Shown one piece after another: positions 1-64,000 of a stretch of 64,000 bases of DNA; position 1 is the stretch's first letter; the number at the start of each line of letters is the position of its first letter. The stretch is taken from NCBI GenBank assembly GCA_943357285.1, contig CALRGJ010000006.1, positions 10,428-74,427 on the forward strand. Direction: 5' to 3'. Below the pieces are notes generated by a model. It made no database searches, was not told the origin of the DNA, and was given only the letters and a program-made list of their open reading frames with translations. The stretch is from Candidatus Peribacteria bacterium. Lineage in GTDB: Bacteria; Patescibacteriota; Gracilibacteria; UBA1369; LOWO2-01-FULL-3. The position numbers and the translations under genes were made by a program.

Positions 1-155
1 TTTGGAGTATAACCACCGCTTTCGCAGGCAGACATCACAAAAGCCAATGCTGCTAGCAATTTAGTAGTTCTACCCACTCCGCGCAAAGACTGAAGAGATG
101 AGTCTCTTCCACTTTCTCCTTCTGGAATGTACTGTTTATCAGCCTCTGAAGCCAT
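1..155 (-). CDS. putative lipoprotein, 5' part only (gene runs off the window start)
   Basis: Reverse-strand ATG at 155-153 opens MASEADKQYIPEGESGRDSSLQSLRGVGRTTKLLAALAFVMSACESGGYTP. It has a lipobox-like VMSAC and stays open to the window edge. It is too short to appear in the supplied ORF track. Confidence 0.35.
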   Translation of the reverse strand, partial: MASEADKQYIPEGESGRDSSLQSLRGVGRTTKLLAALAFVMSACESGGYTP

Positions 156-226
156 AAAACTATTTTAAATCTATTTCAAAATAGACCAATATTGACAGAT
201 TGACAAATCGAGGAAGAGTAGTTGGC

Positions 227-255
227 TTGACACACCATAGGAATAGTTGCATAAT
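227..255 (+). promoter_or_regulatory. sigma-70-like promoter candidate for 321..1241
   Basis: TTGACA (227-232), 17-nt spacer, CATAAT (250-255), about 65 nt upstream of the ATG. Confidence 0.35.
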
Positions 256-320
256 TGTCGTCTTTCATCGTTGACTTTTCGTCAAAAGTTTAGTAAATTC
301 TCTCTACTCAAAAAACTAAT

Positions 321-1241
321 ATGTCAGATACAAATTTAGAAGATATTGTAGAGCCACAAGATGCTACACCCACAGCTGATGGTATTTCCACACCTGATGG
401 TTTTCATGCAGATGCTCTCTATATTGGGCTAAATGATCAACAATGTGAATTATTCGATCCTGAAGCTTTAGGATTAAGTGCTGAAGTTGCGAAGGAAGTT
501 GCAGCAGTGCTTAAAGGTGACTGTAAACCAATTTATCTGCGTCCAGATGTGCAAGATGCCACATGTGATATGCCGGAAACTGTTCCGGTTCAATCAAATT
601 TAAGATTTAATGGAACTATGTATGTGCTCGCAAATGAAGGAGGCTACGATCTTCAGAAAGGAGAAATGCTCTATAAAGCCTTTCAAGATGTATGTGATAA
701 ATATCCTGAGACTACTCTGAAAGCTATAGGAATAGAATTCAAGCCAACAGCCAAAGATTCTCCAACAATTATGCAGGCTAGAATTGAGCCATCCGATCTT
801 GGTGAATTGCTTTTACGTGTACATATCTGGCAAGGAAATGGACAGGTCTTTTCAATTGATGGACAGACTTTTCTTGATCTTGCATATGGTGACCAAATTC
901 TTCTAAGGAGTGAAGGAGGCGGACAAATGACTGTTTTGGAGGCTTTCTCCGTGCAGCCACCAAGTCAAACTTTTGAAACTGATACGATGAATTCTCCATT
1001 TAACGATGGATCTTCCCCTGATACCGGTGTCGATCACAAATTCACATCATATACTCAAGATCCAGGATGTTCTGCTCCTGGTGGAAAGCATATGCCTATT
1101 GATTCTCTCGGTTCAGTCTTTGCACTTGTAGCAGCTCTCTGGACAATGAGACAACTGAGGTTAAGGAGTGGAACAAGAGGGGACAGTGAGGTTATGACAG
1201 CAATTACAAGGATGTTATCATCTGGAGGAAAGAAGGAATAA
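321..1241 (+). CDS. hypothetical acidic protein with a single C-terminal hydrophobic segment
   Basis: 306-aa ORF with no N-terminal signal peptide. SLGSVFALVAALW is followed by RQLRLRSGTRG near the C-terminus. I recognise no family. Confidence 0.6.
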   Translation: MSDTNLEDIVEPQDATPTADGISTPDGFHADALYIGLNDQQCELFDPEALGLSAEVAKEVAAVLKGDCKPIYLRPDVQDATCDMPETVPVQSNLRFNGTMYVLANEGGYDLQKGEMLYKAFQDVCDKYPETTLKAIGIEFKPTAKDSPTIMQARIEPSDLGELLLRVHIWQGNGQVFSIDGQTFLDLAYGDQILLRSEGGGQMTVLEAFSVQPPSQTFETDTMNSPFNDGSSPDTGVDHKFTSYTQDPGCSAPGGKHMPIDSLGSVFALVAALWTMRQLRLRSGTRGDSEVMTAITRMLSSGGKKE

Positions 1242-1313
1242 ACTCTTAAATCATCTCATTAACCTTCAAATTTAGCGCCAAATCTGGTATAATATAAAGA
1301 TTATTTTATCTTT

Positions 1314-3410
1314 ATGTTAAGCCATTTTTTGAAAAATAAGGTGTGGGCGGGAATTGGCATTGGTGCCATCGTAACTATCATCAGCTCAGTGGGTCTTTTT
1401 ATTGGTCTATTTTCTTCCGTGAATAGTGATCTCACGGACACGCTCTACACTCGTAATGAACCTTCAAAGAATATTGTGATTATTGCAGTAGATGATAAGA
1501 GTACTCAGGCAAATGCTCTGGGGCGCTTTAGTCAGTGGAAGAGATCAAATTTCACAAATCTTTTGAAAGTTCTGGAAAAAGAAAATGCTAAAGTTCTTAC
1601 TCTCGACTTTGTTTTTCATACTTTTAGTGATGGAGTTGATAGACAGAAGTTGTTGGAATTACAGTCTCAGGTAAAAAATGCTGATGAAAGCGAGAAGCTT
1701 AATGACTATCAGAGTTTTCTAAAAAATTATTCCAGCAATTTGAATCATCCAATTGATAATGAATTTGCTGATGAATTAGCAAAATTTCCTAATTTGGTTT
1801 TGGATGCCACTCTCAATCCGGATGGTGTGAGTCTCATTAAACCTCTTACGAAATTTATGACCACGGCGACACTCGGGTTTGCTACTGCGTATTTAGATGA
1901 GCGTGGAATAATGAAGGCTACTAGCCCAATTATTCATATTGCTGATGAAAATAAAGATTATGACGATATTGCTTTAGCGACGGCAAAAAAGTATTTAGGA
2001 AAAGAAAAGATTGAATTGCCACTTCAGAATGGCAAGATGCAAATTAACTTTTTTGGAGAACCGTATTCTTTTGAAATGATTTCTTTCATAGATGTTTTGA
2101 ATAAGAAATTTGCGAAGGATTTTTTCAAAGATAAAATTGTTTTAGTGGGTGGTACTTCATCTAAGGAGTTGCATGATGAATATCTCACGCCTCGTTCAAA
2201 CGTGACTCCTATGCCAGGAATTGAGATTATTGCGAATGAGATTCAGACGATTATTGATAGTAAATTTTTGACTATACAAAGTTCCGGTGCGGCGCTGTTT
2301 ACAATTGCTGTGATATCAATTGGTCTCGCGATTGCTCTCAACTATCTTAGTATTTGGCTCTCAGTCCTTGTAGCATTTGCTAGCATCCTGCTATATATTT
2401 TTACATCACACTTGCTCTATAGAAATGGAGTTATAGTTAATATGGTTTATCCATTTTCAGCAATTATTCTTACTTATCTCTCTAGCTGGATTTACAAATT
2501 TTTTATCGCCGATAGAAAAAAAAGAGAATTAAAATCTGCTTTCGGACATTATGTTAGTGGCGAATTAGTTGAGCAAATAAGCCAAAATCCAGATCTTGTG
2601 AAATTAGGAGGAGAGAAAAAAATGATTACTGTGTTTTTCTCGGACATCAAAGATTCCACTGCAATTTCTGAAAAAACTCCTATCGAAATGTGGGTTAGTC
2701 AGGTGAATGAATATTTTACCGAGATGGAAAATGTAGTAAAAAAATCCGGTGGTACTTTGGACAAATATGAGGGCGATGCAGTGATGGGTTTCTGGAATGC
2801 ACCGGTGCCTCAGAACGATCACGTATTTCGTGCTTACGCTTGTGCAATTGGTATGAGAAAAGCTCTCGTAGGATTGCATGCAAAATGGGCGACTGAAGGC
2901 AAACCTCTTATTGAATTTAGAATTGGAATTAATACCGGAGAAGCTCTCGTGGGTAACTTCGGTTCTAAGGATCGTTTCGATTTTACAGTGATGGGTGACA
3001 CGGTAAATACGGCTTCCAGACTGGAAAGCTCTGCGAATAAGACTTATGGCACTATGAACATAGTGGCTGGATTTGAGGCTACTAATTCTACATTTCCTCA
3101 GCTCCAAAACTTCACTATACGCGAAGTTGATACTGTTTATTTACCAGGTAAAAAAGAGCCTGTAAAACTCTACGAACTCATCGGTCTTGCCAGCGAATCT
3201 ACACCAGAAATTCAAAATACTATAAAAAATTACACTCAAGGTCTTGCCGCATATCGCTGCAAAGATTTTGCTACTGCAATTAAAAATTTCCAATTAATCT
3301 CCTCCGACAAACCCGCCCAAATCCTCCTCGCCCGCTGCCAAAAACTCCAAGCAGGGGAAAAGATTGCCGAGCTCGATGAGCAGATGATTTTCAGGATTCA
3401 GAATAAATAA
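1314..3410 (+). CDS. CHASE2 sensor domain-containing class III adenylate/guanylate cyclase
   Basis: N-terminal TM, then a CHASE2-like segment (IVIIAVDDKS...WKRSNFTNLLKVLEKENAKVLTLDFVF), then a TM cluster. The cyclase core follows (ITVFFSDIKDST...YEGDAVMGFWNAP...RIGINTGEALVGNFGS...FTVMGDTVNTASRLES), then a TPR-like tail. Confidence 0.9.
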   Translation: MLSHFLKNKVWAGIGIGAIVTIISSVGLFIGLFSSVNSDLTDTLYTRNEPSKNIVIIAVDDKSTQANALGRFSQWKRSNFTNLLKVLEKENAKVLTLDFVFHTFSDGVDRQKLLELQSQVKNADESEKLNDYQSFLKNYSSNLNHPIDNEFADELAKFPNLVLDATLNPDGVSLIKPLTKFMTTATLGFATAYLDERGIMKATSPIIHIADENKDYDDIALATAKKYLGKEKIELPLQNGKMQINFFGEPYSFEMISFIDVLNKKFAKDFFKDKIVLVGGTSSKELHDEYLTPRSNVTPMPGIEIIANEIQTIIDSKFLTIQSSGAALFTIAVISIGLAIALNYLSIWLSVLVAFASILLYIFTSHLLYRNGVIVNMVYPFSAIILTYLSSWIYKFFIADRKKRELKSAFGHYVSGELVEQISQNPDLVKLGGEKKMITVFFSDIKDSTAISEKTPIEMWVSQVNEYFTEMENVVKKSGGTLDKYEGDAVMGFWNAPVPQNDHVFRAYACAIGMRKALVGLHAKWATEGKPLIEFRIGINTGEALVGNFGSKDRFDFTVMGDTVNTASRLESSANKTYGTMNIVAGFEATNSTFPQLQNFTIREVDTVYLPGKKEPVKLYELIGLASESTPEIQNTIKNYTQGLAAYRCKDFATAIKNFQLISSDKPAQILLARCQKLQAGEKIAELDEQMIFRIQNK

Positions 3411-4760
3411 TTATTCTTTCCAATTCTTCATCACTCTTTCAAACACACTCTTTTCATACGCCTCCAAATCTTCAATTTTCACGCGCGCAACTCCCGTGCG
3501 AATCGCAGCTTCCGCGACCATTCTTGCTACTCTAGGCACTACACGGAGATCGAAAATTTTTGGTAAAACATAGCGATCGCTCAATCCATATTTCTCGCCG
3601 AATAATTCTTTTTCCTCTGGATAAGCACTCTCCAATAATCCCTTAATGAAGCCATCCACAGGATCGTTCACCAATGAAGCGATTGCTTGTACGGCGGCCA
3701 TTTTCATTTCCAAATTTACAGTGCTCGCACGAGTGTCCAATACTCCTCTGAAAATTCCAGGATAGCCCAAAACATTATTCACTTGGTTAGCAAAATCACT
3801 GCGGCCAGTTGCAACAATTCTTGCACCAGCTTTCAACGCTTCGTCCGGCATAATTTCCGGTACAGGATTTGCCATCGCGAAAATAATTGCATCCTTATTC
3901 ATCTTTTTCACACTCTCAGCTTTCAGCGCTCCAGCAGCAGAAACCCCAATAAATACATCCGCACCAGCTATCACGTCATCAAGCGTTTGCGCCGCACCAG
4001 TTTGCGCAAATTCCTTCTTCTGTGTATTCAAATCAGTCCTGCTATCAATAATTAATCCCTTCGTATCGCACACGAAAATATTTTCTTTTTTCGCACCAAA
4101 AGTTACCAATAATTTCGCACAGGCTATTCCCGCCGCACCAGCTCCGTTCATCACAAATTTCGCACTTTCAAATTTCTTGCCCACCACTTTCAAAGCATTA
4201 ATCAGTCCCGCACTCATCACAATTGCCGTCCCGAATTGATCGTCATGGAAAACCGCAATATCCATCATCTCATCTAGTCTCTCCTGAAGCTCAAAACACT
4301 CCGGCGCTTTAATATCTTCCAAATTAATTCCACAAAGATTTGGTTCCAAAACTCTTACCGCAGTAATAAAAGCTTCCATGCGTTCCTTCGGATCAGTGAT
4401 GTGCTTGAAGCTCATACAAATCGGATAAGCATCAATGTCCGCAAACTTTTTGAAAAGCACAGACTTTCCTTCCATTACAGGAATGCCAGCTTCTGGGCCA
4501 ATATTGCCAAGGCCTAGGATGGCCGTACCATCGCTGATCACCGCAACAGTGTTTCCACGATTAGTATACTTCCAAACATCGTCAGGATGGGCAGCAATCT
4601 CCTTACACACGGCACCAACGCCAGGAGTGTAGGCGAGTGAAAGGTCACGTTTATTATTTAAAGGTTTTGAAGGAGTAATTTGGATTTTTCCAGCAGGTGA
4701 CTGTGCATGATACGGAAGAGTAGCGGTGAAAAAATCGTCTTTAGGTGTCTGATCAGCCAT
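3411..4760 (-). CDS. NAD(P)-dependent malic enzyme (short form, no PTA-like domain)
   Basis: [43 protein letters not shown] and [17 protein letters not shown] are typical malic-enzyme motifs. Confidence 0.9.
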
Positions 4761-4761
4761 A

Positions 4762-4791
4762 GAAAAATTGTTGCGTAATTAATTAACGCAA
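4762..4791 (-). terminator. hairpin plus T-run after the KilA-N gene, just upstream of the malic-enzyme start
   Basis: On the minus strand: TTGCGT-taattaatt-ACGCAA followed by caattttt. The stem arms are 4771-4776 and 4786-4791. Confidence 0.4.
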
Positions 4792-4820
4792 TTCTCCCAA
4801 AAAAACATAAGGAAAGCAAA

Positions 4821-5642
4821 CTACTTCAGCTTATTTAACGAAGGATGTCCAAGAATTGATTTCATCTGATCAATGGCGATCTGGTTGAGTTCTAGTAATC
4901 TGTGCTCGGGTGTGAGACCTCGCTTTATTAATACCGCATTCAGACTTTCAAGATTACACAACACAACCAATTGCTCAATAGTGGCATAGTCTCGCACATT
5001 TCCTTCTTTATCTGGATTATGTTCGCGCCATTCTTTTGCAGTCAGATTGAAAAGTGCCTTGTTCAACAAGTCTCCTTCGGTCGCATAGATAAATTTATCT
5101 GGTATGTTGCTGATTTTTAAAGGAATTAAATTTTGTTTTATTGCATCTGTATGAATTTTATAATTGACCTTAGCCAATTCTCTTTTTACATCCCATGATA
5201 AGGAAGACTGATTGTTTTCAGTTTCTTTGAGTCTCTGAAATTCTTTAATTAAATAAAGTTTAAATTCTGGACTGATCCAAGATGCAAATTCAAAAGCGAT
5301 ATCCTTGTGGGCGAAGGTGCCACCATTTTTACCAGATCTAGATATAAGACCAATCGCTCCAGTTTTGTTTATCCATCTTTGAGGTGATAATACAAAAGAA
5401 TTACTTCCAGCTTCAATCCTAAAGGGGTCGAATTCGACCCCTTTAAAATCAGGATTATTTAAGTTTTCCCAAATACCCAAGAACTCTATAGTAGCTTTAG
5501 AACGCATCCAGTTTTTAACAATATCCTTTGGTTCGAATTGATTTTTGAAACGTGCAATATCAGTAAGAGATATATAATCATCTTTGTTCTTCTGAAATAA
5601 TGAAATCTCCATACCTTTCACTTCAATTTTTTTATTTTCCAT
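4821..5642 (-). CDS. KilA-N domain-containing protein
   Basis: The N-terminus YISLTDIARFKN...VKNWMRSKATIEFLGIWENLNNPDF matches the KilA-N DNA-binding domain pattern. Confidence 0.8.
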   Translation of the reverse strand: MENKKIEVKGMEISLFQKNKDDYISLTDIARFKNQFEPKDIVKNWMRSKATIEFLGIWENLNNPDFKGVEFDPFRIEAGSNSFVLSPQRWINKTGAIGLISRSGKNGGTFAHKDIAFEFASWISPEFKLYLIKEFQRLKETENNQSSLSWDVKRELAKVNYKIHTDAIKQNLIPLKISNIPDKFIYATEGDLLNKALFNLTAKEWREHNPDKEGNVRDYATIEQLVVLCNLESLNAVLIKRGLTPEHRLLELNQIAIDQMKSILGHPSLNKLK

Positions 5643-5804
5643 ACTGAAAATGAGTTAAATATTAATTCAACTCAAAAGTGTACCCGGCAAAGTTAAAATT
5701 TTCTTAAATTAATTCTAAAATCTCATCAATCGCTCCCCTAAGCCATCTGTGCTTGCTTTTTCTTGATTTTCTGATAAAATTGTTTTCTATTATTAAAAAG
5801 ACTC

Positions 5805-6029
5805 ATGAGTAACAACGAAAATGGAGACCATTTACCTGATGGAGATGATGAATTTTCTAATCATCCTCTGACAAATACTCGTCCACAATTTGATCATCAT
5901 TCACCGGGAATTCCAGGTTTTAGAAGAACAGAGGGTCGTTCACAGGGTGGCGCGGCTACTGTAGTTTTCGAAAGTATAGGTAGAGAAGTTAGATCTGTAT
6001 ATGGTGATTTGGATGCATATAACGATTAG
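5805..6029 (+). CDS. hypothetical small protein (doubtful)
   Basis: 74-aa ORF in a 390-bp gap. No SD and no recognisable motif. Confidence 0.2.
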   Translation: MSNNENGDHLPDGDDEFSNHPLTNTRPQFDHHSPGIPGFRRTEGRSQGGAATVVFESIGREVRSVYGDLDAYND

Positions 6030-6032
6030 CCT

Positions 6033-7505
6033 CTAGATCCTCACAAACTGATCTCTCTCCGGACCTACTCCCACACCGGCGATTTTGCAGCCACAGAATT
6101 TTTCGATTTCTTTTATTAGGCTTTGAAGTTCTTTTGGCAATTTAGCGAATTTTCTCACGCTACTAACGTCTTCTTTAAAACACTTTTTGTAAGAAATATT
6201 TGCCTTCACGTTGTAGTAAGATTGCGCTGTGCCAGGTACATAATCAATTTCTTTTCCATCTAATTTGTATCCATCCACAATAGGCAAAACGCCTCTCTTT
6301 GTGCGCGCGAAAACATTCAACATATCACATTTATTAATCATCAATTCATTCACGCCATTCATCAAAATTGCATATTTTAATTGCACTAAATCAAACATTC
6401 CCACACGACGTGGACGAGCTGAAACCGTGCCGTATTCGTAAGACATCACACGCAAAGCCACACCGATATCAAAATAATCTCCAGAGCTTAAAAGTTTTTC
6501 AATATCATATTTTGCCTCAACAGCTTGAGGATATTTAGACATGCCATTGTCGTTCACCGCCATGCAATATTTTTCTGAACGATCTCCACCAAATTCGGAA
6601 GCAAAAGGCCCATTTCCTACGCGAGACATAATGGCCTTAGCTACACCAATAGTTTTGCGGTGATAAGAAGGGGAAAGATCTCCACCAACGTAAGCTGCAG
6701 CCGTAACAGTATTACTGGAAGTCACATAAGGTACAGAACCTTTAGTAATATCAAGCATGATAGATTGAGCTCCTTCAAAAAGAACCTTCGCCCCTTTTTG
6801 AACTTTTTTCTCGAGGAAAAGTGTGTCCGGCTCAATATAATCTTTTACACGATTGAAGAAACTTTCCATTTTTGCAACAAGTTCTTGTACTTCATTTGGA
6901 GTTGATTGCACACCATATTTGCCACATACAGCTAAATAATTTTCTTTGATTTTTTTGAAATATAATTGTGGATCGTCGAGAAGATCACCGAGTTTGATAT
7001 TGAGAAGTCTGTCGCCATCCATACGCAAAGCTTTATCCGCATAACAAGGACCGATTCCGTTTTTTGTCGTACCAATTGTTTTTCCAGTTTCAGCATCTAT
7101 GAGTAGGTGATGAGGCTGAATCACGCTGGCCTGACAAGAAATTCTGAGACGTTTGCTGAGATCGATTTTTGCTCCTTTAATATTCTTTAATTTTTCAATT
7201 TCTAGAGCTAATTTCTCCACATTCACTACGCAACCTGAACCAACGTATAAAGTTTTCCCAGGATAAAAAATTCCAGAAGGAACTTGATTCAAGGCTACTT
7301 TTCCTCCGTCTTTAGTTTCTATTGTGTGGCCGGCATTGGCACCTCCATTAAAACGCGCAATCACATCATAATCTTTGGCAATCATATCAACAATTCTCGC
7401 CTTTCCTTCGTCTCCATATTGAAGACCAATCAAGACATCGGCGTAACCGGCGCGACCGCGTGTAGACTTGGTCACCTTGGACTTTTTTGCGTTTTTTGCA
7501 GCCAT
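6033..7505 (-). CDS. purA: adenylosuccinate synthetase
   Basis: GLQYGDEGKARIVD...FNGGANAGHT P-loop region and the family-typical C-terminal half. I prefer the ATG at 7505; the ORF track starts at a TTG at 7532. About 22 aa of Lys-rich extension precede the conserved core. Confidence 0.92.
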   Translation of the reverse strand: MAAKNAKKSKVTKSTRGRAGYADVLIGLQYGDEGKARIVDMIAKDYDVIARFNGGANAGHTIETKDGGKVALNQVPSGIFYPGKTLYVGSGCVVNVEKLALEIEKLKNIKGAKIDLSKRLRISCQASVIQPHHLLIDAETGKTIGTTKNGIGPCYADKALRMDGDRLLNIKLGDLLDDPQLYFKKIKENYLAVCGKYGVQSTPNEVQELVAKMESFFNRVKDYIEPDTLFLEKKVQKGAKVLFEGAQSIMLDITKGSVPYVTSSNTVTAAAYVGGDLSPSYHRKTIGVAKAIMSRVGNGPFASEFGGDRSEKYCMAVNDNGMSKYPQAVEAKYDIEKLLSSGDYFDIGVALRVMSYEYGTVSARPRRVGMFDLVQLKYAILMNGVNELMINKCDMLNVFARTKRGVLPIVDGYKLDGKEIDYVPGTAQSYYNVKANISYKKCFKEDVSSVRKFAKLPKELQSLIKEIEKFCGCKIAGVGVGPERDQFVRI

Positions 7506-7625
7506 TTTTGAGGATTTTATGAACAGATTCAAATTAGCTCATTTGAAATGGAACGTCAAACCGGACAAAGCTAAGGCAGATTCAAGGAGTGGTGTCGCGT
7601 GAAGTACGCACCCAAAGTGTTACAT

Positions 7626-7659
7626 GGAAAAGGCCCACCCGACTTTCGTCGGGCAGGCC
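7626..7659 (-). terminator. rho-independent terminator of the M23 gene
   Basis: Minus strand: GGCCTGCCCGAC-GAAA-GTCGGGTGGGCC followed by TTTTCC, 18 nt after the stop at 7677. Confidence 0.65.
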
Positions 7660-7676
7660 CCTCGCATTTTCTCTGT

Positions 7677-9935
7677 CTATTTACATGTAGGGGATTTTAC
7701 TGGTGCTTTGATGCGTACAAGCACGCTGGCATTTGGAGTAGCGATGTCAACGTAGTACGTTTTAAGCGTTGGAGGGGTTGTTGGATTGAAGGTAAGTGGA
7801 CCATCGTATGGATTCCAGACTTCGATCGGTGGCTGATTTTTTTCATCAACCAGGATCTTGATTCCTTCAGGACCTCCTTTAATCAATCCCACCATGGGGA
7901 GTTCATCACAACCTCCCTGTATGGAAGGAATCATGAAATAGCCCATAGGCATTAGTTCAACTGTAATGAAACTGTAGGTGTCGGTGCCAGGGATGAGGTG
8001 GGAAATTGACCACTGCCCACCTGGGGAACCGATCCACACAGAGAAGCCTTTCTCAGGGTCGCAGGTCCAGTTTTGAGTATCTACTAGACACTGCCCACCA
8101 ATGCACTTTCCCACCGGGCAGTTGTAGCAGGGATCCGCTTTGCACTTGTTGGCTGAGTTGCAGATCTGACCTTCCGGACATGAGGGACACAGTTGGCTGA
8201 GGCCATCGCATCCGGGATTTGTCATTGCACACTTGCCACATTCGCATCCGAGTTCTTCGCAGGACTGAACTTTGCATTTGTAGTGACATTTACCATCGAC
8301 AGCTGAGCAGAATTTGTCGTTGGGACATGTCCCGCAACTTCCGCCACACGAGTCCGAGCCGCACTCATTTTGGTAGCAGGCGGGCTTGCAGGTTTGTGTA
8401 TCCTTGCCGTCCGTGCTTGCATAAAAACTTCCAGCATCCTGCTCTCCTGTGCCGCCGCCGTACTGACCGCTGCCGGGATTTTCATCCTGAGAAACGGTGC
8501 TCTGACCTTGGCCGCACATGTAGCCCGACTGATTGCACTCGCACCCGCCCTGACACTTGTTTTTGTAACAGTAGCAGGGCGAAAGTGAAGTGATCATTCG
8601 CGCATACTCGCCGCGTGTCACGAATTCGTAGGGGTCGTATTGCAGAAGATCCTTGTCGATTCCGTTGTAGTAGGCGATGGTTTGCAGATACTTGTAGGAC
8701 CAGTCGCTGCTCTTGAGTTTCAGGAATTTGGCATACATGCCGGTCTTGAGTTCCGCCTTGTTGGCTTTGACCGCAGACTCGACTGCCATTTTCGCTGCTT
8801 CCGAGAAGTAAATCTCCTGTTCAGGGTTGAAGTGATCGTTGTCCTTGCTGATGACGCCGTACTTCACGCCGCAGACCACGAAGGGATAGAACCATTGAGA
8901 AGGATTTACATCCGTGAATGGTTCCAGAGTTCCTTCGCAGTCTTTGTCGAGACCGAAAAGAGCCAGTGCAATTTTCAGCGCTTCCGCTCGGGTGAGGTTA
9001 TCATCCTTGTGGAATTTACCGTCGCTTTTGCCGCTCACGGCACACTCGTGCCAGAGGTAGTTCACTGCCCAGGCAGTAGTGCTATCCGAAGAACTGAGAT
9101 CCTTGAAAGGAGTCTCGCTCTTGTTCTCGCAGTCCTCATTCATCGGGCATTGCATCTCGCAGACTTGAGGCGGATCAGGCTCCTGCTCTGGAGGGGTGGG
9201 TTCTTCTTGAGAATTATCCACTTCCGAGCAGTCAGCCTTTTCCACGTTTGTCAGCTTGAGCGCAGTGTAGATGCCATCCGTATAGATGTCGTTGCCGACG
9301 ATGCACTTAGGCACGCCGTTGCCGTCAGTGAATCCCATCTCGATGGGCAGGTGAGTCTCGCAGTCCTCGAACTGGAAGTGGAGGTGAGCACCTGAAACAT
9401 TTCCAGTCTTGCCGATTTCTCCGATCTTAAGACCCTGACACACCTCCATATCCTGAGCCACGCTTACGGACCCATCAAGCATGTGTGCGTAACGAGTGCA
9501 GATGTTGTTGCCATGATTGAGCAGCACGAAGTTGCCCCAGCCCTTGGATTTGCCAATCTCCTTCACGGAGCCGTCAGCAGAAGCCAACACTGAATCACCC
9601 ATGTCAGAATCTTCAGGCAAGCTGAAGTCCCAACTGAAAACCGCGTGCTCCAGAACAGTATGAGACGAATCGCAGAACGAGAGCGGATCTGTACCATACT
9701 TTTGATCGCACGCCTCGCAATGCATGCCCCAGGACTGAGTGATTTCCCAGTTGTAGCCCTGCGGCACCGGCACCTTGAAGTTGCTGCCGATGAGGTGGAG
9801 GCGATTGATCGAGTAGCCGACTTCAGTAGAAGTAGTATCGAATTGAATGGAGTTAATCTCCTTTTCCTTGTTGTTGGAATTGCACGCCGTGATCACCATG
9901 ATCATGACGAGCAGCTTGTAGATGTTGTGCAGCAT
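7677..9935 (-). CDS. lipoprotein with M23 peptidase domain, three SLH-like repeats and a cysteine-rich region
   Basis: Lipobox VITAC. M23 motifs (GSVKEIG...GNFVLLNHG...TRYAHM...GNVSGAHLHFQFE). SLH-like repeats (FKDLSSSD..TAWAVNYL...LTRAEALKIA; FTDVNPSQWFYPFV). A Cys-dense block (CGSDSCGGSCGTCPNDKFC...). Strong SD aaGGAGAAAgctcATG. The gene is much richer in G+C than its neighbours. Confidence 0.85.
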   Translation of the reverse strand: MLHNIYKLLVMIMVITACNSNNKEKEINSIQFDTTSTEVGYSINRLHLIGSNFKVPVPQGYNWEITQSWGMHCEACDQKYGTDPLSFCDSSHTVLEHAVFSWDFSLPEDSDMGDSVLASADGSVKEIGKSKGWGNFVLLNHGNNICTRYAHMLDGSVSVAQDMEVCQGLKIGEIGKTGNVSGAHLHFQFEDCETHLPIEMGFTDGNGVPKCIVGNDIYTDGIYTALKLTNVEKADCSEVDNSQEEPTPPEQEPDPPQVCEMQCPMNEDCENKSETPFKDLSSSDSTTAWAVNYLWHECAVSGKSDGKFHKDDNLTRAEALKIALALFGLDKDCEGTLEPFTDVNPSQWFYPFVVCGVKYGVISKDNDHFNPEQEIYFSEAAKMAVESAVKANKAELKTGMYAKFLKLKSSDWSYKYLQTIAYYNGIDKDLLQYDPYEFVTRGEYARMITSLSPCYCYKNKCQGGCECNQSGYMCGQGQSTVSQDENPGSGQYGGGTGEQDAGSFYASTDGKDTQTCKPACYQNECGSDSCGGSCGTCPNDKFCSAVDGKCHYKCKVQSCEELGCECGKCAMTNPGCDGLSQLCPSCPEGQICNSANKCKADPCYNCPVGKCIGGQCLVDTQNWTCDPEKGFSVWIGSPGGQWSISHLIPGTDTYSFITVELMPMGYFMIPSIQGGCDELPMVGLIKGGPEGIKILVDEKNQPPIEVWNPYDGPLTFNPTTPPTLKTYYVDIATPNASVLVRIKAPVKSPTCK

Positions 9936-10250
9936 GAGCTTTCTCCTTGTTGTAAACAGACTGAGATGTCAAAGAACATGCCGTGTATTTCACGGCTAAA
10001 GTTCACCTAGACTATTGATTCTTGGAACGAAGGTATCTCTCGATCCTCTTATTCACGTATGAACCACAATGCAACCTTCATGCTAATACAATAAAAAAAA
10101 TCTCAAAATAAAATATAAATAAAAAAGCCTAAAGAGCAGCAGCAAAACAAAAACTAAACTTAAAAAGTGTTGAACAGGTCCGTTCGACACAAAATATTTG
10201 CAAAAAAAAATAGCCCGTAGCTTAATGTAAACATTTATAACAATTCAAAT

Positions 10251-10949
10251 ATGAATAAGATTATTTTACTTTTATGTATATTCCTGACCCTTACAGCGTG
10301 TGAGCAAAAAACAATTATTTCAACACGAAATTCAGCAGCAGAAACAGACTACAAGAAAATTAGTGAGTCAATAACTGAAGCTGCCTTCAAAGCGACACCA
10401 TTGATGTCTCAAATTAAGAATCCAAAATTACTTTCAGATTCATACTGTGCAAAAACTACCGACAAAAATGAAGTTCAAAAAATTATAATAAATGAGAATA
10501 TCGCGACTAAATTTGAAAGCAGCCTTGATGCCCTCTATTCTGGAAAAGAAAATAAATTTCAAGTTGGAAGCGCTTATAAAGTTTGCAAGAAAAATAAAGA
10601 AATTTACGTTATTTTTCGATCAACTACGGATCCATCGTTTTTAATTGCTATATGGAAAGATGAAAATTCATTCGATTTCTTCCATGATGAGAATAAAGAA
10701 ATAAAATACTTTGGTAACGATGGTGGAGTGACATATTTATTGGCTGATGCTCAGAGCCCAAACAGTCTTGTTTATATGGCTGCACAAGATTCGCCGTCTT
10801 TTTCTTGGATGATAGACTCTTTGGATCCAAATACTTTAGAAGCTAGACAAATTGAAAATTGTAAAATAGCTTTTGAGTACAAATCAAAGCCATTCTCGGT
10901 AAATACCACTAAATCAACTCTCACCTGCGACAAGCAGTATAAGCCTTGA
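10251..10949 (+). CDS. hypothetical lipoprotein
   Basis: Signal peptide with lipobox LTLTAC. No recognisable domain. Confidence 0.6.
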   Translation: MNKIILLLCIFLTLTACEQKTIISTRNSAAETDYKKISESITEAAFKATPLMSQIKNPKLLSDSYCAKTTDKNEVQKIIINENIATKFESSLDALYSGKENKFQVGSAYKVCKKNKEIYVIFRSTTDPSFLIAIWKDENSFDFFHDENKEIKYFGNDGGVTYLLADAQSPNSLVYMAAQDSPSFSWMIDSLDPNTLEARQIENCKIAFEYKSKPFSVNTTKSTLTCDKQYKP

Positions 10950-10970
10950 GTTTACAAAATTTTGCCCACA

Positions 10971-11002
10971 AAAAAAGGCCCCACAATTCAGAGGGGCCTT
11001 TT
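10971..11002. terminator. bidirectional rho-independent terminator
   Basis: AAAAAA-GGCCCC-acaattcaga-GGGGCC-TTTT lies between convergent genes ending at 10949 and 11015. Confidence 0.65.
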
Positions 11003-11014
11003 AAATAATATCTA

Positions 11015-11602
11015 TTACAAGATCATATCAAATACCAAATTATCTACAGATTCAGCTATATCTTTTCCTCCATAAATTACCATGTCGTAATCTCCAAAAG
11101 CATTGCTTACATAATACATAATTTGTTTTACATCTCCTCCAACATCCGCACGTACGGATCTAGCTCCACTTATATCAGTTTTTCTAGCAGATACATCTTT
11201 CTCATCATATCCAGAAGCGGCGTTTACCTGCTTTTTTAGTAAATCAGCATCAGCAACTGTTCCATCAATACCACTCATATCAGCCAATTTATCAGACGGA
11301 TTTGTCGGCTTGAAATCTCTTGTTGCCAACCATATTTTTGGTGCTTTTGAATTATCAGCTGTTCCGAAAGATAATATTTTTCCGAAACCAACCTCTGCCT
11401 TCAAGTTTGTAACCACAGGTTCTCCCCATAATTTGTCATAACAAAACTGTAATGTGGAATCAGGCAATTTATATGCTACCTCTGAATTATCACATGCTAT
11501 TACTGCAGTTGCAGGATTAAATCTAACGGGAGTTGCAGTCTTTGTCCCTCCGCAAGCAGTCAGCATTACAGCTGCCATAGTTACTACAAGTATTTTTTTC
11601 AT
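11015..11602 (-). CDS. hypothetical lipoprotein, last gene of the sigma/A2M-like operon
   Basis: Lipobox MLTACGG. It lies 61 nt downstream of the giant gene on the same strand and is followed by the terminator at 10971-11002. Confidence 0.6.
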   Translation of the reverse strand: MKKILVVTMAAVMLTACGGTKTATPVRFNPATAVIACDNSEVAYKLPDSTLQFCYDKLWGEPVVTNLKAEVGFGKILSFGTADNSKAPKIWLATRDFKPTNPSDKLADMSGIDGTVADADLLKKQVNAASGYDEKDVSARKTDISGARSVRADVGGDVKQIMYYVSNAFGDYDMVIYGGKDIAESVDNLVFDMIL

Positions 11603-11663
11603 ATAATTTTGTTTATTAGTTAGCCTACAAATTCTACATAAGTCACCACTTCCTTACAAGCCC

Positions 11664-14600
11664 TTACTTCGCCGGATTAATTTTTATCATAGCCGGTTCA
11701 GATATATTTGCCACATTATGATCATAGAATGAAGTGATTTTTGCCGGATCAGCATAGAAAGTACCCGGATTTACCACCTTCGCGTAATACACTATCTTTG
11801 ATCTGGATGTTCCATGAATTACTTCTTTGAAATATGGGAACCAGCAGAAACTAATTTCCTGACCATTAATCATAAATGGATAGCTCAAATTTGTATCAAA
11901 AGTACTTCCATACATTGGCATATAGCTGATTGCAGGGGTTAGTCCGCTTGGTAGAATATCTGTAATTCTATAAAACGGTGAAGCTACGGAACCAGGACTT
12001 CCCAAATCAATCTCTACTCTTACTAAATCACCTTCATTAAATTCTGTGGTTTCTTTTCCATTCACTAAATATTTTCTCGTAATGTTGAGTCTGGAATCTT
12101 TCTTGAATTCCGCCGGTTCAACACCATCTCTGTAGTTCAATACGGCAGCAAGTGATCCCTCACTCACTGATACTGCCACCACGTCACCTGGAGAAGCCAA
12201 AATAGATTTAGACTCGCCGGTTTTTATGGAAACATTTTCGCTAGCTTGATTCAATTTATATTTAAATGAAACAGGTGAAGTCTTCGCATTTTTTATAGCA
12301 CCTGTAACATATCCAAGTTCATATAAATTGGTCAGATCTTCATTACCAAAACCACTCATGTTTACTCCTTTCCATAACGTCTCAGCAGTAAGTACATCAT
12401 TGATTGAGGAAGCTAGATCCGCACCCAAGGCAAGATTATGGATTCCCGTATTGCTAGTGTCTCCAACCAGCTTAGTTGATACTTCCTGAAGAATCTTTCT
12501 TGCATCCGGGTAGCTACCAATCTTCGCATAAGCTAGACCAAGGTATAGTTTTTGTTGAACAGATAATTCTTTAGCTTTAGCAATTTCTCTAATATCTAGT
12601 AGCACTGGTTCTTTCATGCTCGCCAAGCCTAAAAGTGAAAGAACTATGTCATCCAAATTAGATTTTGGATCTTTAAATACGTTATAGAAATATCTCTTCA
12701 GCTCATGTTTGCTATATCTATCTAAATTCACATCAAAAGCCACAACTAGTGCGGAAAGTTTCAAGTCATTGCTAGCATATGGTAGTAACGCCAATCCACC
12801 ATCTCTTTGGTAGCTCTCTAAAATATAATTACCTTCATCTTCATCGTGCTGTGCAAATTCTTTACCGAAATATTTTTTTAGAATATCTGCTGCCGCTTTG
12901 CTCGCCACTATTTGATCAAGACGTTTACCATCATTATAATAAAGAGAAAGTAAATTGTAATAATAATATGCTACGCCACTATCTAGGAATTGGATTTCAG
13001 TCTGCCCTTGTTTACCAAGGTTAAAGACAGTTTTATCATCAATATTTCTGATAGTCTTTACTACATCTTGAGTCAGACGTGATCCCTTCACCTCAAAAGG
13101 TTTTTTCATGGCGTCTTTCATTGATCTTGAATCAGCTTTTACTGTCACATCATGAGTTCCAAGAGGAAGAGCAGGTAGATTGAAATAGCTTCCAACAAAG
13201 GCCTTCCCATCAATAGCTTTTCCTTTTACTCCATCAACATCTGGATTGAATGTAACGGCATCACCATCTTTTAATTCTTTACCATAAGCTCTGAATTTAA
13301 TCATCGGATTATCTTTCTCTGAATATTCACGGTTCATCACCATGTCTACAAAGAAAGGTAGAGTCACTTTGATATTTTTTGTTTCAGTTCCGGCACTAAG
13401 ACTATCTATGTTAATTGCTGTAGCAAGAATTCTCCAAGAAGTGATATTGTCAGGAACTTTGAATTTTACTGATCCACGACCATCGGAACCTACGTCAGCG
13501 CTATAGAAAAGTGCAGTGTCCTTAAACTGCTGTCTTACATAATAGGCACCGTCACCTTTTTCATTATGAACAAAGAATCCATTGGCAAAATAGGTGTGAT
13601 AATCTTTAATTTCCATATTATAAACATCTACACTCTTCACTACTGGTCTCATTGAAGCAATCTTAATTAAGTGACCATCTTTATCAACCATACTGTCACC
13701 TAATTTTAAGTCTGCAACCTTTATCCATTGTCCATTAGCAAAGACTACATGTTCAGCTGTCACTTCAAGATTTTCATTGATAACAAAATATTCTGAAACA
13801 TTTTTGATAGTCTTTCCCACAACTTCTGCAGGAATTAATTTTGATGAAAATTCATTTTCTTTTGTGAGAATTTTGTCACCCTTTTTAATATCTTTAATTG
13901 CTTTCGTAGTGCCATCCGCCATAGAGATTTGAGTTTCACCGGTAAAACATCCGCCTTTCCCACCCTCACCAGATTTGGCATTTAGTGGATTATTATGCGT
14001 AAAGTAGCTCAATAAAATTCCTGAACCGGATGAGTAATATATTTGTTCCAAAGGATCGCTCATACCTGAATACACAGTTTTGTAGTAAGCCTCATCTACG
14101 ATGTTGAAATTTATTTTTGCAGGCATTGGGGCACCATCATTGTTGGTAACATAAACCGACAAACTAACTTCTTCACCAGGTTTATATTCTTCTTTGTTAC
14201 TATCAATTTTCAATTTCAAATTTTTCATCTCCCTCTTGTATTCGATATTTGTGCTGTTGGCCTGTTTATAAGTTTTTCCATCGAACCAAACTCCATCCAC
14301 AAATACATTCGGAACATTATCTTTTGAGAATTTGAAAGAATAATATGGAGAATCTTTAATCTCATATTTTTGTATACCATTACTTTCCTGCATGAATAAA
14401 AATCTACCTTTTGTTTCTTTTGGTAAATCAATAGTGTAGTTCTTTGAAATTACCGTATCCACAGTTTCTCCTATATCAAAACGGTAATTTGAGCCGTTCC
14501 AATATTCATTGGAATTTTTTGAAAGATTTTCTTTTAATACTTTCATGCTGTAATACTCATAATCATTTGAACCATCGCTCATATCTCCATAAACATAAGA

Positions 14601-17183
14601 TGTAGAGTAAGCTGGACCATTTTGATCATCAATAGTTTTTAGCGCAACAATATAATATTTATCTGAATCGATAGGGAACTGATAGCTTGCTTCTCCATTC
14701 TCATTTGTCACCCCGCTTATTGACGCAATTTTTTCTTTTTTCTGCGTGTAGTTATAGGTTTTTGCAGTCACTTTATTTATAAAATCATAATATTCACCGC
14801 TTTCTTCTTTGTCCCAACTTACTTGAATAATATTGCCGGTAAAATTTCTATTTTTAGCAACATCACCAAGATAGTCATCGTAACTTTTCTCGCTGGCATT
14901 GTTTATTCTTTTTAAATCCACCCACTTGGTTTTTACCGCTAAATTGGCAACTGTCGTGCCATCATCTTTTTTCACTGTCTCGGCTCTGCTCGCGATATTT
15001 AAGTGAGAATTAAATATTCTCACATCATTATTCGCTTGGATAGCACTTTCCTCGGATAATTTTGATTCAATATTATAATAGAAATAATTTATATCTGAGC
15101 AGTATTCTTCGTACTCATAAGTACAATCACTTTTTTTAGCTACCATGCTCGCCTTCGCTTCACCTTTAGTATTTGTAGTAAAAGTTTTTGATTTATTGGA
15201 AGAATCCAGCTGTCCATTATCCGTGATAGCTAAATTTGCAACCGGAGTCCCATCAAAAAATTCCGATTTAATATTGAAGTTTACCGTCTCTCCTACAAAC
15301 ACTGCATGTTTATCATTCTCCATCGTGAGATTATATGCAGGTTTAATATAATCTTCGACTTCAAAAGTAGTGGATGAAATCTGATCTTCACCTTGATAAA
15401 TTTGTATTGAGTAAGTAGATGGAGTGAAACTCTTTATCTCAAATTCACCCTCTATTGCCCCATCTTTATCAAATGTCAGTGGAATTTCTCTTACAAAAGT
15501 ATCCCAGTTATGCATTAGCTTCACCTTCAAATTATCAGGTTTGGCCACTCCGCTTTTTGGAGTAACGAATCCCCAGAAATGAACTTTATCCGTTGGTTTA
15601 TATTTTGAACGATCAGTAATAAGAGTCTTCCAGTAACTCATGCTCTTGTCTACCGAGAAGTAAACATAACCATCCAAAGGTGTAACTAAAGTCTTTCCAT
15701 CCGGAGCAGTTATTTTTGCGAAAGAAGCTACCATTTCACCATTTGTATCCGTAAAATCTTTCCAGGACTGAGGAGTTGTGAATTTTGCAATTCCATCACT
15801 TCCGGTTTTGATTACTTGATCAAGATCTTTGATTTGAATAGTAGCACCTTCCACCGGTTTTCCGGTTTGCAAATCATTCACCCAAATTACAGAATCAGTT
15901 ATAGAAGTCGTAATATAAGAAGATAAATCCGTTATTTGCACCAAAGTTTGAGCCTTATGGCCATTGTCATCTACCTGGAATAAGTAGTAGCCTTTATCTA
16001 AAGTTTTCTCTGGCAAGTATAGATATGAATTCCAGCGTGGGGTCTCTATAAGACCTTGCATGCTTCCCAAATCCTGCAATCCTGTAGTTGAGTGCAAATA
16101 CTTATTATTTGAATAATAAGCCCAGCGAGGAACATTTGCTGAATTCTTAAGCGCACTCAAATACTGGTTTTGATCGGTATACTTGTAGACTTGAATCGAA
16201 ACATCTTTCTTGCCCTGTTGCTCAAAACTATAAGAATAAACCTCCATTGCTATAGAACTTGTTGGAGAAATTTCATAGTAATCTTTGCTGAAATTGAAAT
16301 TTTGACCTGATGTAGATGGCCCTCCGTCTGTTTCAAATTTAAAAACAAAATCTTTTTCCAGTTTTTTGTCGGTATCTTTGATGCCAAATCCTTGCTTCAA
16401 TTTTACTGTATAAATAGTTTCAGAATTCAAAGGACTATTTGGTATGAAGCTCATAATTCTATCATGTTTTTCAAATCTTCCATCCACTTTAGGACTTATT
16501 TCAAAGAAATTTTGGACATTTTTGAAATCATAAGAAGCATGGCTGAAATTAATTTCAATTCCTGTATTTGTAGGCACGTAGCTGGATGCATTTGTTGGAA
16601 TACTTCCGTCGACTTTGAAATTATCTTGAATTTGATAAGCCCAACTTTGATCGCCATCATCAGTTTCAATATAGAAATTATATATTGTATTAGCCTCTAG
16701 TCCCTTTACCGCCTCCACTCTATATTTTCCTTTATCGGTTTTCTCAACATTGAGTTTAACTTCCGGCTGAACTTTTAGATTTTCCTTAATAATATCGACA
16801 CTGAGATCTTCGCTTGCAGTTAGAGTAAACCCACTATCGCTAGCCACTCCGCTCGCATCTTCAGTGATTGCCACCATCTCGAAATCCGCATATACAACCT
16901 GCATATTTGATCCAAACCAACCACGCAAACCACTGCTGAATACTAGAGCAACAATCAAAAGTCCTGAGATAACTGAAACTGATACTAATCTTTCCGGCAT
17001 CTTGAAAAGTGATTTGAATAAATCAACAAAAGTAGCTTTTTTATCTGTAACATCTTCCGCAATTTCGGCAGTGTGCTGTTTTTTCTTCATATCAACTTTC
17101 TTAGATATATATTTCCATAGATATTCTTTGCTCTTCTTGAGCTCTAGGTTATCCACCGACCTATTTGTGTATTTTTTATCCAT
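11664..17183 (-). CDS. membrane-anchored alpha-2-macroglobulin-like protein with embedded Hint domain (possible anti-sigma fusion)
   Basis: 1839 aa. The N-terminal ~65 aa are hydrophilic, then one TM (LVSVSVISGLLIVALVF), then long beta-rich MG-like repeats. An A2M_N_2-like segment (KPGEEVSLSVYV...NFNIVDEAYY) and the A2M signature (RQQFKDTALF...VPDNITSWRILA) follow. The TED-like region (YQRDGGLALLPY) has no CxEQ. The start lies 3 nt after the sigma-factor stop. Confidence 0.85.
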   Translation of the reverse strand: MDKKYTNRSVDNLELKKSKEYLWKYISKKVDMKKKQHTAEIAEDVTDKKATFVDLFKSLFKMPERLVSVSVISGLLIVALVFSSGLRGWFGSNMQVVYADFEMVAITEDASGVASDSGFTLTASEDLSVDIIKENLKVQPEVKLNVEKTDKGKYRVEAVKGLEANTIYNFYIETDDGDQSWAYQIQDNFKVDGSIPTNASSYVPTNTGIEINFSHASYDFKNVQNFFEISPKVDGRFEKHDRIMSFIPNSPLNSETIYTVKLKQGFGIKDTDKKLEKDFVFKFETDGGPSTSGQNFNFSKDYYEISPTSSIAMEVYSYSFEQQGKKDVSIQVYKYTDQNQYLSALKNSANVPRWAYYSNNKYLHSTTGLQDLGSMQGLIETPRWNSYLYLPEKTLDKGYYLFQVDDNGHKAQTLVQITDLSSYITTSITDSVIWVNDLQTGKPVEGATIQIKDLDQVIKTGSDGIAKFTTPQSWKDFTDTNGEMVASFAKITAPDGKTLVTPLDGYVYFSVDKSMSYWKTLITDRSKYKPTDKVHFWGFVTPKSGVAKPDNLKVKLMHNWDTFVREIPLTFDKDGAIEGEFEIKSFTPSTYSIQIYQGEDQISSTTFEVEDYIKPAYNLTMENDKHAVFVGETVNFNIKSEFFDGTPVANLAITDNGQLDSSNKSKTFTTNTKGEAKASMVAKKSDCTYEYEEYCSDINYFYYNIESKLSEESAIQANNDVRIFNSHLNIASRAETVKKDDGTTVANLAVKTKWVDLKRINNASEKSYDDYLGDVAKNRNFTGNIIQVSWDKEESGEYYDFINKVTAKTYNYTQKKEKIASISGVTNENGEASYQFPIDSDKYYIVALKTIDDQNGPAYSTSYVYGDMSDGSNDYEYYSMKVLKENLSKNSNEYWNGSNYRFDIGETVDTVISKNYTIDLPKETKGRFLFMQESNGIQKYEIKDSPYYSFKFSKDNVPNVFVDGVWFDGKTYKQANSTNIEYKREMKNLKLKIDSNKEEYKPGEEVSLSVYVTNNDGAPMPAKINFNIVDEAYYKTVYSGMSDPLEQIYYSSGSGILLSYFTHNNPLNAKSGEGGKGGCFTGETQISMADGTTKAIKDIKKGDKILTKENEFSSKLIPAEVVGKTIKNVSEYFVINENLEVTAEHVVFANGQWIKVADLKLGDSMVDKDGHLIKIASMRPVVKSVDVYNMEIKDYHTYFANGFFVHNEKGDGAYYVRQQFKDTALFYSADVGSDGRGSVKFKVPDNITSWRILATAINIDSLSAGTETKNIKVTLPFFVDMVMNREYSEKDNPMIKFRAYGKELKDGDAVTFNPDVDGVKGKAIDGKAFVGSYFNLPALPLGTHDVTVKADSRSMKDAMKKPFEVKGSRLTQDVVKTIRNIDDKTVFNLGKQGQTEIQFLDSGVAYYYYNLLSLYYNDGKRLDQIVASKAAADILKKYFGKEFAQHDEDEGNYILESYQRDGGLALLPYASNDLKLSALVVAFDVNLDRYSKHELKRYFYNVFKDPKSNLDDIVLSLLGLASMKEPVLLDIREIAKAKELSVQQKLYLGLAYAKIGSYPDARKILQEVSTKLVGDTSNTGIHNLALGADLASSINDVLTAETLWKGVNMSGFGNEDLTNLYELGYVTGAIKNAKTSPVSFKYKLNQASENVSIKTGESKSILASPGDVVAVSVSEGSLAAVLNYRDGVEPAEFKKDSRLNITRKYLVNGKETTEFNEGDLVRVEIDLGSPGSVASPFYRITDILPSGLTPAISYMPMYGSTFDTNLSYPFMINGQEISFCWFPYFKEVIHGTSRSKIVYYAKVVNPGTFYADPAKITSFYDHNVANISEPAMIKINPAK
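13563..13949 (-). other. Hint / mini-intein-like (BIL-like) domain inside the A2M-like CDS
   Basis: Residues 1079-1207 read CFTGETQISMADG...LEVTAEHVV...DYHTYFANGFFVHN. This gives Cys1, the TxxH block B and the terminal His-Asn. It is 129 aa with no endonuclease insert. The +1 residue is Glu (HN|EKGDG). Confidence 0.8.
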
Positions 17184-17186
17184 TGT

Positions 17187-17762
17187 TTAGGCTAGGTTAG
17201 GTGATAATAAGTCTCTCAAATTTGTCATTGCCCTATGCATCACGGCTTTGACAGCGCTTTCTGAACTTTCTGTGGTCTCAGCAATTTCTTTCTGTGACAT
17301 ACCTGTGAAGTAGTACAGACTTATTACATTTTGATGCTCTGGTTTGAGAGTGGCCAAGGCATCGCTCAATTTAGTTAGTTCTTCATCTCCGAATAATGTC
17401 TTATCTAATTCCTTTAACTCTTCCTTCACATCCACTGCTAATCCTTCATGTCCTTCCGGTACGTCTTCCAAAGCAGCAGAGCTTGGGTTTCGACGCTGAT
17501 TTTTTAGCGCGTTAATAGCGATTCTATAGAGCCATACTTTGATTGATATGCCAGTCCATTTGAATTTGTGTAAGCTTTCGAAAGCTTTGATGAAGGTGTC
17601 AGCCGTTAAGTCATATGCGACCTCTGAATTGAGAGTGCGTTTGACCAGATATTTGAGAATCATCTCGTAGTAGAATTCATAGATTTTCTCAAAAGCTTGA
17701 GGGTTGTCCTTGAATTCAACTAATATCTGTTGCTGGACCTCGGAAGGAAGATCCTGGGACAT
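17187..17762 (-). CDS. ECF-type RNA polymerase sigma-70 family factor
   Basis: Region 2 (DLTADTFIKAFESLHKF...KVWLYRIAINALKNQRR) and region 4 (ISLYYFTGMSQKEIAETTESSESAVKAVMHRAMTNLR). Confidence 0.9.
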   Translation of the reverse strand: MSQDLPSEVQQQILVEFKDNPQAFEKIYEFYYEMILKYLVKRTLNSEVAYDLTADTFIKAFESLHKFKWTGISIKVWLYRIAINALKNQRRNPSSAALEDVPEGHEGLAVDVKEELKELDKTLFGDEELTKLSDALATLKPEHQNVISLYYFTGMSQKEIAETTESSESAVKAVMHRAMTNLRDLLSPNLA

Positions 17763-17794
17763 AGATATAGTTATTATGTAATTGAATTGTTGAG

Positions 17795-17832
17795 GTAGGG
17801 ATAATTTCAGTGCCCACTAAAAGCATCCCTAC
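17795..17832. promoter_or_regulatory. 8-bp inverted repeat in the divergent promoter region of the sigma gene
   Basis: GTAGGGAT (17795-17802) and ATCCCTAC (17825-17832) are separated by 22 nt. Confidence 0.25.
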
Positions 17833-17936
17833 ACTAGCAATAACACAGGGTTTTGGAAAGGTTGCGGTTTTTACTATTTATTCTCAATAAAGAGTACAAT
17901 AGAGATTCTACAAAGAATATTTTTAACCCCAGGGAT

Positions 17937-18272
17937 ATGAAACAAGATATTGATGATTTTTCTAAATTTCCCTACCTGACAGTGATTTCATCGGTAGTTA
18001 TAATTTTAATTATAAGCCTTGCACTTATTTTCAGTAGATTTATAAATAGGCCTATAATAGAAAAGACTAATCCTACTAGAGTAATTAATGATCCCGTGGA
18101 TTATTCTACACCGGATATTTTACGTAACACACCCATGGACCCCGTAAATCCAGATCGTTCCAATGGTGGACCACTATCTACAATGCCAGGTACTTCAATT
18201 GCTCCGGGAGATATTCCGGCACCAGGTTCATCAACCACGCCTACGCCATCAACGAAAGAAGTAGTAAAATAA
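17937..18272 (+). CDS. single-pass membrane protein with Pro-rich ectodomain
   Basis: I prefer the ATG at 17937 (MKQDIDDFSKF...); the ORF track starts at 17853. TM segment VISSVVIILIISLALIF, then a Pro/Thr-rich tail. Confidence 0.5.
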   Translation: MKQDIDDFSKFPYLTVISSVVIILIISLALIFSRFINRPIIEKTNPTRVINDPVDYSTPDILRNTPMDPVNPDRSNGGPLSTMPGTSIAPGDIPAPGSSTTPTPSTKEVVK

Positions 18273-18341
18273 TTTATTGGACAGATTGTAAATTTTATTC
18301 TTCTAATTGTCTATGAAAATAGGCGTTTTTATGGTATAATT

Positions 18342-20429
18342 ATGGATAAAATAAATATGAAAAATAAAAACAAAAAACAGTATTTGGCCATCGTTTTGGC
18401 CATCGGTATAATATTCACCAGCACTCAAAATGCCGACATTGGTAAGTACATTAGACCTTCGGTTTTTGTGGATTTCAGCATTGAGCAAAGTCGCAAAATT
18501 TCTATGGTAAGCAATATAGAAGAAGACCTGCTTACAGCTAGAAATGTTCTTAGAGGTTGTGATGTTGTGGTTGTGGGAGGAGGTGCCTCCGGTACGGCAG
18601 CGGCTATACAATCTGGGAGAATGGGTGTGAAGACCTGTATTATTGAACAAACAGATTGGCTGGGGGATATGCTAACAGCTTCAGGAGTCTCAGCTATTGA
18701 TGGTGACCCCGCAAAAACCTCAGGTATTTTTCGCGAATTTTTAGATAGAGTAATTAGTTATTATAAAAAAGAAGGTAAATCCGCTCAAACTCATCTTTGT
18801 CATGTAAGTCCATTTTGTTATGAGCCTTCTGTAGGAGCCGCAATTTTGAATGAGATGGTTTCAGAAGTGCCTACTTTGAAAGTTTATTACAACTCTTATG
18901 TTACCAAAGTGTACCGTGAAGGTAATTTAATTAGAGGTGTAAAATTTAAGAATAATAAGGGTGGTGACTACGTTGTCCCTGCACATGTAGTAATTGATGC
19001 TACTCAGTTTGGTGATCTGATGTATATGGCAAATATTCCTTATGACATCGGTGTAGATGAGAATTCCACCGAGTTTCATGCGAATATTACTTCTCAATGT
19101 ATTCAGCCACTCACTTTCGTCGCAGTTTTGGAATTCAAAGGTAAAGATGTAACTATTCCCGAACCTGAAAATTATAATATCAATAATTATAAATGTACTA
19201 TTCCAAATAAGCTTTGTCCCGGATCAAGCAGTCAGTTTGATATGGAGCGTCTTTTGGAATATGGACATCTCCCAAATGATAAAATGATGATCAATGTTCC
19301 AAGCCATTCATATGGTAATGATTATGATGCCTCAAGAGAAGCTCTGGATAATTTTAGTCGCGCCGATATTTTCCAAAAGGCTAAAGATTTTTCTTTGGGA
19401 TATATCTATTTTATACAGAAGGAACTTGGTTTTAATTATTATGGATTGAGCAATGAATTTGGAACTGATGATAAACTCGCAAAACTTCCATATGTGAGAG
19501 AAAGCAGACGTCTTGTGGGACAATATCGTCTCCAAGAAGAAGATGTACTTCCTGATAGTGATGGGCGTTCTAAAATTTTCTCAGATAGCATAGCAATTGG
19601 TGATTATCCAATTGATTTACACTTCTGTGAAAGAGGAAAAGGAGATTTTTATTACCCAATTCCTCCGTATCAAATTCCATATGGAGTGACAGTGCCTAAG
19701 GAAATTGATGGATTTCTTGTTGCTGGTCAAAATATCTCAGTGAGTCACATCGTAAATGGTACTACAAGAATGCAGCCCGTAGTAATGCAGTTGGGACAAG
19801 CTGTCGGAATGGCCTCTGCTCTTTCCGTAATTAATGATGTTCAGCCTCGCAATGTTCCAATTTTAGAACTACAAGAAAAATTAATTAATGCGGGATCAAA
19901 GGTTCTATATTTTAGCGATGTGAATACTGACAGTTTTTCTTATCCATACGTTACCAAACTTGCTTTGAAAAACATTCTTCGCGGTTACAACGATTTTTCT
20001 TTCAAGCCAAATGTTGCAATCAATAATTATGATATGACCATGATGTTCGCTAAGGCTTCAGCTCTTACCGAATATCAACAATTTAACGAGAATACAACTT
20101 TTGAATATGAAGACGCCCTAGCCTTATTAAAAGAAAAAAACATTTTTGATAAATCGTTAGATTTATCAAAAGTAGAAAAACCTGTTACCAGAGAGGAATT
20201 GGCGCATGTAATTTCTAGATTTGTAGATCCAACCGGTAAACACACAGCTTCTAGCAAAAACTTTAGCGACGTTACTAAAAAGAGTCGATTTCAAGCTGAT
20301 ATATCAAAGCTCGCCAGCCTGGACATAGTAAGTTCTAAACATGATAAATTCAGACCAGGAGATGTGGCAACTCGTGCTGAAGCGGTGACCATGCTTGGCA
20401 AAGCCATGGAGTATTCATCATCACTTTAG
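18342..20429 (+). CDS. exported FAD-dependent oxidoreductase with C-terminal SLH repeats
   Basis: Signal peptide. Dinucleotide-binding motif VVVVGGGASGTAAAIQSGRMG. C-terminal SLH-like repeats (FSDVNTDSFSYPYVTKLALKNILRGY..F.P; FSDVTKKSRFQADISKLASLDIV...FRPGDVATRAEAVTMLGKAM). Confidence 0.8.
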   Translation: MDKINMKNKNKKQYLAIVLAIGIIFTSTQNADIGKYIRPSVFVDFSIEQSRKISMVSNIEEDLLTARNVLRGCDVVVVGGGASGTAAAIQSGRMGVKTCIIEQTDWLGDMLTASGVSAIDGDPAKTSGIFREFLDRVISYYKKEGKSAQTHLCHVSPFCYEPSVGAAILNEMVSEVPTLKVYYNSYVTKVYREGNLIRGVKFKNNKGGDYVVPAHVVIDATQFGDLMYMANIPYDIGVDENSTEFHANITSQCIQPLTFVAVLEFKGKDVTIPEPENYNINNYKCTIPNKLCPGSSSQFDMERLLEYGHLPNDKMMINVPSHSYGNDYDASREALDNFSRADIFQKAKDFSLGYIYFIQKELGFNYYGLSNEFGTDDKLAKLPYVRESRRLVGQYRLQEEDVLPDSDGRSKIFSDSIAIGDYPIDLHFCERGKGDFYYPIPPYQIPYGVTVPKEIDGFLVAGQNISVSHIVNGTTRMQPVVMQLGQAVGMASALSVINDVQPRNVPILELQEKLINAGSKVLYFSDVNTDSFSYPYVTKLALKNILRGYNDFSFKPNVAINNYDMTMMFAKASALTEYQQFNENTTFEYEDALALLKEKNIFDKSLDLSKVEKPVTREELAHVISRFVDPTGKHTASSKNFSDVTKKSRFQADISKLASLDIVSSKHDKFRPGDVATRAEAVTMLGKAMEYSSSL

Positions 20430-20434
20430 TTTAG

Positions 20435-22153
20435 CTAATTTTGAGGAATTCTTTGTACTGCAGTTATACTTCGCGGATTTGGAGTAATAATATTTCCATC
20501 AAGATCTTTAATACCTTTCAGAATGATTTTGTAATGTTCCTCATTTTGATATGTCATGCCACCCATGTTTATCCAAACTGTGGGACCTGCCTGTTGAATA
20601 TCCAAAATTTTTATCACATCAGTTTCTTCCTTAACATTTTTATTGCTGTCCTCAATTACAAAATTGCTATCATTCAGTGGAGCCACGTCTTTATTGAAAG
20701 TGATAGTCAATTTGCTCAGAGAATCAATGTTTTGATAAATGGCATATGGAGGTCTATTTCCTTTTTTGAAACTCAAATTAAAGCTCAAGTCATTGTCAGG
20801 ATTTCCATTGTATAAAGCGAAATTCTCCTTAGTTTGGAAATTGTCTGAGGATAATGAATAATCATTTGGAAGGGTTACTATCACCGAATATGTATCATTT
20901 TCAGCTCCAGCTTGTTTTGGAATATATAAAGAATATTTATCATCTTTAATTAATTCCGAAGGCAAATCATAGGTTAGAGAAAAAGATTTTTCCTCACCCG
21001 GTTTCATTTTTACAAAGCCTTCATATACATGCAAATAACCTTCATCATGCTCACTAAAATCTTCAAGAGCAGATTTGTCGGAAGCATCGAGGTCGGCTTC
21101 TTGAGGCACATACAAACGTAAAAACCCATTGTAGTCACCACTTATTGGAATATTTTGTGTGCCAAAATACTTTAAAGTTATTTTTGTTGTCGCTGTTAGT
21201 TTATAGTCAGCAGATGGAGATTTTTTTTCAATTTTAAGGTTGTAGTCGATATTTTTTGAAATATATCTGTCCGCTTTTAAACCACCAAGATTGGCTGTAT
21301 TTAAAGCCAATAAATCACTTTCTGGTTTTTCTTCCCAGGCTCCTGACCAACCTCTTTTCAGGGCCATTTTTTGCAATGATTCATCTTTGAAATAAATCTG
21401 AATATCTTTTTTATCCAAGCTTTTGTGAACTACTTTTATTGTATCACTTAGCAGTAGGGGATGAAGTACAATTTTTTTGATTAGCTCCTTACTGAAATCT
21501 TTTAATATATCTTTGCGATTTTCCAAATCCTTCAGGCTATGTCTATCAATGTCATTCACTGAATATTCCAGCGTGGAAAAAAGAGAATTTTTATCAAATT
21601 CAGTTCCGCCCACTTCCACTGTACCAATCTCACCTAGTAAATTTTCAATAAAAGAATAATTAATGGCAACAACTCCATCAACTTCTAAATCCTTTTGAGT
21701 CAATTTAAGCATTTTTTCTAAATTCTTTGCCGAATACCTAAAGTCCGGAGAAAAATTAGCATCTCTAAATGAGTAGCTTAATTTTCTGCCGTCTTTATCC
21801 AGCATTGTATTCAAAGGATATGGAGGCTCTATATAGGTATGCTGGTCTGTTGTGCCATATACATTGCTTATTTGTAGGTTGCTGAAGACACCGTGCTTGA
21901 ATTCCATCAACCCATACGCAGTAATAAATCCTCCGGCAGGCCTCAATTCATTATTATTTTGAAAAACAACCAAGTAGGTTTTTTCTCCACCTGGGAATCC
22001 GGAAATTTTTGCATACTCACTAATAATTTTATAATCACCAATTTCATAGCCAATCCATAAAAGTACGGCTACTCCAATACCCACAAAGGCAAGCACCATA
22101 AATAAGCATACTTTCAGCAGTGCTTTAAGGATTTTACGTACCCGGATGGTCAT
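20435..22153 (-). CDS. DUF4012 domain-containing membrane protein with C-terminal Ig-like domain
   Basis: N-terminal TM. The NNELRPAGGFITAYG motif is characteristic of DUF4012. The C-terminal ~90 aa are beta-rich and resemble an SbsA-type Ig-like domain. Confidence 0.75.
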   Translation of the reverse strand: MTIRVRKILKALLKVCLFMVLAFVGIGVAVLLWIGYEIGDYKIISEYAKISGFPGGEKTYLVVFQNNNELRPAGGFITAYGLMEFKHGVFSNLQISNVYGTTDQHTYIEPPYPLNTMLDKDGRKLSYSFRDANFSPDFRYSAKNLEKMLKLTQKDLEVDGVVAINYSFIENLLGEIGTVEVGGTEFDKNSLFSTLEYSVNDIDRHSLKDLENRKDILKDFSKELIKKIVLHPLLLSDTIKVVHKSLDKKDIQIYFKDESLQKMALKRGWSGAWEEKPESDLLALNTANLGGLKADRYISKNIDYNLKIEKKSPSADYKLTATTKITLKYFGTQNIPISGDYNGFLRLYVPQEADLDASDKSALEDFSEHDEGYLHVYEGFVKMKPGEEKSFSLTYDLPSELIKDDKYSLYIPKQAGAENDTYSVIVTLPNDYSLSSDNFQTKENFALYNGNPDNDLSFNLSFKKGNRPPYAIYQNIDSLSKLTITFNKDVAPLNDSNFVIEDSNKNVKEETDVIKILDIQQAGPTVWINMGGMTYQNEEHYKIILKGIKDLDGNIITPNPRSITAVQRIPQN

Positions 22154-22167
22154 TATAATTTTTGAAA

Positions 22168-24567
22168 TTATTTAACTACGAATCCCACGATTCTTCCCGG
22201 TACATATATTTCTTTTATCACTTGTCCCTGAGTGAGATATTTTAAAACATTCTCATTGGCACGAGCTAATTTGATTGCTTCTTCTTGAGTGGAATCCTTG
22301 TTTATCTCTATTTCACCTCGGACTTTACCGTTGACTTGTACACCAATTTTTACAGTATCATCTACCGTGAATTTAGCATCATATTTTGGCCACTTTGAAT
22401 CAAAAACACTGAATTTCCCACCAAGTTTAGCCCAGCATTCTTCAGCCAGATGAGGTGCCAAAGGCGCAATCACCTGAGCTGCAATTTTTTTGCTGGCTTT
22501 ATCCAATCCATTTTTTAAACCAAAATTTGTAAATTCCATTAAAGATGCAACCGCAGTATTGAAATGAAATTTTTCTATATCTTCTGTGATCTTTTTAATC
22601 AATTTATGTACTGAAATTTTCATGGCTTTGGCATCCAAAACTTTTGTTTCTTTAGCTTCTAGCATAGTCCAGAATCTTTCCACGAATCTCGCTAGACCTG
22701 TAATACCTTTATCGCTCCAATCGCCACCATCGGTGAATGGTCCCATAAACATTAAGTACATTCTAAACACATCGCTGCCGTATTTTTCCACAAATTCATC
22801 AGGACTTACGGCATTGCCTTTAGATTTACTCATCTTTGCGCCGTTCTTTGTAATCAAACCTTGATGCACCAATTTTTTAAATGGTTCAGCTTTTGTATCA
22901 TTCATTAAAACTTTATGAATAAAACGAGCATATAAAAGATGCATACAAGCATGCTCAGGGCCACCTATATACATATCTACCGGCATCCATTTTTTAATCA
23001 TTTTCATGTCAAAAGCCTGCTTCTTATCCTTTGCGCTCAAGTATCTTAGATAATACCAGCTTGAACAGATGAACGTATCCATAGTGTCTACTTCACGATT
23101 TGCTTTGCCCTTACATTTAGGACACTTAGTATTCACGAATCTAGGAACTGAAGCCAAAGGAGCTTTTCCTTTCGGCTTATAATCCACGTTCCCAATCGGC
23201 AATACTACCGGTAAATCTTTATCTGGGACAGGAACTTCTCCGCATTTTGGACAATTGATAATTGGAATTGGTGCACCCCAATATCTTTGTCTGCTTAATA
23301 ACCAATCTCTTAATTTATAATTTATTGCTCTTTGTCCAAAGCCTTTTCCTTCCAAGAAATCTATGATTTTAGGTAAAGCTTCGCGGTTATTCATTCCATT
23401 AAAACCTGCAGAATCAAACAAAATTCCATCAGCAGTATATGCACCCTGGAAATCTTTTGGATCTATTTTTTCTCCATTTTCTGAGATAACAAATTTCAAA
23501 GGAATGCTGTATTTTCTGGCAAATTCAAAATCTCTTTGGTCATGAGCATCGGCCATCACTATTCCTGTTCCATACATCAAAGCAAAGTTTGCTACATATA
23601 CCGGAATCTTTGCGCCATTTACTGGATTGATTACATATTTCCCGGTGAAGCAACCAATTTTATCTTTACCTGTATCTGAAGTTCTTTCAATAATACTTTG
23701 ACGATTAATCACTTTGCGAATTTCCTTTACCTCTTGCTCGTATTTAGTGCCCTTTACTAGTCCATCCAAGAGAGGATGTTCAGGCGCCATGACCACAAAA
23801 GTTACACTATAAATAGTATCGGGACGAGTAGTATATGCAGTCAAAACATCATCACCATCTTCAAGTCTAAAATGAATATTGCAACCACTACTTTTTCCAA
23901 TCCAGTTCTTTTGCATTATTTTGGTTTTTTCAGGCCAATCCAATTCAGCATTATCTAATAATGCTTCAGAGTAATCGCTGATTTTGAAAAACCACTGATA
24001 AAGATTTTTTTGAATAATAATTGTGCTACATCGATCGCATTTTCCATCTTGTACCTGCTCATTTGCAAGTACTGTCTGACAGCTGGAACACCAATTCACA
24101 GGAGCGTCTTTCTTGTAAGCTAAGCCCTTTTTGTACAACTGTAAAAACACCCACTGACTCCATTTGTAGTAGTCAGGTCTAGATGTGGCAACTGTCTTAT
24201 CCCAATCATACATCGTGCCCATTGCACCAAGCTGTTTGATCATGGATACAATATTTTTTTCAGTACTTTTTTGTGGTGGTACTCCAGTCTTAATCGCATA
24301 ATTTTCAGCAGGTAATCCAAAACTATCAAAACCCATAGGTTCAAATACATTAAATCCTGTCATTCTTTTATAACGTCCCCAGCTGTCTGCAGGTGCAAAA
24401 TTATACCAATGTCCCACATGTAGTTTATCTCCAGATGGATAGGGGAACATTACCAGATTGTAGTATTTAGGTTTTTTGCTAGCTAGATTTACCTTGTACA
24501 ATTTTGAGGAATTCCACTTTTTTTGCCATTTTTGCTCAGTGGCTCTGGCTTTATAGGAAGAAGACAT
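22168..24567 (-). CDS. leuS: leucine--tRNA ligase
   Basis: EQKWQKKW start, the HIGH variant (PYPSGDKLHVGH), the KMSKS motif (GAKMSKSKGN) and zinc-type CxxC pairs. Confidence 0.97.
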   Translation of the reverse strand: MSSSYKARATEQKWQKKWNSSKLYKVNLASKKPKYYNLVMFPYPSGDKLHVGHWYNFAPADSWGRYKRMTGFNVFEPMGFDSFGLPAENYAIKTGVPPQKSTEKNIVSMIKQLGAMGTMYDWDKTVATSRPDYYKWSQWVFLQLYKKGLAYKKDAPVNWCSSCQTVLANEQVQDGKCDRCSTIIIQKNLYQWFFKISDYSEALLDNAELDWPEKTKIMQKNWIGKSSGCNIHFRLEDGDDVLTAYTTRPDTIYSVTFVVMAPEHPLLDGLVKGTKYEQEVKEIRKVINRQSIIERTSDTGKDKIGCFTGKYVINPVNGAKIPVYVANFALMYGTGIVMADAHDQRDFEFARKYSIPLKFVISENGEKIDPKDFQGAYTADGILFDSAGFNGMNNREALPKIIDFLEGKGFGQRAINYKLRDWLLSRQRYWGAPIPIINCPKCGEVPVPDKDLPVVLPIGNVDYKPKGKAPLASVPRFVNTKCPKCKGKANREVDTMDTFICSSWYYLRYLSAKDKKQAFDMKMIKKWMPVDMYIGGPEHACMHLLYARFIHKVLMNDTKAEPFKKLVHQGLITKNGAKMSKSKGNAVSPDEFVEKYGSDVFRMYLMFMGPFTDGGDWSDKGITGLARFVERFWTMLEAKETKVLDAKAMKISVHKLIKKITEDIEKFHFNTAVASLMEFTNFGLKNGLDKASKKIAAQVIAPLAPHLAEECWAKLGGKFSVFDSKWPKYDAKFTVDDTVKIGVQVNGKVRGEIEINKDSTQEEAIKLARANENVLKYLTQGQVIKEIYVPGRIVGFVVK

Positions 24568-24592
24568 AAAAAAACCGTTAATATTTAACGGG
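24568..24592 (-). terminator. hairpin plus T7 abutting the leuS ATG (terminator of the upstream gene or an attenuator)
   Basis: Minus strand: CCGTTAA-ata-TTAACGG, then TTTTTTT, then ATG at 24567. Confidence 0.45.
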
Positions 24593-24653
24593 GTGAATTC
24601 TACTCGCAGACGCTATCGTAAGCAAGAATTTACATGTCTTTAATAGCCTCTAA

Positions 24654-25319
24654 TTAGTAATTAAAACTCAACTTAACTAATAATTTATTTCCTTGTTCAT
24701 TTACGTCTTCAATTTTTGGATAAATACTATCCATCCACTCACTTTTAATTCCTTCTTCATGTTCTGATTTAACTTCTTTTGTATCTGATTTTTCATCAGT
24801 GCCATCAACCTTATCGGTAATGTCTTTCACCGTAAAATTGATTCCAGTGATTTTACCTTCACTATTTTTCACACTTTTAGCACTTAGGATAATGAGTTTT
24901 TCTTTTTCCTGGTCCGCACTCACCCTTATTGGCCCAATTGAATCAATTGAATGAGAACTTTCTGCGAGTTTTCCAAGCACTTCCGACATTTCTGAGAAAT
25001 CCTCTTTATCAACATACTTATATATAGGCTGCTTAATTAAGTCTGGACACTTTTGATTAAGCAAAGAACAAAAATCCTTTCCAACTACTGTAATATTTCC
25101 ACTTACATCAGTAGAAAAACCGCTTTTATTTACTTCATTAACTACTGCTTCAGTGGCACCATGTTCTCCTGCGCTACTACCTCCATGTGATCCTGCACCC
25201 ATAACATTTGCAGCACCTTTAATATCTCCTCCTAAAAAGAAAATCATTGTGGAGAAAGATACAGCGAACAGTGCCATGGCGGAAATAGCTATCTTTTTGT
25301 TTTGAGAGTATTTGACCAT
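24654..25319 (-). CDS. membrane-anchored hypothetical protein (PAS-like fold possible)
   Basis: N-terminal TM (IAISAMALFAVSFSTMIFFLGG), a Gly/Ser linker, then an alpha/beta region and an acidic tail. No firm family. Confidence 0.55.
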   Translation of the reverse strand: MVKYSQNKKIAISAMALFAVSFSTMIFFLGGDIKGAANVMGAGSHGGSSAGEHGATEAVVNEVNKSGFSTDVSGNITVVGKDFCSLLNQKCPDLIKQPIYKYVDKEDFSEMSEVLGKLAESSHSIDSIGPIRVSADQEKEKLIILSAKSVKNSEGKITGINFTVKDITDKVDGTDEKSDTKEVKSEHEEGIKSEWMDSIYPKIEDVNEQGNKLLVKLSFNY

Positions 25320-25406
25320 TTATTTTTTGTTTTTGAGTACTTGCTATTTATTTAAATATATTATATAATATAACTAACGATATGTCAAACAAATAACAAA
25401 ACAAAA

Positions 25407-25853
25407 ATGAGTGATACAAATTCATCAATGTTACTGCCAATACTAAAGCAGATACCTCTTTTTGCTACTTTGGATGAGAACTCTCATAAAGAGATTATTG
25501 CTCACATAGTGCTAATGTACTATCCGGCAAATTATCAGCTTTTTAAGGAAGGGGATGAGGGAGATGCTTTATATATAGTTAAAAAGGGACAAGTGAGCAT
25601 TTATCACGAGCCAAAAGAGGCTGGGGATTTGCCCAAGAAAGTTGCTGAAATTAATGATGGTGGTTTTTTCGGTGAAATGGCTCTTGTATCTGATCAGCCA
25701 CGTAATGCCGCTGCTAAAGCCATAACTGAAGCCGAAGTATTTATCTTGAGTAAAGCAGACTTTAGAAAGTTATTGGAAACGAATACTTCTCTTGCTGAAC
25801 AGATTAGCGCCACTATGGTGGATCGTATTAAACAAAATGACCTCACAAAATAA
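25407..25853 (+). CDS. stand-alone cyclic nucleotide-binding domain protein
   Basis: cNMP-binding cassette GDEGDALYIVKKGQV...FFGEMALVSDQPRNAAAKA. No HTH or other output domain. Confidence 0.85.
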   Translation: MSDTNSSMLLPILKQIPLFATLDENSHKEIIAHIVLMYYPANYQLFKEGDEGDALYIVKKGQVSIYHEPKEAGDLPKKVAEINDGGFFGEMALVSDQPRNAAAKAITEAEVFILSKADFRKLLETNTSLAEQISATMVDRIKQNDLTK

Positions 25854-26440
25854 TGATTTTAGGATATTTAATTTTGGCCCATCTTTTAGCTGACTTTGTT
25901 TTCCAGCCTACCAAACTGGTTCTTTGGAAAATAAGAAGTAAATATGGTGTCTTGGTACACGTATTAGTACACTTCGTTGTAAATTTAATAGTTCTATCAC
26001 CATTTATTGTAAATGGGCATTATTGGCCTATAGGAGCTGCATTTGTAATCTGTTTTCTACACTTTTGGATTGATCAGGCCAAAATTAGTTACGATCTTGA
26101 ACACGATAAAAAGATAATGGCGTTTTTAATGGATCAGCTTATCCATCTCCTTGTAATGATGGTGGTGTATTTCTTTGTTCAAAATTTGACTCTGAGCCTG
26201 CCTCTTAGCAGCTTTTATCAATTTTATTCAGACATTAGAATTGTGATTTTCTTCTCTTTCCTCATCTTGTGTAGTAGTGCAGTTGAAATTTATCGTTTTC
26301 AAAAAGTACGCGAGAAAAAGCACAACGCTACTTTAAAAATGCATCCTCGTAATATTGCTCTAAGAATTTTTGTTTTCTCCTTAGTCTACATCCTTTTTAT
26401 GGTTCTAAGTTACTTTGCTCGATTTCCTCATGTTCAGTAG
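25853..26440 (+). CDS. DUF3307-like integral membrane protein
   Basis: The N-terminal AHLLADFVFQP motif plus multiple TM helices. Its ATG shares one nucleotide (25853) with the upstream TAA, so the two genes are translationally coupled. Confidence 0.65.
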   Translation: MILGYLILAHLLADFVFQPTKLVLWKIRSKYGVLVHVLVHFVVNLIVLSPFIVNGHYWPIGAAFVICFLHFWIDQAKISYDLEHDKKIMAFLMDQLIHLLVMMVVYFFVQNLTLSLPLSSFYQFYSDIRIVIFFSFLILCSSAVEIYRFQKVREKKHNATLKMHPRNIALRIFVFSLVYILFMVLSYFARFPHVQ

Positions 26441-27377
26441 CAACTTCAGCTTCTTCTCTGGCGGTTAGCTCTTTTTCTTGTGTAACAGCAAGGAATGTAT
26501 AGGTCCATACTGTATATGAGAATATTTCGACTATACCTGTCAGGTATGCTGCGCCTATTAGTGCTATCAAACCAACAGTTCCACCAACAATTACACCTGT
26601 TACCGGGAGAGTTACTGTAGCCAAATATCCAGTAATTAGCACGATTAGAGCTGGAATTAAAAAAACCATTACAACTTGGATAATGATTCTTAATCCGATT
26701 ATTAACATTAAAACGCTAATCAAAAAGGTGTACTTCCAGTGCATTATTACCATTTTTGCACTCTTTTTCATTGCCGAGAAAATGGGTTCGTCATCTATCA
26801 CTATATAAAAGTCGGTATAAGTAAAAAGTAGGGTTAAAATAAAACCAATAATAATAAGTAAAATAAATATTGGTAGAAATATTTTGAAAAGTACCGGACC
26901 CAAATTCCTTAGAACGAAGGACATTTCCAGTAATATGGAGAAAAAGCCGAAAGTTTTTATAAGCAGGTGGTACTCAAGAAGTGGCAAAAACGACATCATT
27001 CCATTACGTAACCCGGTCCCAATACCTGCTTTTTGACCATTTTTATTTCTAGCTATAATTTGTATTGCCGCCGCTTTAGATAAAGTAGGGTACAAAAAGT
27101 ACAAAATTGCAAAAATAACCCCAAAAACTACTAGCGGCACTGTCAAAGAGAGGTTTTCTTTGATAAAAGCTATGATAAATCCAACTACTTGGCTTAAAAA
27201 GCTATGATCTTCACTAGTGAATAGGTAAGAAGACTTGAAAGCAAAGAATTGATAGGCTATGTATCCGACGCCTACAGTAGTAGTAAGTAGACAAGAGAAG
27301 AATCCAAACCATATAATCAATCTTTTATTGGATTGCGTATACTTCCAGGAGTCCGCTATTATTTGTCGGTAATTCAT
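26397..27377 (-). CDS. polytopic membrane protein, unknown function
   Basis: I prefer the ATG at 27377 (MNYRQIIADSWKYTQSNKR...); the track uses a TTG at 27413. It has 6 or more TM helices and an acidic C-terminal tail. The 3' end overlaps the convergent DUF3307 gene by 44 nt. Confidence 0.6.
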   Translation of the reverse strand: MNYRQIIADSWKYTQSNKRLIIWFGFFSCLLTTTVGVGYIAYQFFAFKSSYLFTSEDHSFLSQVVGFIIAFIKENLSLTVPLVVFGVIFAILYFLYPTLSKAAAIQIIARNKNGQKAGIGTGLRNGMMSFLPLLEYHLLIKTFGFFSILLEMSFVLRNLGPVLFKIFLPIFILLIIIGFILTLLFTYTDFYIVIDDEPIFSAMKKSAKMVIMHWKYTFLISVLMLIIGLRIIIQVVMVFLIPALIVLITGYLATVTLPVTGVIVGGTVGLIALIGAAYLTGIVEIFSYTVWTYTFLAVTQEKELTAREEAEVATEHEEIEQSNLEP

Positions 27378-27513
27378 ACCTAAGGATTCTATCCTTGACC
27401 CACTCAAAGTCAACAGAGCATTCTAAAATATCCTCAAAACTCAAGTTTCCCCTTGCCAAAAATCGGAATTATTAGTACAATTTTCATTGCGAAATTTTTT
27501 TTCCCCCAAAATA

Positions 27514-27777
27514 ATGAAACGAGACAAAAAGAAGAAGTTAATGACAAAACATGGTATCCACGAAAAGGATACTGGTTCCTCACAAGTACAGGTAGCAATT
27601 TTGACCGAAAGGATCAATGAGTTATCTGGACACTTAGAGTTACATCCTAAGGATGATCACTCTCGCCGTGGCCTACTCGGTATGGTAGGTAAACGTCGCA
27701 AACATTTGAACTATCTTCGTTTGCACGACAAGGTGGAGTATGAGAAACTTCTTAAGGATCTTAAACTTCGCAAATAA
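27514..27777 (+). CDS. rpsO: 30S ribosomal protein S15
   Basis: DTGSSQVQVAILTERINELSGHLELHPKDDHSRRGLLGMVGKRRKHLNYL. The ATG at 27514 gives the family-typical ~87 aa; the ORF track begins at a TTG at 27487. Confidence 0.95.
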   Translation: MKRDKKKKLMTKHGIHEKDTGSSQVQVAILTERINELSGHLELHPKDDHSRRGLLGMVGKRRKHLNYLRLHDKVEYEKLLKDLKLRK

Positions 27778-27845
27778 GACGTTCCTTAAAAAAATTGTTT
27801 TTTTAAACCCCTTGGAAACTGCATCTTAAGTCGCAGGATTTAGAG

Positions 27846-27873
27846 AATTATTGGCTCCGGCTAATAATTTTTT
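27846..27873 (+). terminator. rho-independent terminator/attenuator between rpsO and pnp
   Basis: AATTATTGGC-tccg-GCTAATAATT (one G-T pair) followed by a T-run. A second hairpin GGGATA-tactc-TATCCC lies in the pnp leader. Confidence 0.55.
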
Positions 27874-27939
27874 AAATCTTGTCACTTGAGAGCTTGAAGA
27901 TTCCGTGGGGGATATACTCTATCCCATAAGTTCTAAAAA

Positions 27940-30177
27940 ATGGAACCAAAAGAAGTAAAAATGGATCTCGCCGGTCGCGAGTTCCGTATCAGGAATTATC
28001 CTGTTTCCAGCTATGCGAATGGTTTTGCCCTAGTATCTCTAGGCGACACTGTCGTAATGGGTAATGCATCTATGAGCTCAAAAGGCAAAGCAGGTGCTGA
28101 CTTTTTCCCAATGTCTGTAGACTATGAAGAGAATATGTATGCTGCTGGTAAGATCAAAGGCAGCCGTTTTATCAAACGTGAAGGTAGACCATCCGAGAAC
28201 GCTGTTATGATTTCTCGTCTTATCGATCGTCCAATCAGACCACTTTTCCCAAAGGGTACTACAAACGAAGTTCAAATCATCTGTAGTGCACTTTCTGCTG
28301 ATCTAGAAGTAGATCCAGCTACTACTGCTATCAATGCTGCATCTGCTGCTTTAATGGTAAGTGGACTTCCTTTCTCAGGACCTGTCGGCGCTGTGCGCAT
28401 GGGTTATGTAAATGGAGAGCTAGTAGTAAATCCTACTTACGCACAGTGCGAAGAGGGAACTATGAACTTAGTAGTTGTAGGAACTCTCGATGCTATCACT
28501 ATGGTGGAAGCAGCGATGAAAGAAGTAACTGAAGAAGTTGTTCTTCAGGCTTTGGAAATGGCTCATAAATACATTAAACAAATTTGTGAACTTCAACTCG
28601 AATACGCTAAGAAATTCGAAGTGAAAAAAATTGAAGCTACAGTTGCTGCCTTCAATGAAGAAGCCGTAGAAGCTGTGAAAAGTTTTGTTACTGAAGACAT
28701 GTTGAATGTTAGCGGTATTACAAAAATGATTGTTAAAGAACAAATTCACGCTATTGAAGATAAGATTTTCGAAAAATTTGCTGCAGAAATAGCAGAAGGA
28801 AAATTCAGCCAAGGAGAAATTGCAGGCATTCTAAATAAGATGCTTGAAAAGAACATGAGAAAGAACATTCTTGAAAAAGAAACTCGTCTCGATGGTCGTA
28901 AGTTGACTGAAATTCGTCCTATTAGTATCGAACTAGACGTACTTCCACGTGTACATGGATCTGCAATTTTCCAAAGAGGTGAGACTATGGCTTTGACTAT
29001 CACTACTCTCGGTGGTCCTGGCGATGCTCAAATTGTTGATACTATGGAAAGAGACGTTACAAAGAGATATTTCCACCATTATCACTTCCCACCATTTGCT
29101 ACAGGCGATATCAAACCACAACGTGGTCCAGGTCGTCGTGAAATCGGACATGGAGATCTTGGAGAAAGAGCTCTTATCCCAATGCTTCCAAGTGCTGCAG
29201 AATTCCCATACACAATGTGGTTAGTTTCCGAAGTAACTAGATGTAATGGATCTAGCTCAATGGCATCCGTTTGCGGATCAAGCCTTTCACTTATGTGTGC
29301 CGGTGTTCCATTGAAGAAACCAGTTGCCGGTATTGCTATGGGTCTTGTATCTAATCCTGAAAATGGAGATTACAAGATTTTGAGCGATATCCAGGGTATG
29401 GAAGATTTTGCTGGAGACATGGATTTCAAAGTAGCTGGTACTAAAGATGGTATAACTGCTCTTCAAATGGATATTAAGATCAAGGGTCTTTCACTAGACC
29501 TTATGCGTAAGGCTTTGGCACAGGCTCACGAAGGTCGTACTTTCATTCTAGACAGTATGAACGCTGTGTTACCTGAAGCTCGTAAGAAGCTTTCTAAGTA
29601 CGCTCCATTGATTATGAATATCAATATCGATCCAGAAATGATTCGTGTTGTTATTGGTAAAGGCGGAGAAACTATTCAGAAGATCACTAAAGAATGTGGT
29701 GTTGAAATGGATATTGCTGACGAGGGTATTGTTACAATTACTGCTCCAGACCAAGTATCTGGAGAAAAAGCTGTAGAATGGGTAAAGAAACTTACATACG
29801 TGCCAAAAGTTGGTGATGTATTCGAAGGTACAGTAGTAAAAGTTATGGAATTCGGAGCTTTTGTAGAAATGACACCAGGTAAAGATGGTTTAGTTCACAT
29901 TTCTGAATTAGATACTAAACGTGTAAACAAAGTAGAAGACGTAGTGAAAATGGGAGATAAACTCAAAGTTAAATTGATGAAGATCGACGACCAAGGTCGT
30001 TACAATTTGTCACACAAAGCTGTAATGGAAGCTCCAGCAGCTGGTGGAATGAATGGCCAGGCTTCTGCAGCTTTTGCTAAACAGGACCAAGGAGCGCCAG
30101 ACCAAGGCAAAGGAGGTCAGGGACCAATCGTTGAGGGTACAAGACATGTTAGGAAAGTAAACGGAGATGAAAGATAG
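27940..30177 (+). CDS. pnp: polyribonucleotide nucleotidyltransferase (PNPase)
   Basis: Two RNase PH-like halves, a KH domain (GKGGETIQKITKECG) and an S1 domain (VGDVFEGTVVKVMEFGAFVE), plus a Gly/Gln-rich C-terminal tail. Confidence 0.97.
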   Translation: MEPKEVKMDLAGREFRIRNYPVSSYANGFALVSLGDTVVMGNASMSSKGKAGADFFPMSVDYEENMYAAGKIKGSRFIKREGRPSENAVMISRLIDRPIRPLFPKGTTNEVQIICSALSADLEVDPATTAINAASAALMVSGLPFSGPVGAVRMGYVNGELVVNPTYAQCEEGTMNLVVVGTLDAITMVEAAMKEVTEEVVLQALEMAHKYIKQICELQLEYAKKFEVKKIEATVAAFNEEAVEAVKSFVTEDMLNVSGITKMIVKEQIHAIEDKIFEKFAAEIAEGKFSQGEIAGILNKMLEKNMRKNILEKETRLDGRKLTEIRPISIELDVLPRVHGSAIFQRGETMALTITTLGGPGDAQIVDTMERDVTKRYFHHYHFPPFATGDIKPQRGPGRREIGHGDLGERALIPMLPSAAEFPYTMWLVSEVTRCNGSSSMASVCGSSLSLMCAGVPLKKPVAGIAMGLVSNPENGDYKILSDIQGMEDFAGDMDFKVAGTKDGITALQMDIKIKGLSLDLMRKALAQAHEGRTFILDSMNAVLPEARKKLSKYAPLIMNINIDPEMIRVVIGKGGETIQKITKECGVEMDIADEGIVTITAPDQVSGEKAVEWVKKLTYVPKVGDVFEGTVVKVMEFGAFVEMTPGKDGLVHISELDTKRVNKVEDVVKMGDKLKVKLMKIDDQGRYNLSHKAVMEAPAAGGMNGQASAAFAKQDQGAPDQGKGGQGPIVEGTRHVRKVNGDER

Positions 30178-30207
30178 AAGTCTCTGTAATTGATGTTGAC
30201 CTAATGG

Positions 30208-30239
30208 GCGAGGATAATTATATTGTCCTCGCTCGTTTT
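30208..30239 (+). terminator. terminator after pnp
   Basis: GCGAGGA-taattatattg-TCCTCGC followed by tcgtttt. Confidence 0.5.
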
Positions 30240-30269
30240 AAATCAGCGGGCTCTCAAAATTGACAATAA

Positions 30270-30344
30270 GCGAGTATCGTATAATGGCTATTACGTTGCC
30301 TTGCCAAGGCAAAGACACGAGTTCGATTCTCGTTACTCGCTCCA
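30270..30344 (+). tRNA. tRNA-Gly (anticodon GCC), CCA encoded
   Basis: The cloverleaf folds by hand. Acceptor GCGAGTA/TACTCGC; anticodon stem TTGCC/GGCAA with loop TTGCCAA; T-arm ACGAG-TTCGATT-CTCGT; 3' TCCA. Confidence 0.9.
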
Positions 30345-30346
30345 GA

Positions 30347-30850
30347 CTAGTTATTTAACTTAAATCCAATTTTAGTTTTGTGATCATCTGGATCAGGATT
30401 TGCCAATTCTTCAATTATTTTCCAAACTTTTTTAAATTCCCTATCAGTTTTACTACTTTGTTTCAAAACAAAGCTGCGAATTTCAGAAGTTAATACATTG
30501 CGGAGTCTGACAAAAGCTCTAACCACCTCTATGCTCATCTGAATTGCACGTTTACTTTTGAGTACACTCGCCAGCATTATTGCACCATGCTCAGTAAACA
30601 CAAATGGCATGTATCTGCGGCCTCCGTAACTTGAGGTCACAATTTGTGACCTCAAGTTTGAGTATTCACTCACTGTTAATTGAAACATAAAATCATCAGG
30701 AAATCTTTCCCTATTCCTCTTAATAGCTTGGTTCATTACTTTTGTCTCAACACCATAAATTTTTGCCAAATCTTCATCTAGCAAAACTCTCAGCCCGCGT
30801 ACAATAGAGATCGTAGGAATGGTTTTCATCGGAGAAAAATCGGAAATCAT
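30347..30850 (-). CDS. ORF6N domain-containing protein
   Basis: VRGLRVLLDEDLAKIYGVETKVMNQAIKRNRERFPDDFMFQLT matches the ORF6N/KilA-N-related DNA-binding domain. Its stop codon lies 2 nt from the tRNA 3' end. Confidence 0.8.
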   Translation of the reverse strand: MISDFSPMKTIPTISIVRGLRVLLDEDLAKIYGVETKVMNQAIKRNRERFPDDFMFQLTVSEYSNLRSQIVTSSYGGRRYMPFVFTEHGAIMLASVLKSKRAIQMSIEVVRAFVRLRNVLTSEIRSFVLKQSSKTDREFKKVWKIIEELANPDPDDHKTKIGFKLNN

Positions 30851-31104
30851 CGCAGCTGTGATTAGAATATCAATACAGAAGACCTTCGCATTAGCTTCGT
30901 TATCGATATTATTAGCGCTAATTCCAATCTATTTCTTCTCAAAGAATCTGGCAAAAGAGGAGTTGGTATAAATATTGAGCCACCTGCTAAATAGTCCGCC
31001 AGATACATTTTTTGAATTACCCATCGACAAGAACCGTAATACCTGCTAACCTATCTAAGCAAGTGACATTTCGTCATCTGCATCTATCTAATAACGTCAA
31101 AAAT

Positions 31105-31311
31105 ATGACAGGAAAGATCAAGAAGATCACAGATAAAGGCTTCGGCTTTATCACAGGAGAGGGCTTACAGAAGGATTTATTCTTCCACAGCAACTCACTA
31201 GTTGGAGTAACTTTCAACGAACTTAGAGAAGGAGACGAAGTTTCTTTCGAGACAGAAGAATCCCCAAAAGGATTGAACGCTGTTAATGTTCAATTAGTTG
31301 GACAGGCTTAA
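31105..31311 (+). CDS. cold-shock domain protein
   Basis: The ATG at 31105 gives 68 aa: MTGKIKKITDKGFGFITGEG..DLFFHSNSL. The RNP1-like KGFGFI and an RNP2-like motif are present. The longer ORF in the track (from 31012) is probably 5' UTR. Confidence 0.9.
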   Translation: MTGKIKKITDKGFGFITGEGLQKDLFFHSNSLVGVTFNELREGDEVSFETEESPKGLNAVNVQLVGQA

Positions 31312-31325
31312 TAAGCTATATTAAA

Positions 31326-31356
31326 AGCCACTACCGAAAGGTAGTGGCCTTTTTTT
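31326..31356 (+). terminator. rho-independent terminator of the csp gene
   Basis: GCCACTACC-gaaa-GGTAGTGGC followed by cTTTTTTTT. Confidence 0.8.
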
Positions 31357-31399
31357 TGTAAAAAGTTTACACTCAGCCTACTCCTCATTACAAAAAAAC

Positions 31400-32392
31400 A
31401 TGAAAATCCCTGAACATCCCTTTAGTTGGAAAGCGCTAATTCGTATTTTAACTATGGGAGTTTTAGTAATGCTAGCCTCAAAGGCTAGTGGTGCTTTTGT
31501 TATTATTCTAATTGCTATAGTGATGGCAGTATCACTTCATCCTATGGCAAAGTTATTAACCAAAAAAACTGGAATGCCATTTCTGGCTTCAATATTTATT
31601 GTGCTCACTATTATTTTGGTTCCATTTGTTTTCTTAGGTTTTAGTTTTATTCCTTCTATCATTGAGCAGTTTCCAGATTTGGTAAAAGTGATTAGTTCTA
31701 TCATTTCAAATTTAACCTTCCTTCCTCCTTCATTAGCCAATTTCAACCTTAGTCAGTTTTTAGAGGCCAACTACGGCTCACTTTTGGCATCCACTCAAAC
31801 TATCGCCATGTTCTTTTTTAATCTTCTTACAGTGGTGATTATGACAATTTATTTTATTTATGAATATGATCAGCTAATAGAGTTATTGCTGAATCGTTTT
31901 CCTACTCACAAAAAAACTAAATTAAAGGCACTACTACAGGAAATAGCAGAGGTAATGGGTAAGTATATTAGAGGACATCTTCTTATTTCTTTTATCTGTG
32001 GTCTGGTGAATTACATTGGTTTTACACTTATTGGAATTCCATTTGCATTACCATTGGCTATTCTCTGTGGAATTTTAGATTTGCTCCCTATTGTCGGACA
32101 AAGTATTGGAGCCATACCAGTATTAATTATTGGTTTTAGTATTTCTCCTATGAAAGGAGTTTTAGTCCTTATCCTAAATATCGCTTATCAACAACTTGAG
32201 AATGCTTTTATTGCGCCACTCATATACAAAAAAGTTCTAAAACTTTACCCATCTATAATTATGGTTTCGGTAATTATTGGTGGAAGTTTATTCGGAATAT
32301 TGGGAGCATTCTTAGCTCTTCCTGTTGCCGCAGTAATTCCGGTCGTGATCAAATATAACAATGATTATGAAAAGGATATGGCCAGAAAATAG
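31400..32392 (+). CDS. AI-2E family transporter (PerM/UPF0118-like permease)
   Basis: About 8 TM helices. The central loop (KYIRGHLLISFICGLVNYIGFTLIGIPFALPLAILCGILDLLPIVGQSIG) is typical of the family. Confidence 0.8.
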   Translation: MKIPEHPFSWKALIRILTMGVLVMLASKASGAFVIILIAIVMAVSLHPMAKLLTKKTGMPFLASIFIVLTIILVPFVFLGFSFIPSIIEQFPDLVKVISSIISNLTFLPPSLANFNLSQFLEANYGSLLASTQTIAMFFFNLLTVVIMTIYFIYEYDQLIELLLNRFPTHKKTKLKALLQEIAEVMGKYIRGHLLISFICGLVNYIGFTLIGIPFALPLAILCGILDLLPIVGQSIGAIPVLIIGFSISPMKGVLVLILNIAYQQLENAFIAPLIYKKVLKLYPSIIMVSVIIGGSLFGILGAFLALPVAAVIPVVIKYNNDYEKDMARK

Positions 32393-32394
32393 TA

Positions 32395-33687
32395 TTATTT
32401 TTTTCTGATCAAAATATAATAAACTCCTGATCCCATCAATAAAATTAAAATAAAAATCTTTAAAACCAAGATGTTGTTTTTTTCCTCAGTGATGATTCTA
32501 TCATCCTCAACAATCTTACTCTCATCATTTCCCATAACTTTAAATACGGCATCGGCATAAACTTCTTCTCCCATTACTTCGCTAGTAACTCGAATTCTAT
32601 ATATTCCAGCTTTAGTACCTGGTTGTAGATCAATTGGAAGTCTCACTATTGTTCCTTCTTTTGGATCGGCATTGGCAAACCCTTCACCATATAAGGCACC
32701 ATCAATGTTGAAAATTTTATATTCAATTTTGATTGGATATTTCACATTTTCATCATATCGGTAGAAATTTATATCCAGATTGAATGGCTTTTGATTTGGA
32801 ACAGGTTGGTAGCCTGGAGTGAGAGACAAAGATAGTGGATTTTCTTTTGTAATCTTTTTATCCTGATGCCTTACGATGAAAGGAATTTTTTTGGTAGAAA
32901 TTAATTCATCTGTTCCTTGTGTTTTTATAATTACATTGAACACATGCTCTCCAACCTCAATAGGTTTTGGAGGAGACCAAAACCAATCTCCATTTTGATC
33001 TGCAAAAATTACATCTTTTTGAACACGACTAAACATGGTTATTTCCAGTTTTGCAAATGGAACCGTTTTTCCGGTAAAAATAATTGGTTTATTTGCATAT
33101 AGATTGATTTCCTCATTTTCCGATACCTTGTCAATATTGAGGGATACTATATTCTTCAAAACTGTATCCGAATATCCATCATCTGTTACTTCAGTTCTTA
33201 CAATTTTAGGTAAAAAAGGATCAAGATAGTGTTCCACTATATCGGGCTCAACATATGGTTCGAGAGTTTTATCATCAAATAAATACTTCTTGTCATTATC
33301 AATGACAATTTTTGTAGTTTCTTTAACTGGAGCTACTACGACAATTTTAACCAAATCTTCCTTTATCACTGGTACAACAGGCAAAATCTCGGTATTGGTC
33401 AATTCAGTATCCGGTGTCTCAATATTATCTGTGGCTTTATCAGGTGTAGGAGTCTTCTTAACAGTTGGTTTACTATAAGTTGCTGGAAAGGATCCTCCAC
33501 CGCCATTTGAGTTTGTCACCTCGGGCTCATCCTCGATTGCTACAATAGTAGGGGGGACCGTGGCTGAAAGATTAACAACTTCTGCTAAAAAGCTGTCACC
33601 CCTTATAGCACCATCATTCACTACTAAATATATTGACCCGTAAAGAGTCATAGCCGCGATTAGCAATATTGGAAGTTTTTTTTGCAT
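32395..33687 (-). CDS. secreted beta-rich protein with Pro/Thr linker and C-terminal TM anchor
   Basis: N-terminal signal/anchor, a GGGGS and PT-rich linker, Ig-like beta segments, and a C-terminal LVLKIFILILLMGSGVYYILIRKK. It is divergent from the surface cluster across a 136-bp shared region. Confidence 0.6.
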   Translation of the reverse strand: MQKKLPILLIAAMTLYGSIYLVVNDGAIRGDSFLAEVVNLSATVPPTIVAIEDEPEVTNSNGGGGSFPATYSKPTVKKTPTPDKATDNIETPDTELTNTEILPVVPVIKEDLVKIVVVAPVKETTKIVIDNDKKYLFDDKTLEPYVEPDIVEHYLDPFLPKIVRTEVTDDGYSDTVLKNIVSLNIDKVSENEEINLYANKPIIFTGKTVPFAKLEITMFSRVQKDVIFADQNGDWFWSPPKPIEVGEHVFNVIIKTQGTDELISTKKIPFIVRHQDKKITKENPLSLSLTPGYQPVPNQKPFNLDINFYRYDENVKYPIKIEYKIFNIDGALYGEGFANADPKEGTIVRLPIDLQPGTKAGIYRIRVTSEVMGEEVYADAVFKVMGNDESKIVEDDRIITEEKNNILVLKIFILILLMGSGVYYILIRKK

Positions 33688-33823
33688 GTCTCAACTATCT
33701 CAAATAATTAGATGGCACACAAGTTTATGCGAATAAACACCGTTTTGGCACTCATATTTGCAATTTTAGTGAATTTATGATAAAATTACATGATAAAACA
33801 AAAAAAATAACATAAATACCACA

Positions 33824-34873
33824 ATGAATACCTTGAGAAAATTAGTTTCAAAAATCACCATTCTTGGACTGGTAATGACCTTGATGACTCCTAATATTTC
33901 TCGGGCTGCAAGTTTAACCAGCGCTCAAGACCAGCTTTCAACTAACAAAGCCTCGATAGCGGCAAATCATACTATTTATTTTGTTACACCTACAGGAATT
34001 ATGGGTGGGCAAACTATGGAAATAACCATGACTAACTTTGCCGTTCCGGCAGCAATGAGTTTTGCAGATATGGATTTAGCGGAGGGATCTACCGGTACTT
34101 GCTCCACAGCCTCATATTCCGAGCAAACTCTTGCCGCTTCAGCCAGTGGTACTACATGGGGAGCAGTATCTAGTGATGTAACAGATACATTTATGTTTAC
34201 TGCTGGATCCTCAGGGATTACAGCCGGTAGATGTGTAAGAATTAAAATTGGTACTAATGCAACAGGTGGTACTTACCAGATCGTTAATGGTGCAGTGGGA
34301 AGCCAAAATATTCTCATAGGCGGAGGTTCCAGCACTATGGCTGATTCTACTTATATTGCAGTAGCAATGGTTACTGATCCGCAAGTAGATCTATCTGCTT
34401 ATGTTGGTTCAAGTTTGACCATGACTCTAAGCTCGACTAGCGTCAGTATTGGAGCCTTATCATCTAGCTCAACAAACGAGACAGGAAGCACCATTGTAAC
34501 AATCAATTCAAATTCGAATAGTGGGTACTTCCTTAAGTATAATGCTTCAAATCTGACAAACCAATCTGCCTATAGTCTTGCAGCACTGTCATCCAAAACA
34601 GCTGCAGCTCCTGGTACTGAGCAATGGGGTCTTAATGCTGCTTCAGTCAATAACGCGGCTTCAGGATCAGATTCACTAGGTAGCGCGGATTCCAATTATG
34701 GTACAGCCAGCTCCTATATGGTAGTTCCAAGCGTAGATACCTTACTTGCCTCTGCAAGTGGCACGGCCCAGAGTCATGCATATACGGTGACATATGGTGT
34801 GGATATTAGCGCTCTTACTCCTTCTGGTAGTTATACCGGTACAGTAGATTATCTTGTTTATGGAGCGTTCTAA
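33824..34873 (+). CDS. secreted Ser/Thr/Ala-rich surface subunit with WxL-like C-terminal module
   Basis: Signal peptide (..NISRAAS). The C-terminal ~155 aa (SSLTMTLSSTSVSIGAL...NSGYFLKY...GTEQWGLNA...YTGTVDYLVYGAF-stop) are shared with the 958-aa protein. Confidence 0.7.
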   Translation: MNTLRKLVSKITILGLVMTLMTPNISRAASLTSAQDQLSTNKASIAANHTIYFVTPTGIMGGQTMEITMTNFAVPAAMSFADMDLAEGSTGTCSTASYSEQTLAASASGTTWGAVSSDVTDTFMFTAGSSGITAGRCVRIKIGTNATGGTYQIVNGAVGSQNILIGGGSSTMADSTYIAVAMVTDPQVDLSAYVGSSLTMTLSSTSVSIGALSSSSTNETGSTIVTINSNSNSGYFLKYNASNLTNQSAYSLAALSSKTAAAPGTEQWGLNAASVNNAASGSDSLGSADSNYGTASSYMVVPSVDTLLASASGTAQSHAYTVTYGVDISALTPSGSYTGTVDYLVYGAF

Positions 34874-35022
34874 AAAGTGTTAATTAAGACAATAATTGTC
34901 CAATTAAGAATCGCGGTTTTCCTCATCAGTAAGCCAAAATTTTAAGTTTTTGTTGTATTGATTTTTGATATCAAAAAGGATAGTCTGAGGTAGACGAAAT
35001 ATTTAGACGTAAACCCTCATTC

Positions 35023-36039
35023 ATGTCTTCCTTTTTTAAAAAGCTTTTGCTAACGTTGAGTGCTTTTTCTATTTCTGTATGTTTTTTGAATACCGCTTTT
35101 GCCGATGGAGTAAATATTGGAGTGAGTCCACTTATTATTGAGCTCAAAGCAAATCCAGGAGAAACAGTCTCAGAAAAAGTAAAAATCAATGTAGGGAAAG
35201 ATAGTAAGGGAACGTCATTAGCAACAAGGGTAAGAGATTTTTATTATGATGAAAATGATGAACTCCAATTTTTGACTCCTGAAGAAGAGGAAGATCCGGA
35301 TTTGAAGCAATTTGCTCTTAAGAGTTGGTTGAGTGTAGATCAGGAGATTACTTTTGATAGTAAAGGTGAAAGAGATGTTTCAGTCACAATCAAAGTTCCG
35401 AAAGATGCTTCACCGGGAGGAAGATATGGAATGGTCCTCTTTTCAAAAAGCTCAGGACCTTCACAAGGTGGGGGGTCTAACGTTGGGGTGGGAGGACAGG
35501 TGGGTGTGATGATTTTGGTAACGGTGAATGGTGAATATTCTAGTGGGGGAAGTATTTCTGAAGAATTAAAATCAGGTAGTCTTTCTAAGGATGGCAAAAC
35601 TTTTGATTCTCACAAAATATTTAGCGGTGGATCTCTATTCAAAAACGGTCCAATTGATTTCAAATTTCGCTTTTTAAATAATTCGGCTACTCATGTTGTG
35701 CCTAAGGGATCTATTACTGTTAAAAATATTTTTGGAGGATTGGTAGGAAAATTTGATATACAAGGGAAGAGGGTATTTCCTGGAGTTTCCAGATCACTTT
35801 ACGGTACTTTAGATAAAAACTTTCTCTTTGGAATATATAAGGCCGATTTGGAATTAACTGACGGAGATGGAAATGTTCATAATTCAGGAACATTTTTTAT
35901 TGGGTTTCCACTGAAACTAGTTGTGCTAATTTTATTATTCTTTGGCGCAATTTTCATGTTCTTTAAATATTACAATAAGTGGCTGATTAATAAGGCTTTA
36001 AAACAATATGGGAAAAGTTCTAAAAATAAAAAGATATAG
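35023..36039 (+). CDS. cell-surface protein, DUF916/DUF3324 (CscA)-like architecture with C-terminal TM anchor
   Basis: Signal peptide (AFA|DG). Beta-sandwich-like segments carry PGET...KVKIN and VPKDASPGGRYGMVLFS motifs. The C-terminal TM (LKLVVLILLFFGAIFMFF) is followed by a Lys-rich tail. Confidence 0.6.
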   Translation: MSSFFKKLLLTLSAFSISVCFLNTAFADGVNIGVSPLIIELKANPGETVSEKVKINVGKDSKGTSLATRVRDFYYDENDELQFLTPEEEEDPDLKQFALKSWLSVDQEITFDSKGERDVSVTIKVPKDASPGGRYGMVLFSKSSGPSQGGGSNVGVGGQVGVMILVTVNGEYSSGGSISEELKSGSLSKDGKTFDSHKIFSGGSLFKNGPIDFKFRFLNNSATHVVPKGSITVKNIFGGLVGKFDIQGKRVFPGVSRSLYGTLDKNFLFGIYKADLELTDGDGNVHNSGTFFIGFPLKLVVLILLFFGAIFMFFKYYNKWLINKALKQYGKSSKNKKI

Positions 36040-37060
36040 ATTAACACAACTTATCTTCGTCTTATTTTTGATAAGTTTTTCTCCTAGTCTCATCGCCTCT
36101 GCTGAGGAAACTGCTCAACCAGTCGAATCAACGCCGGTAGAAACGGCGCCAATAATAGTCCCAGTGGTGGAAGAATCTCCCGTGGTTGAAGAAACTCCAG
36201 TGCTTGTTGAGCCCGTTCCAGTTACAGAACCTATCGTAGAAGTCACGCCTGTTAGCGAGCCTGCTCCGATTGTCGATGCTACAGTGGTGACACCTCCCGC
36301 AGATACACCTCCATCCGAAGATATCACTATAGAAGAAGACAAAGATCTTTTGGATAAAACTTTTTCTGATCCAGTCGTGGAGACAGAAGTAGAGCAACCT
36401 GAGTCTTTCGGACAGCAAGATCCAGATAAGATATTCAGTGAGGAGAAAATAGATGTTGGTGAAGTTGTTGATTTGAGTAAAAAAAAGGATGAACTCAATA
36501 AATTTGATGATGTCTTCTCCACTGTTAATATTGAACAGGAAATTAAAATAGAAAAGAAAAAAGTAGAGGCTTTGCATTCTTGTGCTTTTGACGATTTTTC
36601 AATTGAGATTGGAAGCAATGAAAAAAAATCCACACCAATTCTATTGAAAAAAAGCGGACCTAATAAAAAATTTGGTTTAAAGGTTGGAAGCGTTCCAGAG
36701 GGAATAGAAATAACATTTAGTACAAATAATAGGGATTTTACATCTGGTGAAAGTGGATCGCCGAGTTTAGCTCAAAAATTTTCTGTGCTAGAAACTAAAG
36801 CTGTTAACAAAGAATTGATTTTTACTGAATCTGTTTTAGAGGAAAAAGATCAACAATTTAAAGCTAAAAAGGAAATTAAAATAGATGAGAGGGAAGTTGT
36901 TCCGGAGGAAATTATGATAACAAGCTCGTCCAATTTACAAAAAGGTTCATTCAATATTCCGATTATTTATGCTGAGAGTAATTATGAAATAGGAGAGGAA
37001 AATTTCGATTCAAATTCAACAATAGAAACCAATTGCCAATTTAATCTTATCGTAAAATAA
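36008..37060 (+). CDS. secreted protein with PVE-rich spacer region
   Basis: Signal peptide (LIASA|EE), then ~90 aa of P/V/E/T repeats (PVESTPVETAPIIVPVVEESPVVEETPVLVEPVPVTEP...). It overlaps the upstream gene by 32 nt and the downstream ATG by 1 nt (TAATG). Confidence 0.6.
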   Translation: MGKVLKIKRYRLTQLIFVLFLISFSPSLIASAEETAQPVESTPVETAPIIVPVVEESPVVEETPVLVEPVPVTEPIVEVTPVSEPAPIVDATVVTPPADTPPSEDITIEEDKDLLDKTFSDPVVETEVEQPESFGQQDPDKIFSEEKIDVGEVVDLSKKKDELNKFDDVFSTVNIEQEIKIEKKKVEALHSCAFDDFSIEIGSNEKKSTPILLKKSGPNKKFGLKVGSVPEGIEITFSTNNRDFTSGESGSPSLAQKFSVLETKAVNKELIFTESVLEEKDQQFKAKKEIKIDEREVVPEEIMITSSSNLQKGSFNIPIIYAESNYEIGEENFDSNSTIETNCQFNLIVK

Positions 37061-39936
37061 TGAAAAGAAATTTTACAATTGGAGCATTAATTTTGGGAGC
37101 ATTTAGCTTTTTACTCTTAGCGACTGCCTACGCTAGCAGCGGAGGGCCAGATACTTTTGGGTATACGTACAATACCAGTGCGGGAGTCTCAGCTATTAGT
37201 CACACTGGCGCAGCAACAACCATTGGAGCTAGAGGGGATGATACTTTGTATGGATCTTTCAATATAGGTTTTACTTTTAATTTTTACGGTACTGACTACA
37301 CTACATTCTATGTTTGTAATAATGGTTTCGTTACATTTGTAGGTGGAAATTGTGGTTATAATGAAACTGATATGCCTATAGGAGCAGCACCGAATAATTT
37401 TATTGCTGCTTTCTGGGATGATCTTTATACAAGTGGTACTATTAAATATGAGCTTTTTGGTAGCGCTCCAAATCGTTATATGGTTGTAAGTTTCGAAGGT
37501 ATTAATCATATAAGCTATCAAGCTTCTAGTGCTAATTTTCAGGTGATTCTCTATGAGGGATCTAATAACATTAGACTGCAATATACTGATTCGACGATGG
37601 GAAATGCTTCCGTGGATTATGGTCTTTCCGCAACAGTTGGTATTGAGAATTCGACTGGAAGCTATGCCTTGAAATTTTCATATCGTACATCCAGTCTATC
37701 TGATGGTTTAGCCATTGATTTTGCTGCACCGACACCTACTCTAACTATTGTACAATCTGCCTATAGATTATTTGGTAATTCCAATAGTACAGATGTAAGC
37801 ACTGCCTTGGCTTCTGCTGATACCAGCGCTACGCTGGGAGCAACAAATGCTAAATTTAGATTACGCATGTTGCTACATATTGCCGGGACTTCACTTACTC
37901 AAAATGCGGGATCATTGAAACTGCAATATGTTGGAAAGGGTAGCGGTACTTGTGCAGCACCATCATCCGGCACTCCCTCTGCTTGGACTGACGTAACTAC
38001 TTCAACCGATATTGCTTTTTACAATAATTCCACACCAACTGATGGAGATGCGCTCACCTCAAATGGATCAGATCCAACTCATAGTACTGATACAATTGTG
38101 AATCAAACTTATGAGGAGTCCAATAATTTTTCCAATTCCCAATCTTTAATTGGTGTCGGCCAGGATGGTAAGTGGGATTTTTCACTCTATGATTTTGCCG
38201 GATCTTCAAATATAACTTACTGTTTCCGCATCGTAAACTCAGGAGGAACACTCTTGGATGCCTACAATGTATATCCAGAGCTAACAACTAAGACTGCTGC
38301 AGCAACGTCCGGAGGTCCGGACACTTATGGTTATAGATGGAATAATAGTAATGGAACCGGTGAAGCGTATAGTTGGTATGACATTTCAGCAACTGGTACG
38401 GAAATCACCGGCAGAAGTGATGATAGTATGAGCGGCGTACTGAATGTTGGTTTTACTTTTAATTTTTACGGTAATGATAAAACTATTTTCTATCTCTGTA
38501 ATAATGGATTTATTTCTTTTTCAGGGGCTAACTGTGCGTACATAAATGCAACTATTCCTACCGCCGGCACACCTAATGATTTTATTGCTCCATTTTGGGA
38601 TGATCAATTTACGGCAGGTCATGTCTATTATCAAACTATTGGTTCTGCTCCATCTCGTCAATTAGTGGTTTCTTTTGACGGAATTGATCCCTACAGCAAC
38701 AGAGGCACTGCGGCACTTTCTTATCAAATTATTCTCAATGAAAGTACCAATGTTATAAAGCTACAATACAAAGATGTTGATTCTGGCATAGCAGGATATG
38801 GCGGAGGAGTAGCTGCGACTATTGGTATTGAAAATTCTACAGGAACCGATGGTCTTTTATACTCATTTGATCAAGCCAGCCTAACTGAGAATTATGCTAT
38901 TACGTTTAGTAGTTCCTTACCATATGCTCAATCAGCTTATAGATTTTTCTCCAACAACAATAGTTCCAGTGTTTGGAGCGCTTTTGCAGCCCAAGATACA
39001 CCATATACACTAACGTCCGACGGCGAAGAGTTCAGAATAAGAATGTTGATACACAACGCCGGCTCTTCTTTATCCATAAGTGGAGGAAGTTTTAAGTTGC
39101 AATTTGCGGATAAGGGAGTGGGGACGTGTTCATCTCCTACTGGATCCTGGACGGATATAACAACTTCTACTTCGTTGGCTTATAAAGATAATCCTACACC
39201 AGTTGATGGCGATGCCTTAAACAGCTACTTCAATGATCCTACTCATGGAGGAGATACCATAAATAATCAAACATACGAGGAGGCTAATAATTTCACTAAT
39301 TCCCAGTCTGCAATTGCCAGCGGAGAAGATGGAAAATGGGATTTTTCACTCTATGATAAAAGCGTCAGTGGAGTAAGTACCTTTTGTATAAGAGCCGTGA
39401 CCAGTACGGATGGAACATTCTCAACCTATACTTCTTATCCTCAGATAACCACAGCGCCGGGGGCAAGCTCTTTAACTTTTAGTCTTACAAACTCAACCAT
39501 TGATCTTGGCATGCTGACTTCGACAGCTACTACATCAGCCACTGCAACAACAATATCTGTCACTACAAATGCCACAAACGGATTTCAAGTTTATCTAAGT
39601 GGAGAAGGAAATGGAGCAACTGCGGGATTATATAATTCCGGTAGCGCTTCACTCATTTCCGCTTCTGCTTCCTCCAATGTAGTTTCGAGTGGTACAGCCG
39701 GTTTTGGGATATATGTTGAAAACGCATCTGTTGGAATTACAATTGATGAAGGTTTCGATAATGACGGAGTAACAGATTCAGCCTTCTCCAGATCATCACA
39801 GAAAATTTTTTCCACAACTTCATCAACAGGTGAAGCTCAAACAGCCGACCTTAAATATAAGACAGTGATTGATGCCAGTGTACCGGCGGGAATGTATTCT
39901 GAAATAGTTAGCGTGATTGTGTTTGGATCATTTTGA
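37060..39936 (+). CDS. large secreted adhesin-like protein: two ~390-aa tandem units plus WxL-like C-terminal module
   Basis: Signal peptide. Two copies of SGGPDT[FY]GY...GFTFNFYG...NNGF[VI][TS]F...FWDD (NIDO-like), each followed by QSAYR.F.N.NS...FR[LI]RML[LI]H.AG...GKWDFSLYD...C[FI]R.V. The C-terminus ends ...AGMYSEIVSVIVFGSF-stop. Confidence 0.75.
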   Translation: MKRNFTIGALILGAFSFLLLATAYASSGGPDTFGYTYNTSAGVSAISHTGAATTIGARGDDTLYGSFNIGFTFNFYGTDYTTFYVCNNGFVTFVGGNCGYNETDMPIGAAPNNFIAAFWDDLYTSGTIKYELFGSAPNRYMVVSFEGINHISYQASSANFQVILYEGSNNIRLQYTDSTMGNASVDYGLSATVGIENSTGSYALKFSYRTSSLSDGLAIDFAAPTPTLTIVQSAYRLFGNSNSTDVSTALASADTSATLGATNAKFRLRMLLHIAGTSLTQNAGSLKLQYVGKGSGTCAAPSSGTPSAWTDVTTSTDIAFYNNSTPTDGDALTSNGSDPTHSTDTIVNQTYEESNNFSNSQSLIGVGQDGKWDFSLYDFAGSSNITYCFRIVNSGGTLLDAYNVYPELTTKTAAATSGGPDTYGYRWNNSNGTGEAYSWYDISATGTEITGRSDDSMSGVLNVGFTFNFYGNDKTIFYLCNNGFISFSGANCAYINATIPTAGTPNDFIAPFWDDQFTAGHVYYQTIGSAPSRQLVVSFDGIDPYSNRGTAALSYQIILNESTNVIKLQYKDVDSGIAGYGGGVAATIGIENSTGTDGLLYSFDQASLTENYAITFSSSLPYAQSAYRFFSNNNSSSVWSAFAAQDTPYTLTSDGEEFRIRMLIHNAGSSLSISGGSFKLQFADKGVGTCSSPTGSWTDITTSTSLAYKDNPTPVDGDALNSYFNDPTHGGDTINNQTYEEANNFTNSQSAIASGEDGKWDFSLYDKSVSGVSTFCIRAVTSTDGTFSTYTSYPQITTAPGASSLTFSLTNSTIDLGMLTSTATTSATATTISVTTNATNGFQVYLSGEGNGATAGLYNSGSASLISASASSNVVSSGTAGFGIYVENASVGITIDEGFDNDGVTDSAFSRSSQKIFSTTSSTGEAQTADLKYKTVIDASVPAGMYSEIVSVIVFGSF
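37138..39456 (+). repeat. internal tandem duplication (about 2 x 1.16 kb) within the 958-aa CDS
   Basis: Unit 1 is 37138-38304 (aa 27-415). Unit 2 is 38305-39456 (from aa 416). They are colinear at protein level with many identical blocks. Confidence 0.8.
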
Positions 39937-40353
39937 GGCTACAGCATTTTCTATCGGTGCTAAAACTTTCTGAATTTCTTCCAGAGTTTTAGAATTGTTT
40001 TTTTCACTTTCTGCTTTTTCTAAACTAGCTTTGACCTCACCAATTTTCTGAGTAGCTTCTTGAAGTTGTTTATTTGCATCTATATTTTTTGATGCTAACA
40101 AATCTTGGAACGCTTTGTCCGCAGAGTTATCATTTACTTTCTTTTGTAATTCGGCAACTTTTTGTTCTGCTTTTTGCAAATTATCTTTCAGTTCGGTCTG
40201 TTTATCAGTCAGCGTTTCATTTTTTGTCTCTACTTTTTTGTCAGCATATTCAGCTCCACTCTTTGGTTCCGGCTTTTCACCTGAAAAGTAAACCAAACGG
40301 CATGGCTGGAAAGAATAATTTGATTCGAATGATGTGAATTTTTGAGTTTTCAT
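39928..40353 (-). CDS. hypothetical coiled-coil protein
   Basis: 141 aa, Lys/Glu/Gln-rich heptad-like sequence. The 3' end overlaps the convergent adhesin gene by 9 nt. Confidence 0.5.
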   Translation of the reverse strand: MKTQKFTSFESNYSFQPCRLVYFSGEKPEPKSGAEYADKKVETKNETLTDKQTELKDNLQKAEQKVAELQKKVNDNSADKAFQDLLASKNIDANKQLQEATQKIGEVKASLEKAESEKNNSKTLEEIQKVLAPIENAVASK

Positions 40354-40356
40354 TAA

Positions 40357-40743
40357 TTAAATTTTATCTAATTGTTCTAAAAGTTGACCTAGTACTTTCT
40401 CATCATTAGTTTGGCTTTTCACCTCTGCGTAATTACTTACCGCTAGGGAATACTGACGTTCTATATTATTTAATCTAGCCATTAAATCATTTATTGCCGC
40501 TATCTGAGAATCAACCTCAACCATTTTTGATTTTTCTGCTGCTGCCAAATCGGATTGTTCTTTTTCAAAAATTGCTATCAAAGCTTGTTGTTTTTCTCCC
40601 TGGGCTGCTGCCAATTTTTCAATTAATTGAGTCTGAACAGATTCATTTAGTGAAATAATAGCTGGTGATCCCATTGCTAAGGAGCGTAAGCGGTCATCCT
40701 GAATTTTGAAGAAATCAACCATAATTTGTTTTTCTATTCCCAT
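40357..40743 (-). CDS. hypothetical coiled-coil protein
   Basis: I prefer the ATG at 40743 (MGIEKQIMVDFF...); the track uses a TTG at 40779. It lies 3 nt upstream of the next coiled-coil ORF. Confidence 0.5.
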   Translation of the reverse strand: MGIEKQIMVDFFKIQDDRLRSLAMGSPAIISLNESVQTQLIEKLAAAQGEKQQALIAIFEKEQSDLAAAEKSKMVEVDSQIAAINDLMARLNNIERQYSLAVSNYAEVKSQTNDEKVLGQLLEQLDKI

Positions 40744-40817
40744 AATTATACCATAAAACGGGCATTTATTAAACCACAAAAGAGTTAAAAACTACCGCTA
40801 ATCTGTATAATTGCCAC

Positions 40818-41222
40818 ATGCAATATTGGATACTAAAAACAGAGCCGGCCACCTATTCATGGAGTACTTTCATCAAGGAGAAAAAGACCTTTTGGAATGG
40901 AGTTCGCAACTATCAAGCTAGAAATAACCTCGCTAAGATGAAAGTGGGGGATTTGGGCTTCTTTTACCACTCCGGTGAGGAAAGAAGAATTATGGGAGTG
41001 GCCAAAGTGACGAGAGAAGCTCATCAGGATAATCTCACAGAAGACCCTCGGTGGGTTATGGTAGATATGGAACCGGTCAAGGCACTTAAGGCTCCAGTGA
41101 GCCTCAGTCTCATCAAGGAAGTCCCAGAGCTTCAGCATATCAAATTAGTACGCCAAAGCCGCTTATCGGTAAGTGAATTAACCAAAGAAGAGTTCGAACT
41201 TATCCAATCACTCGGAAATTGA
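40818..41222 (+). CDS. EVE (PUA-like) domain protein
   Basis: MQYWILKTEP..YSW.......WNGVRNYQARNNLAKMKVGDLGFFYHSG matches the EVE/thymocyte-nuclear-protein-like pattern. Confidence 0.85.
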   Translation: MQYWILKTEPATYSWSTFIKEKKTFWNGVRNYQARNNLAKMKVGDLGFFYHSGEERRIMGVAKVTREAHQDNLTEDPRWVMVDMEPVKALKAPVSLSLIKEVPELQHIKLVRQSRLSVSELTKEEFELIQSLGN

Positions 41223-42446
41223 ATCTCCAATCAACCTTCCAGTACACCAAGCTGCCTGAAGATTAAAGCCACCAGTAAATCCATCCACATCTAAAATCTC
41301 TCCGGCAAAATATAGGCCAGGACAAATTTTTGATTCTAAGGTCTTGGGATTTATTTCTTTAGAATTAATTCCTCCAGCAGTGACAAATTCTTCGCCGGCT
41401 GATCGACCTACCACAGTAATGATAGCATTCTTCAGCCATTCCACGGCTTTATTGATTTCGTATTTTCCGATTTCCGCATTTATTTTTTTTGTCTCTATCC
41501 CTATGTCATAACAAATTACTTGAGCTAAAGATTTAGGAATAAAAAAGTCTAATGTATTAACAAAAGATTTTTTAGGATTTTCTCTCAACGCTTTTCTGAT
41601 TTTTTCTGCCATTTCCTCGTAATTAAACTCCGGCAGAAAATCTATAAACATCTTCACTTCCTTTTTTAGATCAGACAGCTCAAATGCCGCCATCGATGAA
41701 AGAGCGAAAACAGCAGGTCCTGTAATTCCATTATGTGTAAACAAAAACGCTCCTTCAAATTTAGAAGTTTTATCTCCAACAATTTTTAGCCCTGACTTTT
41801 TAAATGAGACACCTGCCAAATCTTTAATCCATTTCTCTTTCAAGATAAATGCATTCAGGCTTGGAGCTAGTGGGGTAATACTATGCCCAAGTTCCTCAGC
41901 AAATGAATATCCATCACCTGTAGAACCAGTAGTTTTATATGCCTGACCACCTGTAGTAATAATCAATTTATCCACCTTCAGATAATTACCATCGGCAAAA
42001 TCTAAGACAAATTTAGACCCTTCTTTCTTTACCACATTAACTTTTGTTTTCAGCATCACTTCCACATCTTCCTTTGCGAAAATATTCTCGAAAACACCCA
42101 CCACATCCCCACCATCATTTGATCTGGGAAACACTCGTAGATCAGCTTCAGTTTTTAGTGGTACACCATGAGCTTCAAACCACTCATAAACTTTATCTGG
42201 TGGAAAATTATACATCGCAAATTTAATCAGATTTTTTCCGCGAGGATATTTTGTTAAAACATCTTCGATATCTTTTATGCCGGTCGTAACATTGCATCTG
42301 CCACCTCCTGAGATGATAACCTTATTTCCTAAAATGGAATTTTTTTCTATCAAAAAAACTTGAACACCATCGGTATCATTTTCAGCCAAAGTCGCTGCGC
42401 ACATCATGCCCGCTGCACCTCCTCCAATAATTGCAATTTTCATCAT
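41208..42446 (-). CDS. HI0933/BaiN-family NAD(P)/FAD-dependent oxidoreductase
   Basis: IAIIGGGAAGMMCA, ISGGGRCNVT and the C-terminal GEILDVDGFTGGFNLQAAW are family hallmarks. Confidence 0.9.
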   Translation of the reverse strand: MMKIAIIGGGAAGMMCAATLAENDTDGVQVFLIEKNSILGNKVIISGGGRCNVTTGIKDIEDVLTKYPRGKNLIKFAMYNFPPDKVYEWFEAHGVPLKTEADLRVFPRSNDGGDVVGVFENIFAKEDVEVMLKTKVNVVKKEGSKFVLDFADGNYLKVDKLIITTGGQAYKTTGSTGDGYSFAEELGHSITPLAPSLNAFILKEKWIKDLAGVSFKKSGLKIVGDKTSKFEGAFLFTHNGITGPAVFALSSMAAFELSDLKKEVKMFIDFLPEFNYEEMAEKIRKALRENPKKSFVNTLDFFIPKSLAQVICYDIGIETKKINAEIGKYEINKAVEWLKNAIITVVGRSAGEEFVTAGGINSKEINPKTLESKICPGLYFAGEILDVDGFTGGFNLQAAWCTGRLIGDSISE

Positions 42447-42937
42447 CTGTAATTCGTGAACTGAAGCGGAATCTTCATCTCTGGTCTTACCTTCAGAAAC
42501 GACATAATAGCTTGTAGATCGTCAATTGATTTGGAGCTTATCCTGACTGTTTCACCTTGAATTGATGATTTTGCTTTAGGGAAATTTTCTTTAAGTAATT
42601 TTGTTATAATTTTAGAAGTTTCCTGATCCAAAACTTTCAGTAATTTCATTACTTGTCTCACTCTCATTCCTCCAGCTTCTTCAATTTTTTGTCTGTCTAA
42701 AATCCTTGGAGAAAGGTTTCTTCCAGCCATTTTTCTAGATAAAATATCATGCACGGCTTCAATCTGAAATTCATTTTCCGCATTAACTTTAAACTCAGTA
42801 TCAGTTAGCTCGATTTCCAGGTTGGAATTTTTCAAGTCATATCTGTTCAACGCTTCTCTTTTACACTGATCAACAGCATTCTTCATCTCCTGCATATCAA
42901 AGTCTACAACAACATCCATTGAATGATCATCTGCCAT
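42443..42937 (-). CDS. yajQ: YajQ-family nucleotide-binding protein (UPF0234/DUF520)
   Basis: DVVVDFDMQEMKNAVDQCKRE...QGETVRISSKSIDDLQAIMSFLK....IPLQFTNYR aligns with YajQ. The ATG at 42937 gives the family-typical ~164 aa; the ORF track extends to 43027. The stop overlaps the next gene's start (ATGA). Confidence 0.8.
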   Translation of the reverse strand: MADDHSMDVVVDFDMQEMKNAVDQCKREALNRYDLKNSNLEIELTDTEFKVNAENEFQIEAVHDILSRKMAGRNLSPRILDRQKIEEAGGMRVRQVMKLLKVLDQETSKIITKLLKENFPKAKSSIQGETVRISSKSIDDLQAIMSFLKVRPEMKIPLQFTNYR

Positions 42938-43053
42938 ATTTTTAAAGTTAGTGACTGCGACTATTATATTCTTAATCGAAATTTCTTCAATATCGGGCTG
43001 CGAAGTAGCGTTATTTGCCATAATCAAGTAAAATACGCGTCGTATTCAAATAT

Positions 43054-44112
43054 ATGAAAATAGCTGTACTTACATCTGGAGGAGTAGATAGTTCAGTAGC
43101 CTTGAAGCTTTTACAAGAACAAGGACATGACGTTACAGCTTTCTATCTAAAAATTTGGCTCGAAGATGAGCTTTCCTTTCTTGGTGAAAGTTGTCCTTGG
43201 GATGAGGATCTACGTTATGTGCGCGAGATTTGCGATAAGAATAAAATACCTTTGGAAGTCGTTTCAATGCAGAAGGAATATTTTGACACTGTTGTCTCCT
43301 ATACAATCAAAGAAGTGAAATCTGGGCGCACTCCAAATCCTGATGTGATGTGTAACAATAATGTGAAGTTTGGCCTTTTTGTGAAAAAAATTGATAAGAG
43401 TTTTGAAAAAATTGCGACGGGTCATTACGCAGAAGTTTTTAAGAAAGCCGGGATTTATTATTTGAAGAAAACTCCTGATCCAATAAAAGATCAGACTTAT
43501 TTCCTCTCTAACTTAAAGCAGAAACAGTTAGCTCGTCTCGTCTTTCCACTCAAAAATCTCAAAAAAGAACAAGTGCGCAAATTGGCCCAAAAGTACGATT
43601 TGCCAAATAAAGATAGAAAAGATAGTCAGGGAATTTGCTTCCTAGGGAAATTTAAATATAACGATTTTATTAAGCATTATCTTGGAGTGAAAGTCGGAGA
43701 TATTATTGAATTTGAAACTGGTAAAAAATTGGCTGAACATGAAGGGTTTTGGTATTACACAATTGGACAAAGGAAGGGAATTAAACTTTCTGGTGGTCCA
43801 TGGTTCGTTGTGAAAAAGGATATTAAGAAAAATATTGTTTACGTTTCGAGTCATTATCACGAAGCTGATAAAAAAAGAGATATTTTAAAAGTAGGTCACT
43901 TCAATTGGTTCTCAGGAAAAATTCCAATTGCAAAAAATCTAAGAGTCAAACTTCGCCACGGTGAAAATTCTTACAAATGTTCTCTCAAGAAACTTTCAAA
44001 AACTACGGCACAAATCAAAATCTCCGGCAACGACCAGGGAATAGCTCCAGGTCAATTTGCCGCATTCTACAGCGGTAAAATATGCCTTGGATCTGCAGTT
44101 ATTACCGGATAA
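43054..44112 (+). CDS. mnmA: tRNA 2-thiouridine(34) synthase
   Basis: SGGVDSSV PP-loop, NPDVMCN, KDQTYFL and DSQGICF motifs. Confidence 0.95.
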   Translation: MKIAVLTSGGVDSSVALKLLQEQGHDVTAFYLKIWLEDELSFLGESCPWDEDLRYVREICDKNKIPLEVVSMQKEYFDTVVSYTIKEVKSGRTPNPDVMCNNNVKFGLFVKKIDKSFEKIATGHYAEVFKKAGIYYLKKTPDPIKDQTYFLSNLKQKQLARLVFPLKNLKKEQVRKLAQKYDLPNKDRKDSQGICFLGKFKYNDFIKHYLGVKVGDIIEFETGKKLAEHEGFWYYTIGQRKGIKLSGGPWFVVKKDIKKNIVYVSSHYHEADKKRDILKVGHFNWFSGKIPIAKNLRVKLRHGENSYKCSLKKLSKTTAQIKISGNDQGIAPGQFAAFYSGKICLGSAVITG

Positions 44113-44167
44113 TGAATTTTTATCCAAATCATTATATTATTGATTTAATTATTCTTAACCAAATCCT

Positions 44168-44587
44168 ATGTCTCCAGTAAATTATTATGCAATCTTAGTG
44201 TGTGGTGTGGCTTCCTTAATGCTCGGTATGTTTTGGTACGGACCACTTTTTGGCAAGGCTTGGGTGAAGCAGGTAGGAATCACTGAAAAAGAATTAGCTG
44301 AAGGAAGAAAGAAAGGTATGAATGGAATGTGGCCTAACATGCTTATGGCTACCATATCTTCCATGGTTATGGCTTTCGTTTTAACGAATTATCTTAGCTA
44401 TAGCGGAGCAGTAGATATGACAAAAGCTTTGATCGTTGGAGCATTTGTTTGGCTTGGATTCTATGCTACTTCATCAATCAGTCCAGTACTTTGGGAAAAG
44501 AAAACTTGGACATGGTATTTCATCACTATAGGATATCAATTAGCTCAGATTTTAATGTTCACTGCTATTATTGTTAGCTGGAAATAA
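44168..44587 (+). CDS. DUF1761 family membrane protein
   Basis: The N-terminal LGMFWYGPLFGKAW motif plus 4 TM helices. Confidence 0.7.
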   Translation: MSPVNYYAILVCGVASLMLGMFWYGPLFGKAWVKQVGITEKELAEGRKKGMNGMWPNMLMATISSMVMAFVLTNYLSYSGAVDMTKALIVGAFVWLGFYATSSISPVLWEKKTWTWYFITIGYQLAQILMFTAIIVSWK

Positions 44588-44594
44588 CCAAAAC

Positions 44595-44637
44595 AAAAGG
44601 AGCGCCTAATTAATATTTAATTAAACGCTCCTTTTTT
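44595..44637. terminator. bidirectional terminator between convergent genes
   Basis: AAAAGGAGCG ... CGCTCCTTTT with an AT-rich palindromic loop. T-runs are present on both strands. Confidence 0.5.
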
Positions 44638-44649
44638 ATTTAAGATTTT

Positions 44650-46188
44650 TTAATTCGTCATGTATTCCTTGATCAACTTCGCTGCTTTTTGCAAATATGT
44701 GAAAGTTAGATTTGGTAGGGAAGCGCGAGCATAGTAGCGATAATCTTGTTCTTTGCGATCGGCCTCTGAGAAGAATAAATTTGAAGGAATAAGTACTACT
44801 CCTTTCTTAGCTAAGCCGTAAAATAATTCTTCCGGTTCTACTCCTGCTTTTGTATTCCCAGGAATTTTCATTAAATCAAAACAGCTGTAGTATAAATTTT
44901 TATTATACTGCATTCCCAAAATCTCGTAGAAACTTTCCATATTTACGCGAATTCTCTTTAGGTATTCATCCCTATCTTCATCACCGAAAACCATATGAGC
45001 AGCTCCAAGATATTGTGATGGACCAGTCACGAAAGCCACGTGTTGGAATTCACCACGAATTCCACCTGGAGCTTTAGCGAAAATCAAAAGCTGCATAATA
45101 TCTTTAGCCGTATCTAAATGGCCTTTCATAATATTTTCAGTGATATATTTTTGACCTTCCTTGGTGATTACAAATTCACCAAATCTTAGACCGGTACTTC
45201 TCTCAATTTTACTTCTACCTCCAATAAGAATTGTTCTCTCCGGAGAGAAGTGCATAATTGTTTTTTTGCGGGCAAAGAAGAAATCGCTATAAACTTCATC
45301 GGAAACAATTAGCGCATTTCTTTCTTTTGCAAATTTTCCAATTTTTTCTAGGAATTCTTCGCTATTGCAGAAACCAGTTGGATTATTTGGGTCGATAAGA
45401 CAAATCATTTTCACATTGTCCGGAGCAGCTGCTAAATGTTCATCTAAATTTCCAACTACGTCTCCAGTCTCAGGATTTACCGGGATTGAGAAAATATTTA
45501 ATCCTCGATTTTCCATAATTGTATTGTATGGAGCATACACAGGAGAAGAAATTAAAACCGTATCTCCTGCCTTAAGAAAGCCACATTGTACATCATTCAA
45601 AAGTTTAAAAATTGTACCGATTCCATGAGAGACACCCTGCATGAAAATCAAATCTTTATAATCAATGCCGAGATTAAATCTCTCATTGTAATGATTAGCC
45701 ACAACCAATCTTACAAGAGTCTCACCCTGAGGATCCAAATAAGATCCACCAGATAAAGCTGAATATTTCAACATCTCGAAAATTACCTGTTTCTTGTCCC
45801 AAGCTAAGCCCTGTTCTTTTGCATATTTTTCAATTCTTGTGAGGAAGAAATAAAAATCTTTCAAAACTCTCTCAGCCTTTTTTTCATTGTAAGTCTGTTT
45901 AGCATGCACCTGAATTTTCTCCCACAAAATTTCATAAGTATCCCTATTATCAGAAACAAAATGATGATTAGGATTATTGAGCAGCATATCTACTTCCAAT
46001 AAGAACGCATAAAATTCTCTTCCATGAACTGAAGGTGAAAATCCATATCCAGGGTCACCACGTGATAAATCTACGACATTGGATACACCCACACTTTCAT
46101 CGGCCACCTCTCTTAATAAACGGAAAATTCTAAATGGGTTATCTTTCGCAAGATCGTAGCCCCACTTATTATCAGTCAATTTCATCAT
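44650..46188 (-). CDS. PLP-dependent aminotransferase, class I/II (aspartate 4-decarboxylase-like long form)
   Basis: LSRGDPGYGF, IDPNNPTG and GGRSKIERSTGLRFG (candidate PLP-Lys region). 512 aa, longer than typical AspAT. Confidence 0.75.
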   Translation of the reverse strand: MMKLTDNKWGYDLAKDNPFRIFRLLREVADESVGVSNVVDLSRGDPGYGFSPSVHGREFYAFLLEVDMLLNNPNHHFVSDNRDTYEILWEKIQVHAKQTYNEKKAERVLKDFYFFLTRIEKYAKEQGLAWDKKQVIFEMLKYSALSGGSYLDPQGETLVRLVVANHYNERFNLGIDYKDLIFMQGVSHGIGTIFKLLNDVQCGFLKAGDTVLISSPVYAPYNTIMENRGLNIFSIPVNPETGDVVGNLDEHLAAAPDNVKMICLIDPNNPTGFCNSEEFLEKIGKFAKERNALIVSDEVYSDFFFARKKTIMHFSPERTILIGGRSKIERSTGLRFGEFVITKEGQKYITENIMKGHLDTAKDIMQLLIFAKAPGGIRGEFQHVAFVTGPSQYLGAAHMVFGDEDRDEYLKRIRVNMESFYEILGMQYNKNLYYSCFDLMKIPGNTKAGVEPEELFYGLAKKGVVLIPSNLFFSEADRKEQDYRYYARASLPNLTFTYLQKAAKLIKEYMTN

Positions 46189-46309
46189 ACTTTTTGTGGT
46201 TAAGTCTTTGGCACTCTAAAATTTTCAAATGGAAAAGGCAAGCCCACCAGAGTAAATGGCTTGCAAACAATAAAAAAATATAGGTATAATCGCCCCCTTA
46301 ATTAATTTT

Positions 46310-47830
46310 ATGGCACCAAACTCACCAGCAGCAGATAGATTATATCATCCCGGAACTCCGGAAAATTGGGATTTATCTCAATTAGGTCCTCGTGAAGTAA
46401 GTGATAGGCTTAGGGACGCTATCAGAGAATTGTTAGATGGATCTATTGAGAATATTGATTTTCCTGTTGACGCTATAAGATTTTTGACTAGAGAGCAGGT
46501 GCAAGCATTAGAAAGCAGAGGATTGGTGATCAGTGGTGTAAGTGAAGAACATCCTGATGGTGGTGTTTATTTGAATGATTCCTTGAAAAGCGATTTTGAC
46601 AGAGACTTTCCTGTGCCTCCACAGAATAAAGGCCTCACATCAGTTACCGCTACTGGTTTTTTAAAGGGAGCTACAGGACTTATTACCAGACCTCCCATAG
46701 ATGAATTACCAAAAGATCTTAGTGGGCTTAAGAGATTTCCAATGAATTCTGTTGTGGCAGCTGTATTCAAAAATGGACAATGGACGGAAAGTCATGTTTT
46801 ACCGGACGGAAAATGGGTGGTTGATGGATATAATAATGCAGCATTCCAGTATGCGGAAGGAGTGTTCGAAGGAATGGTAGCCACAGACACAACTCCCGAA
46901 AAAAAGAATGAGCCAGAAAAAGTAGAGGCAGAGGAATTGGAAGTTGAAATGAAGAATGGCAAAATCACTTTATTTAGACCCGAGGAGAATGCTAAAAGAT
47001 TTCAGCGATCTTGTCATAGCGTGGGTTTACCACAAATTAACGTAGAACAGTTTGTTGCTGCAGTAACAGCGGCAGTCAAAAATAATAAAAATTTCATACC
47101 AAAAAACGGTAAGCTTTATTGCAGACCTTTTATGGTTGGACTGGAAGGAGGAACAGGAATAAATCCTGCAACTTCTTGTCTTTTCGCCGTAGAAGTTTCT
47201 CCATATGGAACATATTTACCTGCAAAAGCCGAGGGTGTTGATTTACAGACAGAGATGCCTGGCAGCAGATTGAAAGCAATTCCATATCAACGTCCACCTT
47301 CCGGTAAGCACAAAAATGCCGGCAATTATGGTGCGATGATTAGATATAAACAGGATGCAAAGAAAGAGGGATTTGACGATATTTTACTTATCGATGATAA
47401 AGGCAGAATTCAAGAATGTGCCTCGAATAATGTTTTCTTAGTTGAACACGATACTGAAACTCATTTTAATATTTATACTTCAAGTTTAGAATCAAATATT
47501 TTACCTGGAATTACTCGTGCATCTATTCTTGAGTTATTTAGAGATCCAAAAATTGTTACGGAAAGATTTGGTAAGGATTTCAATGTTACAGTTTATGATG
47601 ATAAAATTTTACCTGAGTCAAAACTTCTTGAGGTAGACGGTGCTTTCGGAAGCGGCACAGCTGCTGGAATTGGAAACTTCCATGAAATACAAATGACTGG
47701 AGGAAGAACTGCTAAGTATCACAAAGGAACAGATACCCAAAAATTCATCAAGAAACTTTACGATCTTCTCCAAGATCTTCGTCGCGGAAAAGTTGACGGA
47801 TATGAACATTGGGTGAAAGAAGTAGCGTAA
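46310..47830 (+). CDS. ilvE: branched-chain-amino-acid aminotransferase (class IV) with ~140-aa N-terminal extension
   Basis: FQYAEGVFEGM...ITLFRPEENAKRFQRSCHSVGLP...GNYGAMIRYKQDAKKEGFDDILL...NNVFLV...LPGITR. The first ~140 aa have no recognisable family. Confidence 0.8.
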   Translation: MAPNSPAADRLYHPGTPENWDLSQLGPREVSDRLRDAIRELLDGSIENIDFPVDAIRFLTREQVQALESRGLVISGVSEEHPDGGVYLNDSLKSDFDRDFPVPPQNKGLTSVTATGFLKGATGLITRPPIDELPKDLSGLKRFPMNSVVAAVFKNGQWTESHVLPDGKWVVDGYNNAAFQYAEGVFEGMVATDTTPEKKNEPEKVEAEELEVEMKNGKITLFRPEENAKRFQRSCHSVGLPQINVEQFVAAVTAAVKNNKNFIPKNGKLYCRPFMVGLEGGTGINPATSCLFAVEVSPYGTYLPAKAEGVDLQTEMPGSRLKAIPYQRPPSGKHKNAGNYGAMIRYKQDAKKEGFDDILLIDDKGRIQECASNNVFLVEHDTETHFNIYTSSLESNILPGITRASILELFRDPKIVTERFGKDFNVTVYDDKILPESKLLEVDGAFGSGTAAGIGNFHEIQMTGGRTAKYHKGTDTQKFIKKLYDLLQDLRRGKVDGYEHWVKEVA

Positions 47831-47857
47831 AGTTTTTCCTAGAGATATAATCAGCCC

Positions 47858-48298
47858 ATGAAAATCACTAGCAGCGCTTTTGAAAATAATGGGAATATCC
47901 CTTCTAAATACACCTGCGATGGAGAAGGAATAAATCCGCCACTTAATTTTAGCGATATACCTGCCTCAACCCAGAGCTTGGCATTGATAGTCGATGATCC
48001 AGACGCACCTAGTGGCACCTTTGTTCATTGGACGGTTTGGAATATTGACCCTAAGTCTACAGGTATTGAAGAGAATTCTATTCCATCCGGTGCAGTTCAA
48101 GGCATGACCAGCTACGGCAAAGAAGGTTATGGTGTCCCATGTCCTCCAAGTGGTGTTCACCGCTATTTTTTCAAACTCTATGCTCTCGACGCCAAGCTTT
48201 ATTTGCCATCAGTAAGAGCAGACAGTTTAGAAAAAGCTATGATTGGGCACACCTTAGCCCAAGCTGAAATAATTGGGCTCTACTCCAGCACAAAATAA
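47858..48298 (+). CDS. YbhB/YbcL family PEBP (Raf-kinase-inhibitor-like) protein
   Basis: DDPDAPSGTFVHW...GYGVPCPPSGVHRYFFKLYALD. Confidence 0.9.
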   Translation: MKITSSAFENNGNIPSKYTCDGEGINPPLNFSDIPASTQSLALIVDDPDAPSGTFVHWTVWNIDPKSTGIEENSIPSGAVQGMTSYGKEGYGVPCPPSGVHRYFFKLYALDAKLYLPSVRADSLEKAMIGHTLAQAEIIGLYSSTK

Positions 48299-48299
48299 A

Positions 48300-49115
48300 T
48301 TAGGACTGACACGTCTCACAGTAAACCGTACCCCTTCCGGCAACTACGGTCCTTTTCAAAACCTTCTCACACTCTAAACATTTTTCTCCGCCTCTTCCAT
48401 ATACATAAAGAAGTTCCTGATTTTTTCCTCTATGGCCATAAGCATCCTGAAAATCAGAAATACTTGTACCACGATTTTTCACACCTTGTTTCAAAGCTTT
48501 TATAACTCCTTCAAAAAGTTTCCCCAATTCTTTTTCTCCCAAATTTTCCATTTTTGTTCCAGGTCTAATTCCAGCATAAAAGCATCCTTCATCCGCATAA
48601 ATATTTCCAATCCCGGCAACTTTACTCTGATCTAGAAGCCATTTTTTCACAGCACCTTTGCGGCCTTTCATCATTTTAATAAAACCACTCACACTTAAAT
48701 CTCCATTTAGCGGCTCCACTCCCAATCGGGAAATACCAGTCACTTCCTCGTAATCCGCCGTCTTCGCAATCCACACCTTTCCAAATTTTCTCACATCACA
48801 AAATCTCAAAGAAACTCCATTGAAATCAATTCTAGTCCTCTCAAATCTCAAAGCCTCATCACTCAGATCACAAGAAATTATTCTTCCACTCATCCTTAGG
48901 TGAATTGTCATCACATACTCATTCTCAAATAAAATATTAATGAACTTTCCACGCCTAAAAACCTCTATCACTTTCGCATCTCTAATTGCCGCAACATTAT
49001 CCATTGCCCCAAGAATAGAATTCTCATGAGTACCAATAAGATCCACAAAAAAACGACCTGTCAAAACAGGTTTCAAATCTGAAACTATGGTTTCCACCTC
49101 TGGCAATTCTGGCAT
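48300..49115 (-). CDS. mutM: formamidopyrimidine-DNA glycosylase
   Basis: MPELPEVET N-terminus, H2TH region, C-terminal zinc finger CLECEK...YCETCQ. Confidence 0.93.
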   Translation of the reverse strand: MPELPEVETIVSDLKPVLTGRFFVDLIGTHENSILGAMDNVAAIRDAKVIEVFRRGKFINILFENEYVMTIHLRMSGRIISCDLSDEALRFERTRIDFNGVSLRFCDVRKFGKVWIAKTADYEEVTGISRLGVEPLNGDLSVSGFIKMMKGRKGAVKKWLLDQSKVAGIGNIYADEGCFYAGIRPGTKMENLGEKELGKLFEGVIKALKQGVKNRGTSISDFQDAYGHRGKNQELLYVYGRGGEKCLECEKVLKRTVVAGRGTVYCETCQS

Positions 49116-49124
49116 AAAAACAAA

Positions 49125-49406
49125 TTACATTCCTTCAAAGCTGATGTCGCCATTTACTTTGCATTGGCAGCATAGACGATGTTCGGCGTCTTTCATGCAC
49201 ATCATTTCCAAAGTTTGTTCTTCATTTTGGCTCATTGGATTAAGGTTTTCCTTGCCTTCATGAACCTGAATAATGCAAGTTCCGCATACTCCATCTTCAC
49301 AACCGAAAGCAATAGGCCAACCTTTTTCACGCACAGCATCTTTTAAAAAGCTTCCTTGTGCAGTTTCTATCTGTTCTCCTGAATTTTTAAATGTAACTTT
49401 TGGCAT
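49125..49406 (-). CDS. 2Fe-2S ferredoxin
   Basis: 93 aa with CEDGVCGTCIIQV plus distal Cys residues (CCQC). Confidence 0.85.
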   Translation of the reverse strand: MPKVTFKNSGEQIETAQGSFLKDAVREKGWPIAFGCEDGVCGTCIIQVHEGKENLNPMSQNEEQTLEMMCMKDAEHRLCCQCKVNGDISFEGM

Positions 49407-49485
49407 GGGCCCATTATCCTACAACTGATTTAAATTGCAAATTCTTTTCAAATACAGCAAAATAGAAGAACTTAATAAAACTCTT

Positions 49486-49731
49486 ATGGTTACAGTTTAT
49501 TCGAAAAATCATTGTCCATTTTGCGTAAAAGCCAAGGCTATTTTAAGCGCTGCAAAAATCGATTTTACAGAAGTGGATATCACTAATAATCCTGAGAAAA
49601 TAATAGAACTTAGTGAAAAATCAGGATTCAGAACTGTTCCTCAAATTTACGTAGGGGATAAGTGTCTCGGAGGTTGCAGTGATATTGAAAAATTGCAGGC
49701 TGAAGGCAAATTGGTAGATGCATGTAAGTAA
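49486..49731 (+). CDS. grx: glutaredoxin
   Basis: The ATG at 49486 gives MVTVYSKNHCPFCVKAK...RTVPQIYVGDKCLGGCSD. CPFC active site and TVP/GG glutathione-binding motifs are present. Confidence 0.9.
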   Translation: MVTVYSKNHCPFCVKAKAILSAAKIDFTEVDITNNPEKIIELSEKSGFRTVPQIYVGDKCLGGCSDIEKLQAEGKLVDACK

Positions 49732-52273
49732 AATAAACTCTCTTCCTATGAAATGGGATTTCCCTCAAATCCTCAAATTATTTTCAGAAGGCGACAACTA
49801 TCGCTTGTTCAATGACTCCATGCATGGACTCGAAAGAGAATGCGTGCGCATGGACTGCAAAGGAATGATTTCTCAAAATCCTCATCCTGAAACCTTAGGA
49901 TCTGCACTTAAAAACCCTTTAATTACCACTGACTTTAGCGAGGCACAATTGGAACTAATCAGTCCTCCACGTTCCACAGAAGGTGCCACGGCAGAATATC
50001 TTAAAAATGTTCACATTTTTCTGGCAAAAAGATTGGATAAAGAATTTTTCTGGCCTTTTAGTATGCCATGCGTGTTGCCAAATGATGCAGACAAAATACC
50101 TTTAGCAAATTATGGAAATTCTTTTGAAGGTAAACGAAAAACTAAATATCGTCTTGGATTAAGCTACCGCTATGGTCGTAAAATGCAGACGGTTTCAGGT
50201 ACTCATTATAATTTTTCTTTTTCAGAAAATTTTTGGAAATTTCTTCATGATAAAATTGCTCCAAAATCCAATCTCCAAGATTTCATTTCAGAAAAATATC
50301 TCCATATTGTTCGTAACTTTCTTCGTTACAGCTGGGTGAATACTTATCTTTTCGGTGCAGCACCTGTACTTGATGAAAGTTATCTCGCTCGCAAACCAAT
50401 TCTAGGATTTAGAAAACCTAAATATTTAAAAAAATTGGATCGTCATACTTACTATGGAGAATATGCCTGCTCATTCAGAATGAGCGAGCTCGGTTACTAC
50501 AGCAAAGTACAAGCTCAGCACGCCGTTTCCTTTAACAGTCTTGAAGAATATATTTCCGATCTCACGAAGGCAATTTCCACACCAGAACCAAAATATAAAA
50601 GTTTTCCTGGTTTAAATACAAATATTTTACAATCTGAAGCTGAGCATTATTCACGTATTCGCCCTAAGCAAGTTTTGAAAACACAGCCTGGAGCATTAGC
50701 AAAAAAGGAGACCCCACTTGAGGCCCTAAAGGCTCGCGGAATTCTCTACGTAGAAGCTCGTGCTATCGATATAAATCCTTATTCACCAATTGGATTGGAT
50801 ATTGATCAATTAGAATTTCTTCACGTTTTCCTAGTATATTGTCTCTTCAAATCCAGCCCAAAAATTGAGTGTTGTGAGCACGGAGCAATCACTGGCAATC
50901 AAAATAAAGTTTCCATTTATGGGCGCAAACCCGGACTCACTTTGGTAAAGGATTGCAAAGATATAGACATGAAAGTTTGGGGTAAAGAAATTATTGAAGA
51001 AATGATGCCAATTGCTGAATTACTTAATGGAAACTCAAAAGATGGAAACCATAAAAATAGTTTGCTCGCTCAATTGGAAAAATTAGATAAACCATATCTT
51101 ACACCTTCTGCCAGGATTGTTAGTAAATTGGGCAAGCATAAGCAGAGTTTTGCGGAATATGGCCTAGAGCTAGCTAAAAGTCATTGTCAGTATTTTAGAA
51201 AACAGAAGTTAACTAAGGAGCTAGAAAAGGAATATGAAGCAATCGCTGAGATTTCTCTCGATGCCCAGAAAAAACAAGAAATGATTGACGATACTTTTAC
51301 CGAGGGCTTTGAAGATATGGAATTTTCCACCCAGATTTTGGCGAAGGAAGCTATGAAGAGAAATGTAAAAGTAGAAATTCTCGACAGAAAAGAAAACTTC
51401 CTAAAGTTAAGTGAAGGTAAACATATTGAATACGTGAAACAAGCTACAAAAACATCTAAAGATTCTTACATGACTTTCCTTATCATGGAGAACAAAAATG
51501 TGACTAATCAAATTCTCAGAGCTGGTGGCCTTCGTATCCCAGAAGGAGACGCTTTTATTAATCCGGAAGCCGCAATTCTGGCTTACCCAAAATTTGAAAA
51601 AATAAAATCAGTTATAAAACCAACTACTACAAATCATGGAATTGCTGTCTCATTTGCGGAGCCGGGAGATAAAAAATCTTATGTAAAAGCTGTGAATGAA
51701 GCCTTTAAGTTTGGAGAGACAATTTTAGTTGAGGAATTTATTGAAGGCGAGGAATATCGTCTTCTCGTTGTTGATGATAAAGTTTGCTCAATTGTAAAAC
51801 GTATTCCAGCAAATATAGTAGGTGATGGAGAGCATACAATTATGGAGCTAATTGATATCAAGAACGATGACCCTAAATATTATAAATATTTCAATACTTA
51901 CACTATCAAATCCGGTCCTGTCGAGGCTTCACATCTCAAATCTCAGGGACTTACTTTTAAAAGTATTCCTAAAAAAGAAGAAAGGGTTTTCCTACGTACA
52001 AATTCCAATGTTGGAACTGGCGGTGATCCTATAGAGTGTTTGGATTTGGTACATGACAGCTACAAGAGGTTGGCAGAAAAAGCGGCTCTTATAGCTAAAG
52101 CAAAGATCTGCGGAGTAGACATGATGATAAAAAATCCAAGGAGTCCGGCAACAAAAGATAACTACGGTATCATTGAAATAAATTACAATCCTGCACTTCA
52201 AATGCATCACTATCCGGTTGATAGCAGTGGAGTCAATGTTGCCAAATTGGTGCTGGATCTGCTAGGCTTCTAA
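49718..52273 (+). CDS. gshF: bifunctional glutamate--cysteine ligase / glutathione synthetase
   Basis: The N-terminal ~500 aa are gamma-GCS-like (GLERECVR..., TDFSEAQLELISPP, HYNFS). The C-terminal ~300 aa are ATP-grasp (EEFIEGEEYRLLVVDDKV..., EINYNPALQMH). The alternative start at 49748 avoids the 14-nt overlap with grx. Confidence 0.88.
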   Translation: MHVSKINSLPMKWDFPQILKLFSEGDNYRLFNDSMHGLERECVRMDCKGMISQNPHPETLGSALKNPLITTDFSEAQLELISPPRSTEGATAEYLKNVHIFLAKRLDKEFFWPFSMPCVLPNDADKIPLANYGNSFEGKRKTKYRLGLSYRYGRKMQTVSGTHYNFSFSENFWKFLHDKIAPKSNLQDFISEKYLHIVRNFLRYSWVNTYLFGAAPVLDESYLARKPILGFRKPKYLKKLDRHTYYGEYACSFRMSELGYYSKVQAQHAVSFNSLEEYISDLTKAISTPEPKYKSFPGLNTNILQSEAEHYSRIRPKQVLKTQPGALAKKETPLEALKARGILYVEARAIDINPYSPIGLDIDQLEFLHVFLVYCLFKSSPKIECCEHGAITGNQNKVSIYGRKPGLTLVKDCKDIDMKVWGKEIIEEMMPIAELLNGNSKDGNHKNSLLAQLEKLDKPYLTPSARIVSKLGKHKQSFAEYGLELAKSHCQYFRKQKLTKELEKEYEAIAEISLDAQKKQEMIDDTFTEGFEDMEFSTQILAKEAMKRNVKVEILDRKENFLKLSEGKHIEYVKQATKTSKDSYMTFLIMENKNVTNQILRAGGLRIPEGDAFINPEAAILAYPKFEKIKSVIKPTTTNHGIAVSFAEPGDKKSYVKAVNEAFKFGETILVEEFIEGEEYRLLVVDDKVCSIVKRIPANIVGDGEHTIMELIDIKNDDPKYYKYFNTYTIKSGPVEASHLKSQGLTFKSIPKKEERVFLRTNSNVGTGGDPIECLDLVHDSYKRLAEKAALIAKAKICGVDMMIKNPRSPATKDNYGIIEINYNPALQMHHYPVDSSGVNVAKLVLDLLGF

Positions 52274-52301
52274 AGATTAGCATTATAATATTAATAAATT
52301 T

Positions 52302-52712
52302 ATGGAAAAATTGTACAAGTTTAAATCAAATGGAAAGAGCCTATTTGTAATAGCCGGAGTTATTTGTGTAATCAGTTTCGTAGGTATTCCGTTTGGGTTA
52401 ATGTTTTTTTACATGGCCTCAACATCTAAAATCATTATGAAAGACGATCGTATTATTTATAAAATGCTCACCACGAAGAATATTCCATATAATCAGATTA
52501 CTAAGATTCGTTTGGCAAAACCTGTTAGTTCAACTTATTACATCGGCCACGGAGCTCCTGTATTTGTAAATTTTGCTACTGTTATTCCTTTGGTTATTGA
52601 ATGGAAAGGAAAGAAAACTAAAATTTCTGCAAACTTTTTTGAAAATGCTGAAGAAATTACTCGTACTTTAGAAGAGAAAACAGGGCTAACCTTAGAAGTG
52701 GAAAAAGCCTAA
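52302..52712 (+). CDS. hypothetical membrane protein (PH-like fold possible)
   Basis: One or two N-terminal TM helices, then a small beta-rich domain. No firm family. Confidence 0.5.
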   Translation: MEKLYKFKSNGKSLFVIAGVICVISFVGIPFGLMFFYMASTSKIIMKDDRIIYKMLTTKNIPYNQITKIRLAKPVSSTYYIGHGAPVFVNFATVIPLVIEWKGKKTKISANFFENAEEITRTLEEKTGLTLEVEKA

Positions 52713-52716
52713 AATT

Positions 52717-53949
52717 ATGAGATTGAATACTTCTACGGTATTAGTTGGTGGAATGAAAATCGGAGGTAAAAATCCGATTGTAGTTCAATCAATGACAAAT
52801 ACGGACACTGCAGATGCTAAATCTACGGCAAAGCAAATTATTGAATTAGCTGATGCTGGTTCCGAGATTGTTCGCATGACCGTGAATACAAATCTTGCTG
52901 CACCTAAAGTTCCAGAAATAAGAAAAATTCTCGATGCAAAAGGATACGAAAAAATTCCACTCATAGGTGATTTTCATTTCAATGGTCACACACTTCTTGA
53001 AGACTTTCCTGAGATGGCTAAGACTCTTGATAAATACAGAATTAATCCTGGAAACGTGGGGTACGGAGACAAACATGATTACAATTTTTCTACGATAATA
53101 AGAATTGCGATTGAAAATGATAAGCCGGTGAGAATTGGCGTGAATTGGGGATCGCTTGATCAAGATCTTCTCACGGAAATGATGAATAAGAACTCTAAGC
53201 TCATTAAACCTAAATCCGATAAAGAGGTGATTATAAACGCAATGGTGGAGTCAGCACTTCGCTCAGCAACTCTCGCCGAAAAGATTGGACTTTCTCAAAA
53301 TAAAATTATTCTAAGCGTGAAAATGTCCATCGTTCAGGACATGATAAAGGCCTATGAACTACTCGCTGAAAAAATGTTAAAAAACAAACATTTGTACGCT
53401 TTGCATCTCGGTCTTACCGAGGCAGGTGTGGGTATGCAGGGGATAGTTTCTAGCTCCGCTGCGCTCGGAATTTTACTTCAGCAAGGCATAGGTGACACCA
53501 TCAGGATTTCTCTTACGCCAACTCCTACTCAACCACGCACCAGAGAAGTAGAAGCTTGCAAAACTCTTCTTCAATCTATGGGCTTACGCCACTTCAAGCC
53601 GCAAGTTACTAGCTGTCCTGGATGTGGGCGCACTGATAGTCACTTCTTTCAGGAATTAGCCGAAGAAGTAAATTCTCACATCACAAAAATTCTTCCAATT
53701 TGGCAAAAGAAGTATTCAAAAAATGCCGATAAAATTGCTGAGCTAAAAATTGCCGTTATGGGCTGTGTGGTAAATGGTCCCGGCGAATCGAAGCACGCTG
53801 ACATTGCCATCAGTCTTCCAGGTCGCATGGAAAAGCCAGTTGCGCCAGTTTATATCAAAGGAAAATTCGTCAAAAGTCTCCAGGGCAAAAAAATCCCCCA
53901 ACAATTTATTCAACTGTTGGAGGATTTCGTAGAAGAAAATTTCAATTAG
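52717..53949 (+). CDS. ispG: 4-hydroxy-3-methylbut-2-en-1-yl diphosphate synthase
   Basis: VQSMTNT, RINPGN, LGLTEAG, SCPGCGRT and GCVVNGPGE motifs. Confidence 0.95.
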   Translation: MRLNTSTVLVGGMKIGGKNPIVVQSMTNTDTADAKSTAKQIIELADAGSEIVRMTVNTNLAAPKVPEIRKILDAKGYEKIPLIGDFHFNGHTLLEDFPEMAKTLDKYRINPGNVGYGDKHDYNFSTIIRIAIENDKPVRIGVNWGSLDQDLLTEMMNKNSKLIKPKSDKEVIINAMVESALRSATLAEKIGLSQNKIILSVKMSIVQDMIKAYELLAEKMLKNKHLYALHLGLTEAGVGMQGIVSSSAALGILLQQGIGDTIRISLTPTPTQPRTREVEACKTLLQSMGLRHFKPQVTSCPGCGRTDSHFFQELAEEVNSHITKILPIWQKKYSKNADKIAELKIAVMGCVVNGPGESKHADIAISLPGRMEKPVAPVYIKGKFVKSLQGKKIPQQFIQLLEDFVEENFN

Positions 53950-54146
53950 GCACTCTTTTCGATTTTGCCTGTGTTTGCTGGAAGATTTACTCCTAGTGCT
54001 TTAGTAGATATTTTTTTTCTCAAGCTATCAACATTAATTCCAGTTGCTGCCAGCATTTCTAGCTGAGCTGCTAATCTTAGTTGCATAGCGTCAGGTGTTT
54101 CTCCTCTAGTATCTCTCGGAGACAAGCTTTCATTCTCGTGCATCAT
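53946..54146 (-). CDS. hypothetical small protein (doubtful)
   Basis: 66-aa ORF with no motif. It overlaps the ispG stop by 4 nt. Confidence 0.2.
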   Translation of the reverse strand: MMHENESLSPRDTRGETPDAMQLRLAAQLEMLAATGINVDSLRKKISTKALGVNLPANTGKIEKSA

Positions 54147-54416
54147 ATTATTTTAGTTTAATTATAAATTTATTTAGCTTTTACTCTCTTCCAGGGTCAC
54201 ATTCAATTCTTTTTCTTTCCCCTTACTCATCACTTTCAACTTTATATGGTCCCTGCCCTCTTCGAAGACACATAATGACCCAAAGACACGTCTTTGTCAA
54301 GCTTCTTGCCGTCTACCTCAAATATAATATTGCTTTTGATTTGGTTAAATTTTAATTTTAATTTATATTCTAGTCGCCCGAGCGCCCCGCGCTCTAATAT
54401 AACTACACAAAATCCT

Positions 54417-55001
54417 ATGATTCTTTCTGACAAAACTCTTAAGGGCATGATTGCTACTGGTGAATTAGTTGTTACTCCTATTGATGAGAAGTCTATTCAG
54501 CCAGCTTCTATTGATTGCCGTCTTGGTGACCATTTTTTGTTGGTCGAAGACAACCAAATGGATATTATCACTCTCGACGCCGAGATCAAGTATCGCGAGA
54601 TAACTAGTGATTCTATCACAATTCCACCACACTCATTTCTACTAGCAACAACACAAGAGTACGTAGAAGTACCTAATAATCTTACAGCTTTTGTTGAGGG
54701 AAGAAGTTCAATCGGAAGAATTGGCTTATTTATACAAAATGCCGGCTGGGTAGACCCAGGATTTAAGGGCAGAATTACCCTGGAATTATATAACGCCGGA
54801 TCACTTCCAATTAAATTACAGGCAGGAAAACGTATCTGCCAATTAGTATTCTGCAGCATGGATCAAGCAGCTGAAAATCCTTACATGGGTAAATACCAAG
54901 GACAGAAAGTAACTGTAGGTAGCCGTGTATTCCAGGATAAAGATAGAAATCATGTAGGCTTAGAAGAAAGAGAAGCCGCTGATGCTAAGATAAATAAATA
55001 G
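54417..55001 (+). CDS. dcd: dCTP deaminase
   Basis: The ATG at 54417 gives [12 protein letters not shown]...[11 protein letters not shown]...[14 protein letters not shown]. The track ORF (from 54294) includes upstream non-coding sequence. Confidence 0.92.
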
Positions 55002-55006
55002 CACCC

Positions 55007-55825
55007 ATGAAACAATATTTAGACCTAGTCCGTGAAGTCCTCGAAAACGGCGAATCTAAAGCTGATCGTACTGGAACAGGTACTATTTCTGTTTTTGGTG
55101 CTCAGAAAAAATATGATCTTCGCGAAGGTTTCCCTATGGTGACTACAAAGAAGGTTAGCTACGGTGCCATTGTGAGGGAATTGCTTTGGTTCTTACGCGG
55201 TGCAACCAACATAAACGATGATCTTACTCAACACACACCAATATGGGATCCTTGGGCTAAGGAAGACGGTGAGCTCGGTCCTATTTATGGATATCAATGG
55301 AGGAAGTGGGAAAAGTTTGTGGAAGATCCTGAACATCCAGGTTTGTTCAAGAAAACTCACGTCGATCAGATCCAAAATGTCATTGATACTATTAAGAAAA
55401 ATCCAGATTCTCGCAGAATTATTGTGAGTGGATGGAATGTCGCTGATATTGAAAAAATGGCTTTGCCTCCATGCCATACTCTTTTTCAATTTTATGTGAC
55501 AAATGGTCGCCTCGATTTACAATTATATCAACGCAGCGCAGATATCGCTCTCGGCGTTCCTTACAATATTGCCAGCTATGCCACCCTTCTCATGATGATG
55601 GCTCAGGAATGTAATCTCATCCCTGGAATTTTCGTACACACAATTGGTGATGCTCACATTTACAGTAATCACATTGAAGGATTAAAAGAACAAATCACTC
55701 GTCCTACTCATAAACTTCCAACTCTTACAATTGCGAAGAAACCTTTCTGGGATCTAAAATTCGAAGACTTTACTCTCGAAGGATATGAACACGAAAAGTT
55801 TATTAAGTTTCCAATAGCTGTATGA
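55007..55825 (+). CDS. thyA: thymidylate synthase (ThyA type)
   Basis: MKQYLDL..., DRTGTGT, LPPCH.LFQFYV and [17 protein letters not shown]. Confidence 0.97.
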
Positions 55826-56340
55826 AACATCCTATCTACATGATAGTCGCTGCCGATGAGCATCACGGTATTGGCAAAAATGGTCATTTACCTTGGAAGC
55901 TTCGTAAAGAATACAAATATTTTCGCGATACTACTCGTAAGACCGACAATCCTACTAAACAGAATATGGTTATCATGGGTCACAAGACTTGGGATTCTCT
56001 CGAACCTGAATTTCGCCCACTTCCAAATCGCCGTAATGTAGTTCTCACTCGTCACGCAGGTCTCACTGCCGAAGGCGCAGAAGTCTGCACTTCCATCGAT
56101 GAAGCCATCGCTCTTGCTGACGATAATATTGAAAAAATATTTGTTCTTGGGGGCGGCCAAATATTCAAAGAATTTATAAACGATCCTCGTCTCACCGGAG
56201 TATTTCTCACAAAAGTTCACAAGACTTTCGATTGCGACACTTTCTTTCCGGAAATTCCTTCTACATTCAAAGAGCCTCAAAAACTCGGTTCCGATGAAGA
56301 GAACGAAATAAGTTATGACTTCTTGCTCTACACAAAATAA
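55822..56340 (+). CDS. folA: dihydrofolate reductase
   Basis: [19 protein letters not shown] and VLGGGQIF. It overlaps the thyA stop by 4 nt. Confidence 0.93.
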
Positions 56341-56823
56341 TTATTCTTGTGCTGCTTCATCCAATGCCTTCACGTCTCTTGCAACCTCGTCTGGATGATC
56401 GCTAGGAGATACTTTGATGTAATGCTTTACAACTTTTCCTTCTCTATCTATTAGGAATGAATCACGACGAATTCCCATGTAGGTTTTTCCATACATAGAT
56501 TTTTCTGTCCAGACTCCATATTTATTAATCACTTTTTTATCTTCATCAGAAAGCAGTGGGAAGTTCAATTTCTGTGCCATTACAAATTTTCTGTGAGACT
56601 CTGTGCTGTCCGCACTTACGCCCAAAACTTGTACGCCAAGTTTTCTCAAGTAATTCAGCTTATCTCTAAAACATTGAGCCTCTATCGTGCATCCGGGAGT
56701 TGCATCTTTTGGATAAAAATACAGCAATATCCACTGGCCTTTATAATCAGCCAAAGAACGCACTTCATCATCCTGATCTTTTAGTTTAAAATCAGGAGCT
56801 TTCTTGTTTACTAAGTCTGCCAT
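56341..56823 (-). CDS. bcp: thioredoxin-dependent peroxiredoxin (Bcp type)
   Basis: YFYPKDATPGCTIEAQCFRD active-site region. Confidence 0.93.
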   Translation of the reverse strand: MADLVNKKAPDFKLKDQDDEVRSLADYKGQWILLYFYPKDATPGCTIEAQCFRDKLNYLRKLGVQVLGVSADSTESHRKFVMAQKLNFPLLSDEDKKVINKYGVWTEKSMYGKTYMGIRRDSFLIDREGKVVKHYIKVSPSDHPDEVARDVKALDEAAQE

Positions 56824-56825
56824 AA

Positions 56826-57599
56826 TTATTTTGTTGTCTTTAATATCGGTTCAATTACAGCTTGGAATTTTTCGAATGGTTGAGCGCCGCTAATAATTTG
56901 TCCGTTAATTATGAATCCTGGAGTTCCATTGATTCCTGCACTTTGACCCGCTTTTTGATCCGCTTCAATTTCATCTTTAAATTTATCACTATCAAAACAA
57001 GTTTTTAATTCAGTCTTATTGATGCCTAGGCTCACCGCAAATTTGCTCATTGCGTCATAATCAAATTTTCCATTCTGCACTGTCTCAAATAATTTATCGT
57101 GCACTTTATAGTAATCTGCATCTGGATTTTTTGAAACACTTCTAGCGCATTCAGCAAATAGAGCTGAAGGGTAAGCGTAAGGATGGAAGCTAAGAGGGAA
57201 GTCACGGAATACTAACTTCGCTTTTCCTGTGTCTATGTATTGGCTCTTAATTTTTAGATAAGCTTCATTTTCAAAAATTCCGCAATAAGGACATTGATAG
57301 TCAGAAAATTCTACGATTGTTACAGGGGCATCTTTATCACCAAGTACGGCGTCATCATCCGTAAAATCTCCTTCAACGAATTTAGGTTTAGCTGCTTCAG
57401 CTTGAGCATCTGCAGATTTTTTCTGTTCATTCTCAATATAAGCCTCTATACCTTTAAAAACTTTTGTCTGCAAAACATCATCTGTTAAATTGCCATTAGA
57501 AATTTTAACTCCAAAAAATACTAGAGAACCGGAAATTGCTACTGATGCAAAAAGTATCGCTGCAATTACATTTTTAGAATTCTTATCATTAAGGTTCAT
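56826..57599 (-). CDS. membrane-anchored DsbA-family thiol:disulfide oxidoreductase
   Basis: N-terminal TM. FSDYQCPYC active site. GINGTPGFIING near the C-terminus. Confidence 0.85.
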   Translation of the reverse strand: MNLNDKNSKNVIAAILFASVAISGSLVFFGVKISNGNLTDDVLQTKVFKGIEAYIENEQKKSADAQAEAAKPKFVEGDFTDDDAVLGDKDAPVTIVEFSDYQCPYCGIFENEAYLKIKSQYIDTGKAKLVFRDFPLSFHPYAYPSALFAECARSVSKNPDADYYKVHDKLFETVQNGKFDYDAMSKFAVSLGINKTELKTCFDSDKFKDEIEADQKAGQSAGINGTPGFIINGQIISGAQPFEKFQAVIEPILKTTK

Positions 57600-57696
57600 A
57601 TAAAAATAGTTAGGAATTTGCTGACGAATTATAGACCAAGCGGATATATATTCAAAGTTTTTTGTGAATTTCTCTTTTTTAATTTATGATACACAC

Positions 57697-58461
57697 ATGA
57701 AATTAATTTCTTGGAATGTAAACGGTCTTCGCGCTGCCGAAAAGAAAGGCTTTATAAAATGGCTTCACAAAGAGAAACCGGACATTATTGGGCTGCAGGA
57801 AATTAAGGGACACGAGCATCAATTCAGTAAAGAATTATTAGCTCCGGATCATTATCATGCTTATTTTAATCCGGCTCAAAGGAAGGGATATTCTGGTACA
57901 GCTATTTATACTAAAGTTCAACCTCATGAGATTTTGAATGGCTTCGGCGTTGAAAAATTCGATTCCGAAGGGCGTACGCAAATTGCTGATTACGGAGATT
58001 TTGTTTTTATAAATATATATTTTCCTAATGGGCAGAGGGATCAGGAAAGATTGGATTACAAAATGGCTTTCTACGATGAGGCTTTGAAATATTTTGATAA
58101 ATGTGTGAAGGAAGGGAAGAAACTTTTTATTACCGGAGATTACAATACAGCGCACAAAGAAATAGATCTTGCTCGTCCTAAAGAAAATGAGGGGACTTCC
58201 GGCTTCTTACCAATTGAACGCCGATGGCTAGATAAATTAGTGGACCATGGATTCATTGATTGTTTCCGCGAATTTAATAAAACTCCGGAGTGTTACACTT
58301 GGTGGAGTATGCGTGGTGGTGCGAGATATAGAAATGTTGGCTGGAGAATTGATTATTTTTTCTGCTCAAAAAACGCTCGCAGCATGGTGAAAGATTGTTA
58401 CCATTTGCCTGAGATAATGGGATCGGATCATTGTCCGGTGGTGCTTTTTATTACACCTTGA
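57697..58461 (+). CDS. xth: exodeoxyribonuclease III
   Basis: The ATG at 57697 gives MKLISWNVNGLRA...GLQEIK...GDYNTAH...WWSMRGGARYRNVGWRIDY...GSDHCPV. Confidence 0.93.
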   Translation: MKLISWNVNGLRAAEKKGFIKWLHKEKPDIIGLQEIKGHEHQFSKELLAPDHYHAYFNPAQRKGYSGTAIYTKVQPHEILNGFGVEKFDSEGRTQIADYGDFVFINIYFPNGQRDQERLDYKMAFYDEALKYFDKCVKEGKKLFITGDYNTAHKEIDLARPKENEGTSGFLPIERRWLDKLVDHGFIDCFREFNKTPECYTWWSMRGGARYRNVGWRIDYFFCSKNARSMVKDCYHLPEIMGSDHCPVVLFITP

Positions 58462-58472
58462 AAGAACTGGCA

Positions 58473-58488
58473 GGGTAGTAATTATAGA
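58473..58488 (+). repeat. motif copy L: GGGTAGTAA-tt-ATAGA
   Basis: Read directly. It is the left boundary of the GC island. Confidence 0.8.
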
Positions 58489-58554
58489 GGTTCGAGGTCC
58501 GGGACGGCGCTTTGACTGTGGCTTTCGCCACGTCGCAGCAATCCTTCTCGAAAA

Positions 58555-58573
58555 TCTATTCACATTACTACCC
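58555..58573 (-). repeat. motif copy M: GGGTAGTAA-tgtga-ATAGA (on minus strand)
   Basis: The plus strand reads TCTAT-tcaca-TTACTACCC. It pairs with copy L to close a ~100-nt hairpin. Confidence 0.8.
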
Positions 58574-58658
58574 AACCAGCTCAGTCATCGTCTCCGCGGA
58601 GCTCGCCCAGCTTTGGGGGTCATCGCCATGCGGATTGGATTGTAGTAGCCCTCGGGAC

Positions 58659-58686
58659 GGTCACGTAGCGAGCTCTGCTACTGACC
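58659..58686 (-). terminator. GC-rich stem-loop 10 nt after the second mini-ORF (no T-run)
   Basis: Minus strand: GGTCAGTAGC-agagctc-GCTAC(g)TGACC. Confidence 0.3.
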
Positions 58687-58696
58687 GTACCTTTGG

Positions 58697-58864
58697 CTAC
58701 GCGCGGCTGCCGGCACGGCGAGCACCGAGTCGCTGCACCTCCTTGCGGTGGTGAGCGATCTCGTTCACGGGGACATCGTGGTTCGGTCGGCACGACGTGC
58801 AGCGAACCGTCTTCTGCTTGGAGCCCTGGGAGGGCTTCATTTGCCGATCATCTCGTTTAGACAT
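58697..58864 (-). CDS. 55-aa Arg/Lys-rich protein with CX2CX3HX8H motif (not in supplied ORF track)
   Basis: gaGGAGAAAtcaccgATG. Hand translation: MSKRDDRQMKPSQGSKQKTVRCTSCRPNHDVPVNEIAHHRKEVQRLGARRAGSRA-stop. GC3-rich codons. It is a paralogue of the upstream ORF in the V.CT.C.RP.H....A.H segment. Confidence 0.45.
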   Translation of the reverse strand: MSKRDDRQMKPSQGSKQKTVRCTSCRPNHDVPVNEIAHHRKEVQRLGARRAGSRA

Positions 58865-58911
58865 CGGTGATTTCTCCTCTTGGGGCGCCGTAGCGCCGGT
58901 TGTTCGTGTTG

Positions 58912-59172
58912 TCAGACGCCGAGAACCTTGCGGATCTCGGTCGGCATGTGCTCTGCAGGAACGTGCGCATAGGCAGCGCGCATGTTGCGCAGACGGATGA
59001 CGGCCTCGCGGTCGCTCACCGGGGCGGGGGGCTGCTGCTGACGCGTGGCCTTGCGGTCACCCTTGCTCGCGAGCGAGTTGAGGTGCGCGGCGAGGTCCTT
59101 GCTTTGCAGCTTGTGGGGGCGATCGCACTCGGTGCAGGTGACGTAGTCCCGGCGATTGGGCTGAATACGCAT
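58912..59172 (-). CDS. 86-aa basic protein with CX2CX3HX9H motif
   Basis: caGGAGAAAccaagcATG. Protein begins MRIQPNRRDYVTCTECDRPHKLQSKDLAAHLNSL... GC3-rich codon usage is consistent over the whole ORF. Confidence 0.55.
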   Translation of the reverse strand: MRIQPNRRDYVTCTECDRPHKLQSKDLAAHLNSLASKGDRKATRQQQPPAPVSDREAVIRLRNMRAAYAHVPAEHMPTEIRKVLGV

Positions 59173-59197
59173 GCTTGGTTTCTCCTGACGGTGAACT

Positions 59198-59217
59198 CTC
59201 GAGATTTCTTTCTCGAG
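59198..59217. promoter_or_regulatory. perfect palindrome CTCGAGA-N6-TCTCGAG in the leader of the 86-aa ORF
   Basis: Read directly. It lies between the putative minus-strand promoter (59299-59273) and the SD (59185-59179). Confidence 0.35.
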
Positions 59218-59274
59218 TGTGTGGTTGGTTCCTCGGGATACTACATTTCTCCCGAAGACTCTGTAACGTGAAAT

Positions 59275-59289
59275 TCTATGTTACTACCC
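59275..59289 (-). repeat. motif copy R: GGGTAGTAA-c-ATAGA (on minus strand)
   Basis: The plus strand reads TCTAT-g-TTACTACCC. It is the right boundary and lies between a TTGACA and a TAGAAT on the minus strand. Confidence 0.8.
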
Positions 59290-59588
59290 TTGTTGTCAAA
59301 TTGTGAACGGTCGAACTTCGACCGCTCTCAAATTGCTTTGGAGGGGAGTTACAAGACCTTCACGGACAAGGATACTATTAGAAACTTCTCGATCACGCAA
59401 GGGTAAATTCGTTAATCAGTATAATGTTTTTTGACAGGAGTCAAGTTTTGCTTTAAATCGTACGAATTAATTTAGGAAAATTTTAAGAAAATTTAAGAAA
59501 CGCCTGTTACCATTTTAGGCAAGCAAAGATTTCACAAAGATCTTTGCAATTAAAAAAAATACTACTATTATTCGTAACCCAAGATCAC

Positions 59589-60212
59589 ATGAAAAAGGAA
59601 ATTATGACTCTCTCAAAATTAGCAGCAAATGTAGGTCAGTTCTCTGTGCTAGTAAAAAAACTATCTGTTAATGTAGATAAATTATCAACCAGGATAGTAG
59701 AAATGGATGAGAAGTTTGAAAAGAGATTCGATGGCGTAGATAAAAAAATCGATGGAGTAGATAAAAAAATAGATGCAGTGGATAAAAAAGTCGATGCAGT
59801 GGAGAAAAAAATCGGTGCAGTGGATAAAAAAGTCGATGCAGTAGAGAAAAAAGTCGATGCAGTGGAGAAGAGATTAACTGTCGTGGAAGATCAATTTGAT
59901 AGTCTAGCCTCTTCGACAGCCAGTGGTTTTTTGCACTTGCAAAATCATTTTGACAAACGCTTTTTAGAGATGGATGAAAGACTCTCCAGTCTGGAAGAGA
60001 GGGTCTCGGCCATTGATCAGCACATCAGTAAAATGCATCTGGACGTTGTTGATATAAAAGTTGATGTGAAAGAATTGAGAGACAGAATATCTTCTCTAGA
60101 ATGTAGAGTTGCAGGCTTGGAATATAGAAGTGGACGAGTGGAAGACGCTGTCGTTTCGCTGGAAGAACGCATCTCACACATAGAGAATCAGCTCGGACTC
60201 TCCAAAGTTTAG
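59589..60212 (+). CDS. coiled-coil protein with heptad tandem repeats
   Basis: The ATG at 59589 gives MKKEIMTLSKL...; the track starts at a TTG at 59544. Central (G/A)VDKK(I/V)D x7, then further heptad-like sequence. Confidence 0.6.
   Translation: MKKEIMTLSKLAANVGQFSVLVKKLSVNVDKLSTRIVEMDEKFEKRFDGVDKKIDGVDKKIDAVDKKVDAVEKKIGAVDKKVDAVEKKVDAVEKRLTVVEDQFDSLASSTASGFLHLQNHFDKRFLEMDERLSSLEERVSAIDQHISKMHLDVVDIKVDVKELRDRISSLECRVAGLEYRSGRVEDAVVSLEERISHIENQLGLSKV
59730..59876 (+). repeat. 7 tandem copies of a 21-bp coding repeat
   Basis: The unit gatgSMgtRgaKaaaaaaRtc is repeated head-to-tail from 59730. The units encode DGVDKKI/DAVDKKV/DAVEKKI and similar. Confidence 0.9.
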
Positions 60213-60221
60213 ACAAAAGTT

Positions 60222-61316
60222 TTAGTTCAAAAACCCAAACTTCTTATCTATCCATTTATTTTTTGAATACACTTTTTTGCCGTCGAAATATATTTCTGCT
60301 TCCGCCCAATCAAAACGATAAATTAAATCCCAGTGCACGCTGGAATCATTGCCATTTGGACATTCTTCATAGCATCTTCCCAAAGCCATATGCAGACTCT
60401 TTCCCATTTTTTCATCGAATAAAATCTGGCGAGTGCCTTGTTTAATCATGTCATTCAAACCAAAAGCAAACTCACCGTAATAGCGAGATCCAGCATCCGT
60501 ATCTAGAATTTCTGTCACGCCTTTTTGATTGTTTGATTCTTCCTTGATTACTTTTCCATCCTTCAGCCACAACTTCACCCAATCAAAATCTTGTGACTGA
60601 TAATGAGTTGGTACATTGTAACGAATCACTCCATTCACAGAAGTTCTAATAGGTGCTGTAAAAATTTCTCCATCTGGCAAATTGCGCTTTCCGCAGCAAG
60701 TTTTCCATTTCTGACCGGCAATAGATAAGGTCAGGTCAGTCTCCTTTCCGGTAATTTTCACATCTTTCACTTTCAACATCAATTCCTTGAATTTTATTTC
60801 CATTTTCTCCACTTGTTTCCAATCTAGTAGGCAAGTATCGAACACAAATTCCTCCCATTCTTCCAAGCTTTTCTTTGCCAACATTGCTGACGCCACATTT
60901 GGATAATAGAAAAGACACCAACGTTTTGTATGCAAAATATCACCAATAACTTTACGAGATTTTTGTACTGCATAAACTTTTTTAATATCCACGTCACTCA
61001 TCTCATAAGGATTGGCATCAGCCACAATCTGTACCATTGCATCATAACTATCTGCCACTTTTTTATCCAAGTCGCTGAGATATTCCATTTGCTCTTTATT
61101 AGCATGATCAAAAAAAACTTTGCTCAATTCATCATGACCAAATTTTACATCTACTTGAATAGCACCAGCTTTAATACATTCGCGATAAAGCTCTTTAATC
61201 AAAGGAAAACCATCGAAACCATAAGCACGAATTAAAATCTTTTCACCTTTCTTTACTGCAATAGAATAGTTAGCAATTATATCCGCCAACTTCTTTAATT
61301 TTTGTTTATCAACCAT
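60222..61316 (-). CDS. M29 family aminopeptidase (AmpS/PepS-like)
   Basis: LADIIANYSIAVKKGEKILIR...CIKAGA, GEFAFGLN and HMALG motifs. Confidence 0.88.
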   Translation of the reverse strand: MVDKQKLKKLADIIANYSIAVKKGEKILIRAYGFDGFPLIKELYRECIKAGAIQVDVKFGHDELSKVFFDHANKEQMEYLSDLDKKVADSYDAMVQIVADANPYEMSDVDIKKVYAVQKSRKVIGDILHTKRWCLFYYPNVASAMLAKKSLEEWEEFVFDTCLLDWKQVEKMEIKFKELMLKVKDVKITGKETDLTLSIAGQKWKTCCGKRNLPDGEIFTAPIRTSVNGVIRYNVPTHYQSQDFDWVKLWLKDGKVIKEESNNQKGVTEILDTDAGSRYYGEFAFGLNDMIKQGTRQILFDEKMGKSLHMALGRCYEECPNGNDSSVHWDLIYRFDWAEAEIYFDGKKVYSKNKWIDKKFGFLN

Positions 61317-61375
61317 GGAATGAGTATAAGAAAATACTGCGAAAAATATATCACATCAGACCACCCAAAATAAAA

Positions 61376-62644
61376 TTATTTTCTTACCTGCCCATTTCCT
61401 CTAGCAATCCATTTGTAGCTTGTGAGTTCTTTTATTCCCATTGGGCCACGAGCATGGAGTTTTTGTGTGCTTATGCCAACTTCCGCTCCTAAACCAAATT
61501 CACCGCCATCAGTGAATCTTGTGGAAGCATTCACGTACACACAGGCCGCATCCACGGCTTTGAGGAATTTTTCTGCGCTCTCTCTGTTTTCAGTAATTAT
61601 TGATTCGCTGTGTTTAGAACCAAAATTGGCAATGTGCTCCAAAGCCTCATCTAAACTATTCACAGTTTTCACCGCCATTTTCAAAGAAAGATATTCCATA
61701 CCAAAATTTTCTTCACTAGCTTTGTGTAAAAGATCTTTTGGATAATCTCCCTCAAGAATTTTATAAGCTTCTCCATCAGCAAAAATTTCCACTTTTTTTT
61801 CTTCCATTGTCCTTACAATTCTCTGTAAATCCTTCAGTCTGGAATTATGAATAATCAAAGTATCTAATGCATTGCATACGCTTGGACGGCTTACTTTAGC
61901 GTTGAAGACAATCTCTCTTCCTTTTTCTAAATCTCCTTCTTCGTCGAAATAAGTATGTACCACTCCAGCTCCGGTCTCTATTACCGGAATCATAGAATTT
62001 TCACGCACAAATTTAATTAAACCTTGCCCACCTCGTGGAATTAACACATCTACGTATTTGTCCTGCTTCATAAACTCCGCCAAAAGTTCGCGGTCGTTTT
62101 TTAAAAGTAAAACTAAATCACTCATGAATGAATTCTCTTCTCCAGCCACTTTAATTGCCTCGGAAATTATCTCCGCCAAAACTCCATTTGAATTTCCAGA
62201 CTGAGATCCACCCTTCATCACACAAGCATTTCTAGATTTAAAACAAAGAGCAAAAATATCAATTACTACATTTGGCCTCGCTTCAAAAACACAACCAACT
62301 ACGCCAAACGGCACACTAACTTTTCTCAAATCTAAGCCGTTTTCTAGCACTTTATGCTCTAGCTCAATTCCGACAGGGGAGTCATATTTAGCAATTTCTC
62401 TCACGCTCTCTGCCATCGCCAAAATTCTTTTTTCATTCAATAAAACTCTGTCATACATCGCATCATTCTTATCCATCTTTGCTAAATCTTTTTCGTTCTC
62501 AATCAAAATTTTCGCCACATTTTTTTCTAGTAATCCTGCCAATTTCGTCATAACCTGGGTTATAACTTTTTCTTCAGTCATCACAAATTTGCGGCTCGCT
62601 GCCTGCACTTTTGCTAAAGCTTGTTGTAAATTAAATTCACTCAT
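61376..62644 (-). CDS. proA: glutamate-5-semialdehyde dehydrogenase
   Basis: VGCVFEARPNV, IPRGG..LI, CNALDTLI and VNASTRFTDGGEFG. Confidence 0.95.
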   Translation of the reverse strand: MSEFNLQQALAKVQAASRKFVMTEEKVITQVMTKLAGLLEKNVAKILIENEKDLAKMDKNDAMYDRVLLNEKRILAMAESVREIAKYDSPVGIELEHKVLENGLDLRKVSVPFGVVGCVFEARPNVVIDIFALCFKSRNACVMKGGSQSGNSNGVLAEIISEAIKVAGEENSFMSDLVLLLKNDRELLAEFMKQDKYVDVLIPRGGQGLIKFVRENSMIPVIETGAGVVHTYFDEEGDLEKGREIVFNAKVSRPSVCNALDTLIIHNSRLKDLQRIVRTMEEKKVEIFADGEAYKILEGDYPKDLLHKASEENFGMEYLSLKMAVKTVNSLDEALEHIANFGSKHSESIITENRESAEKFLKAVDAACVYVNASTRFTDGGEFGLGAEVGISTQKLHARGPMGIKELTSYKWIARGNGQVRK

Positions 62645-62645
62645 T

Positions 62646-63389
62646 TTATTTGTTTAACTCTTCATTTCTTTTTAAAGCCGCTTCTCCACCTTTCTCAAAA
62701 ACTTTCCCCAAACCTTCTGCTTCCATCACTTTCACTCCAGCTTCTGTGAGGCCACCTTTAGAGCTCACTTTTTTTCTCATATCAGTTAAATTCCAATTAT
62801 TATTTTTCACCACTTCTCCAGTTCCAATCAAAGTCTGTCTCGCGACCTTTTCCGCTTCTTCTTCAGATAAACCATGCTTCACTAGAAATCCTGCCATTTG
62901 TTCACCAAAATAGGCGATAAATCCTGGACCGCAGCCACTTACGACTCCTATTGAACTAATTTTTGATTCATCATCCACTTCCATCTCCTTCCCGAAATTA
63001 GTCAAAATTTCTTTCACAAGAACTTTTTCGTCCTCAGAAATTTCTTCAGCAGCTTTCCAAATAGTCAAAGACTCTCCAACTTTCAAAGCTAGATTTGGTA
63101 GTGTCCTAAGCACTTTATCTGTTTTCAGTGCAGCTTTTATTTTTTCAATTCCAATTCCAGCCATAATAGAAATAACCAATTTTCCACTCATATCAATTGT
63201 GATACTTTCTGCCAATTCGCCAAACACCTGTGGCTTCACCGCAATTATCACCACGTCCACTTGTTCCATTTTTTTGTTCACATCTTCTCCTTTTTCGCAT
63301 CCAATCAGCTCAAAACCGCCACGCTCATTCAATATATCCATCATCGCTTTTCCCATATTTCCCATTCCGACTATGCAGATTTTTTTCAT
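62646..63389 (-). CDS. proC: pyrroline-5-carboxylate reductase
   Basis: IVGMGNMGKAM, IIAVKPQ and the C-terminal SKGGLTEAG motif. It lies 1 nt from proA. Confidence 0.9.
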   Translation of the reverse strand: MKKICIVGMGNMGKAMMDILNERGGFELIGCEKGEDVNKKMEQVDVVIIAVKPQVFGELAESITIDMSGKLVISIMAGIGIEKIKAALKTDKVLRTLPNLALKVGESLTIWKAAEEISEDEKVLVKEILTNFGKEMEVDDESKISSIGVVSGCGPGFIAYFGEQMAGFLVKHGLSEEEAEKVARQTLIGTGEVVKNNNWNLTDMRKKVSSKGGLTEAGVKVMEAEGLGKVFEKGGEAALKRNEELNK

Positions 63390-63392
63390 AGT

Positions 63393-64000
63393 CTAGGCTT
63401 TTAAAGGAAGGAATTTTGTACCAACAGTTTCTCCATTACAAATTCTCGTAATAACATTCTCCTCTTTGCTATTTGTAATAAATACAGTTGTACCATTCTT
63501 CGCAGCCATTTGAGCTACAGTAAATTTATTCTGCATTCCACCTTTTCCGAAAGAAGATTTTTCACTAGAAACAATACTGCGTGGCATCATTTCATCAGCC
63601 GCGACTTCTGAAATTACTTTTTTCTCCGAATCATACACTCCATCTACATTACTCAATATTATCAAAGTATCAGCAAATATCATTTTAGAAACCATCAGCG
63701 CCAATTCATCATTATCCGTAAACATCAGCTCTTCGATACACACGAAATCATTTTCATTCATTACCGGAATAATTTCTTCATGAAATAGGGAATCTATACA
63801 ATTCTTCGTATTAAGAATATGACTACGATTTGTGAAGTCTTCTTTTGTCGCAAGCATCTGCGCTACCACGCGTCCGTGTTCTCCAAAAAGATTTGCATAA
63901 AGTTCCATCAATCTCACTTGTCCCACTACTGCATAAACCTGGCGAGTAGTGACTTCATCGTAATCTAGTTTTTTCTTGATAATGCTACGCCCACAACCCA
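63393..64000 (-). CDS. proB: glutamate 5-kinase, 3' portion (N-terminus lies beyond the window end)
   Basis: The frame stays open to 64000 (...GCGRSIIKKKLDYDEVTTRQVYAVVGQVRLMELY...IPVMNENDFV...FTDNDELA...NVDGVYD). The internal GTG at 63926 used by the ORF track is not the real start. Confidence 0.9.
   Translation of the reverse strand, partial: GCGRSIIKKKLDYDEVTTRQVYAVVGQVRLMELYANLFGEHGRVVAQMLATKEDFTNRSHILNTKNCIDSLFHEEIIPVMNENDFVCIEELMFTDNDELALMVSKMIFADTLIILSNVDGVYDSEKKVISEVAADEMMPRSIVSSEKSSFGKGGMQNKFTVAQMAAKNGTTVFITNSKEENVITRICNGETVGTKFLPLKA

Follow-up and report, generated by a model that had tools for sequence, protein, structure and literature searches.

A compact gene cluster that probably encodes a Pam-type pilus in a CPR/Patescibacteria-like bacterium

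We analysed a stretch of DNA of 64,000 nucleotides (the window) and found that positions 32395-39936 probably represent a compact Pam-type pilus operon of five genes (P1-P5) from a CPR/Patescibacteria-like bacterium. What was observed comprises the structure of the genes, the families to which the proteins belong, their predicted folds, and the conservation and co-occurrence of the genes. The compact one-pilin cluster is a variant of a very recently described, already known system, the Pam pilus of Candidatus Mycosynbacter amalyticus (CPR, Saccharimonadia), which comprises the pilins PamA, PamB and PamE, the tip PamT, the chaperones PamC and PamD and the anchor PamR, and whose subunits were defined by cryo-EM as donor-strand-exchange pilins forming helical filaments (Troman et al., 2026 preprint, bioRxiv 10.64898/2026.03.03.709456). 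An earlier reading of the same DNA, made from the letters alone (the sequence-only reading), had held that such clusters were uncharacterised in the lineage concerned; with the same preprint, clusters of this family have been characterised, at least in Saccharimonadia.

An ORF check placed the four ORFs of that reading on the + strand exactly at its coordinates within 33824-39936, as four consecutive genes for secreted proteins in the same direction. The signal peptides that it assigned to P1-P4 were recognized by inspection, each protein having n-h-c-like start segments and an AxA-type cleavage site (ISRA↓AS, AFA↓DG, ASA↓EE and AYA↓SS, in the order P1-P4). The junctions were also read as it had described them: the ATG of P3 at 36008 lies inside P2, which ends with TAG at 36037-36039 (a 32-nt overlap), and P3 and P4 meet in TAATG at 37058-37062, P3 being translationally coupled to both neighbours. 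Orthologous loci show the same P2/P3 and P3/P4 overlaps. The functional unit has a fifth gene, a divergent 430-aa ORF, which the coordinates of the sequence-only reading had omitted. The features are listed below, with the basis of each call in brackets.

32395-33687, - strand: P5, 430 aa, candidate PamR-like pilus terminator/anchor (conserved divergent position, motif, TM segments)
33556-33576, - strand: P5 residues 38-44, VNLSATV, which repeat the donor-strand motif of the pilin linker directly behind the N-terminal hydrophobic segment
33688-33823: divergent P5/P1 intergenic region with a promoter-like, TG-extended TTGCAA-17-TAAAAT at 33758-33786 (+) (consensus scan; the number of such sites is not above that in shuffles)
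33824-34873, + strand: P1, 349 aa, read as Pam-type major (shaft) pilin (NF058581 match, AF2 model, family alignment)
34373-34414, + strand: P1 linker, residues 184-197, TDPQVDLSAYVGSS, candidate donor strand (alternating V188/L190/A192/V194)
35023-36039, + strand: P2, 338 aa, WxLIP homologue, read as membrane-anchored assembly chaperone of PamC/D type (AF2, Foldseek, PF06030, hhalign)
36008-37060, + strand: P3, 350 aa, secreted accessory protein (sequence, orthologue alignment)
37060-39936, + strand: P4, 958 aa, candidate tip adhesin (NIDO-like heads and a Pam CTD lacking the donor-strand motif)
39478-39933, + strand: P4 CTD, residues 807-958, putative acceptor domain ending ...VIVFGSF-COOH (NF058581, P1-family HMM)

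The pilin P1 and the C-terminal module shared with P4

Two NCBIfam models, NF058581 and NF058579, are available for the Pam system. NF058581 (CPR_Pam_pilin_C) matched residues 204-349 of P1 with 76.9 bits, above its cutoff of 55, while the score of P1 against the PamT model was 63.6, against a cutoff of 240. P1 consists of a signal peptide (1-28), an NTD beta-sandwich (~30-183), a linker (184-197) and a CTD (198-349), and its AF2 model (pLDDT 86.5) shows two beta domains, with the linker as an unpaired coil in the monomer. The same NTD/linker/CTD layout was described for PamA and PamB, in which the linker strand is the donated strand (bioRxiv 10.64898/2026.03.03.709456). Within the P1 linker, V188, A192 and V194 are invariant or nearly so in the family alignment (n=28 sequences), and an alternating hydrophobic linker motif of this class was found at residues ~186-205 in every pilin, from 20+ loci. 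The fold search with the full-length P1 model returned generic tandem-Ig adhesin matches only, and identity to the nearest named CPR pilin homologues is only about 38%. Taken together, we read P1 as a shaft pilin of the Pam type.

P1 and P4 had been thought to share a C-terminal module of ~155 aa, and profile searches bore this out for ~150 aa. NF058581 matched the last 150 aa of P4 over profile positions 2-148 of 148 with 33.6 bits (E=3.6e-8), which is below the curated cutoff of 55, and an HMM built from P1-family sequences alone matched P4 at 807-958 with 56.8 bits and the P4 orthologues with ~49 bits. BLASTP alone gave only a weak match between P1 and P4 (25% identity, 177 aa, E=0.01). The module closes the polypeptide in 73 of 73 cases, with F or Y as the last residue in 65. 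The sequence-only reading had taken it for a divergent WxL-like domain; that candidate was not supported, since PF13731 (WxL) matched none of 28 module-family members and hhalign of the module against WxL alignments gave background values of 1.6-4%, against 96.9% for the positive control of small versus large WxL proteins. By its profile matches, the shared module belongs instead to another well-defined family, that of the C-terminal domains found in CPR Pam pilins, an outcome that the sequence-only reading had itself named as refuting its proposal.

P2 and its relationship to WxLIP proteins

P2 carries a signal peptide (1-27), two Ig-like domains (~30-170 and 176-296) and a TM helix (297-329), with a Gly-rich F1-G1-like loop at 145-157 in domain 1. 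The AF2 model (pLDDT 81.3) contains two beta-sandwich domains, with a C-terminal helix (297-329) and the tail KSSKNKKI behind them, in agreement with the beta-sandwich, C-terminal TM segment and Lys tail first recognized in the sequence; the PGGRYG-type motif singled out there is nearly invariant across the family.

The likeness to DUF916/DUF3324 proteins proved to be true homology with WxLIPs. First, Pfam PF06030 scored 25.0 bits on P2 (gathering score 27.3) and matched 13 of 36 P2-family members, the best at E=3.7e-11. Second, the best PDB sequence match of the P2-family profile was EfmWxLIP1. Third, Foldseek ranked PDB 9i1y, a WxLIP from E. faecium, first for the P2 model, with 9i25 also at the top. 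Fourth, hhalign of the P2 family against Firmicute WxLIPs gave 98.0-98.4% and covered both domains. P2 is thus a clear WxLIP relative spanning DUF916/DUF3324 and the TM helix. P2 resembles PapD-type chaperones as well, Foldseek also returning the chaperone-usher chaperones CfaA, Caf1M and FimC (target-normalised TM-score 0.48-0.58). Pfam PapD matched none of the 36 P2-family chaperones, in which they differ from the chaperones of chaperone-usher pili, and no NCBIfam chaperone model matched P2 or its relatives. We interpret P2 as a membrane-tethered assembly chaperone, likened by description to PamC/PamD, which have two Ig-like domains and a C-terminal TM helix (bioRxiv 10.64898/2026.03.03.709456). 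The homology ties Pam pili to WxL systems, a connection that we found in no paper of the literature searched, and it is the most interesting by-product of this analysis.

This homology also bears on an alternative, in which the cluster encodes a non-filamentous complex of the WxL/csc type, with membrane-bound P2 holding P1 and P4 on the wall through their common module and no polymerisation. The layout is compatible with it. The sequence-only reading had noted that small and large proteins with a common C-terminal module accompany a TM-anchored protein in csc/WxL clusters and here. In the clusters of Lactobacillales and Listeria, as in this one, one small and one large secreted protein of this kind, neither covalently anchored, flank a TM-anchored two-Ig protein; the order small - WxLIP - large is that of the Listeria and L. 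plantarum clusters, and in AF2 predictions a DUF916 hairpin strand enters the WxL domain in a chaperone-like strand complementation (Siezen et al. 2006, PMC1534035; Hassan & Williamson, PMC9772566; Hassan et al. 2023, PMC10599100). In addition, a greedy profile alignment placed three WxL hallmark motifs opposite motifs of the Pam CTD in the same order, and the C-terminal strands resemble each other closely (SGSYTGTVDYLVYGAF vs AGTYSGTIDYNIST). However, the module is not detectably WxL, the founding members of its family were solved as helical filaments, and P5, a terminator-like protein with the pilin strand motif, fits only a polymer. We consider this alternative unlikely. The WxL clusters differ in further respects. 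According to the WxL literature consulted, their small proteins lack both a pilin NTD and a linker strand, and filaments are not reported; an LPXTG protein (CscD) is often added there and is absent here, and the host phylum is Bacillota rather than CPR.

P4, P3, P5 and the conservation of the cluster

P4 comprises a signal peptide, two NIDO-like domains (25-225 and 416-620), each followed by a B domain (226-415 and 621-797), and the CTD (807-958). NIDO PF06119 scored 23.8 and 24.6 bits on the two heads (gathering score 25) and 33.7 bits on the homologue P0053, and many other homologues of the heads carry PF06119. Of 120 P4-head homologues, 23 have a Pam CTD at their end; a pilin NTD occurs in none. 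The donor-strand motif is absent in P4, where YPQITTAPGA is the linker equivalent, and HMM matches to P4-type CTDs leave out the first seven positions of the linker+CTD model, starting at position 8. Proteins of "head + CTD" type, 247-2547 aa in length, recur adjoining pilin and chaperone genes. These motifs, and the analogy with known tip subunits, suggest to us a role for P4 at the tip, as an adhesin that bears two NIDO-like heads and serves only as acceptor.

In P3, the signal peptide is followed by a spacer of variable sequence, rich in Pro, Val and Glu, and by a conserved C-terminal domain with two Cys (~176-350). The PVE-rich spacer had been noticed before; orthologues have PT- or PEPAPEPT-rich spacers instead. 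The family is rare (28 matches at E<=1e-3 in 1.84 billion representatives), with no Pfam match and no profile similarity to any other cluster component, and its gene always lies directly upstream of a P4-type gene (5 loci, two gene orders).

P5 runs from an N-terminal hydrophobic segment through the donor-strand motif, a GGGG/Pro-Thr spacer and two conserved beta-rich domains to a TM segment and an RKK tail (TM-like segments at residues 5-23 and 404-427), and has no match in Pfam or NCBIfam. The strict motif V[DN][LI]SA.V occurred only 4 times in 171,652 ORF residues, namely in the P1 and P5 proteins encoded by the window and by locus L004, and a loose donor-strand motif hardly occurs outside pilin linkers and the N-terminal ends of anchor-type proteins. 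The P5 motif co-varies with the cognate pilin in L009, an argument that rests on only 3-5 loci. Although the flanking genes differ, P5 is found at the same divergent position in both L004 and L009. Six other loci encode, after the chaperone, ~300-aa proteins of P5-like layout with dockerin-domain ends, hhalign of P5 against an Ig-like domain of such dockerin-type anchors gave 80%, and TM and SLH versions occur in L006 and L036, respectively. PamR likewise combines an N-terminal strand with a pair of FnIII-like domains and a TM segment (bioRxiv 10.64898/2026.03.03.709456), and from this likeness and the motif we regard P5 as a candidate PamR-like terminator/anchor.

The cluster is conserved in five loci and two gene orders (the window, L004, L009, L036 and L037). 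All five genes recur in L004 and L009 with differing flanks, and the four core genes recur, permuted, in L036 and L037, with the pilin-chaperone and P3-P4 pairs kept together. A chaperone gene adjoins the pilin genes in 13 of the 16 loci retrieved by pilin alone, so that the co-occurrence expected by the sequence-only reading was seen.

These data also address whether the genes form an unrelated secreted or S-layer set, or a sortase, TasA or type IV pilus system with a similar beta-rich C-terminus. All of the proteins are beta-rich, Ser/Thr-rich and secreted, and SLH-domain proteins are encoded elsewhere in the window. However, synteny and translational coupling are kept over the five loci, the Pam pilin C and WxLIP profile matches are specific, no TasA/camelysin, S-layer or SLH Pfam match was found in P1-P5, and LPXTG, sortase TLxTC and type IV pilin motifs were absent from the window by regex. 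The earlier statement that sortase, LPXTG and pilin-type genes were missing stands for the first two and fails for the third, because P1 itself reads as a Pam-type pilin. NF058581, the P1-family HMM, Foldseek and co-occurrence effectively refute an unrelated set, and this whole group of explanations is hardly credible.

Proposed assembly and comparison with known pili

For the Pam-type pilus, motifs and analogy lead us to infer how strands are exchanged, in which order the subunits follow one another and what P3, P4 and P5 do. All five proteins would be exported by Sec, and P2 would be kept in the cytoplasmic membrane by its C-terminal helix. A beta-hairpin of P2 domain 1 would fill the open groove of the incomplete Ig-like CTD in P1 and P4, as in PapD/FimC and WxLIP. 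P4 has a CTD groove and no donor strand, so the distal tip would be its sole possible place; it would start assembly and present its heads for host or surface binding. P1 subunits would then join successively, the linker of each newcomer (…PQVDLSAYV…) displacing the strand of the chaperone from the CTD of the subunit before it by donor-strand exchange. Growth would stop when the N-terminal strand of P5 (…VVNLSATV…) enters the last P1, and the filament would be attached to the cell through the C-terminal TM helix of P5. Because no clear signal-peptidase site is seen in P5, its N-terminal anchor might stay uncleaved and keep the donor-like strand tethered beside it. P3, made in step with P4, probably serves the adhesin. 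The product would be a thin, linear, non-covalent filament, and a non-covalently assembled fibre, as first proposed from the sequence, is also the best reading here.

The same logic permits any copy number, and a short adhesin stalk, with P4 on one or a few P1 tied directly to P5 and spanning the wall or S-layer, would agree with one pilin and one chaperone gene here versus three and two in M. amalyticus. It would also agree with the 149-nt P1-P2 spacer, in which no terminator was detected and which therefore offers no obvious signal boosting P1 expression. On the other hand, P1 comes first behind the promoter-like site, the sequence places no limit on the number of P1 additions, and the homologues PamA and PamB build long filaments and rank with the most abundant M. 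amalyticus proteins. A stalk of this kind is thus very unlikely.

The Pam-type pilus proposed here resembles that of M. amalyticus in having a subunit with a CTD and no donor strand, a protein that combines an N-terminal strand and Ig/FnIII-like domains with a TM segment at its C-terminus, and no usher, sortase or ATPase, and in its restriction to CPR. It differs in its tip candidate, which has 958 aa and two NIDO-like heads whereas PamT is a CTD-only protein of 241 aa whose model does not match P4, in the extra P3 family coupled to the adhesin and in its divergent anchor gene. In addition, pam operons were reported with an ATP-synthase neighbourhood (bioRxiv 10.64898/2026.03.03.709456), whereas ATP synthase, CorB and MFS genes are not among the immediate neighbours of this locus.

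With the chaperone-usher pili of Gram-negative bacteria (Pap, Fim, CFA/I, Caf1), the cluster shares a two-domain Ig-like chaperone that holds subunits (Foldseek), a donor-strand logic with alternating hydrophobic residues and an aromatic residue at the subunit C-terminus that ends the polypeptide. FimH and PapG are two-domain tip adhesins without a donor strand, to which P4 may be likened. However, there is no outer membrane and no usher here, the chaperone is membrane-anchored, and the donor strand would be an internal interdomain linker instead of an N-terminal extension. Termination also appears different: PapH, the Pap terminator, is a subunit that can take up no additional donor strand, whereas in the present cluster type the final strand is proposed to come from a protein anchored by a TM segment, SLH or dockerin.

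Gene organisation and the Pam-type pilin

The cluster is composed of five genes. The sequence-only reading had placed four of these ORFs, and their positions proved to be exact; the fifth gene, P5, lies outside the coordinates of that reading.

Genes of the cluster, with positions in the window
33824-34873: P1, 349 aa, candidate shaft pilin
35023-36039: P2, 338 aa, chaperone anchored by a transmembrane (TM) helix
36008-37060: P3, 350 aa, accessory protein
37060-39936: P4, 958 aa, candidate tip adhesin
32395-33687, minus strand: P5, 430 aa, divergent candidate terminator/anchor

The start codon of P3 is located 32 nt inside P2, and the stop codon of P3 and the start codon of P4 overlap in the sequence TAATG, as had also been claimed. 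Both couplings are retained in orthologous loci. Inspection alone, with no predictor, revealed signal-peptide-like N-termini with AxA-type sites in P1-P4. The window, whose sequence is identical to that of the MAG contig GCA_943356505.1 CALRFJ010000005.1, contains one such cluster, with a single pilin and a single chaperone. In a scan for promoters and terminators, sites were not enriched relative to shuffled sequences, and an internal terminator was not found. An AI-2E family transporter gene (31400-32392, plus strand) lies directly upstream of the cluster, and such a gene also lies directly upstream of the WxL cluster of Listeria innocua (locus L031, 3635-4804), which is probably a coincidence. 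Two small Glu/Lys/Gln-rich ORFs on the minus strand converge on the cluster (39928-40353, 141 aa, overlapping the 3' end of P4 by 9 nt; 40357-40779, 140 aa); neither has a Pfam match or a counterpart in the related loci L004 and L009.

Two filaments of Ca. Mycosynbacter amalyticus, a CPR bacterium, have been solved by cryo-EM (Troman et al., bioRxiv 10.64898/2026.03.03.709456, June 2026). In this Pam pilus, the C-terminal domain (CTD) of each pilin takes the linker strand of the next subunit by donor-strand exchange. Further products of the operon are PamE, a pilin, PamT, which consists of a CTD only and is the proposed tip, PamC and PamD, two chaperones of the PapD/FimC type that each have a TM helix at the C-terminus, and PamR, the proposed terminator/anchor, with an N-terminal strand, two FnIII-like domains and a C-terminal TM helix (bioRxiv 10.64898/2026.03.03.709456). 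The preprint leaves open the binding of the filament to the host, the identity of the tip and the origin of the system (bioRxiv 10.64898/2026.03.03.709456).

Our results indicate that the window carries a pilus cluster of the Pam type. The NCBIfam model NF058581 ('CPR_Pam_pilin_C') matched residues 204-349 of P1 at 76.9 bits, with a curated cutoff of 55 bits; since NCBI's own model would already name P1, the core of the system is counted as known. In P4, the same model aligned over its full length to the final 150 residues, below the cutoff (33.6 bits, E=3.6e-8). BLASTP gives only a marginal alignment of P1 with P4 (E=0.01; 25% identity over 177 aa), which is colinear and lies at the C-terminus of each protein. 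An HMM built from P1-family sequences only found residues 807-958 of P4 at 56.8 bits, together with the C-termini of P4 orthologues and of large neighbouring proteins in distant loci, including one of 2,540 aa. Because these independent profiles agree despite the marginal BLASTP result, we accept that P1 and P4 end in a common module, as the sequence-only reading had stated. In all 73 examples this module forms the end of the polypeptide, and 65 of them terminate in Phe or Tyr.

The AF2 model of P1 (pLDDT 86.5, 28-sequence alignment A2) shows two regions of strands, 32-183 (N-terminal domain, NTD) and 198-347 (CTD), with an unpaired coil (184-197) between them, and this layout of NTD beta-sandwich, linker and C-terminal domain matches the two-domain pilin of the preprint. 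The coil reads TDPQVDLSAYVGSS; V188, A192 and V194 are invariant or nearly so in the same alignment, and together with L190 they show the alternation that a donated strand should have, making this segment a candidate donor strand. The alternating V-x-L-x-A-x-V motif is kept in all pilins. In a loose form, it occurs 39 times in 171,652 residues (six-frame ORFs of all fetched CPR loci), and nearly all occurrences fall in two places, pilin residues of about 186-205 and the N-termini of anchor-type proteins. P1 matched the PamT model NF058579 only through the common CTD (63.6 bits, cutoff 240). PDB sequence searches with P1 and the P1-family profile returned no useful match, and a fold search with the full-length model returned only generic tandem-Ig MSCRAMM-type adhesins with a TM-score of about 0.2, with neither a Pam entry nor a WxL chain among the top 50.

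The chaperone and its relationship to WxL clusters

P2 is a PamC/D-type chaperone by architecture and context. Its AF2 model (pLDDT 81.3, 14 homologues in alignment A1) is composed of two beta-sandwich domains (about 30-170 and 176-296) and a C-terminal helix (297-329) that is followed by a Lys-rich tail; in domain 1, a disordered Gly-rich loop (145-157) separates two long strands. A Foldseek search of the PDB placed 9i1y_A, 'WxLIP from Enterococcus faecium', at rank 1 (E=3.8e-11) and 9i25_C, 'WxLIP bound to long WxL', at rank 4, while RbmA and the chaperone-usher chaperones CfaA, Caf1M and FimC appeared at lower ranks. WxLIP is the DUF916/DUF3324 protein of WxL/csc clusters, and EfmWxLIP1 was also the best sequence match of the P2-family profile in the whole PDB (E=0.002). 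The Pfam model PF06030 (WxLIP_PGBD, formerly DUF916) scored 25.0 bits on P2, with a gathering score of 27.3, and matched 8 of the 14 close members and 13 of the 36 broad members of the family (best E=3.7e-11); PF11797 (DUF3324) did not match P2. With WxL clusters from Lactobacillales and Listeria plasmids as the comparison set, hhalign gave 98.0% for the P2 family against WxLIP (E=1.7e-13, 241 columns) and 98.4% for the 36-sequence chaperone alignment from all Pam-type loci (E=1e-14, 232 columns), covering both domains in each case. On the basis of the Foldseek, PDB profile, PF06030 and hhalign results, P2 is a WxLIP homologue, and the proposal that it is a counterpart of the TM-anchored DUF916/DUF3324 protein was thus supported.

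This homology would provide the first evolutionary link of the Pam system outside CPR. A Pam-WxLIP link was not found in the searchable literature, and WxL, DUF916 and DUF3324 are not mentioned in the Pam preprint (bioRxiv 10.64898/2026.03.03.709456). Within CPR, the P2 HMM matched the chaperone genes of Saccharibacteria-labelled loci at 139-188 bits, and the pilin of L011, the sole pilin scanned among these loci, passed NF058581. The M. amalyticus proteins PamC, PamD and PamR have the accessions WP_260763277.1, WP_260763284.1 and WP_260763282.1; none of the NCBIfam models matched P2-type proteins, and no model of that collection for the Pam chaperones or PamR matched any chaperone. Compared with classical chaperone-usher pili, the cluster contains no usher-sized beta-barrel gene, and the likeness of the chaperone is at the fold level only; PapD Pfam models matched none of the 36 chaperones at E<=0.01.

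The window cluster shares its homologous chaperone/WxLIP and its cluster logic with WxL clusters: as in csc/WxL clusters (compare L031 and L029), a small and a large protein with a common CTD, P1 (349 aa) and P4 (958 aa), flank P2. In the definition of Hassan et al. (2023), a WxL/csc cluster has one or more WxLIP and two or more WxL proteins in a span of 4 genes. The common module had also been read as a divergent, WxL-like module, and this part of the earlier interpretation was not supported. PF13731 (WxL) matched none of the 28 P1-family members at E<=10, and the P1-family profile had no PDB match, WxL chains included. When the CTD alignments were compared with small, large and mixed WxL sets by hhalign and greedy alignment, hhalign gave values from 1.6% (28-sequence CTD) to 4% (73-sequence CTD), near those of the unrelated-domain controls (0.1-3.2%), while small versus large WxL proteins gave 96.9%. 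Membership of the Pam CTD in the WxL family was therefore rejected, with Pfam, hhalign and greedy alignment all lacking significance, and because the WxL domain test fails, the window cluster is not a WxL cluster by definition.

The greedy alignment placed three motifs of WxL and Pam CTD in colinear order, the first being an 'FG' strand. WxL motif 1 ('D.RG..GW.L.V') aligned with Pam 'TN.A..GY.VTV' and motif 2 ('Y..TI.W.L') with 'Y..TLTY.AT', with Y taking the place of W. The C-terminal strands are very close: SGSYTGTVDYLVYGAF in P1, AGTYSGTIDYNIST in a small protein of L. plantarum and SGSFSGVVDWTLSNGL in its large partner. We treat this resemblance between motifs as a lead only. A tentative reading, possible rather than probable in our judgement, is that Pam pili and WxL/csc clusters are two branches of one ancient monoderm superfamily of 'membrane-anchored chaperone + strand-complemented subunit', whose subunit modules have diverged beyond sequence detection. 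In this scenario, the part that makes WxLIP the orthologue of the Pam chaperone is well supported; the WxL domain would be a CTD of the Pam type that has diverged strongly, and the two Trp-x-Leu motifs would have their counterparts in two Pam strands, 'GY.VTV' and the C-terminal 'TLTY'. An AF2 prediction in the WxLIP paper inserts a strand of the DUF916 hairpin into the WxL domain (PMC10599100), which is the action of a chaperone in donor-strand complementation. If the superfamily reading is true, donor-strand complementation, and not simple binding to peptidoglycan, would hold WxL proteins and possibly oligomerise them, and the window cluster, with a small and a large module protein and one chaperone, would represent the form nearest to the common ancestor. 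The mode of action of WxL/csc clusters has been under debate since 2006, and the WxLIP link suggests chaperone-type strand complementation for those of lactobacilli, enterococci and Listeria.

Candidate tip, accessory and anchor proteins

Whole-length P4 showed no Pfam or NCBIfam match, and NIDO domains were seen only after the protein was cut into sub-domains. Residues 25-225 and 416-620 then matched Pfam NIDO (PF06119) at 23.8 and 24.6 bits, just under the gathering score of 25; a homologue 47% identical to P4 passes at 33.7 bits, and PF06119 is present in many of the 198 homologues of the P4 head region. Each NIDO-like domain is followed by an unnamed domain of about 180 aa. Of 120 listed homologues of the head, 23 carry a Pam CTD at their end, and a pilin NTD is seen in none. 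P4 did not match the PamT model NF058579 (cutoff 240), but it has the CTD and lacks the linker motif, which would make it a functional equivalent: at the donor-strand position, P4 and its orthologues carry YPQITTAPGA, YPQITTAAPA or YPEITTAAGA. In addition, matches to the linker+CTD HMM start at position 8-15 in all 'large' proteins and at position 1 in pilins. Because the motif is absent and these matches start late, we infer that P4 would accept a strand but could not donate one. By analogy with FimH, PapG and PamT, P4 would be the tip subunit, and large proteins joining a head, here NIDO-like, to a Pam CTD are natural candidates for tip adhesins.

P3 starts with a canonical signal peptide, and its spacer differs among orthologues in both length and composition; the C-terminal domain, with two Cys, is conserved. 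An exhaustive HMMER search of 1.84 billion representatives found only 28 proteins of this family at E<=1e-3, with no Pfam domain over the matched part, and whole-length P3, like whole-length P5, had no Pfam or NCBIfam match. The possibilities that P3 is a diverged pilin, chaperone, anchor or WxL protein were rejected, hhalign being below 3% for all. The related loci L036 and L037 show a permuted order (P3-like, P4-like, pilin, chaperone), in which the P4-like proteins are 44-49% identical to P4, the P3-P4 pair is adjacent and coupled, and the pilin-chaperone pair likewise stays together. The persistence of the P3-P4 coupling in permuted loci argues that P3 belongs to the system and is tied to the adhesin. 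Conserved co-occurrence of the genes was thus seen both in the couplings of L004 and L009 and in the core pairs of L036 and L037.

L004 and L009 have different flanking genes, yet P5 keeps its divergent position in both. After its N-terminal hydrophobic segment it reads …AEVVNLSATVPPTIVAI…, compared with …DPQVDLSAYVGSSLTMTL… in the P1 linker. Across all ORFs scanned there are only four copies of the strict motif V[DN][LI]SA.V, those in P1 and P5 of the window and of L004, and in L009 the P1 and P5 motifs change together, to V[DS]VT. Beyond the motif, P5 continues with GGGG and a Pro/Thr spacer, and then with two conserved beta-rich domains that precede a C-terminal TM helix. The second site of the loose motif is at residues 34-57 of proteins of about 300 aa that are encoded directly after the chaperone gene (L006, L007, L013, L017, L018, L021 and L022). 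In six of these seven, the motif stands at the N-terminus of the mature protein, behind a cleavable signal peptide, and is followed by poly-Gly or Pro, by two Ig-like domains (Big_6/Big_13) and, at the C-terminus, by a type I dockerin; the protein of L006 has a TM helix in place of the dockerin. The divergent upstream gene of L036 encodes an N-terminal TM segment, 'LLADVVVTIDAIVP' and an SLH domain. One P5 domain matched a domain of the dockerin-type proteins at 80% in hhalign. Taken together, the motif, the architecture and this match define a modular terminator/anchor class composed of a pilin donor strand, a spacer, Ig-like domains and then a TM helix, SLH or dockerin. P5, which resembles PamR in architecture and carries in addition a copy of the pilin motif, would be the TM version of this class; the class corresponds to PamR in architecture, and a terminator/anchor role is a candidate by analogy. 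Such a class suggests how a pilus is fixed in a cell without an outer membrane.

Residues 345-430 of P5 (32398-32655, minus strand), its last beta-rich domain and TM helix, matched the DUF3324 end and TM helix of Firmicute WxLIP (hhalign 86%, E=5e-6) and the CPR chaperone alignment at only 1.1%; the TM helix may account for the WxLIP match. In many Pam-type clusters, a type I dockerin closes the anchor-like protein, and the dockerin is above the Pfam threshold in 6 of the 8 dockerin-bearing proteins scanned.

Loci with dockerin or cohesin
L005, 9041-13396
L007, 11252-12109
L013, L017, L018, L021, L022 and L037

In L005 there is a weak cohesin match two genes downstream. These domains suggest cohesin-dockerin tethering of pilus bases in some CPR lineages.

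Distribution, proposed assembly and other features of the window

Scanning one genome per species with a narrow pilin alignment yielded 16 loci. Thirteen are CPR-labelled (Saccharibacteria, Paceibacterota, Falkowbacteria, Nomurabacteria or Patescibacteria group), and the remaining three comprise one MAG labelled Pseudomonadales and two with non-specific labels, a distribution that fits the restriction of the Pam system to CPR/Patescibacteria. A P2-type chaperone is present in the cluster, adjacent to pilin genes, at 13 of the 16 loci, where the pilins often number two or three and the chaperones one to three. Named homologues come from Nomurabacteria, Kerfeldbacteria and Kaiserbacteria; there was no close orthologue among species representatives, the best being 37% identical. 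L013 (CAZBKJ010000023.1) is a typical Pam-type cluster with two pilins and a chaperone in a MAG labelled 'uncultured Pseudomonadales bacterium', which is likely mis-binned or mislabelled. Among L010 (5952-11337), L011, L012, L014 and L020, some clusters have three paralogous chaperone genes, which suggests subunit-specific chaperones, as proposed for PamC and PamD; the chaperones of 496 and 428 aa in L010 have extra C-terminal sequence. In L008, a cluster with a P2-type chaperone is closed by a 1,633-aa Peptidase_S74 (tail-fibre intramolecular chaperone) protein (11464-16365), echoing the 'tail fibre-like protein' that is central in the neighbourhood network of the Pam preprint (bioRxiv 10.64898/2026.03.03.709456).

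The window cluster departs from the described Pam operon in four respects: a minimal set of one pilin and one chaperone, a large adhesin with NIDO-like heads as the tip candidate, the additional P3 family, and an anchor candidate, P5, from a modular class absent from the preprint. From the family memberships, predicted folds, motifs and synteny observed here, we infer the strand-exchange events, the order of subunits and their individual roles as follows. Every part would be exported by Sec, and P2 would cap the CTD grooves at the membrane. P4 would nucleate the tip, with P3 assisting or decorating it, P1 would polymerise through linker-strand exchange, and P5 would terminate and anchor the filament. 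As the smallest complete set among the loci seen, the five-gene version is a good candidate for reconstitution.

Other surface structures were also considered. A sortase-assembled pilus was rejected, as a regex search found no LPXTG in P1-P5 and no TLxTC in window ORFs of >=90 aa, in agreement with the sequence-only reading, which had noted neither a sortase nor LPXTG. A type IV pilin was likewise rejected by motif regex, and TasA/camelysin or S-layer subunits by the lack of any Peptidase_M73/TasA or SLH Pfam match in P1-P5 at E<=1. SLH occurs only in unrelated proteins of the window and in the anchor analogue of L036.

The only Rfam match was a tRNA. A single stretch of the window is GC-rich (GC 0.52 at 8-10 kb); Rfam found no rRNA in it, and a Peptidase_M23+SLH gene (7677-9935, minus strand) lies there. 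A second SLH-domain protein is an FAD-oxidoreductase+SLH (18342-20429, plus strand). Judged by their domains, these two proteins imply that wall attachment in this organism is of the SLH/secondary-cell-wall-polymer type. Between the two genes, at 11664-17183 on the minus strand, a 1,839-aa alpha-2-macroglobulin-like protein (Big_5, MG2, A2M_BRD, A2M) is encoded, with a HINT/pretoxin-HINT/intein-like module inserted at about residues 1075-1207.

Follow-up and report, generated by a model that had tools for sequence, protein, structure and literature searches.

A syntenic GC-rich locus of Peregrinibacteria: two small predicted zinc-finger genes between untranslated regions with a shared inverted repeat

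The window analysed in this work is a stretch of 64,000 nucleotides from Candidatus Peribacteria bacterium. It contains two short genes on the minus strand, embedded in a GC-rich island and accompanied on both sides by hairpins. Read along the minus strand, the module has the size of a single transcription unit and consists of a structured 5' leader of ~230 nt (hairpins H1-H4), the two small genes and a 3' UTR of ~240 nt (hairpins T1-T3). Its conserved sequence extends from ~58459 to ~59444 and is wider than the GC island (58471-59292), the added part being a 5' leader of moderate GC content. A sequence-only reading had taken the island for the unit itself; these limits hold for the compositional anomaly, while the functional unit is the wider segment that includes the leader. 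The upstream neighbour, an M29 aminopeptidase gene (60222-61316), and the downstream neighbour, coding for a DsbA-like thioredoxin-fold protein (56826-57599) and followed by the gene for AhpC (56341-56823), are conserved and lie on the same strand as the module. The xth gene (exodeoxyribonuclease III family; 57697-58461, plus strand) is convergent with it and host-like in composition (GC3 0.35). Relatives differ in whether they carry the adjoining coiled-coil gene, and the upstream patch shows gain and loss of genes.

ORF1 (59172-58912, minus strand) encodes a protein of 86 aa with pI of 10.1 and an N-terminal C-x2-C-x3-H-x9-H zinc finger, followed by a helical C-terminal part (RNMRAAW-H-PAEHMPE). 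Its AlphaFold2 model consists of a beta-beta-alpha unit and two helices (pLDDT 72). ORF2 (58864-58697, minus strand; 55 aa, pI 11.2) carries a paralogous finger, C-x2-C-x3-H-x8/9-H, and occurs in three allele types; the ORF1 profile matches ORF2 proteins of related loci (P0009 of L007-L010 and P0013 of L013). Both ORFs are preceded by a Shine-Dalgarno sequence: CAGGAGAAA at 59179-59187, including GGAGAAA, for ORF1, and GGAGAAA at 58871-58877 for ORF2. Between them lies a GC hairpin (58884-58897, minus strand; GGCGC-UACG-GCGCC), which every allele retains, though with differences in the loop or closing pair (GGCGCUGAGGCGCC, GGUGCUACGGCGCC, GGCGCAAGCGCC). Motif TC-x2-C-xxPH-x-xQ-x-KDL-xxH is retained despite synonymous change, Shine-Dalgarno sequence and ATG are conserved, and dN/dS amounts to 0.27-0.52. 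The two minus-strand ORFs with strong Shine-Dalgarno sequences, proposed from the sequence, are thereby confirmed as real genes, and their products are predicted to be paralogous, basic zinc-finger proteins of Cys2His2 type. The set of zinc ligands is uncertain, because the first histidine is replaced by arginine in ORF-A of L015.

Neither protein could be assigned to a known family, as the sequence-only reading had anticipated. No match was found in Pfam at E up to 1 or in PADLOC, and PHROGs and NCBIfam returned chance-level matches only (E >= 0.01, far below cut-offs). PDB gave no match either, all Foldseek E-values being above 1. The best though weak structural and sequence neighbours are Sgf11, C2H2, UBZ and CHHC fingers. 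With these, and with Ros/MucR fingers, the module proteins share two cysteines and two histidines as candidate ligands and small size with basic character; the predicted beta-hairpin followed by a helix in ORF1 further resembles Cys2His2 fingers. Ros/MucR proteins have the spacing C-x2-C-x9-H-x3-4-H and classical zinc fingers C-x2-4-C-x12-H-x3-5-H. The module spacing C-x2-C-x3-H-x9-H differs from both and is matched by no Pfam or NCBIfam model. Ros/MucR affiliation was rejected in view of this difference and of the lack of a ROS_MUCR Pfam match at E up to 1.

A total of 21 independent contigs, drawn from four sources (Logan, ENA and NCBI records) and belonging to four Peregrinibacteria lineages, carry the module at one syntenic site, Aldedh-M29-(module)-(xth)-DsbA-AhpC. 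The window, L018 and L015/L016 have the order Aldedh-M29-(module)-(xth)-DsbA-AhpC-DHFR-ThyA-DCD in common, and L006 has (module)-sigma-like-DsbA-x-AhpC. M29 identity to the window is 85% for L018 and 80% for L015/L016; DsbA identity is 56% for L015/L016 and 50% for L006. The 64-kb window contains a single module, and the covariance model, applied to 157 kb, detects one at each locus. A collection of 185,579 species-representative genomes yielded one match to the module. Profile search, run exhaustively over 1.84 billion representative proteins, produced 7 matches there and 12 in 5.8 billion clusters, and no homologue in another genomic context was found in either set. Five of the seven matches were checked for context, and all of them lie in AT-rich members of the Candidate Phyla Radiation (CPR); the other two are a protein of the L003 MAG and a repetitive protein judged spurious. 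We conclude that the module is old and lineage-restricted, not a recent insert, and that the island is the core of a vertically inherited locus of ~1 kb restricted to one Peregrinibacteria subclade.

The 5' leader presumably starts downstream of a promoter at a conserved TTGACT. This candidate -35 element (59439-59444, minus strand), absent from the list of a consensus promoter scan, has TTGAC(T/C/A) counterparts at the matching position relative to the leader in the group of loci to which the window belongs (window group), L015, L006 and L018. Promoter-like pairs can be recognised as TTGACT-16-TAAATT in L015 and TTGACT-17-TTAAAT in L006, with TTGACA in L018; in the window, an uncertain -10 element TATACT (59418-59423) follows after a 15-nt spacer. 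Hairpin H1 (59385-59403) is a short stem, CUUG/CGAG, whose loop depends on the allele (CGUGAU or UCAUAU). RNAalifold pairs positions 25-28 with 35-38 of alignment A5 here; the stem survives a U-G to U-A change and is missing in L018. H2 (59261-59367) is long and imperfect and includes an 84-nt core (59280-59363) with 100% identity across all window-group alleles. Once L018 and L015 are added, six of its pairs prove to be changed on both sides. Covariance model R1 recovers 59256-59371 at 119 bits, with one sense-strand match per locus, including L006 at E = 0.024. H3 (59231-59257; CUUCGGGA...UCCCGAGG) is deleted in L003; its allele differences consist solely of U-A to U-G or G-C to G-U changes, the antisense equivalent of which would be A-C mismatches. 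H4 (59198-59217) reads CUCGAG-N8-CUCGAG and in L002 CGCAAG-N7-CUUGCG, that is, with two compensatory pairs (read directly, the region being misaligned by MAFFT). The leader as a whole has a fold z-score of -5.2. Possible anti-Shine-Dalgarno:Shine-Dalgarno pairing encloses the leader hairpins, the anti-Shine-Dalgarno stretch lying just 5' of H2. All these hairpins are given as minus-strand RNA, as are those of the 3' UTR.

In the 3' UTR, T1 (58645-58700; GUAGCC...GGCUAC) shows paired changes in L001, L011 and L013 and is deleted in L003 and L007. T2 (58594-58633; CCGCAUGGCGAUGACCCC-loop-GGGCGAGCUCCGCGG) has invariant stems, with helix 1 paired to 100%, and a loop that differs in nearly every allele. 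The terminal hairpin T3 (58459-58587; ~129 nt) overlaps the xth stop codon with its 3' arm, although in L018 it is free of such overlap. Its fold z-score is -9.5, and 98% of its 57 pairs are retained. Three compensatory pairs (UA/GC/CG, AU/GC and GC/AU) occur in at least two lineages, and the covariation score was reached in none of 500 shuffles, slid controls being 0. Covariation rests on few events and on partly uncertain alignments of distant lineages, because H2 and T3 are mostly invariant in the window group. Conserved structure with compensatory changes and sense-strand pairing, as expected of a structured mRNA, is found in T3, H2 (6 pairs) and H4 (2). In 57500-60500, no Rfam 15 family was matched at E up to 1; over the whole window, a single tRNA was the sole match. 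The GC stem-loop, palindromes and terminal hairpin that had been noticed from the sequence alone were all confirmed, the hairpin measuring ~130 nt.

The inverted repeats at the island ends are placed exactly as had been claimed, the left one (58473-58488) being GGGTAGTAATTATAGA and the right one (59275-59289) the reverse complement of GGGTAGTAACATAGA. They share 10 nt of 100% complementarity, in extended form GGGTAGTAA-N1-2-ATAGA. By our own estimate, a lone 10-nt inverted repeat in ~1 kb is not significant (~0.5 expected by chance). Yet the 64-kb window has three copies of GGGTAGTAA, all of them within the island, with 0.2 expected and three copies reached in none of 100 shuffles. Altogether four box copies form two inverted pairs around the ORFs, all described on the minus strand. 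Box A (59280-59289; GGGUAGUAAC) is the 3' arm of H2 and the right-hand repeat, and box A' (59342-59352; GUAACUCCCCU), rich in C, is the 5' arm opposite to it within H2, with imperfect pairing between the two. The L006 counterpart of box A', GCUGCCCUA, is the perfect complement of L006 box A. Box B (58564-58573; GGGUAGUAAU) pairs with box C' (58473-58482; AUUACUACCC), the left-hand repeat, and closes T3. The inverted repeats are therefore arms of the closing helices of two long hairpins, H2 in the 5' UTR and T3 in the 3' UTR, which share one box helix of 9-10 bp (GGGUAGUAA/UUACUACCC). Between lineages, all positions of the box change together at both ends: box A/box C' is GGGTAGTAA/TTACTACCC in the window group and L018, GTAGGGTAG/CTACCCTAC in L015 and TAGGGCAGC/GCTGCCCTA in L006. 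In each lineage, boxes A and C' complement each other perfectly. The repeats are a conserved, selected feature.

The coding part evolves quickly at the protein level. While dS of the module ORFs (~1) is similar to that of neighbouring genes, dN/dS is ~0.35 as opposed to 0.02 for xth. The fast-evolving, recombining part forms a cassette with sharp boundaries (58712-59181, minus strand). When the window is compared with L004, identity is 98.7% in xth and 99.6% in the 3' UTR, as against 66.5% in ORF1 and 73% in ORF2; it drops at the ORF1 Shine-Dalgarno sequence and recovers ~15 nt before the ORF2 stop codon. L011 and L012 have breakpoints within ORF1. Cassette substitutions comprise all 12 classes (9-27 each), accompanied by indels. 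Since dS resembles that of neighbouring genes, hypermutation of the cassette does not apply. Whole alleles and half-alleles are traded among related strains by homologous recombination, with crossovers in the invariant UTRs.

Such a pattern would also be produced by a selfish or conflict-related two-gene module of the same anatomy (toxin-antitoxin-like, immunity or anti-defence) under diversifying or frequency-dependent selection. Fast protein evolution and allele swapping would then be the purpose of the system and not its by-product. ORF dN about 30 times that of xth at similar dS agrees with this possibility, as do the several deeply diverged mosaic allele types amid flanks that are 92-99% identical, the small two-gene operon of basic proteins and the upstream patch with gene gain and loss. 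ORF2 dN/dS between allele types likewise reaches 0.6-1.5, but high pairwise values of this kind come from saturated, hard-to-align short sequences. Moreover, toxin, antitoxin and defence models of PADLOC, Pfam, PHROGs and NCBIfam gave no significant match to either ORF. Typical accessory conflict genes also differ from this locus, which is fixed and syntenic and seems to occur throughout the clade as sampled, and mutual paralogy of the two proteins would be unusual for a toxin-antitoxin pair. On balance, we regard a conflict system as unlikely, if worth keeping in mind.

Inverted repeats that keep their inversion through concerted change, in three sequence versions, are expected where both ends co-evolve with one end-binding protein. 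The module could accordingly be a non-autonomous mobile or integrative element, with terminal inverted repeats recognised in trans and repeated insertion downstream of the M29 gene, as the sequence-only reading had considered. Each end folds as a hairpin, similarly to IS200/IS605-type ends or attC sites; mosaic alleles differ between near-identical hosts, and the coiled-coil neighbour may be present or absent. However, location and orientation are constant in all 21 contigs, and there is one copy in the window, one per locus across the 157 kb and one match in the 185,579 species genomes. The window has no GGGTAGTAA box other than the three in the module, so that the further repeat-bounded copies envisaged earlier did not turn up there. 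There is no target-site duplication, as already noted from the sequence, the flanks GAACTGGCA and TTGTTGTCA having nothing in common. The absence of transposase, integrase and reverse transcriptase among island ORFs was confirmed, and no transposase, integrase or HUH (His-hydrophobic-His nuclease) gene was detected in 52-64 kb. The empty site that had been proposed for comparison was not encountered: the module occupies its site in all four lineages sampled, without occupied-versus-empty polymorphism. The strain-variable region is internal to the UTRs and does not coincide with the repeat-bounded unit, and changes limited to G-U wobble point to RNA pairing on one strand. Mobility of the module is accordingly improbable.

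Particular classes of elements show both likenesses to the module and differences from it. MITEs and IS200/IS605-derived palindrome-associated elements resemble the module in size (~0.8 kb), inverted repeats, hairpin ends and lack of transposase. They differ from it in that the module is single-copy at a fixed site, free of target-site duplication and bounded by repeats that are covarying arms of RNA helices; unlike in MITEs, its strain-variable part lies inside conserved ends. Integron cassettes with attC sites are likewise small ORF-bearing units of aberrant composition, exchanged between strains and provided with an imperfect inverted-repeat end hairpin. However, module hairpins occur on both sides, and exchange is explained by homologous recombination in flanks of 100% identity. 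No integrase or attI was present in the 12 kb examined (neighbours M29, xth, DsbA, AhpC, DHFR, ThyA and DCD), nor any RYYYAAC/GTTRRRY (R''/R') core site at the bases of module hairpins. Sharp boundaries between invariant flanks and divergent cassette, together with mosaic alleles, are reminiscent of pilin- or vls-type antigenic variation and of diversity-generating retroelements. Nevertheless, silent donor copies of the cassette are absent from the window and the loci, substitutions are not adenine-specific as in diversity-generating retroelements, indels are common, and neither the island nor 52-64 kb contains a reverse transcriptase or template repeat.

It is conceivable that the boxes act as DNA, either as repressor operators or as recombination sites of an invertible segment, the hairpins being incidental. 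The four boxes, arranged around the ORFs as two inverted pairs, would suit such a function, and boxes A and C' flank 799 bp in inverted orientation, as is typical of an inverton. TTGACA-like hexamers adjoin box A in three lineages, and the co-varying palindromic half-sites of H4 would likewise be compatible with a protein that binds DNA as a dimer. Folding energies of the UTRs are nearly equal in sense and antisense, so that the RNA strand is assigned from the wobble pattern and the ORFs. This pattern nonetheless speaks for RNA: in H2, H3 and T3, wobble-only substitutions keep pairing on the sense strand alone. T3 compensatory changes sit in apical stems far from any box, and half of the alleles have lost the -10-like hexamer beside box A. 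As to inversion, one orientation was seen in 21 of 21 contigs (assemblies collapse minority orientations), and no recombinase gene was found in 52-64 kb. We thus give DNA-level boxes little credence.

The compositional anomaly that first marked the locus, GC content as well as codon usage, was reproduced. GC amounts to 0.595 (~0.60) in 58471-59292 and 0.379 (~0.38) at window positions 1-58400; it climbs directly 3' of the xth stop codon (TGA, 58459-58461) and falls below 0.45 beyond ~59300. By parts, it is 0.65 in the coding cassette, 0.55 in the 3' UTR and 0.45 in the 5' UTR. GC3 reaches 0.83 in ORF1 and 0.75 in ORF2, as compared to 0.23-0.43 in 42 of the 43 other long ORFs of the window, and codon positions are ordered GC3 > GC1 > GC2, as in high-GC genomes. 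In every lineage the module has GC of 0.57-0.61 against 0.38-0.44 in its flanks. A second GC-rich gene with GC3 of 0.62 is located at 7677-9935.

Analysis of substitutions suggests that this composition is not transient. GC3 stays at 0.73-0.83 despite dS ~1, and the commonest classes of cassette substitutions are C-to-G and G-to-C transversions. From polarised changes at third positions, u(S>W) of ~0.105 and v(W>S) of ~0.15 were obtained for the cassette, corresponding to an equilibrium GC3 of ~0.59, in comparison with u of 0.27-0.36, v of 0.13-0.17 and equilibrium GC3 of 0.28-0.35 for xth; counts are small (9 vs 22), and polarising by parsimony introduces bias where composition is skewed. GC-to-AT changes at cassette third positions are thus ~threefold rarer per site than in xth, and GC is therefore maintained, not left over. 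Module GC appears to be at or near a locally maintained equilibrium instead of decaying at the host rate. The coding core is only mildly more structured than shuffled sequences (z = -1.4 and -2.7), so that its GC3 is not accounted for by selection on one particular RNA fold.

These data bear on the earlier proposal of a foreign cassette from a high-GC donor, possibly derived from phage or plasmid or transferred from host to epibiont, according to which GC would be un-ameliorated donor composition after recent transfer. In its favour are the GC3 contrast with other long ORFs, sharp compositional edges, alleles that differ between near-identical hosts, and the gene at 7677-9935, showing that the genome carries compositionally foreign-looking genes. 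Against this, site and architecture are constant over four lineages with DsbA identity down to 50%, synonymous turnover proceeded without loss of GC3, and the few profile matches with checked context fall in AT-rich CPR. No module homologue was found in phage and plasmid collections, IMG/VR or JGI metagenomes. Recent horizontal origin is hence largely refuted by synteny, GC maintenance and the lack of donor homologues, and we rate it as very improbable; ancient acquisition of the module at the base of the clade may have taken place. An assembly chimera, that is, reads of a high-GC organism joined into an AT-rich contig, had to be excluded in view of the abrupt composition change within metagenome-derived sequence, and its probability is now practically nil, as both junctions recur identically in 21 independent contigs from differing samples, assemblers and archives, and conserved T3 spans the AT-rich/GC-rich boundary together with the xth stop codon.

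We therefore favour, with a probability of roughly 55%, an old, lineage-restricted pair of zinc-finger genes whose UTR hairpins share a box helix, with allele exchange among strains and maintained high GC. Its function would be that of a nucleic-acid-binding, probably autoregulated module, which no known family fits. Both zinc-finger proteins would bind nucleic acid, and the likeliest binding site would be the box helix common to both UTR hairpins. Through such binding the module could control its own translation or stability, or a small ribonucleoprotein could assemble, and the anti-Shine-Dalgarno stretch just 5' of H2 may couple binding to translation. Perfect complementarity of box A and box C' in every lineage makes long-range 5'-3' pairing possible as an alternative conformation. 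Since the boxes do not vary within the window group but the zinc-finger residues next to the ligands do, these variable residues are unlikely to recognise the boxes, which could instead be bound by a conserved factor of the host. The module always lies upstream of dsbA-ahpC, and this hints at a connection with thiol or oxidative-stress functions, to be taken as a lead only.

Phage Mu Com is a small zinc-finger translational regulator that binds a hairpin in the mom leader mRNA. Like Com/mom and autoregulatory leaders of ribosomal-protein type, the module combines a tiny zinc-binding or basic protein with a long structured leader, and possible anti-Shine-Dalgarno:Shine-Dalgarno pairing around its hairpins adds to the analogy. 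By such analogy, the module may work in a similar way. It has, however, no sequence or structural kinship with Com/mom, and it differs in possessing two paralogues, structures at both ends and a shared box helix. In AT-rich genomes, GC-rich intergenic regions mark structured non-coding RNAs, a principle used as search strategy (PMC8632094). UTR hairpins of the module agree with this in being GC-enriched, conserved and covarying within an AT-rich genome, but GC of the module peaks in its protein-coding part and at synonymous sites, and no Rfam family matches up to E = 1.

Going further, we tentatively suggest, well aware that this bolder version is rather unlikely to hold in full, that the locus represents an undescribed self-contained ribonucleoprotein or regulatory module: an mRNA that switches between local hairpins and a cyclised form, is bound by its own zinc fingers and has its GC isolation maintained. 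If this is true, GC3 of ~0.8 would have been kept in a genome with GC3 of ~0.3 over genus-level divergence or more. The cause would then be sought either in selection on the whole RNA, or in locus-specific GC-biased conversion tied to frequent recombination.

The GC content of the island at 58471-59292 is 0.595, compared with 0.379 over positions 1-58400 of the window, and reaches 0.67 in 200-nt windows. Two small genes lie here on the minus strand, ORF1 (59172..58912, 86 aa) and ORF2 (58864..58697, 55 aa), each with a GGAGAAA ribosome-binding site. Their GC3 is 0.83 and 0.75, respectively, and both follow the order GC3 > GC1 > GC2, whereas the window's 43 further ORFs of 150 aa or more range in GC3 from 0.23 to 0.43, a single outlier excepted. 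The compositional anomaly and the two GC3-rich ORFs described in the sequence-only reading were thus confirmed. The outlier, the only other one by composition in the window (GC about 0.53, GC3 0.62), is a minus-strand gene at 7677-9935. Its 752-aa product has Peptidase_M23 and SLH domains as well as a C-terminal half that is long and Cys-rich, and the gene is a candidate for a true horizontal transfer.

The same locus was found in 21 independent contigs (L001-L021; Logan, ENA and NCBI records), obtained from protein-relative matches and one DNA-pattern match in a species-genome collection. All of them span the same AT-rich/GC-rich junctions. They include a Lac Pavin MAG annotated as Candidatus Peregrinibacteria (L003) and Hainich groundwater assemblies (L015-L017). 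Four lineages can be distinguished. In the window group, M29 aminopeptidase is 97-100% identical and flanks are 92-99% identical at nucleotide level. M29 identity is 85% in L018-L021; L005 and L015-L017 show 80% for M29, 56% for DsbA and 84% for ThyA, and L006 shows 50% for DsbA and 62% for AhpC. Gene order is Aldedh-M29-module-(xth, opposite strand)-DsbA-AhpC-DHFR-ThyA-DCD in the window and L018, Aldedh-M29-(two small genes)-module-DsbA-DHFR-ThyA-DCD in L015 and L016, and module-sigma-like gene-DsbA-x-AhpC in L006. The locus is real, replicated, lineage-restricted, syntenic and single-copy. L005 (ERZ1300416, contig coverage 0.27) carries many genes frameshifted relative to L015-L017 from the same aquifer, M29, DsbA and module ORF-B included; this is a low-quality assembly and no set of pseudogenes.

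Relatives of the 86-aa protein amounted to 2, then 12, clusters among 5.8 billion, and an exhaustive profile search gave 7 matches among 1.84 billion representatives. The second small ORF is uncalled in the public record of L018 (10798-10998, 66 aa, canonical motif) and likewise of L019-L021. The family thus looks rarer than it is, in part because of gene calling, and protein-database searches under-count it.

The conserved unit exceeds the GC island in width. It extends on the minus strand from about 59444 to 58459 and comprises, in this order, a TTGACT hexamer, a leader (about 230 nt, hairpins H1-H4), the two ORFs separated by a small GC hairpin, and a trailer (about 240 nt, hairpins T1-T3). 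Compared with dinucleotide shuffles, fold z-scores are -5.2 for the leader and -9.5 for the trailer. Alleles of the window group whose ORF1 proteins share just 52-83% identity show 100% identity in the 84-nt H2 core and in some 130 nt of T2-T3. T3 (58587..58459, minus strand) overlaps the xth stop codon in the window group, but not in L018.

The UTR hairpins covary. Paired positions are mostly invariant within the window group, and alignments to L015 and L006 are partly uncertain. T3 has 57 pairs, 98% paired in eight sequences; three apical pairs show two-sided changes (UA/GC/CG, AU/GC, GC/AU) in at least two lineages. This covariation score was reached by none of 500 column shuffles, and control structures slid by 1-3 columns contained no compensatory pair. 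Six pairs of H2 show two-sided changes once L018 and L015 are added, for example G-C to A-U and an A-A mismatch to U-A in L018. In H4, CUCGAG/CUCGAG is replaced by CGCAAG/CUUGCG in L002, while T2 combines invariant stems with a loop that differs in nearly every allele. Searched with a covariance model of H2, each locus gave a single match, and the window no second one. Matches score 107-131 bits for the window group and L018 and 69-76 bits for L005, L015 and L017; that of L006 scores 18.9 bits (E = 0.024) and lies where it was expected. Search of Rfam gave no match for the module, even at E = 1.

Arms of H2 and T3 share a common helix. Box A (59289..59280, minus strand) is the 3' arm of H2 and pairs imperfectly with box A' (59352..59342, minus strand); boxes B (58573..58564, minus strand) and C' (58482..58473, minus strand) close T3. 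The sequence GGGTAGTAA occurs three times in 64 kb, always inside the island, where 0.2 occurrences are expected; none of 100 shuffles gave three. The boxes evolve in concert: their sequence varies among lineages with all positions changing together, being GGGUAGUAA/UUACUACCC in the window group and L018, GUAGGGUAG/CUACCCUAC in L015 and UAGGGCAGC/GCUGCCCUA in L006. Boxes A and C' are perfect complements over 9-10 nt in each lineage, so that a 5'-3' paired conformation is possible. Two independent hairpins would not be expected to retain one and the same helix; the explanation is either a single factor that recognises it in both UTRs or pairing between the boxes.

Both small ORFs are real zinc-finger-like genes. 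They are paralogous, as ORF2 of other alleles matches the ORF1 profile, and they have in common a C-x2-C-x3-H-x9-H motif within (V/I)xC-x2-C-xxPH-xxQ-x-KDL-xxH. In L015, L006 and L018 the canonical finger is found in the second ORF and the first bears a more divergent Cys/His motif. Both proteins are basic (pI 10.1 for ORF1, 11.2 for ORF2). An AlphaFold2 model built from a shallow alignment (mean pLDDT 72) displays a beta-hairpin with two Cys and a helix with the last His, to which ORF1 adds two further helices. Foldseek search with this model returned only E-values above 1, and the best PDB profile match was the Sgf11 finger (E = 0.015). These insignificant matches were to small zinc fingers alone (Sgf11, CHHC, UBZ, C2H2), and they indicate only a generic small zinc finger. 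A 123-aa plus-strand ORF antisense to ORF1 (58900-59271) was rejected as a gene, its start and Shine-Dalgarno sequence not being conserved. It is the exact reverse-complement codon frame of ORF1, with a counterpart in L003, and was judged a by-product because stops are rare under GC-rich codon usage (few TTA, CTA and TCA codons).

The ORF-bearing cassette evolves differently from its neighbour xth. The dN/dS ratio is 0.27-0.52 for ORF1 and 0.02 for xth; that of ORF2 (0.2-1.5) comes from short, partly saturated comparisons. dS of the ORFs is of the same order as that of xth (for example 1.0 vs 0.59, window versus L003); the two measures together mark the ORFs as real genes under weak purifying selection. 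Hypermutation was rejected, dS being near the xth level save where a whole allele is imported, and so was mutagenesis by a diversity-generating retroelement, since the substitutions are not specific to adenine. Recombination exchanges alleles. Between the window and L004, identity is 98.7% in xth and 99.6% in the 3' UTR, but 66.5% in ORF1 and 73% in ORF2; it drops at the ORF1 ribosome-binding site and recovers about 15 nt before the ORF2 stop. The ORF2 type of the window is combined with other ORF1 types in L002 and L012. Breakpoints in L011 and L012 lie inside ORF1, with the N-terminal finger exchanged and the C-terminal half identical to L001 or L002. The simplest reading is that homologous recombination, crossing over within the invariant UTRs, brings in diverged alleles.

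The patch upstream of the leader is variable, and its sole conserved element is the TTGACT hexamer (59444..59439, minus strand), recurring with a plausible -10 element in L015 and L006. In the window the module adjoins a plus-strand coiled-coil gene (59589-60212) with a 21-nt (7-aa, VDKKIDA-like) tandem repeat in 6.6 copies (59728-59866). This gene is polymorphic in length, with 207-222 aa here and 169-174 aa in both L003 and L018, and is lacking from L001, L004 and L007, where the module begins a few bases past the M29 stop. The Hainich lineage has two small genes between M29 and the module (L015 1729-2299), coding for a DUF5678-like protein (72 aa) and a retroviral-type aspartyl-protease-like protein (115 aa); the patch is thus a site of recurrent gene gain and loss. 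A 39-nt AT-rich stretch upstream of the coiled-coil gene in L003 (2239-2277) is 92% identical to window 5681-5719, upstream of an unrelated 273-aa gene (4821-5642, minus strand). Judging from this likeness, the two may be a common promoter or regulatory sequence.

Taken as a whole, a conserved structural and evolutionary locus whose proteins bind their own transcript is slightly favoured (probability about 0.55). Its structural and evolutionary part is considerably firmer and may be held with good confidence, while the autoregulatory binding is tentative. The ORF1 and ORF2 proteins would bind nucleic acid with the common box helix as recognition element, and the leader would regulate translation; an ACUCC-like sequence on the 5' side of H2 is able to base-pair with the Shine-Dalgarno sequence. 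The module's unvarying place upstream of dsbA-ahpC could hint at a function in redox processes. A 361-aa protein containing a sigma-70 region-2 domain (817-1902; 31.4 bits, above the Pfam cut-off) comes directly after the module in L006 and is in turn followed by DsbA and a peroxiredoxin. This arrangement hints at a regulatory tie to thiol or oxidative-stress genes.

The pair of small genes with exchangeable alleles might instead be a conflict-type two-gene module, which we consider unlikely. Pfam, PHROGs, PADLOC and NCBIfam gave nothing significant for both ORFs and distant alleles, the best library matches being at chance level (PHROG HNH endonuclease, E = 0.077; archaeal IF-2 beta, E = 0.025).

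A domesticated or site-specific mobile element is an improbable reading, whose strongest point is the concerted change of the boxes if these are taken for terminal repeats. The inverted repeats lie exactly where they had been reported, GGGTAGTAATTATAGA at 58473-58488 and the reverse complement of GGGTAGTAACATAGA at 59275-59289; taken alone, a 10-nt inverted repeat per 1 kb is not unusual. They correspond to boxes C' and A, respectively. Several features count against a mobile element: the module is single-copy with constant site and orientation and without target-site duplication, no recombinase gene occurs in 52-64 kb, and the strain-variable segment is internal to the conserved ends. Sites of dif/XerCD type at the module ends were rejected, the arms being unlike the dif consensus.

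The boxes could also act as DNA, as operators or an inverton, and folding energies of the UTRs are indeed nearly equal in sense and antisense orientation. We regard this as quite improbable. Allele differences in H3 are solely U-A to U-G or G-C to G-U, which keep sense-strand pairing and give A-C mismatches on the opposite strand, and single-side changes of H2 in L018 show the same wobble behaviour. A sigma-70 promoter within H2 (TTGACA-15-TAGAAT, overlapping box A) was rejected, as its -10 element is lost in about half of the alleles.

Compositional outliers are commonly taken for recent horizontal transfer, and a recent foreign cassette from a high-GC donor had been proposed here. This is very improbable: the module occupies the same site in four lineages, with DsbA identity down to 50%. 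Module GC is 0.57-0.61 against 0.38-0.44 in the flanks in all four, and an AT-rich context of the same kind was seen for all family members whose genomic surroundings were looked up. An empty site was sought in one additional lineage, the L018 group, where the module is present. Neither a donor nor mobile relatives emerged: blastn found none in phage or plasmid collections, nor did scans of IMG/VR and JGI metagenomes with a 5' hairpin DNA pattern and peptide patterns. An assembly chimera, finally, is practically ruled out by identical junctions in 21 independent contigs.

Substitutions are suggestive of GC content being maintained at the locus. GC3 is 0.73-0.83 in every allele and lineage despite synonymous turnover (dS about 1), and the commonest inter-allele substitutions are C-to-G and G-to-C transversions. 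Third-position changes were polarised with outgroups in three ORF1 triplets. Over about 60 W sites there were 9 W>S changes (0.15 per site) and over about 210 S sites 22 S>W changes (0.105 per site), from which an equilibrium GC3 of about 0.59 follows. The same procedure for xth gave 0.13-0.17 for W>S, 0.27-0.36 for S>W, and an equilibrium GC3 of 0.28-0.35, matching the actual 0.35. Relative to xth, GC-to-AT changes are rarer in the cassette by a factor of about three, with small counts and a parsimony biased in skewed compositions. This pattern is opposite to that expected for un-ameliorated foreign DNA. Against shuffles, the coding core shows only a slight excess of structure (z = -1.4 and -2.7), and a specific RNA fold was therefore rejected as the sole cause of high GC3. 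GC might be kept high by a general need for stable mRNA, by avoidance of cleavage sites rich in AU, or by GC-biased conversion tied to frequent recombination.

No protein family, RNA family, class of mobile elements or defence system described so far accommodates the module, which is therefore unclassified. Its ingredients are familiar (small zinc fingers, structured UTRs, allele exchange via conserved flanks); unusual is their combination, above all the long-lasting high-GC-type codon usage in an AT-rich genome. To the Candidate Phyla Radiation, a group with barely charted regulatory RNAs and small proteins, it adds an unannotated family of small zinc fingers whose ligand spacing is unusual, together with two or more new covarying RNA structures. 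Such modules evade protein-based surveys, as one of the two ORFs is uncalled in one public MAG annotation. The locus also warns that not every GC island in a MAG is contamination or transfer, for a segment with actinobacterial-looking codon usage has been kept at one site while neighbour proteins diverged to 50% identity. If true, this would be a clean natural case of local GC upkeep against strong AT mutational bias, in which selection versus biased conversion would be testable on a 500-bp target.

Follow-up and report, generated by a model that had tools for sequence, protein, structure and literature searches.

Positions 58462 to 59400 of the window (the whole 64,000-nucleotide stretch analysed), read on the minus strand, form a single gene unit, compact and accessory, in the ultra-small (1.21 Mb), AT-rich (38% GC) genome of a member of Candidatus Peregrinibacteria. 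The unit runs from a promoter-like site through a ~100-nt 5′ hairpin, two modules that each consist of a hairpin, a Shine–Dalgarno (SD) sequence, and an ORF, and a structured 3′ UTR to a 119-nt hairpin at its end. Its features are as follows:

59372–59400, minus strand: candidate σ70-type promoter, read from the sequence, at the same place in all lineages
59267–59364, minus strand: long hairpin of the 5′ leader, ~98 nt, whose 3′ arm carries the 9-mer GGGTAGTAA
59281–59289, minus strand: the 5′ copy (copy a) of GGGTAGTAA
59231–59257, minus strand: leader hairpin 2, CUUCGGGA-N11-UCCCGAGG
59198–59217, minus strand: hairpin immediately 5′ of the ORF1 ribosome-binding site, CUCGAGA-N6-UCUCGAG
59179–59186, minus strand: SD sequence of ORF1, AGGAGAAA, 6 nt before the ATG (plus strand, TTTCTCCT)
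58912–59172, minus strand: ORF1, 86 aa, with a predicted CCHH ββα domain at residues 10–38
58884–58897, minus strand: intercistronic GC hairpin, GGCGC-N-GCGCC, immediately 5′ of the ORF2 ribosome-binding site
58871–58878, minus strand: SD sequence of ORF2, AGGAGAAA, 6 nt before the ATG (plus strand, TTTCTCCT)
58697–58864, minus strand: ORF2, 55 aa, with a basic N-terminal arm followed by a predicted CCHH ββα domain
58645–58700, minus strand: variable hairpin of the 3′ UTR, immediately past the ORF2 stop codon, differing between lineages and not conserved
58594–58633, minus strand: 3′ UTR hairpin A, CCGC..GGC..CCC-loop-GGG..GCU..GCGG, with a conserved stem and a variable loop
58467–58585, minus strand: long hairpin B of the 3′ UTR, 119 nt, its apex capped by GAAA

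The candidate promoter consists of a −35 element, TTGCGT (59400–59395), a 17-nt spacer, and a −10 element, TAGTAT (59377–59372), and ends ~8 nt upstream of the 5′ hairpin; the pattern TTGnnn-N16-18-TAnAnT/TTAAAT stands at the same place in L007, L008, L010, L017, G082, L012, and G059. At the other end, hairpin B adjoins the xth stop codon (58459–58461), and UUCUUUC comes next.

An earlier note on this DNA had proposed an 86-residue and a 55-residue ORF, both very basic and both preceded by the same SD core. Both frames lie on the minus strand where they had been placed, the identical sequence AGGAGAAA precedes each ATG by 6 nt, and the ratio of K+R to D+E residues is 16/9 for ORF1 and 14/5 for ORF2. 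The ORFs are 47 nt apart, each has its own SD sequence and hairpin, and SD and ATG are kept in every version compared. Comparison of alleles indicates that both are real genes under purifying selection, with dN/dS values of 0.30–0.39 for ORF1 and 0.16–0.23 for ORF2. In ORF1, the CCHH domain is followed by a variable linker rich in Q, P, and S and by a conserved C-terminal helical domain (RLRNMRAAW-HVPAEHMP-R-VLGV); dN/dS is 0.30 in the zinc finger, 0.86 in the linker, and 0.28 in the C-terminal domain, and the linker indels are in frame. GC contents at the three codon positions (GC1/GC2/GC3) are 0.69/0.47/0.83, the order expected of a sense frame.

The GC-rich DNA of the island gives long open frames on both strands, and the frame antisense to ORF1 is open in all versions. 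These observations fit a reading in which no protein is made, the ORFs being accidents of GC-rich sequence in an assembly chimera or in a non-coding RNA that is GC-rich. We find this barely credible: identical junctions with host genes recur in at least ten independent assemblies, and the SD and ATG, in-frame indels, dN/dS values, excess of GC1 over GC2, invariant Cys and His residues, and confident models of the domain are all consistent with the sense frames. The plus-strand ORFs (80, 123, and 67 aa) have no SD sequence and show dN/dS of at least 1, except for the frame that shares third codon positions, where dN/dS is 0.36 opposite ORF1, a value similar to that of the sense frame, and 0.42 opposite ORF2 (vs 0.23 in the sense frame of ORF2). 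Coding by this antisense frame was rejected, and it is excluded only by its lack of an SD sequence, its order of GC1 < GC2, and motif conservation that favours the sense frame. Purifying selection on a plus-strand frame would have contradicted the original proposal; the coding signatures (dN/dS, indels, GC1 > GC2) fall instead on the minus-strand frames.

The two proteins, which contain the motifs ..VTCTECDRPHKLQSKDLAAHL.. (ORF1) and ..VRCTSCRPNHDVPVNEIAHHR.. (ORF2), are by sequence comparison paralogues that share a domain of ~30 residues with the spacing C-x2-C-x3-H-x9-H. An ungapped BLASTP alignment joins them at E=4e-4, and a profile built from ORF1 alone retrieves the ORF2-type proteins P0009 and P0010 from 1.84e9 proteins at E values of 7e-5 to 6e-4, in agreement with the claim that the domain is duplicated. 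The pattern CX2CX3HX8-9H given in the earlier note is correct in its spacing, and the gap written there as '(x)' is unneeded, since the alignment is ungapped; the last spacing of ORF2 can be counted as x8 or x9 because ORF2 has HH. Lack of homologues conserving the Cys/His quartet had been named as a second ground for abandoning the proposal, and the quartet is kept beyond chance in 15 homologous sequences, with C13, C16, and H30 invariant and H20 present in 14 of the 15. L017 ORFa has R for the first His and G082 ORF1 is a CxCC variant, and the ligand set is therefore not fixed.

AF2 models of both proteins (pLDDT 75–76) have a strand-strand-helix core, formed in ORF2 by strands 18–21 and 28–31 and helix 32–51. 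The domain is thereby predicted to fold as a ββα zinc finger; the earlier note, which called it zinc-finger-like, had suggested a check with AlphaFold. The best shape matches were the RAD18 UBZ finger (rmsd 0.8 Å over 33 columns), the U11-48K CHHC finger, the Sgf11 finger, and C2H2 fingers. Foldseek searches against the PDB gave no match with E<2 for either model, and these shape matches (E>2) are not statistically significant, as is expected because the domain has only ~30 residues. No family in Pfam, NCBIfam, PHROGs, or PADLOC came at or near threshold for ORF1 or ORF2, and a sequence-profile search of the PDB reached a best E value of 0.07 (Sgf11), short of any family threshold; the family thus went unmatched here, as it had gone unrecognised before. 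We infer that ORF1 and ORF2 belong to a family of stand-alone mini zinc fingers of bacteria that had not been described before, and infer its function from the features below.

The CHHC finger of U11-48K, TRM13, and GTSF1 (PF05253) is also a ββα mini-finger of ~30 residues, with RNA-related partners, and it likewise has one His on the second strand and a second His nine residues on in the helix (H-x9-H). The ORF2 model superposes on 2vy4 with an rmsd of 1.9 Å over 29 columns, PF05253 gives a sub-threshold Pfam match in 2 of the 15 members (best E=0.08), and GTSF1 appears at E=5.5 in the PDB sequence search. However, CHHC fingers are known from eukaryotes and have the order C-x5-H-x9-H-x3-C, whereas the mini-fingers have the order C-x2-C-x3-H-x9-H with no Cys three residues past the second His, and no match to CHHC fingers is significant. 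The C2HC fingers of the Sgf11 and UBZ4 (RAD18) type and the classical C2H2 fingers share a CxxC knuckle followed by a His-bearing helix, and the Sgf11 profile match (E=0.07) aligns ..C-x2-C..LAAHL..; their spacing, in contrast, is C-x2-C-x11-12-H-x3-5-H/C, and they bind ubiquitin, nucleosomes, or DNA inside large eukaryotic proteins. As to the C2H2 definition of a ββα fold with zinc held by two Cys and two His, both AF2 models have a predicted strand-strand-helix core, and C2H2 fingers are among the shape matches, at E>2. The zf-C2H2 spacing (C-x2-4-C-x12-H-x3-5-H) differs from C-x2-C-x3-H-x9-H, and zf-C2H2 gave no Pfam match at E≤5 in any of the 15 family members; L012 ORFa and G059 ORFa have weak sub-threshold C2H2-type matches.

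Among prokaryotic proteins, Ros/MucR regulators are bacterial, single-finger, and basic, and bind DNA, as the ORF products may do. Their coordination sphere is plastic, in that Asp can replace Cys and some members are without zinc (PMC9779718), a plasticity comparable to that of the L017 ORFa and G082 ORF1 variants. Unlike the tandem paralogues of 50–100 aa described here, they are alphaproteobacterial proteins of ~140 aa with a larger domain. Judged by a match to the ROS_MUCR model together with the larger βββαα domain, ORF1 and ORF2 fall outside the group, as there was no ROS_MUCR Pfam match and their domain is predicted to consist of two strands and a helix. The one-domain zinc-finger micro-proteins of Haloferax volcanii are, according to their abstracts, also stand-alone proteins of <100 aa that consist essentially of one zinc-binding mini-domain; unlike ORF1 and ORF2, they are archaeal and have two C(P)XCG knuckles (C4 zinc ribbons), and the abstracts describe no structured UTRs or GC island (PMC6562870, PMC11241148).

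All relatives found in searches of billions of proteins lie in the pepS/xth/dsbA neighbourhood of one Peregrinibacteria family. The island is single-copy per genome in a constant neighbourhood, with the same junctions to host genes and the same orientation in at least ten independent assemblies. It is accessory: some congeners carry it, and in others the site is empty (G084) or holds an AT-rich remnant without genes (G080). Protein and nucleotide searches found no relative in other taxa, phages, or plasmids; by tblastn, matches to phages were only noise (E≥0.2) and plasmids had none, an IMG/VR scan gave none, and a phage, plasmid, or viral origin was rejected on these grounds. A dsbA-bcp(-DHFR) cluster adjoins the island in every case, across genera. 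The immediate neighbour varies by lineage, being convergent xth in the window, a sigma gene in genus g5, and dsbA in L017. In L012 and G059, a sigma-70-family gene lies directly downstream of the island on the same strand (Sigma70_r2 at 1.6e-7 and 8e-6, respectively, and Sigma70_r4 at 2e-9 in G059); a sigma gene stands beside the island only in these two, with none adjacent in the window.

The downstream sigma gene, the dsbA-bcp(-DHFR) cluster that accompanies the island across genera, and the DNA binding typical of small basic ββα fingers are the grounds for supposing that the mini zinc fingers regulate other genes in trans, as transcription factors or sigma partners. The adjacent thiol-redox and DNA-repair genes would then be possible targets, the Cys/His zinc site might be a redox sensor, and the hairpins would be left with a role in mRNA stabilisation and termination only. 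We think this unlikely. Synteny among close relatives is weak evidence, and the immediate neighbour changes between xth, sigma, and dsbA. The H-x3-C-x2-C (HxxxCxxC) signature of zinc-binding anti-sigma (ZAS) proteins is absent, the order in ORF1 and ORF2 being reversed, with C-x2-C before His. Outside the window the genome has only two copies of GGGTAGTAA, neither in a promoter-like context, and regulation in trans leaves the extreme conservation of the hairpins and the concerted change of their arms (below) unexplained.

The ~0.9-kb island is 65% GC with a GC3 of 0.7–0.9, compared to a GC3 of ~0.34 in host genes. Its ORF alleles are shuffled between strains, independently of genome background. 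Between the window and L011, pS is 0.12 for xth and 0.57 for ORF2, and ORF1 is 61% identical in nucleotides; between the window and L007, pS is 0.35 for pepS, 0.23 for ORF1, and 0.62 for ORF2. Synonymous divergence between alleles thus reaches a pS of up to 0.6 with GC3 still at 0.7–0.9, and the GC content is therefore maintained and not recent.

Old alleles that move regardless of genome background could point to a conflict module, that is, a toxin–antitoxin-like, addiction, phage-defence, or counter-defence pair whose alleles are kept diverse by frequency-dependent selection. A pair of small tandem genes of atypical composition, accessory in that the site is empty in one congener and decayed to a remnant in another, and with palindromes near the gene starts, would suit such a module as well. 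Yet a toxin and its antidote would not be expected to share one domain as paralogues, as these two proteins do, and the genes stand 47 nt apart, each with its own SD sequence and hairpin; no toxin–antitoxin or defence family was matched in PADLOC, Pfam, NCBIfam, or PHROGs. Judged by a toxin fold in one partner, an antitoxin DNA-binding fold in the other, and overlapping or tightly coupled genes, the pair falls outside type II toxin–antitoxin systems. Moreover, dN/dS is well under 1 in both domains and therefore gives no sign of an arms race. We regard a conflict module as quite unlikely.

The untranslated hairpins are far more conserved than the synonymous sites of neighbouring genes. Between the window and L007 or L010, pepS and xth differ at 35–41% of synonymous sites, compared to 0 changes in the 5′ hairpin (85 nt) and 0–1 in hairpin B (109 nt); of the 8 versions compared, 7 have the 5′ hairpin at 100% identity. 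The 5′ hairpin has 36 pairs, with 91.5% of cells paired, and hairpin B has 42 pairs, with 93% paired. Compensatory changes occur in 6 of the 36 pairs of the 5′ hairpin (1.7 ± 1.1 in shuffles, of which 0 of 500 reach 6) and in 4 of the 42 pairs of hairpin B, compared to 0–1 in slid-register controls, in counts that come from only 3–6 distinct sequences, the same ones from which the structures were derived. G·U cells outnumber A·C cells by 13:2 and 17:6, an excess that favours the ORF-sense strand as RNA. The whole transcript folds with z=−8.65. The coding part alone folds like shuffles (z=−1.4), and selection for RNA structure was rejected as a cause of its GC richness. Among the smaller elements, leader hairpin 2 persists in L007 and L008, where G-C/G-U/A-U changes maintain it, and is missing from L010; the hairpin before ORF1 has a counterpart in L008 (CGCAAGA/UCUUGCG) and other self-complementary sequences at the same place in L010 and G082; and the intercistronic hairpin is present with an altered loop or stem in L007, L008, L010, and G082.

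The motif GGGTAGTAA, which the earlier note had described as repeated three times, does occur three times in the window, at 58473 (plus strand), 58565–58573 (minus), and 59281–59289 (minus); shuffles give an expectation of 0.20, 0 of 100 shuffles reach three, and the whole 1.21-Mb genome has only five copies. The base helix of hairpin B, GGGUAGUAAU/AUUACUACCC, is formed by the copies at 58565–58573 (minus) and 58473–58481 (plus). The two terminal hairpins share a complementary pair of base arms that changes in concert between genera (seen in L012, G059, and L017), being GGGUAGUAA/UUACUACCC in the window, GGGUAGC/GCUACCC in G059, and GGGCAGC/GCUGCCC in L012. In L012 and G059, the 3′-terminal arm complements the 5′ motif at 9 of 9 positions, including a position mismatched in G059's own 3′ hairpin. 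The motif copies and leader palindromes, taken earlier for candidate binding sites, are on these comparisons better read as elements of conserved hairpins in RNA than as separate operator sites in DNA.

Several other roles for these sequences were considered and rejected. Mimicry of rRNA by the motif was dismissed, the rRNA contig being without GGGTAGTAA. Hairpin B as a repeated regulatory or terminator element was discarded when a covariance model (R1) found one copy per genome, in island-bearing genomes only, and a long-range pairing of 18 nt that would join the leader to the variable 3′ UTR was dropped because it is not conserved in L007. Rfam found one tRNA only in the window and nothing better than E=2 at 58300–59600, all far under gathering thresholds. 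A pattern scan of metagenome contigs for CCGTTCA-N8-18-AGGGTAGTA gave at least 120 loci, those listed all being chance matches by blastn.

The repeats could alternatively be terminal inverted or direct repeats or recombination sites in DNA, the island then being a mobile or invertible cassette from a GC-rich donor (we considered a MITE, an IS200-like end, an integron cassette, and an invertible segment). A 10-bp perfect inverted repeat, AGGGTAGTAA/TTACTACCCT, brackets 799 bp; a ~25-nt direct repeat, GGGTAGTAA..AGA(A/T)TTTC, flanks the GC-rich ORF block; the island has 65% GC against 38% for the genome; and some genus members carry it and others do not. We nonetheless hold a cassette to be highly doubtful. 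The island is present as one copy per genome in a single, constant neighbourhood, with constant orientation in at least ten assemblies, no target-site duplication seen, no ORF for a transposase, integrase, invertase, or other recombinase in the island or adjoining it, and no relative in any other taxon, phage, or plasmid. The arms GTAGTAAC/GTTACTAC, read directly, do not fit the attC core RYYYAAC/GTTRRRY; the G·U pairs and compensatory changes indicate RNA; and allelic pS of up to 0.6 with a GC3 of 0.7–0.9 indicates GC richness that is maintained, not recent.

The reading that we favour, tentatively, is that the two ORFs share a bicistronic mRNA whose products, mini zinc fingers that bind nucleic acid, probably act on this same structured transcript, which would make the unit an autoregulatory RNA–protein module. 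As basic mini zinc fingers, ORF1 and ORF2 would bind nucleic acid, their likeliest targets being the invariant hairpins of their own mRNA and possibly the same sequence as DNA. Such binding would govern how stable the transcript is or how well it is translated and so provide self-contained autoregulation, and a further cellular or conflict-related target might drive the shuffling of alleles between strains. Control of translation by a small protein, zinc-finger or basic, that binds an mRNA hairpin close to the ribosome-binding site occurs in phage Mu Com and in the autoregulatory leaders of ribosomal proteins; Com is a C4 finger, and these systems are not known to be related to ORF1 and ORF2 in sequence or fold. 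The terminal hairpins could also simply stabilise or terminate the mRNA without binding either protein. If ORF1 and ORF2 do bind the hairpins, the unit would be a simple and portable RNA–protein pair. Candidate-phyla-radiation genomes are tiny and have many unassigned genes, and one such blank now has a clear anatomy: a mini zinc-finger family tied to two long RNA hairpins that are conserved above everything around them.

A more speculative extension, which we rate as rather improbable, makes the unit a bacterial RNA–protein module of a new kind. With the arm order a′..a – ORFs – a..a′ on one mRNA, the interchangeable complementary arms at the two ends would permit the transcript to cyclise 5′ to 3′, much like certain RNA-virus genomes, or to be clamped by the mini zinc fingers that it encodes. 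The invariant ends would double as homology arms by which ORF alleles are swapped between strains, and such a recombination hot spot would keep the ORFs GC-rich, within an AT-rich genome, through GC-biased gene conversion.

The autoregulatory reading similarly supposes that the high GC3 is sustained by frequent recombination (GC-biased conversion) or another local force, not by recent import. A 0.7-kb coding block with GC3 near 0.8 in a genome with GC3 near 0.34 is a natural experiment in genome composition, the gene-less remnant in a sister species being AT-rich in contrast to a coding block that is GC-rich despite deep allelic divergence. Maintenance of the GC-rich block by recombination, if true, would make it an unusually clean case of bacterial GC-biased conversion at a hot spot.

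The two mini-protein genes, ORF1 and ORF2, lie where an earlier note had placed them, within a 0.8–0.9-kb block of 60–67% GC (the island) in a genome of 38% GC (25 contigs, 1.21 Mb, 99% complete). This block is bordered by xth on one side and by a coiled-coil gene, then pepS, on the other:

57664–58461, plus strand: xth
58697–58864, minus strand: ORF2, 55 aa
58912–59172, minus strand: ORF1, 86 aa
59544–60212, plus strand: coiled-coil gene adjoining the island, with tandem 21-nt (heptad) repeats at about 59730–59876

One reading of the island is that it is non-coding sequence. An identical AGGAGAAA site stands 6 nt ahead of the ATG in both ORFs, in agreement with the common SD core noted earlier; the SD and ATG are kept in all relatives, from independent assemblies, and indels in the ORF1 linker between relatives are in-frame. 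Pairwise dN/dS was 0.30–0.39 for ORF1 and 0.16–0.23 for ORF2, and values along ORF1 were 0.30 for the finger, 0.28 for the C-terminal domain, and 0.86 for the linker. Other frames had dN/dS of at least 1, save the antisense frame that has its third codon positions in common with the sense frame and so necessarily mirrors it. The earlier note had raised the alternative that a plus-strand frame is under purifying selection; dN/dS and the order of GC1/GC2/GC3 (0.69/0.47/0.83), which matches the sense frame and not this antisense frame, favour the minus-strand sense. Together, these patterns lead us to conclude that ORF1 and ORF2 both code for protein.

Both proteins are basic, as had been proposed (K+R/D+E of 16/9 for ORF1 and 14/5 for ORF2), and have the motif C-x2-C-x3-H-x9-H in common, with an ungapped BLASTP alignment of 39 residues (E = 4e-4). 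A profile from three ORF1 orthologues, searched against 1.84 billion representative proteins, retrieved only seven at E ≤ 0.001; one of these (P0006, repetitive, 363 aa) was judged spurious, and the rest comprise orthologues of ORF1 along with short proteins that have the N-terminal motif only. Because P0010 and P0009, two of these short proteins, come second in gene pairs of this kind elsewhere, this search directly supports paralogy of the two genes, and the claim of a duplicated Cys/His domain holds. Homologues conserving the Cys/His quartet were sought and found: in an alignment of 15 sequences, all have C13, C16, and H30 and 14 have H20, the exception being ORFa of the relative's locus L017 (CxCC plus Arg); CxCC also occurs in ORF1 of another relative, G082. 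The AlphaFold model of ORF1 (mean pLDDT 75) has strands at 10–13 and 20–23 and helices at 24–38, 54–67, and 78–84, and that of ORF2 (mean pLDDT 76) has strands at 18–21 and 28–31 and a helix at 32–51. Foldseek returned no significant match for either model; the closest shapes, none significant, were all beta-beta-alpha zinc fingers (RAD18 UBZ, U11-48K CHHC, Sgf11, and C2H2), and a PDB profile search placed Sgf11 at the top (E = 0.07). The description of the domain as zinc-finger-like is supported by the predicted beta-beta-alpha arrangement in both models but not by significant structural matches. Pfam, NCBIfam, PHROG, and PADLOC gave no match for the two proteins, in line with the earlier failure to recognise the family. 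With no curated match and with zinc fingers as its nearest shapes, the domain makes up a sequence family of its own within a fold class already known, and it would presumably bind zinc.

Two long hairpins flank the ORFs: the 5′ hairpin, in the leader before ORF1, and hairpin B, in the 3′ UTR abutting xth. Between the window and relatives' loci L007 and L010, we observed 0 differences over 85 nt of the 5′ hairpin and 0–1 over 109 nt of hairpin B, compared to neutral expectations, estimated from flanking-gene pS of 0.35–0.41, of about 30 and 40, respectively. More distant versions (G082, L013, L017) keep the hairpin pairs via double changes. In the 5′ hairpin such changes affect 6 of 36 pairs (1.7 ± 1.1 in shuffles, with 0/500 reaching 6), and in hairpin B they affect 4 of 42 (reached by 2/500 shuffles), in tests comprising few distinct sequences; sliding the register by 1–3 columns as a control left only 0–1 such pairs. 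The excess of G·U over A·C cells (13:2 and 17:6 in the two hairpins) suggests that the ORF-sense strand, on which the structures had been derived, is the one that folds. The whole 907-nt unit has a folding z of −8.65, every version has a small hairpin of differing sequence directly before each SD, and a promoter-like sequence pattern (TTGnnn-N16-18-TAnAnT) directly precedes the 5′ hairpin in all lineages. Searches with a covariance model of hairpin B gave a single copy in each island-bearing genome and none in other genomes. Rfam held no family match for the hairpins, and a pattern scan of metagenome contigs for further hairpin sequences gave, among the matches listed, chance matches only.

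The window has three copies of the motif GGGTAGTAA, as had been noticed, against 0.2 expected (0/100 shuffles reach three), and the whole 1.21-Mb genome has only five. The earlier note took the motif and the leader palindromes as candidate binding sites; the over-representation stands, but the three copies are arms of the conserved, covarying RNA hairpins: one forms the 3′ arm of the 5′ hairpin, and the other two form the arms of hairpin B. The opposite (5′) arm of the 5′ hairpin is a fourth, degenerate copy, GUAACUCCCC. Complementary basal arms in the layout a′..a – ORFs – a..a′ recur with changed letters in L017, G059 (a relative's genome), and L012:

Window: a (5′ hairpin) GGGUAGUAA; a′ UUACUACCC
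G059: a (5′ hairpin) GGGUAGC; a′ GCUACCC, both ends
L012: a (5′ hairpin) GGGCAGC; a′ GCUGCCC, both ends

The 3′-terminal arm is complementary to the 5′ motif at 9/9 positions in L012 and G059, and in G059 it matches its local partner less well than the 5′ motif. This concerted change suggests a common binding partner, pairing of the transcript ends, or gene conversion between copies. As judged by sequence comparison, the locus is a compact bicistronic unit in which strongly constrained, co-varying RNA hairpins lie on either side of the genes for two paralogous mini-finger proteins. The basic fingers may act by binding nucleic acid, with the invariant hairpins of their own mRNA as the most plausible target, and would thereby control the fate of this mRNA; we hold this tentatively, at somewhat less than even chances.

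The mini fingers could instead be trans-acting or sigma/redox-linked regulators. In every relative the island comes after pepS and before xth or a sigma gene, beyond which lies dsbA-bcp-DHFR. In a second genus (L012, 817–1902; L149 of G059, 223–1287), the island, with a C2H2/C2HC-like ORFa and a CCHH ORFb, is followed by a same-strand sigma-70-family gene (regions 2 and 4); the window's genome has sigma only elsewhere, 24% identical to this type. Two genes intervene between pepS and the island in L017 (1729–2299; Hainich groundwater): one has a 72-aa product that matches DUF5678 below threshold, and the other encodes a retropepsin-like aspartyl protease of 115 aa (gag-asp_proteas, E = 1e-6).

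The window's genome has a single copy of the island, which is also carried by a congeneric Candidatus Peregrinibacteria MAG from Lac Pavin. Among 205 genomes of the order, DNA comparison places it in 3, all one genus; the protein profile adds G059, from a second genus, and a match in G072 (E = 0.009) was discounted as too weak. In a congener, G084 (L155, G084:C43, 1501–3353), convergent xth and pepS abut with a 4-nt overlap and zero intergenic DNA, which is the locus in its empty state. In G080 (L154, G080:C86, 1–415), the 415 nt between xth and the contig end are AT-rich and without ORFs, and contain a diverged sequence like the 5′-hairpin core, a terminal ..AAGCTTACTACCCT arm, and a small hairpin followed by AAGGAG with no start codon; this stretch looks like a decayed island. 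Other readings of such a unit are a conflict module or a mobile or invertible cassette. A roaming element was rejected, since all relatives lie in one neighbourhood and searches of IMG/VR, phage, and plasmid collections turned up none; the unit is accessory and confined to this lineage.

Divergence is mismatched across the locus. Between the window and L011, xth is 97.5% identical in nucleotides (pS 0.12) and the 3′ UTR is identical, ORF2 has a pS of 0.57, and ORF1 is 61% identical in nucleotides; between the window and L007, pS is 0.35 for pepS, 0.23 for ORF1, and 0.62 for ORF2. The C-terminal half of L008 ORF1 is that of L009, its N-terminal half is closer to the window, and the start of its ORF2 (the sole part on the contig) equals L009 and is 98% identical to the window. 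These mismatches indicate that ORF1 and ORF2 recombine between lineages, each separately from the other and from the genome background. The accessory bicistronic unit thus has shuffled alleles. The coiled-coil gene also varies between strains, being missing in L007 (pepS, then the island directly) and shorter (169 aa) in L010. Its promoter may be a perfect TATAAT at 59420–59425 (plus strand), which lies in the divergent intergenic region some 120 nt before the ORF.

GC3 of the island ORFs is 0.71–0.91 in all lineages and that of pepS, xth, and the coiled-coil gene is 0.33–0.35. A fresh GC-rich import was rejected, since alleles remain GC-rich even when as many as 60% of their synonymous sites differ; the gene-less G080 remnant, unlike the island ORFs, is AT-rich, and on this combined evidence the GC content is maintained. 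RNA structure does not explain it, since the coding block shows no excess of structure over shuffled sequence (z = −1.4). The same genome has at least seven more islands of high GC (56–71%; C1:146931–147860, C3:816–1430, C4:55803–57049, C7:49807–52117, C8:8188–10828, C16:20271–21687, and C22:8054–8357). We found no sequence in these seven common to the studied island; those on C1 and C3, at only 0.6–0.9 kb, are similar to it in size, and several or most of the seven encode large Cys-rich, Pro-rich, or coiled-coil proteins. Within the window, a second GC-rich stretch (7677–9935, minus strand, 50–57% GC), unrelated to the mini-finger finding, is a single 752-aa ORF with an N-terminal lipoprotein-like leader, a long Cys-rich C-terminal part, and an HxH-containing region resembling, by appearance, M23 peptidase.
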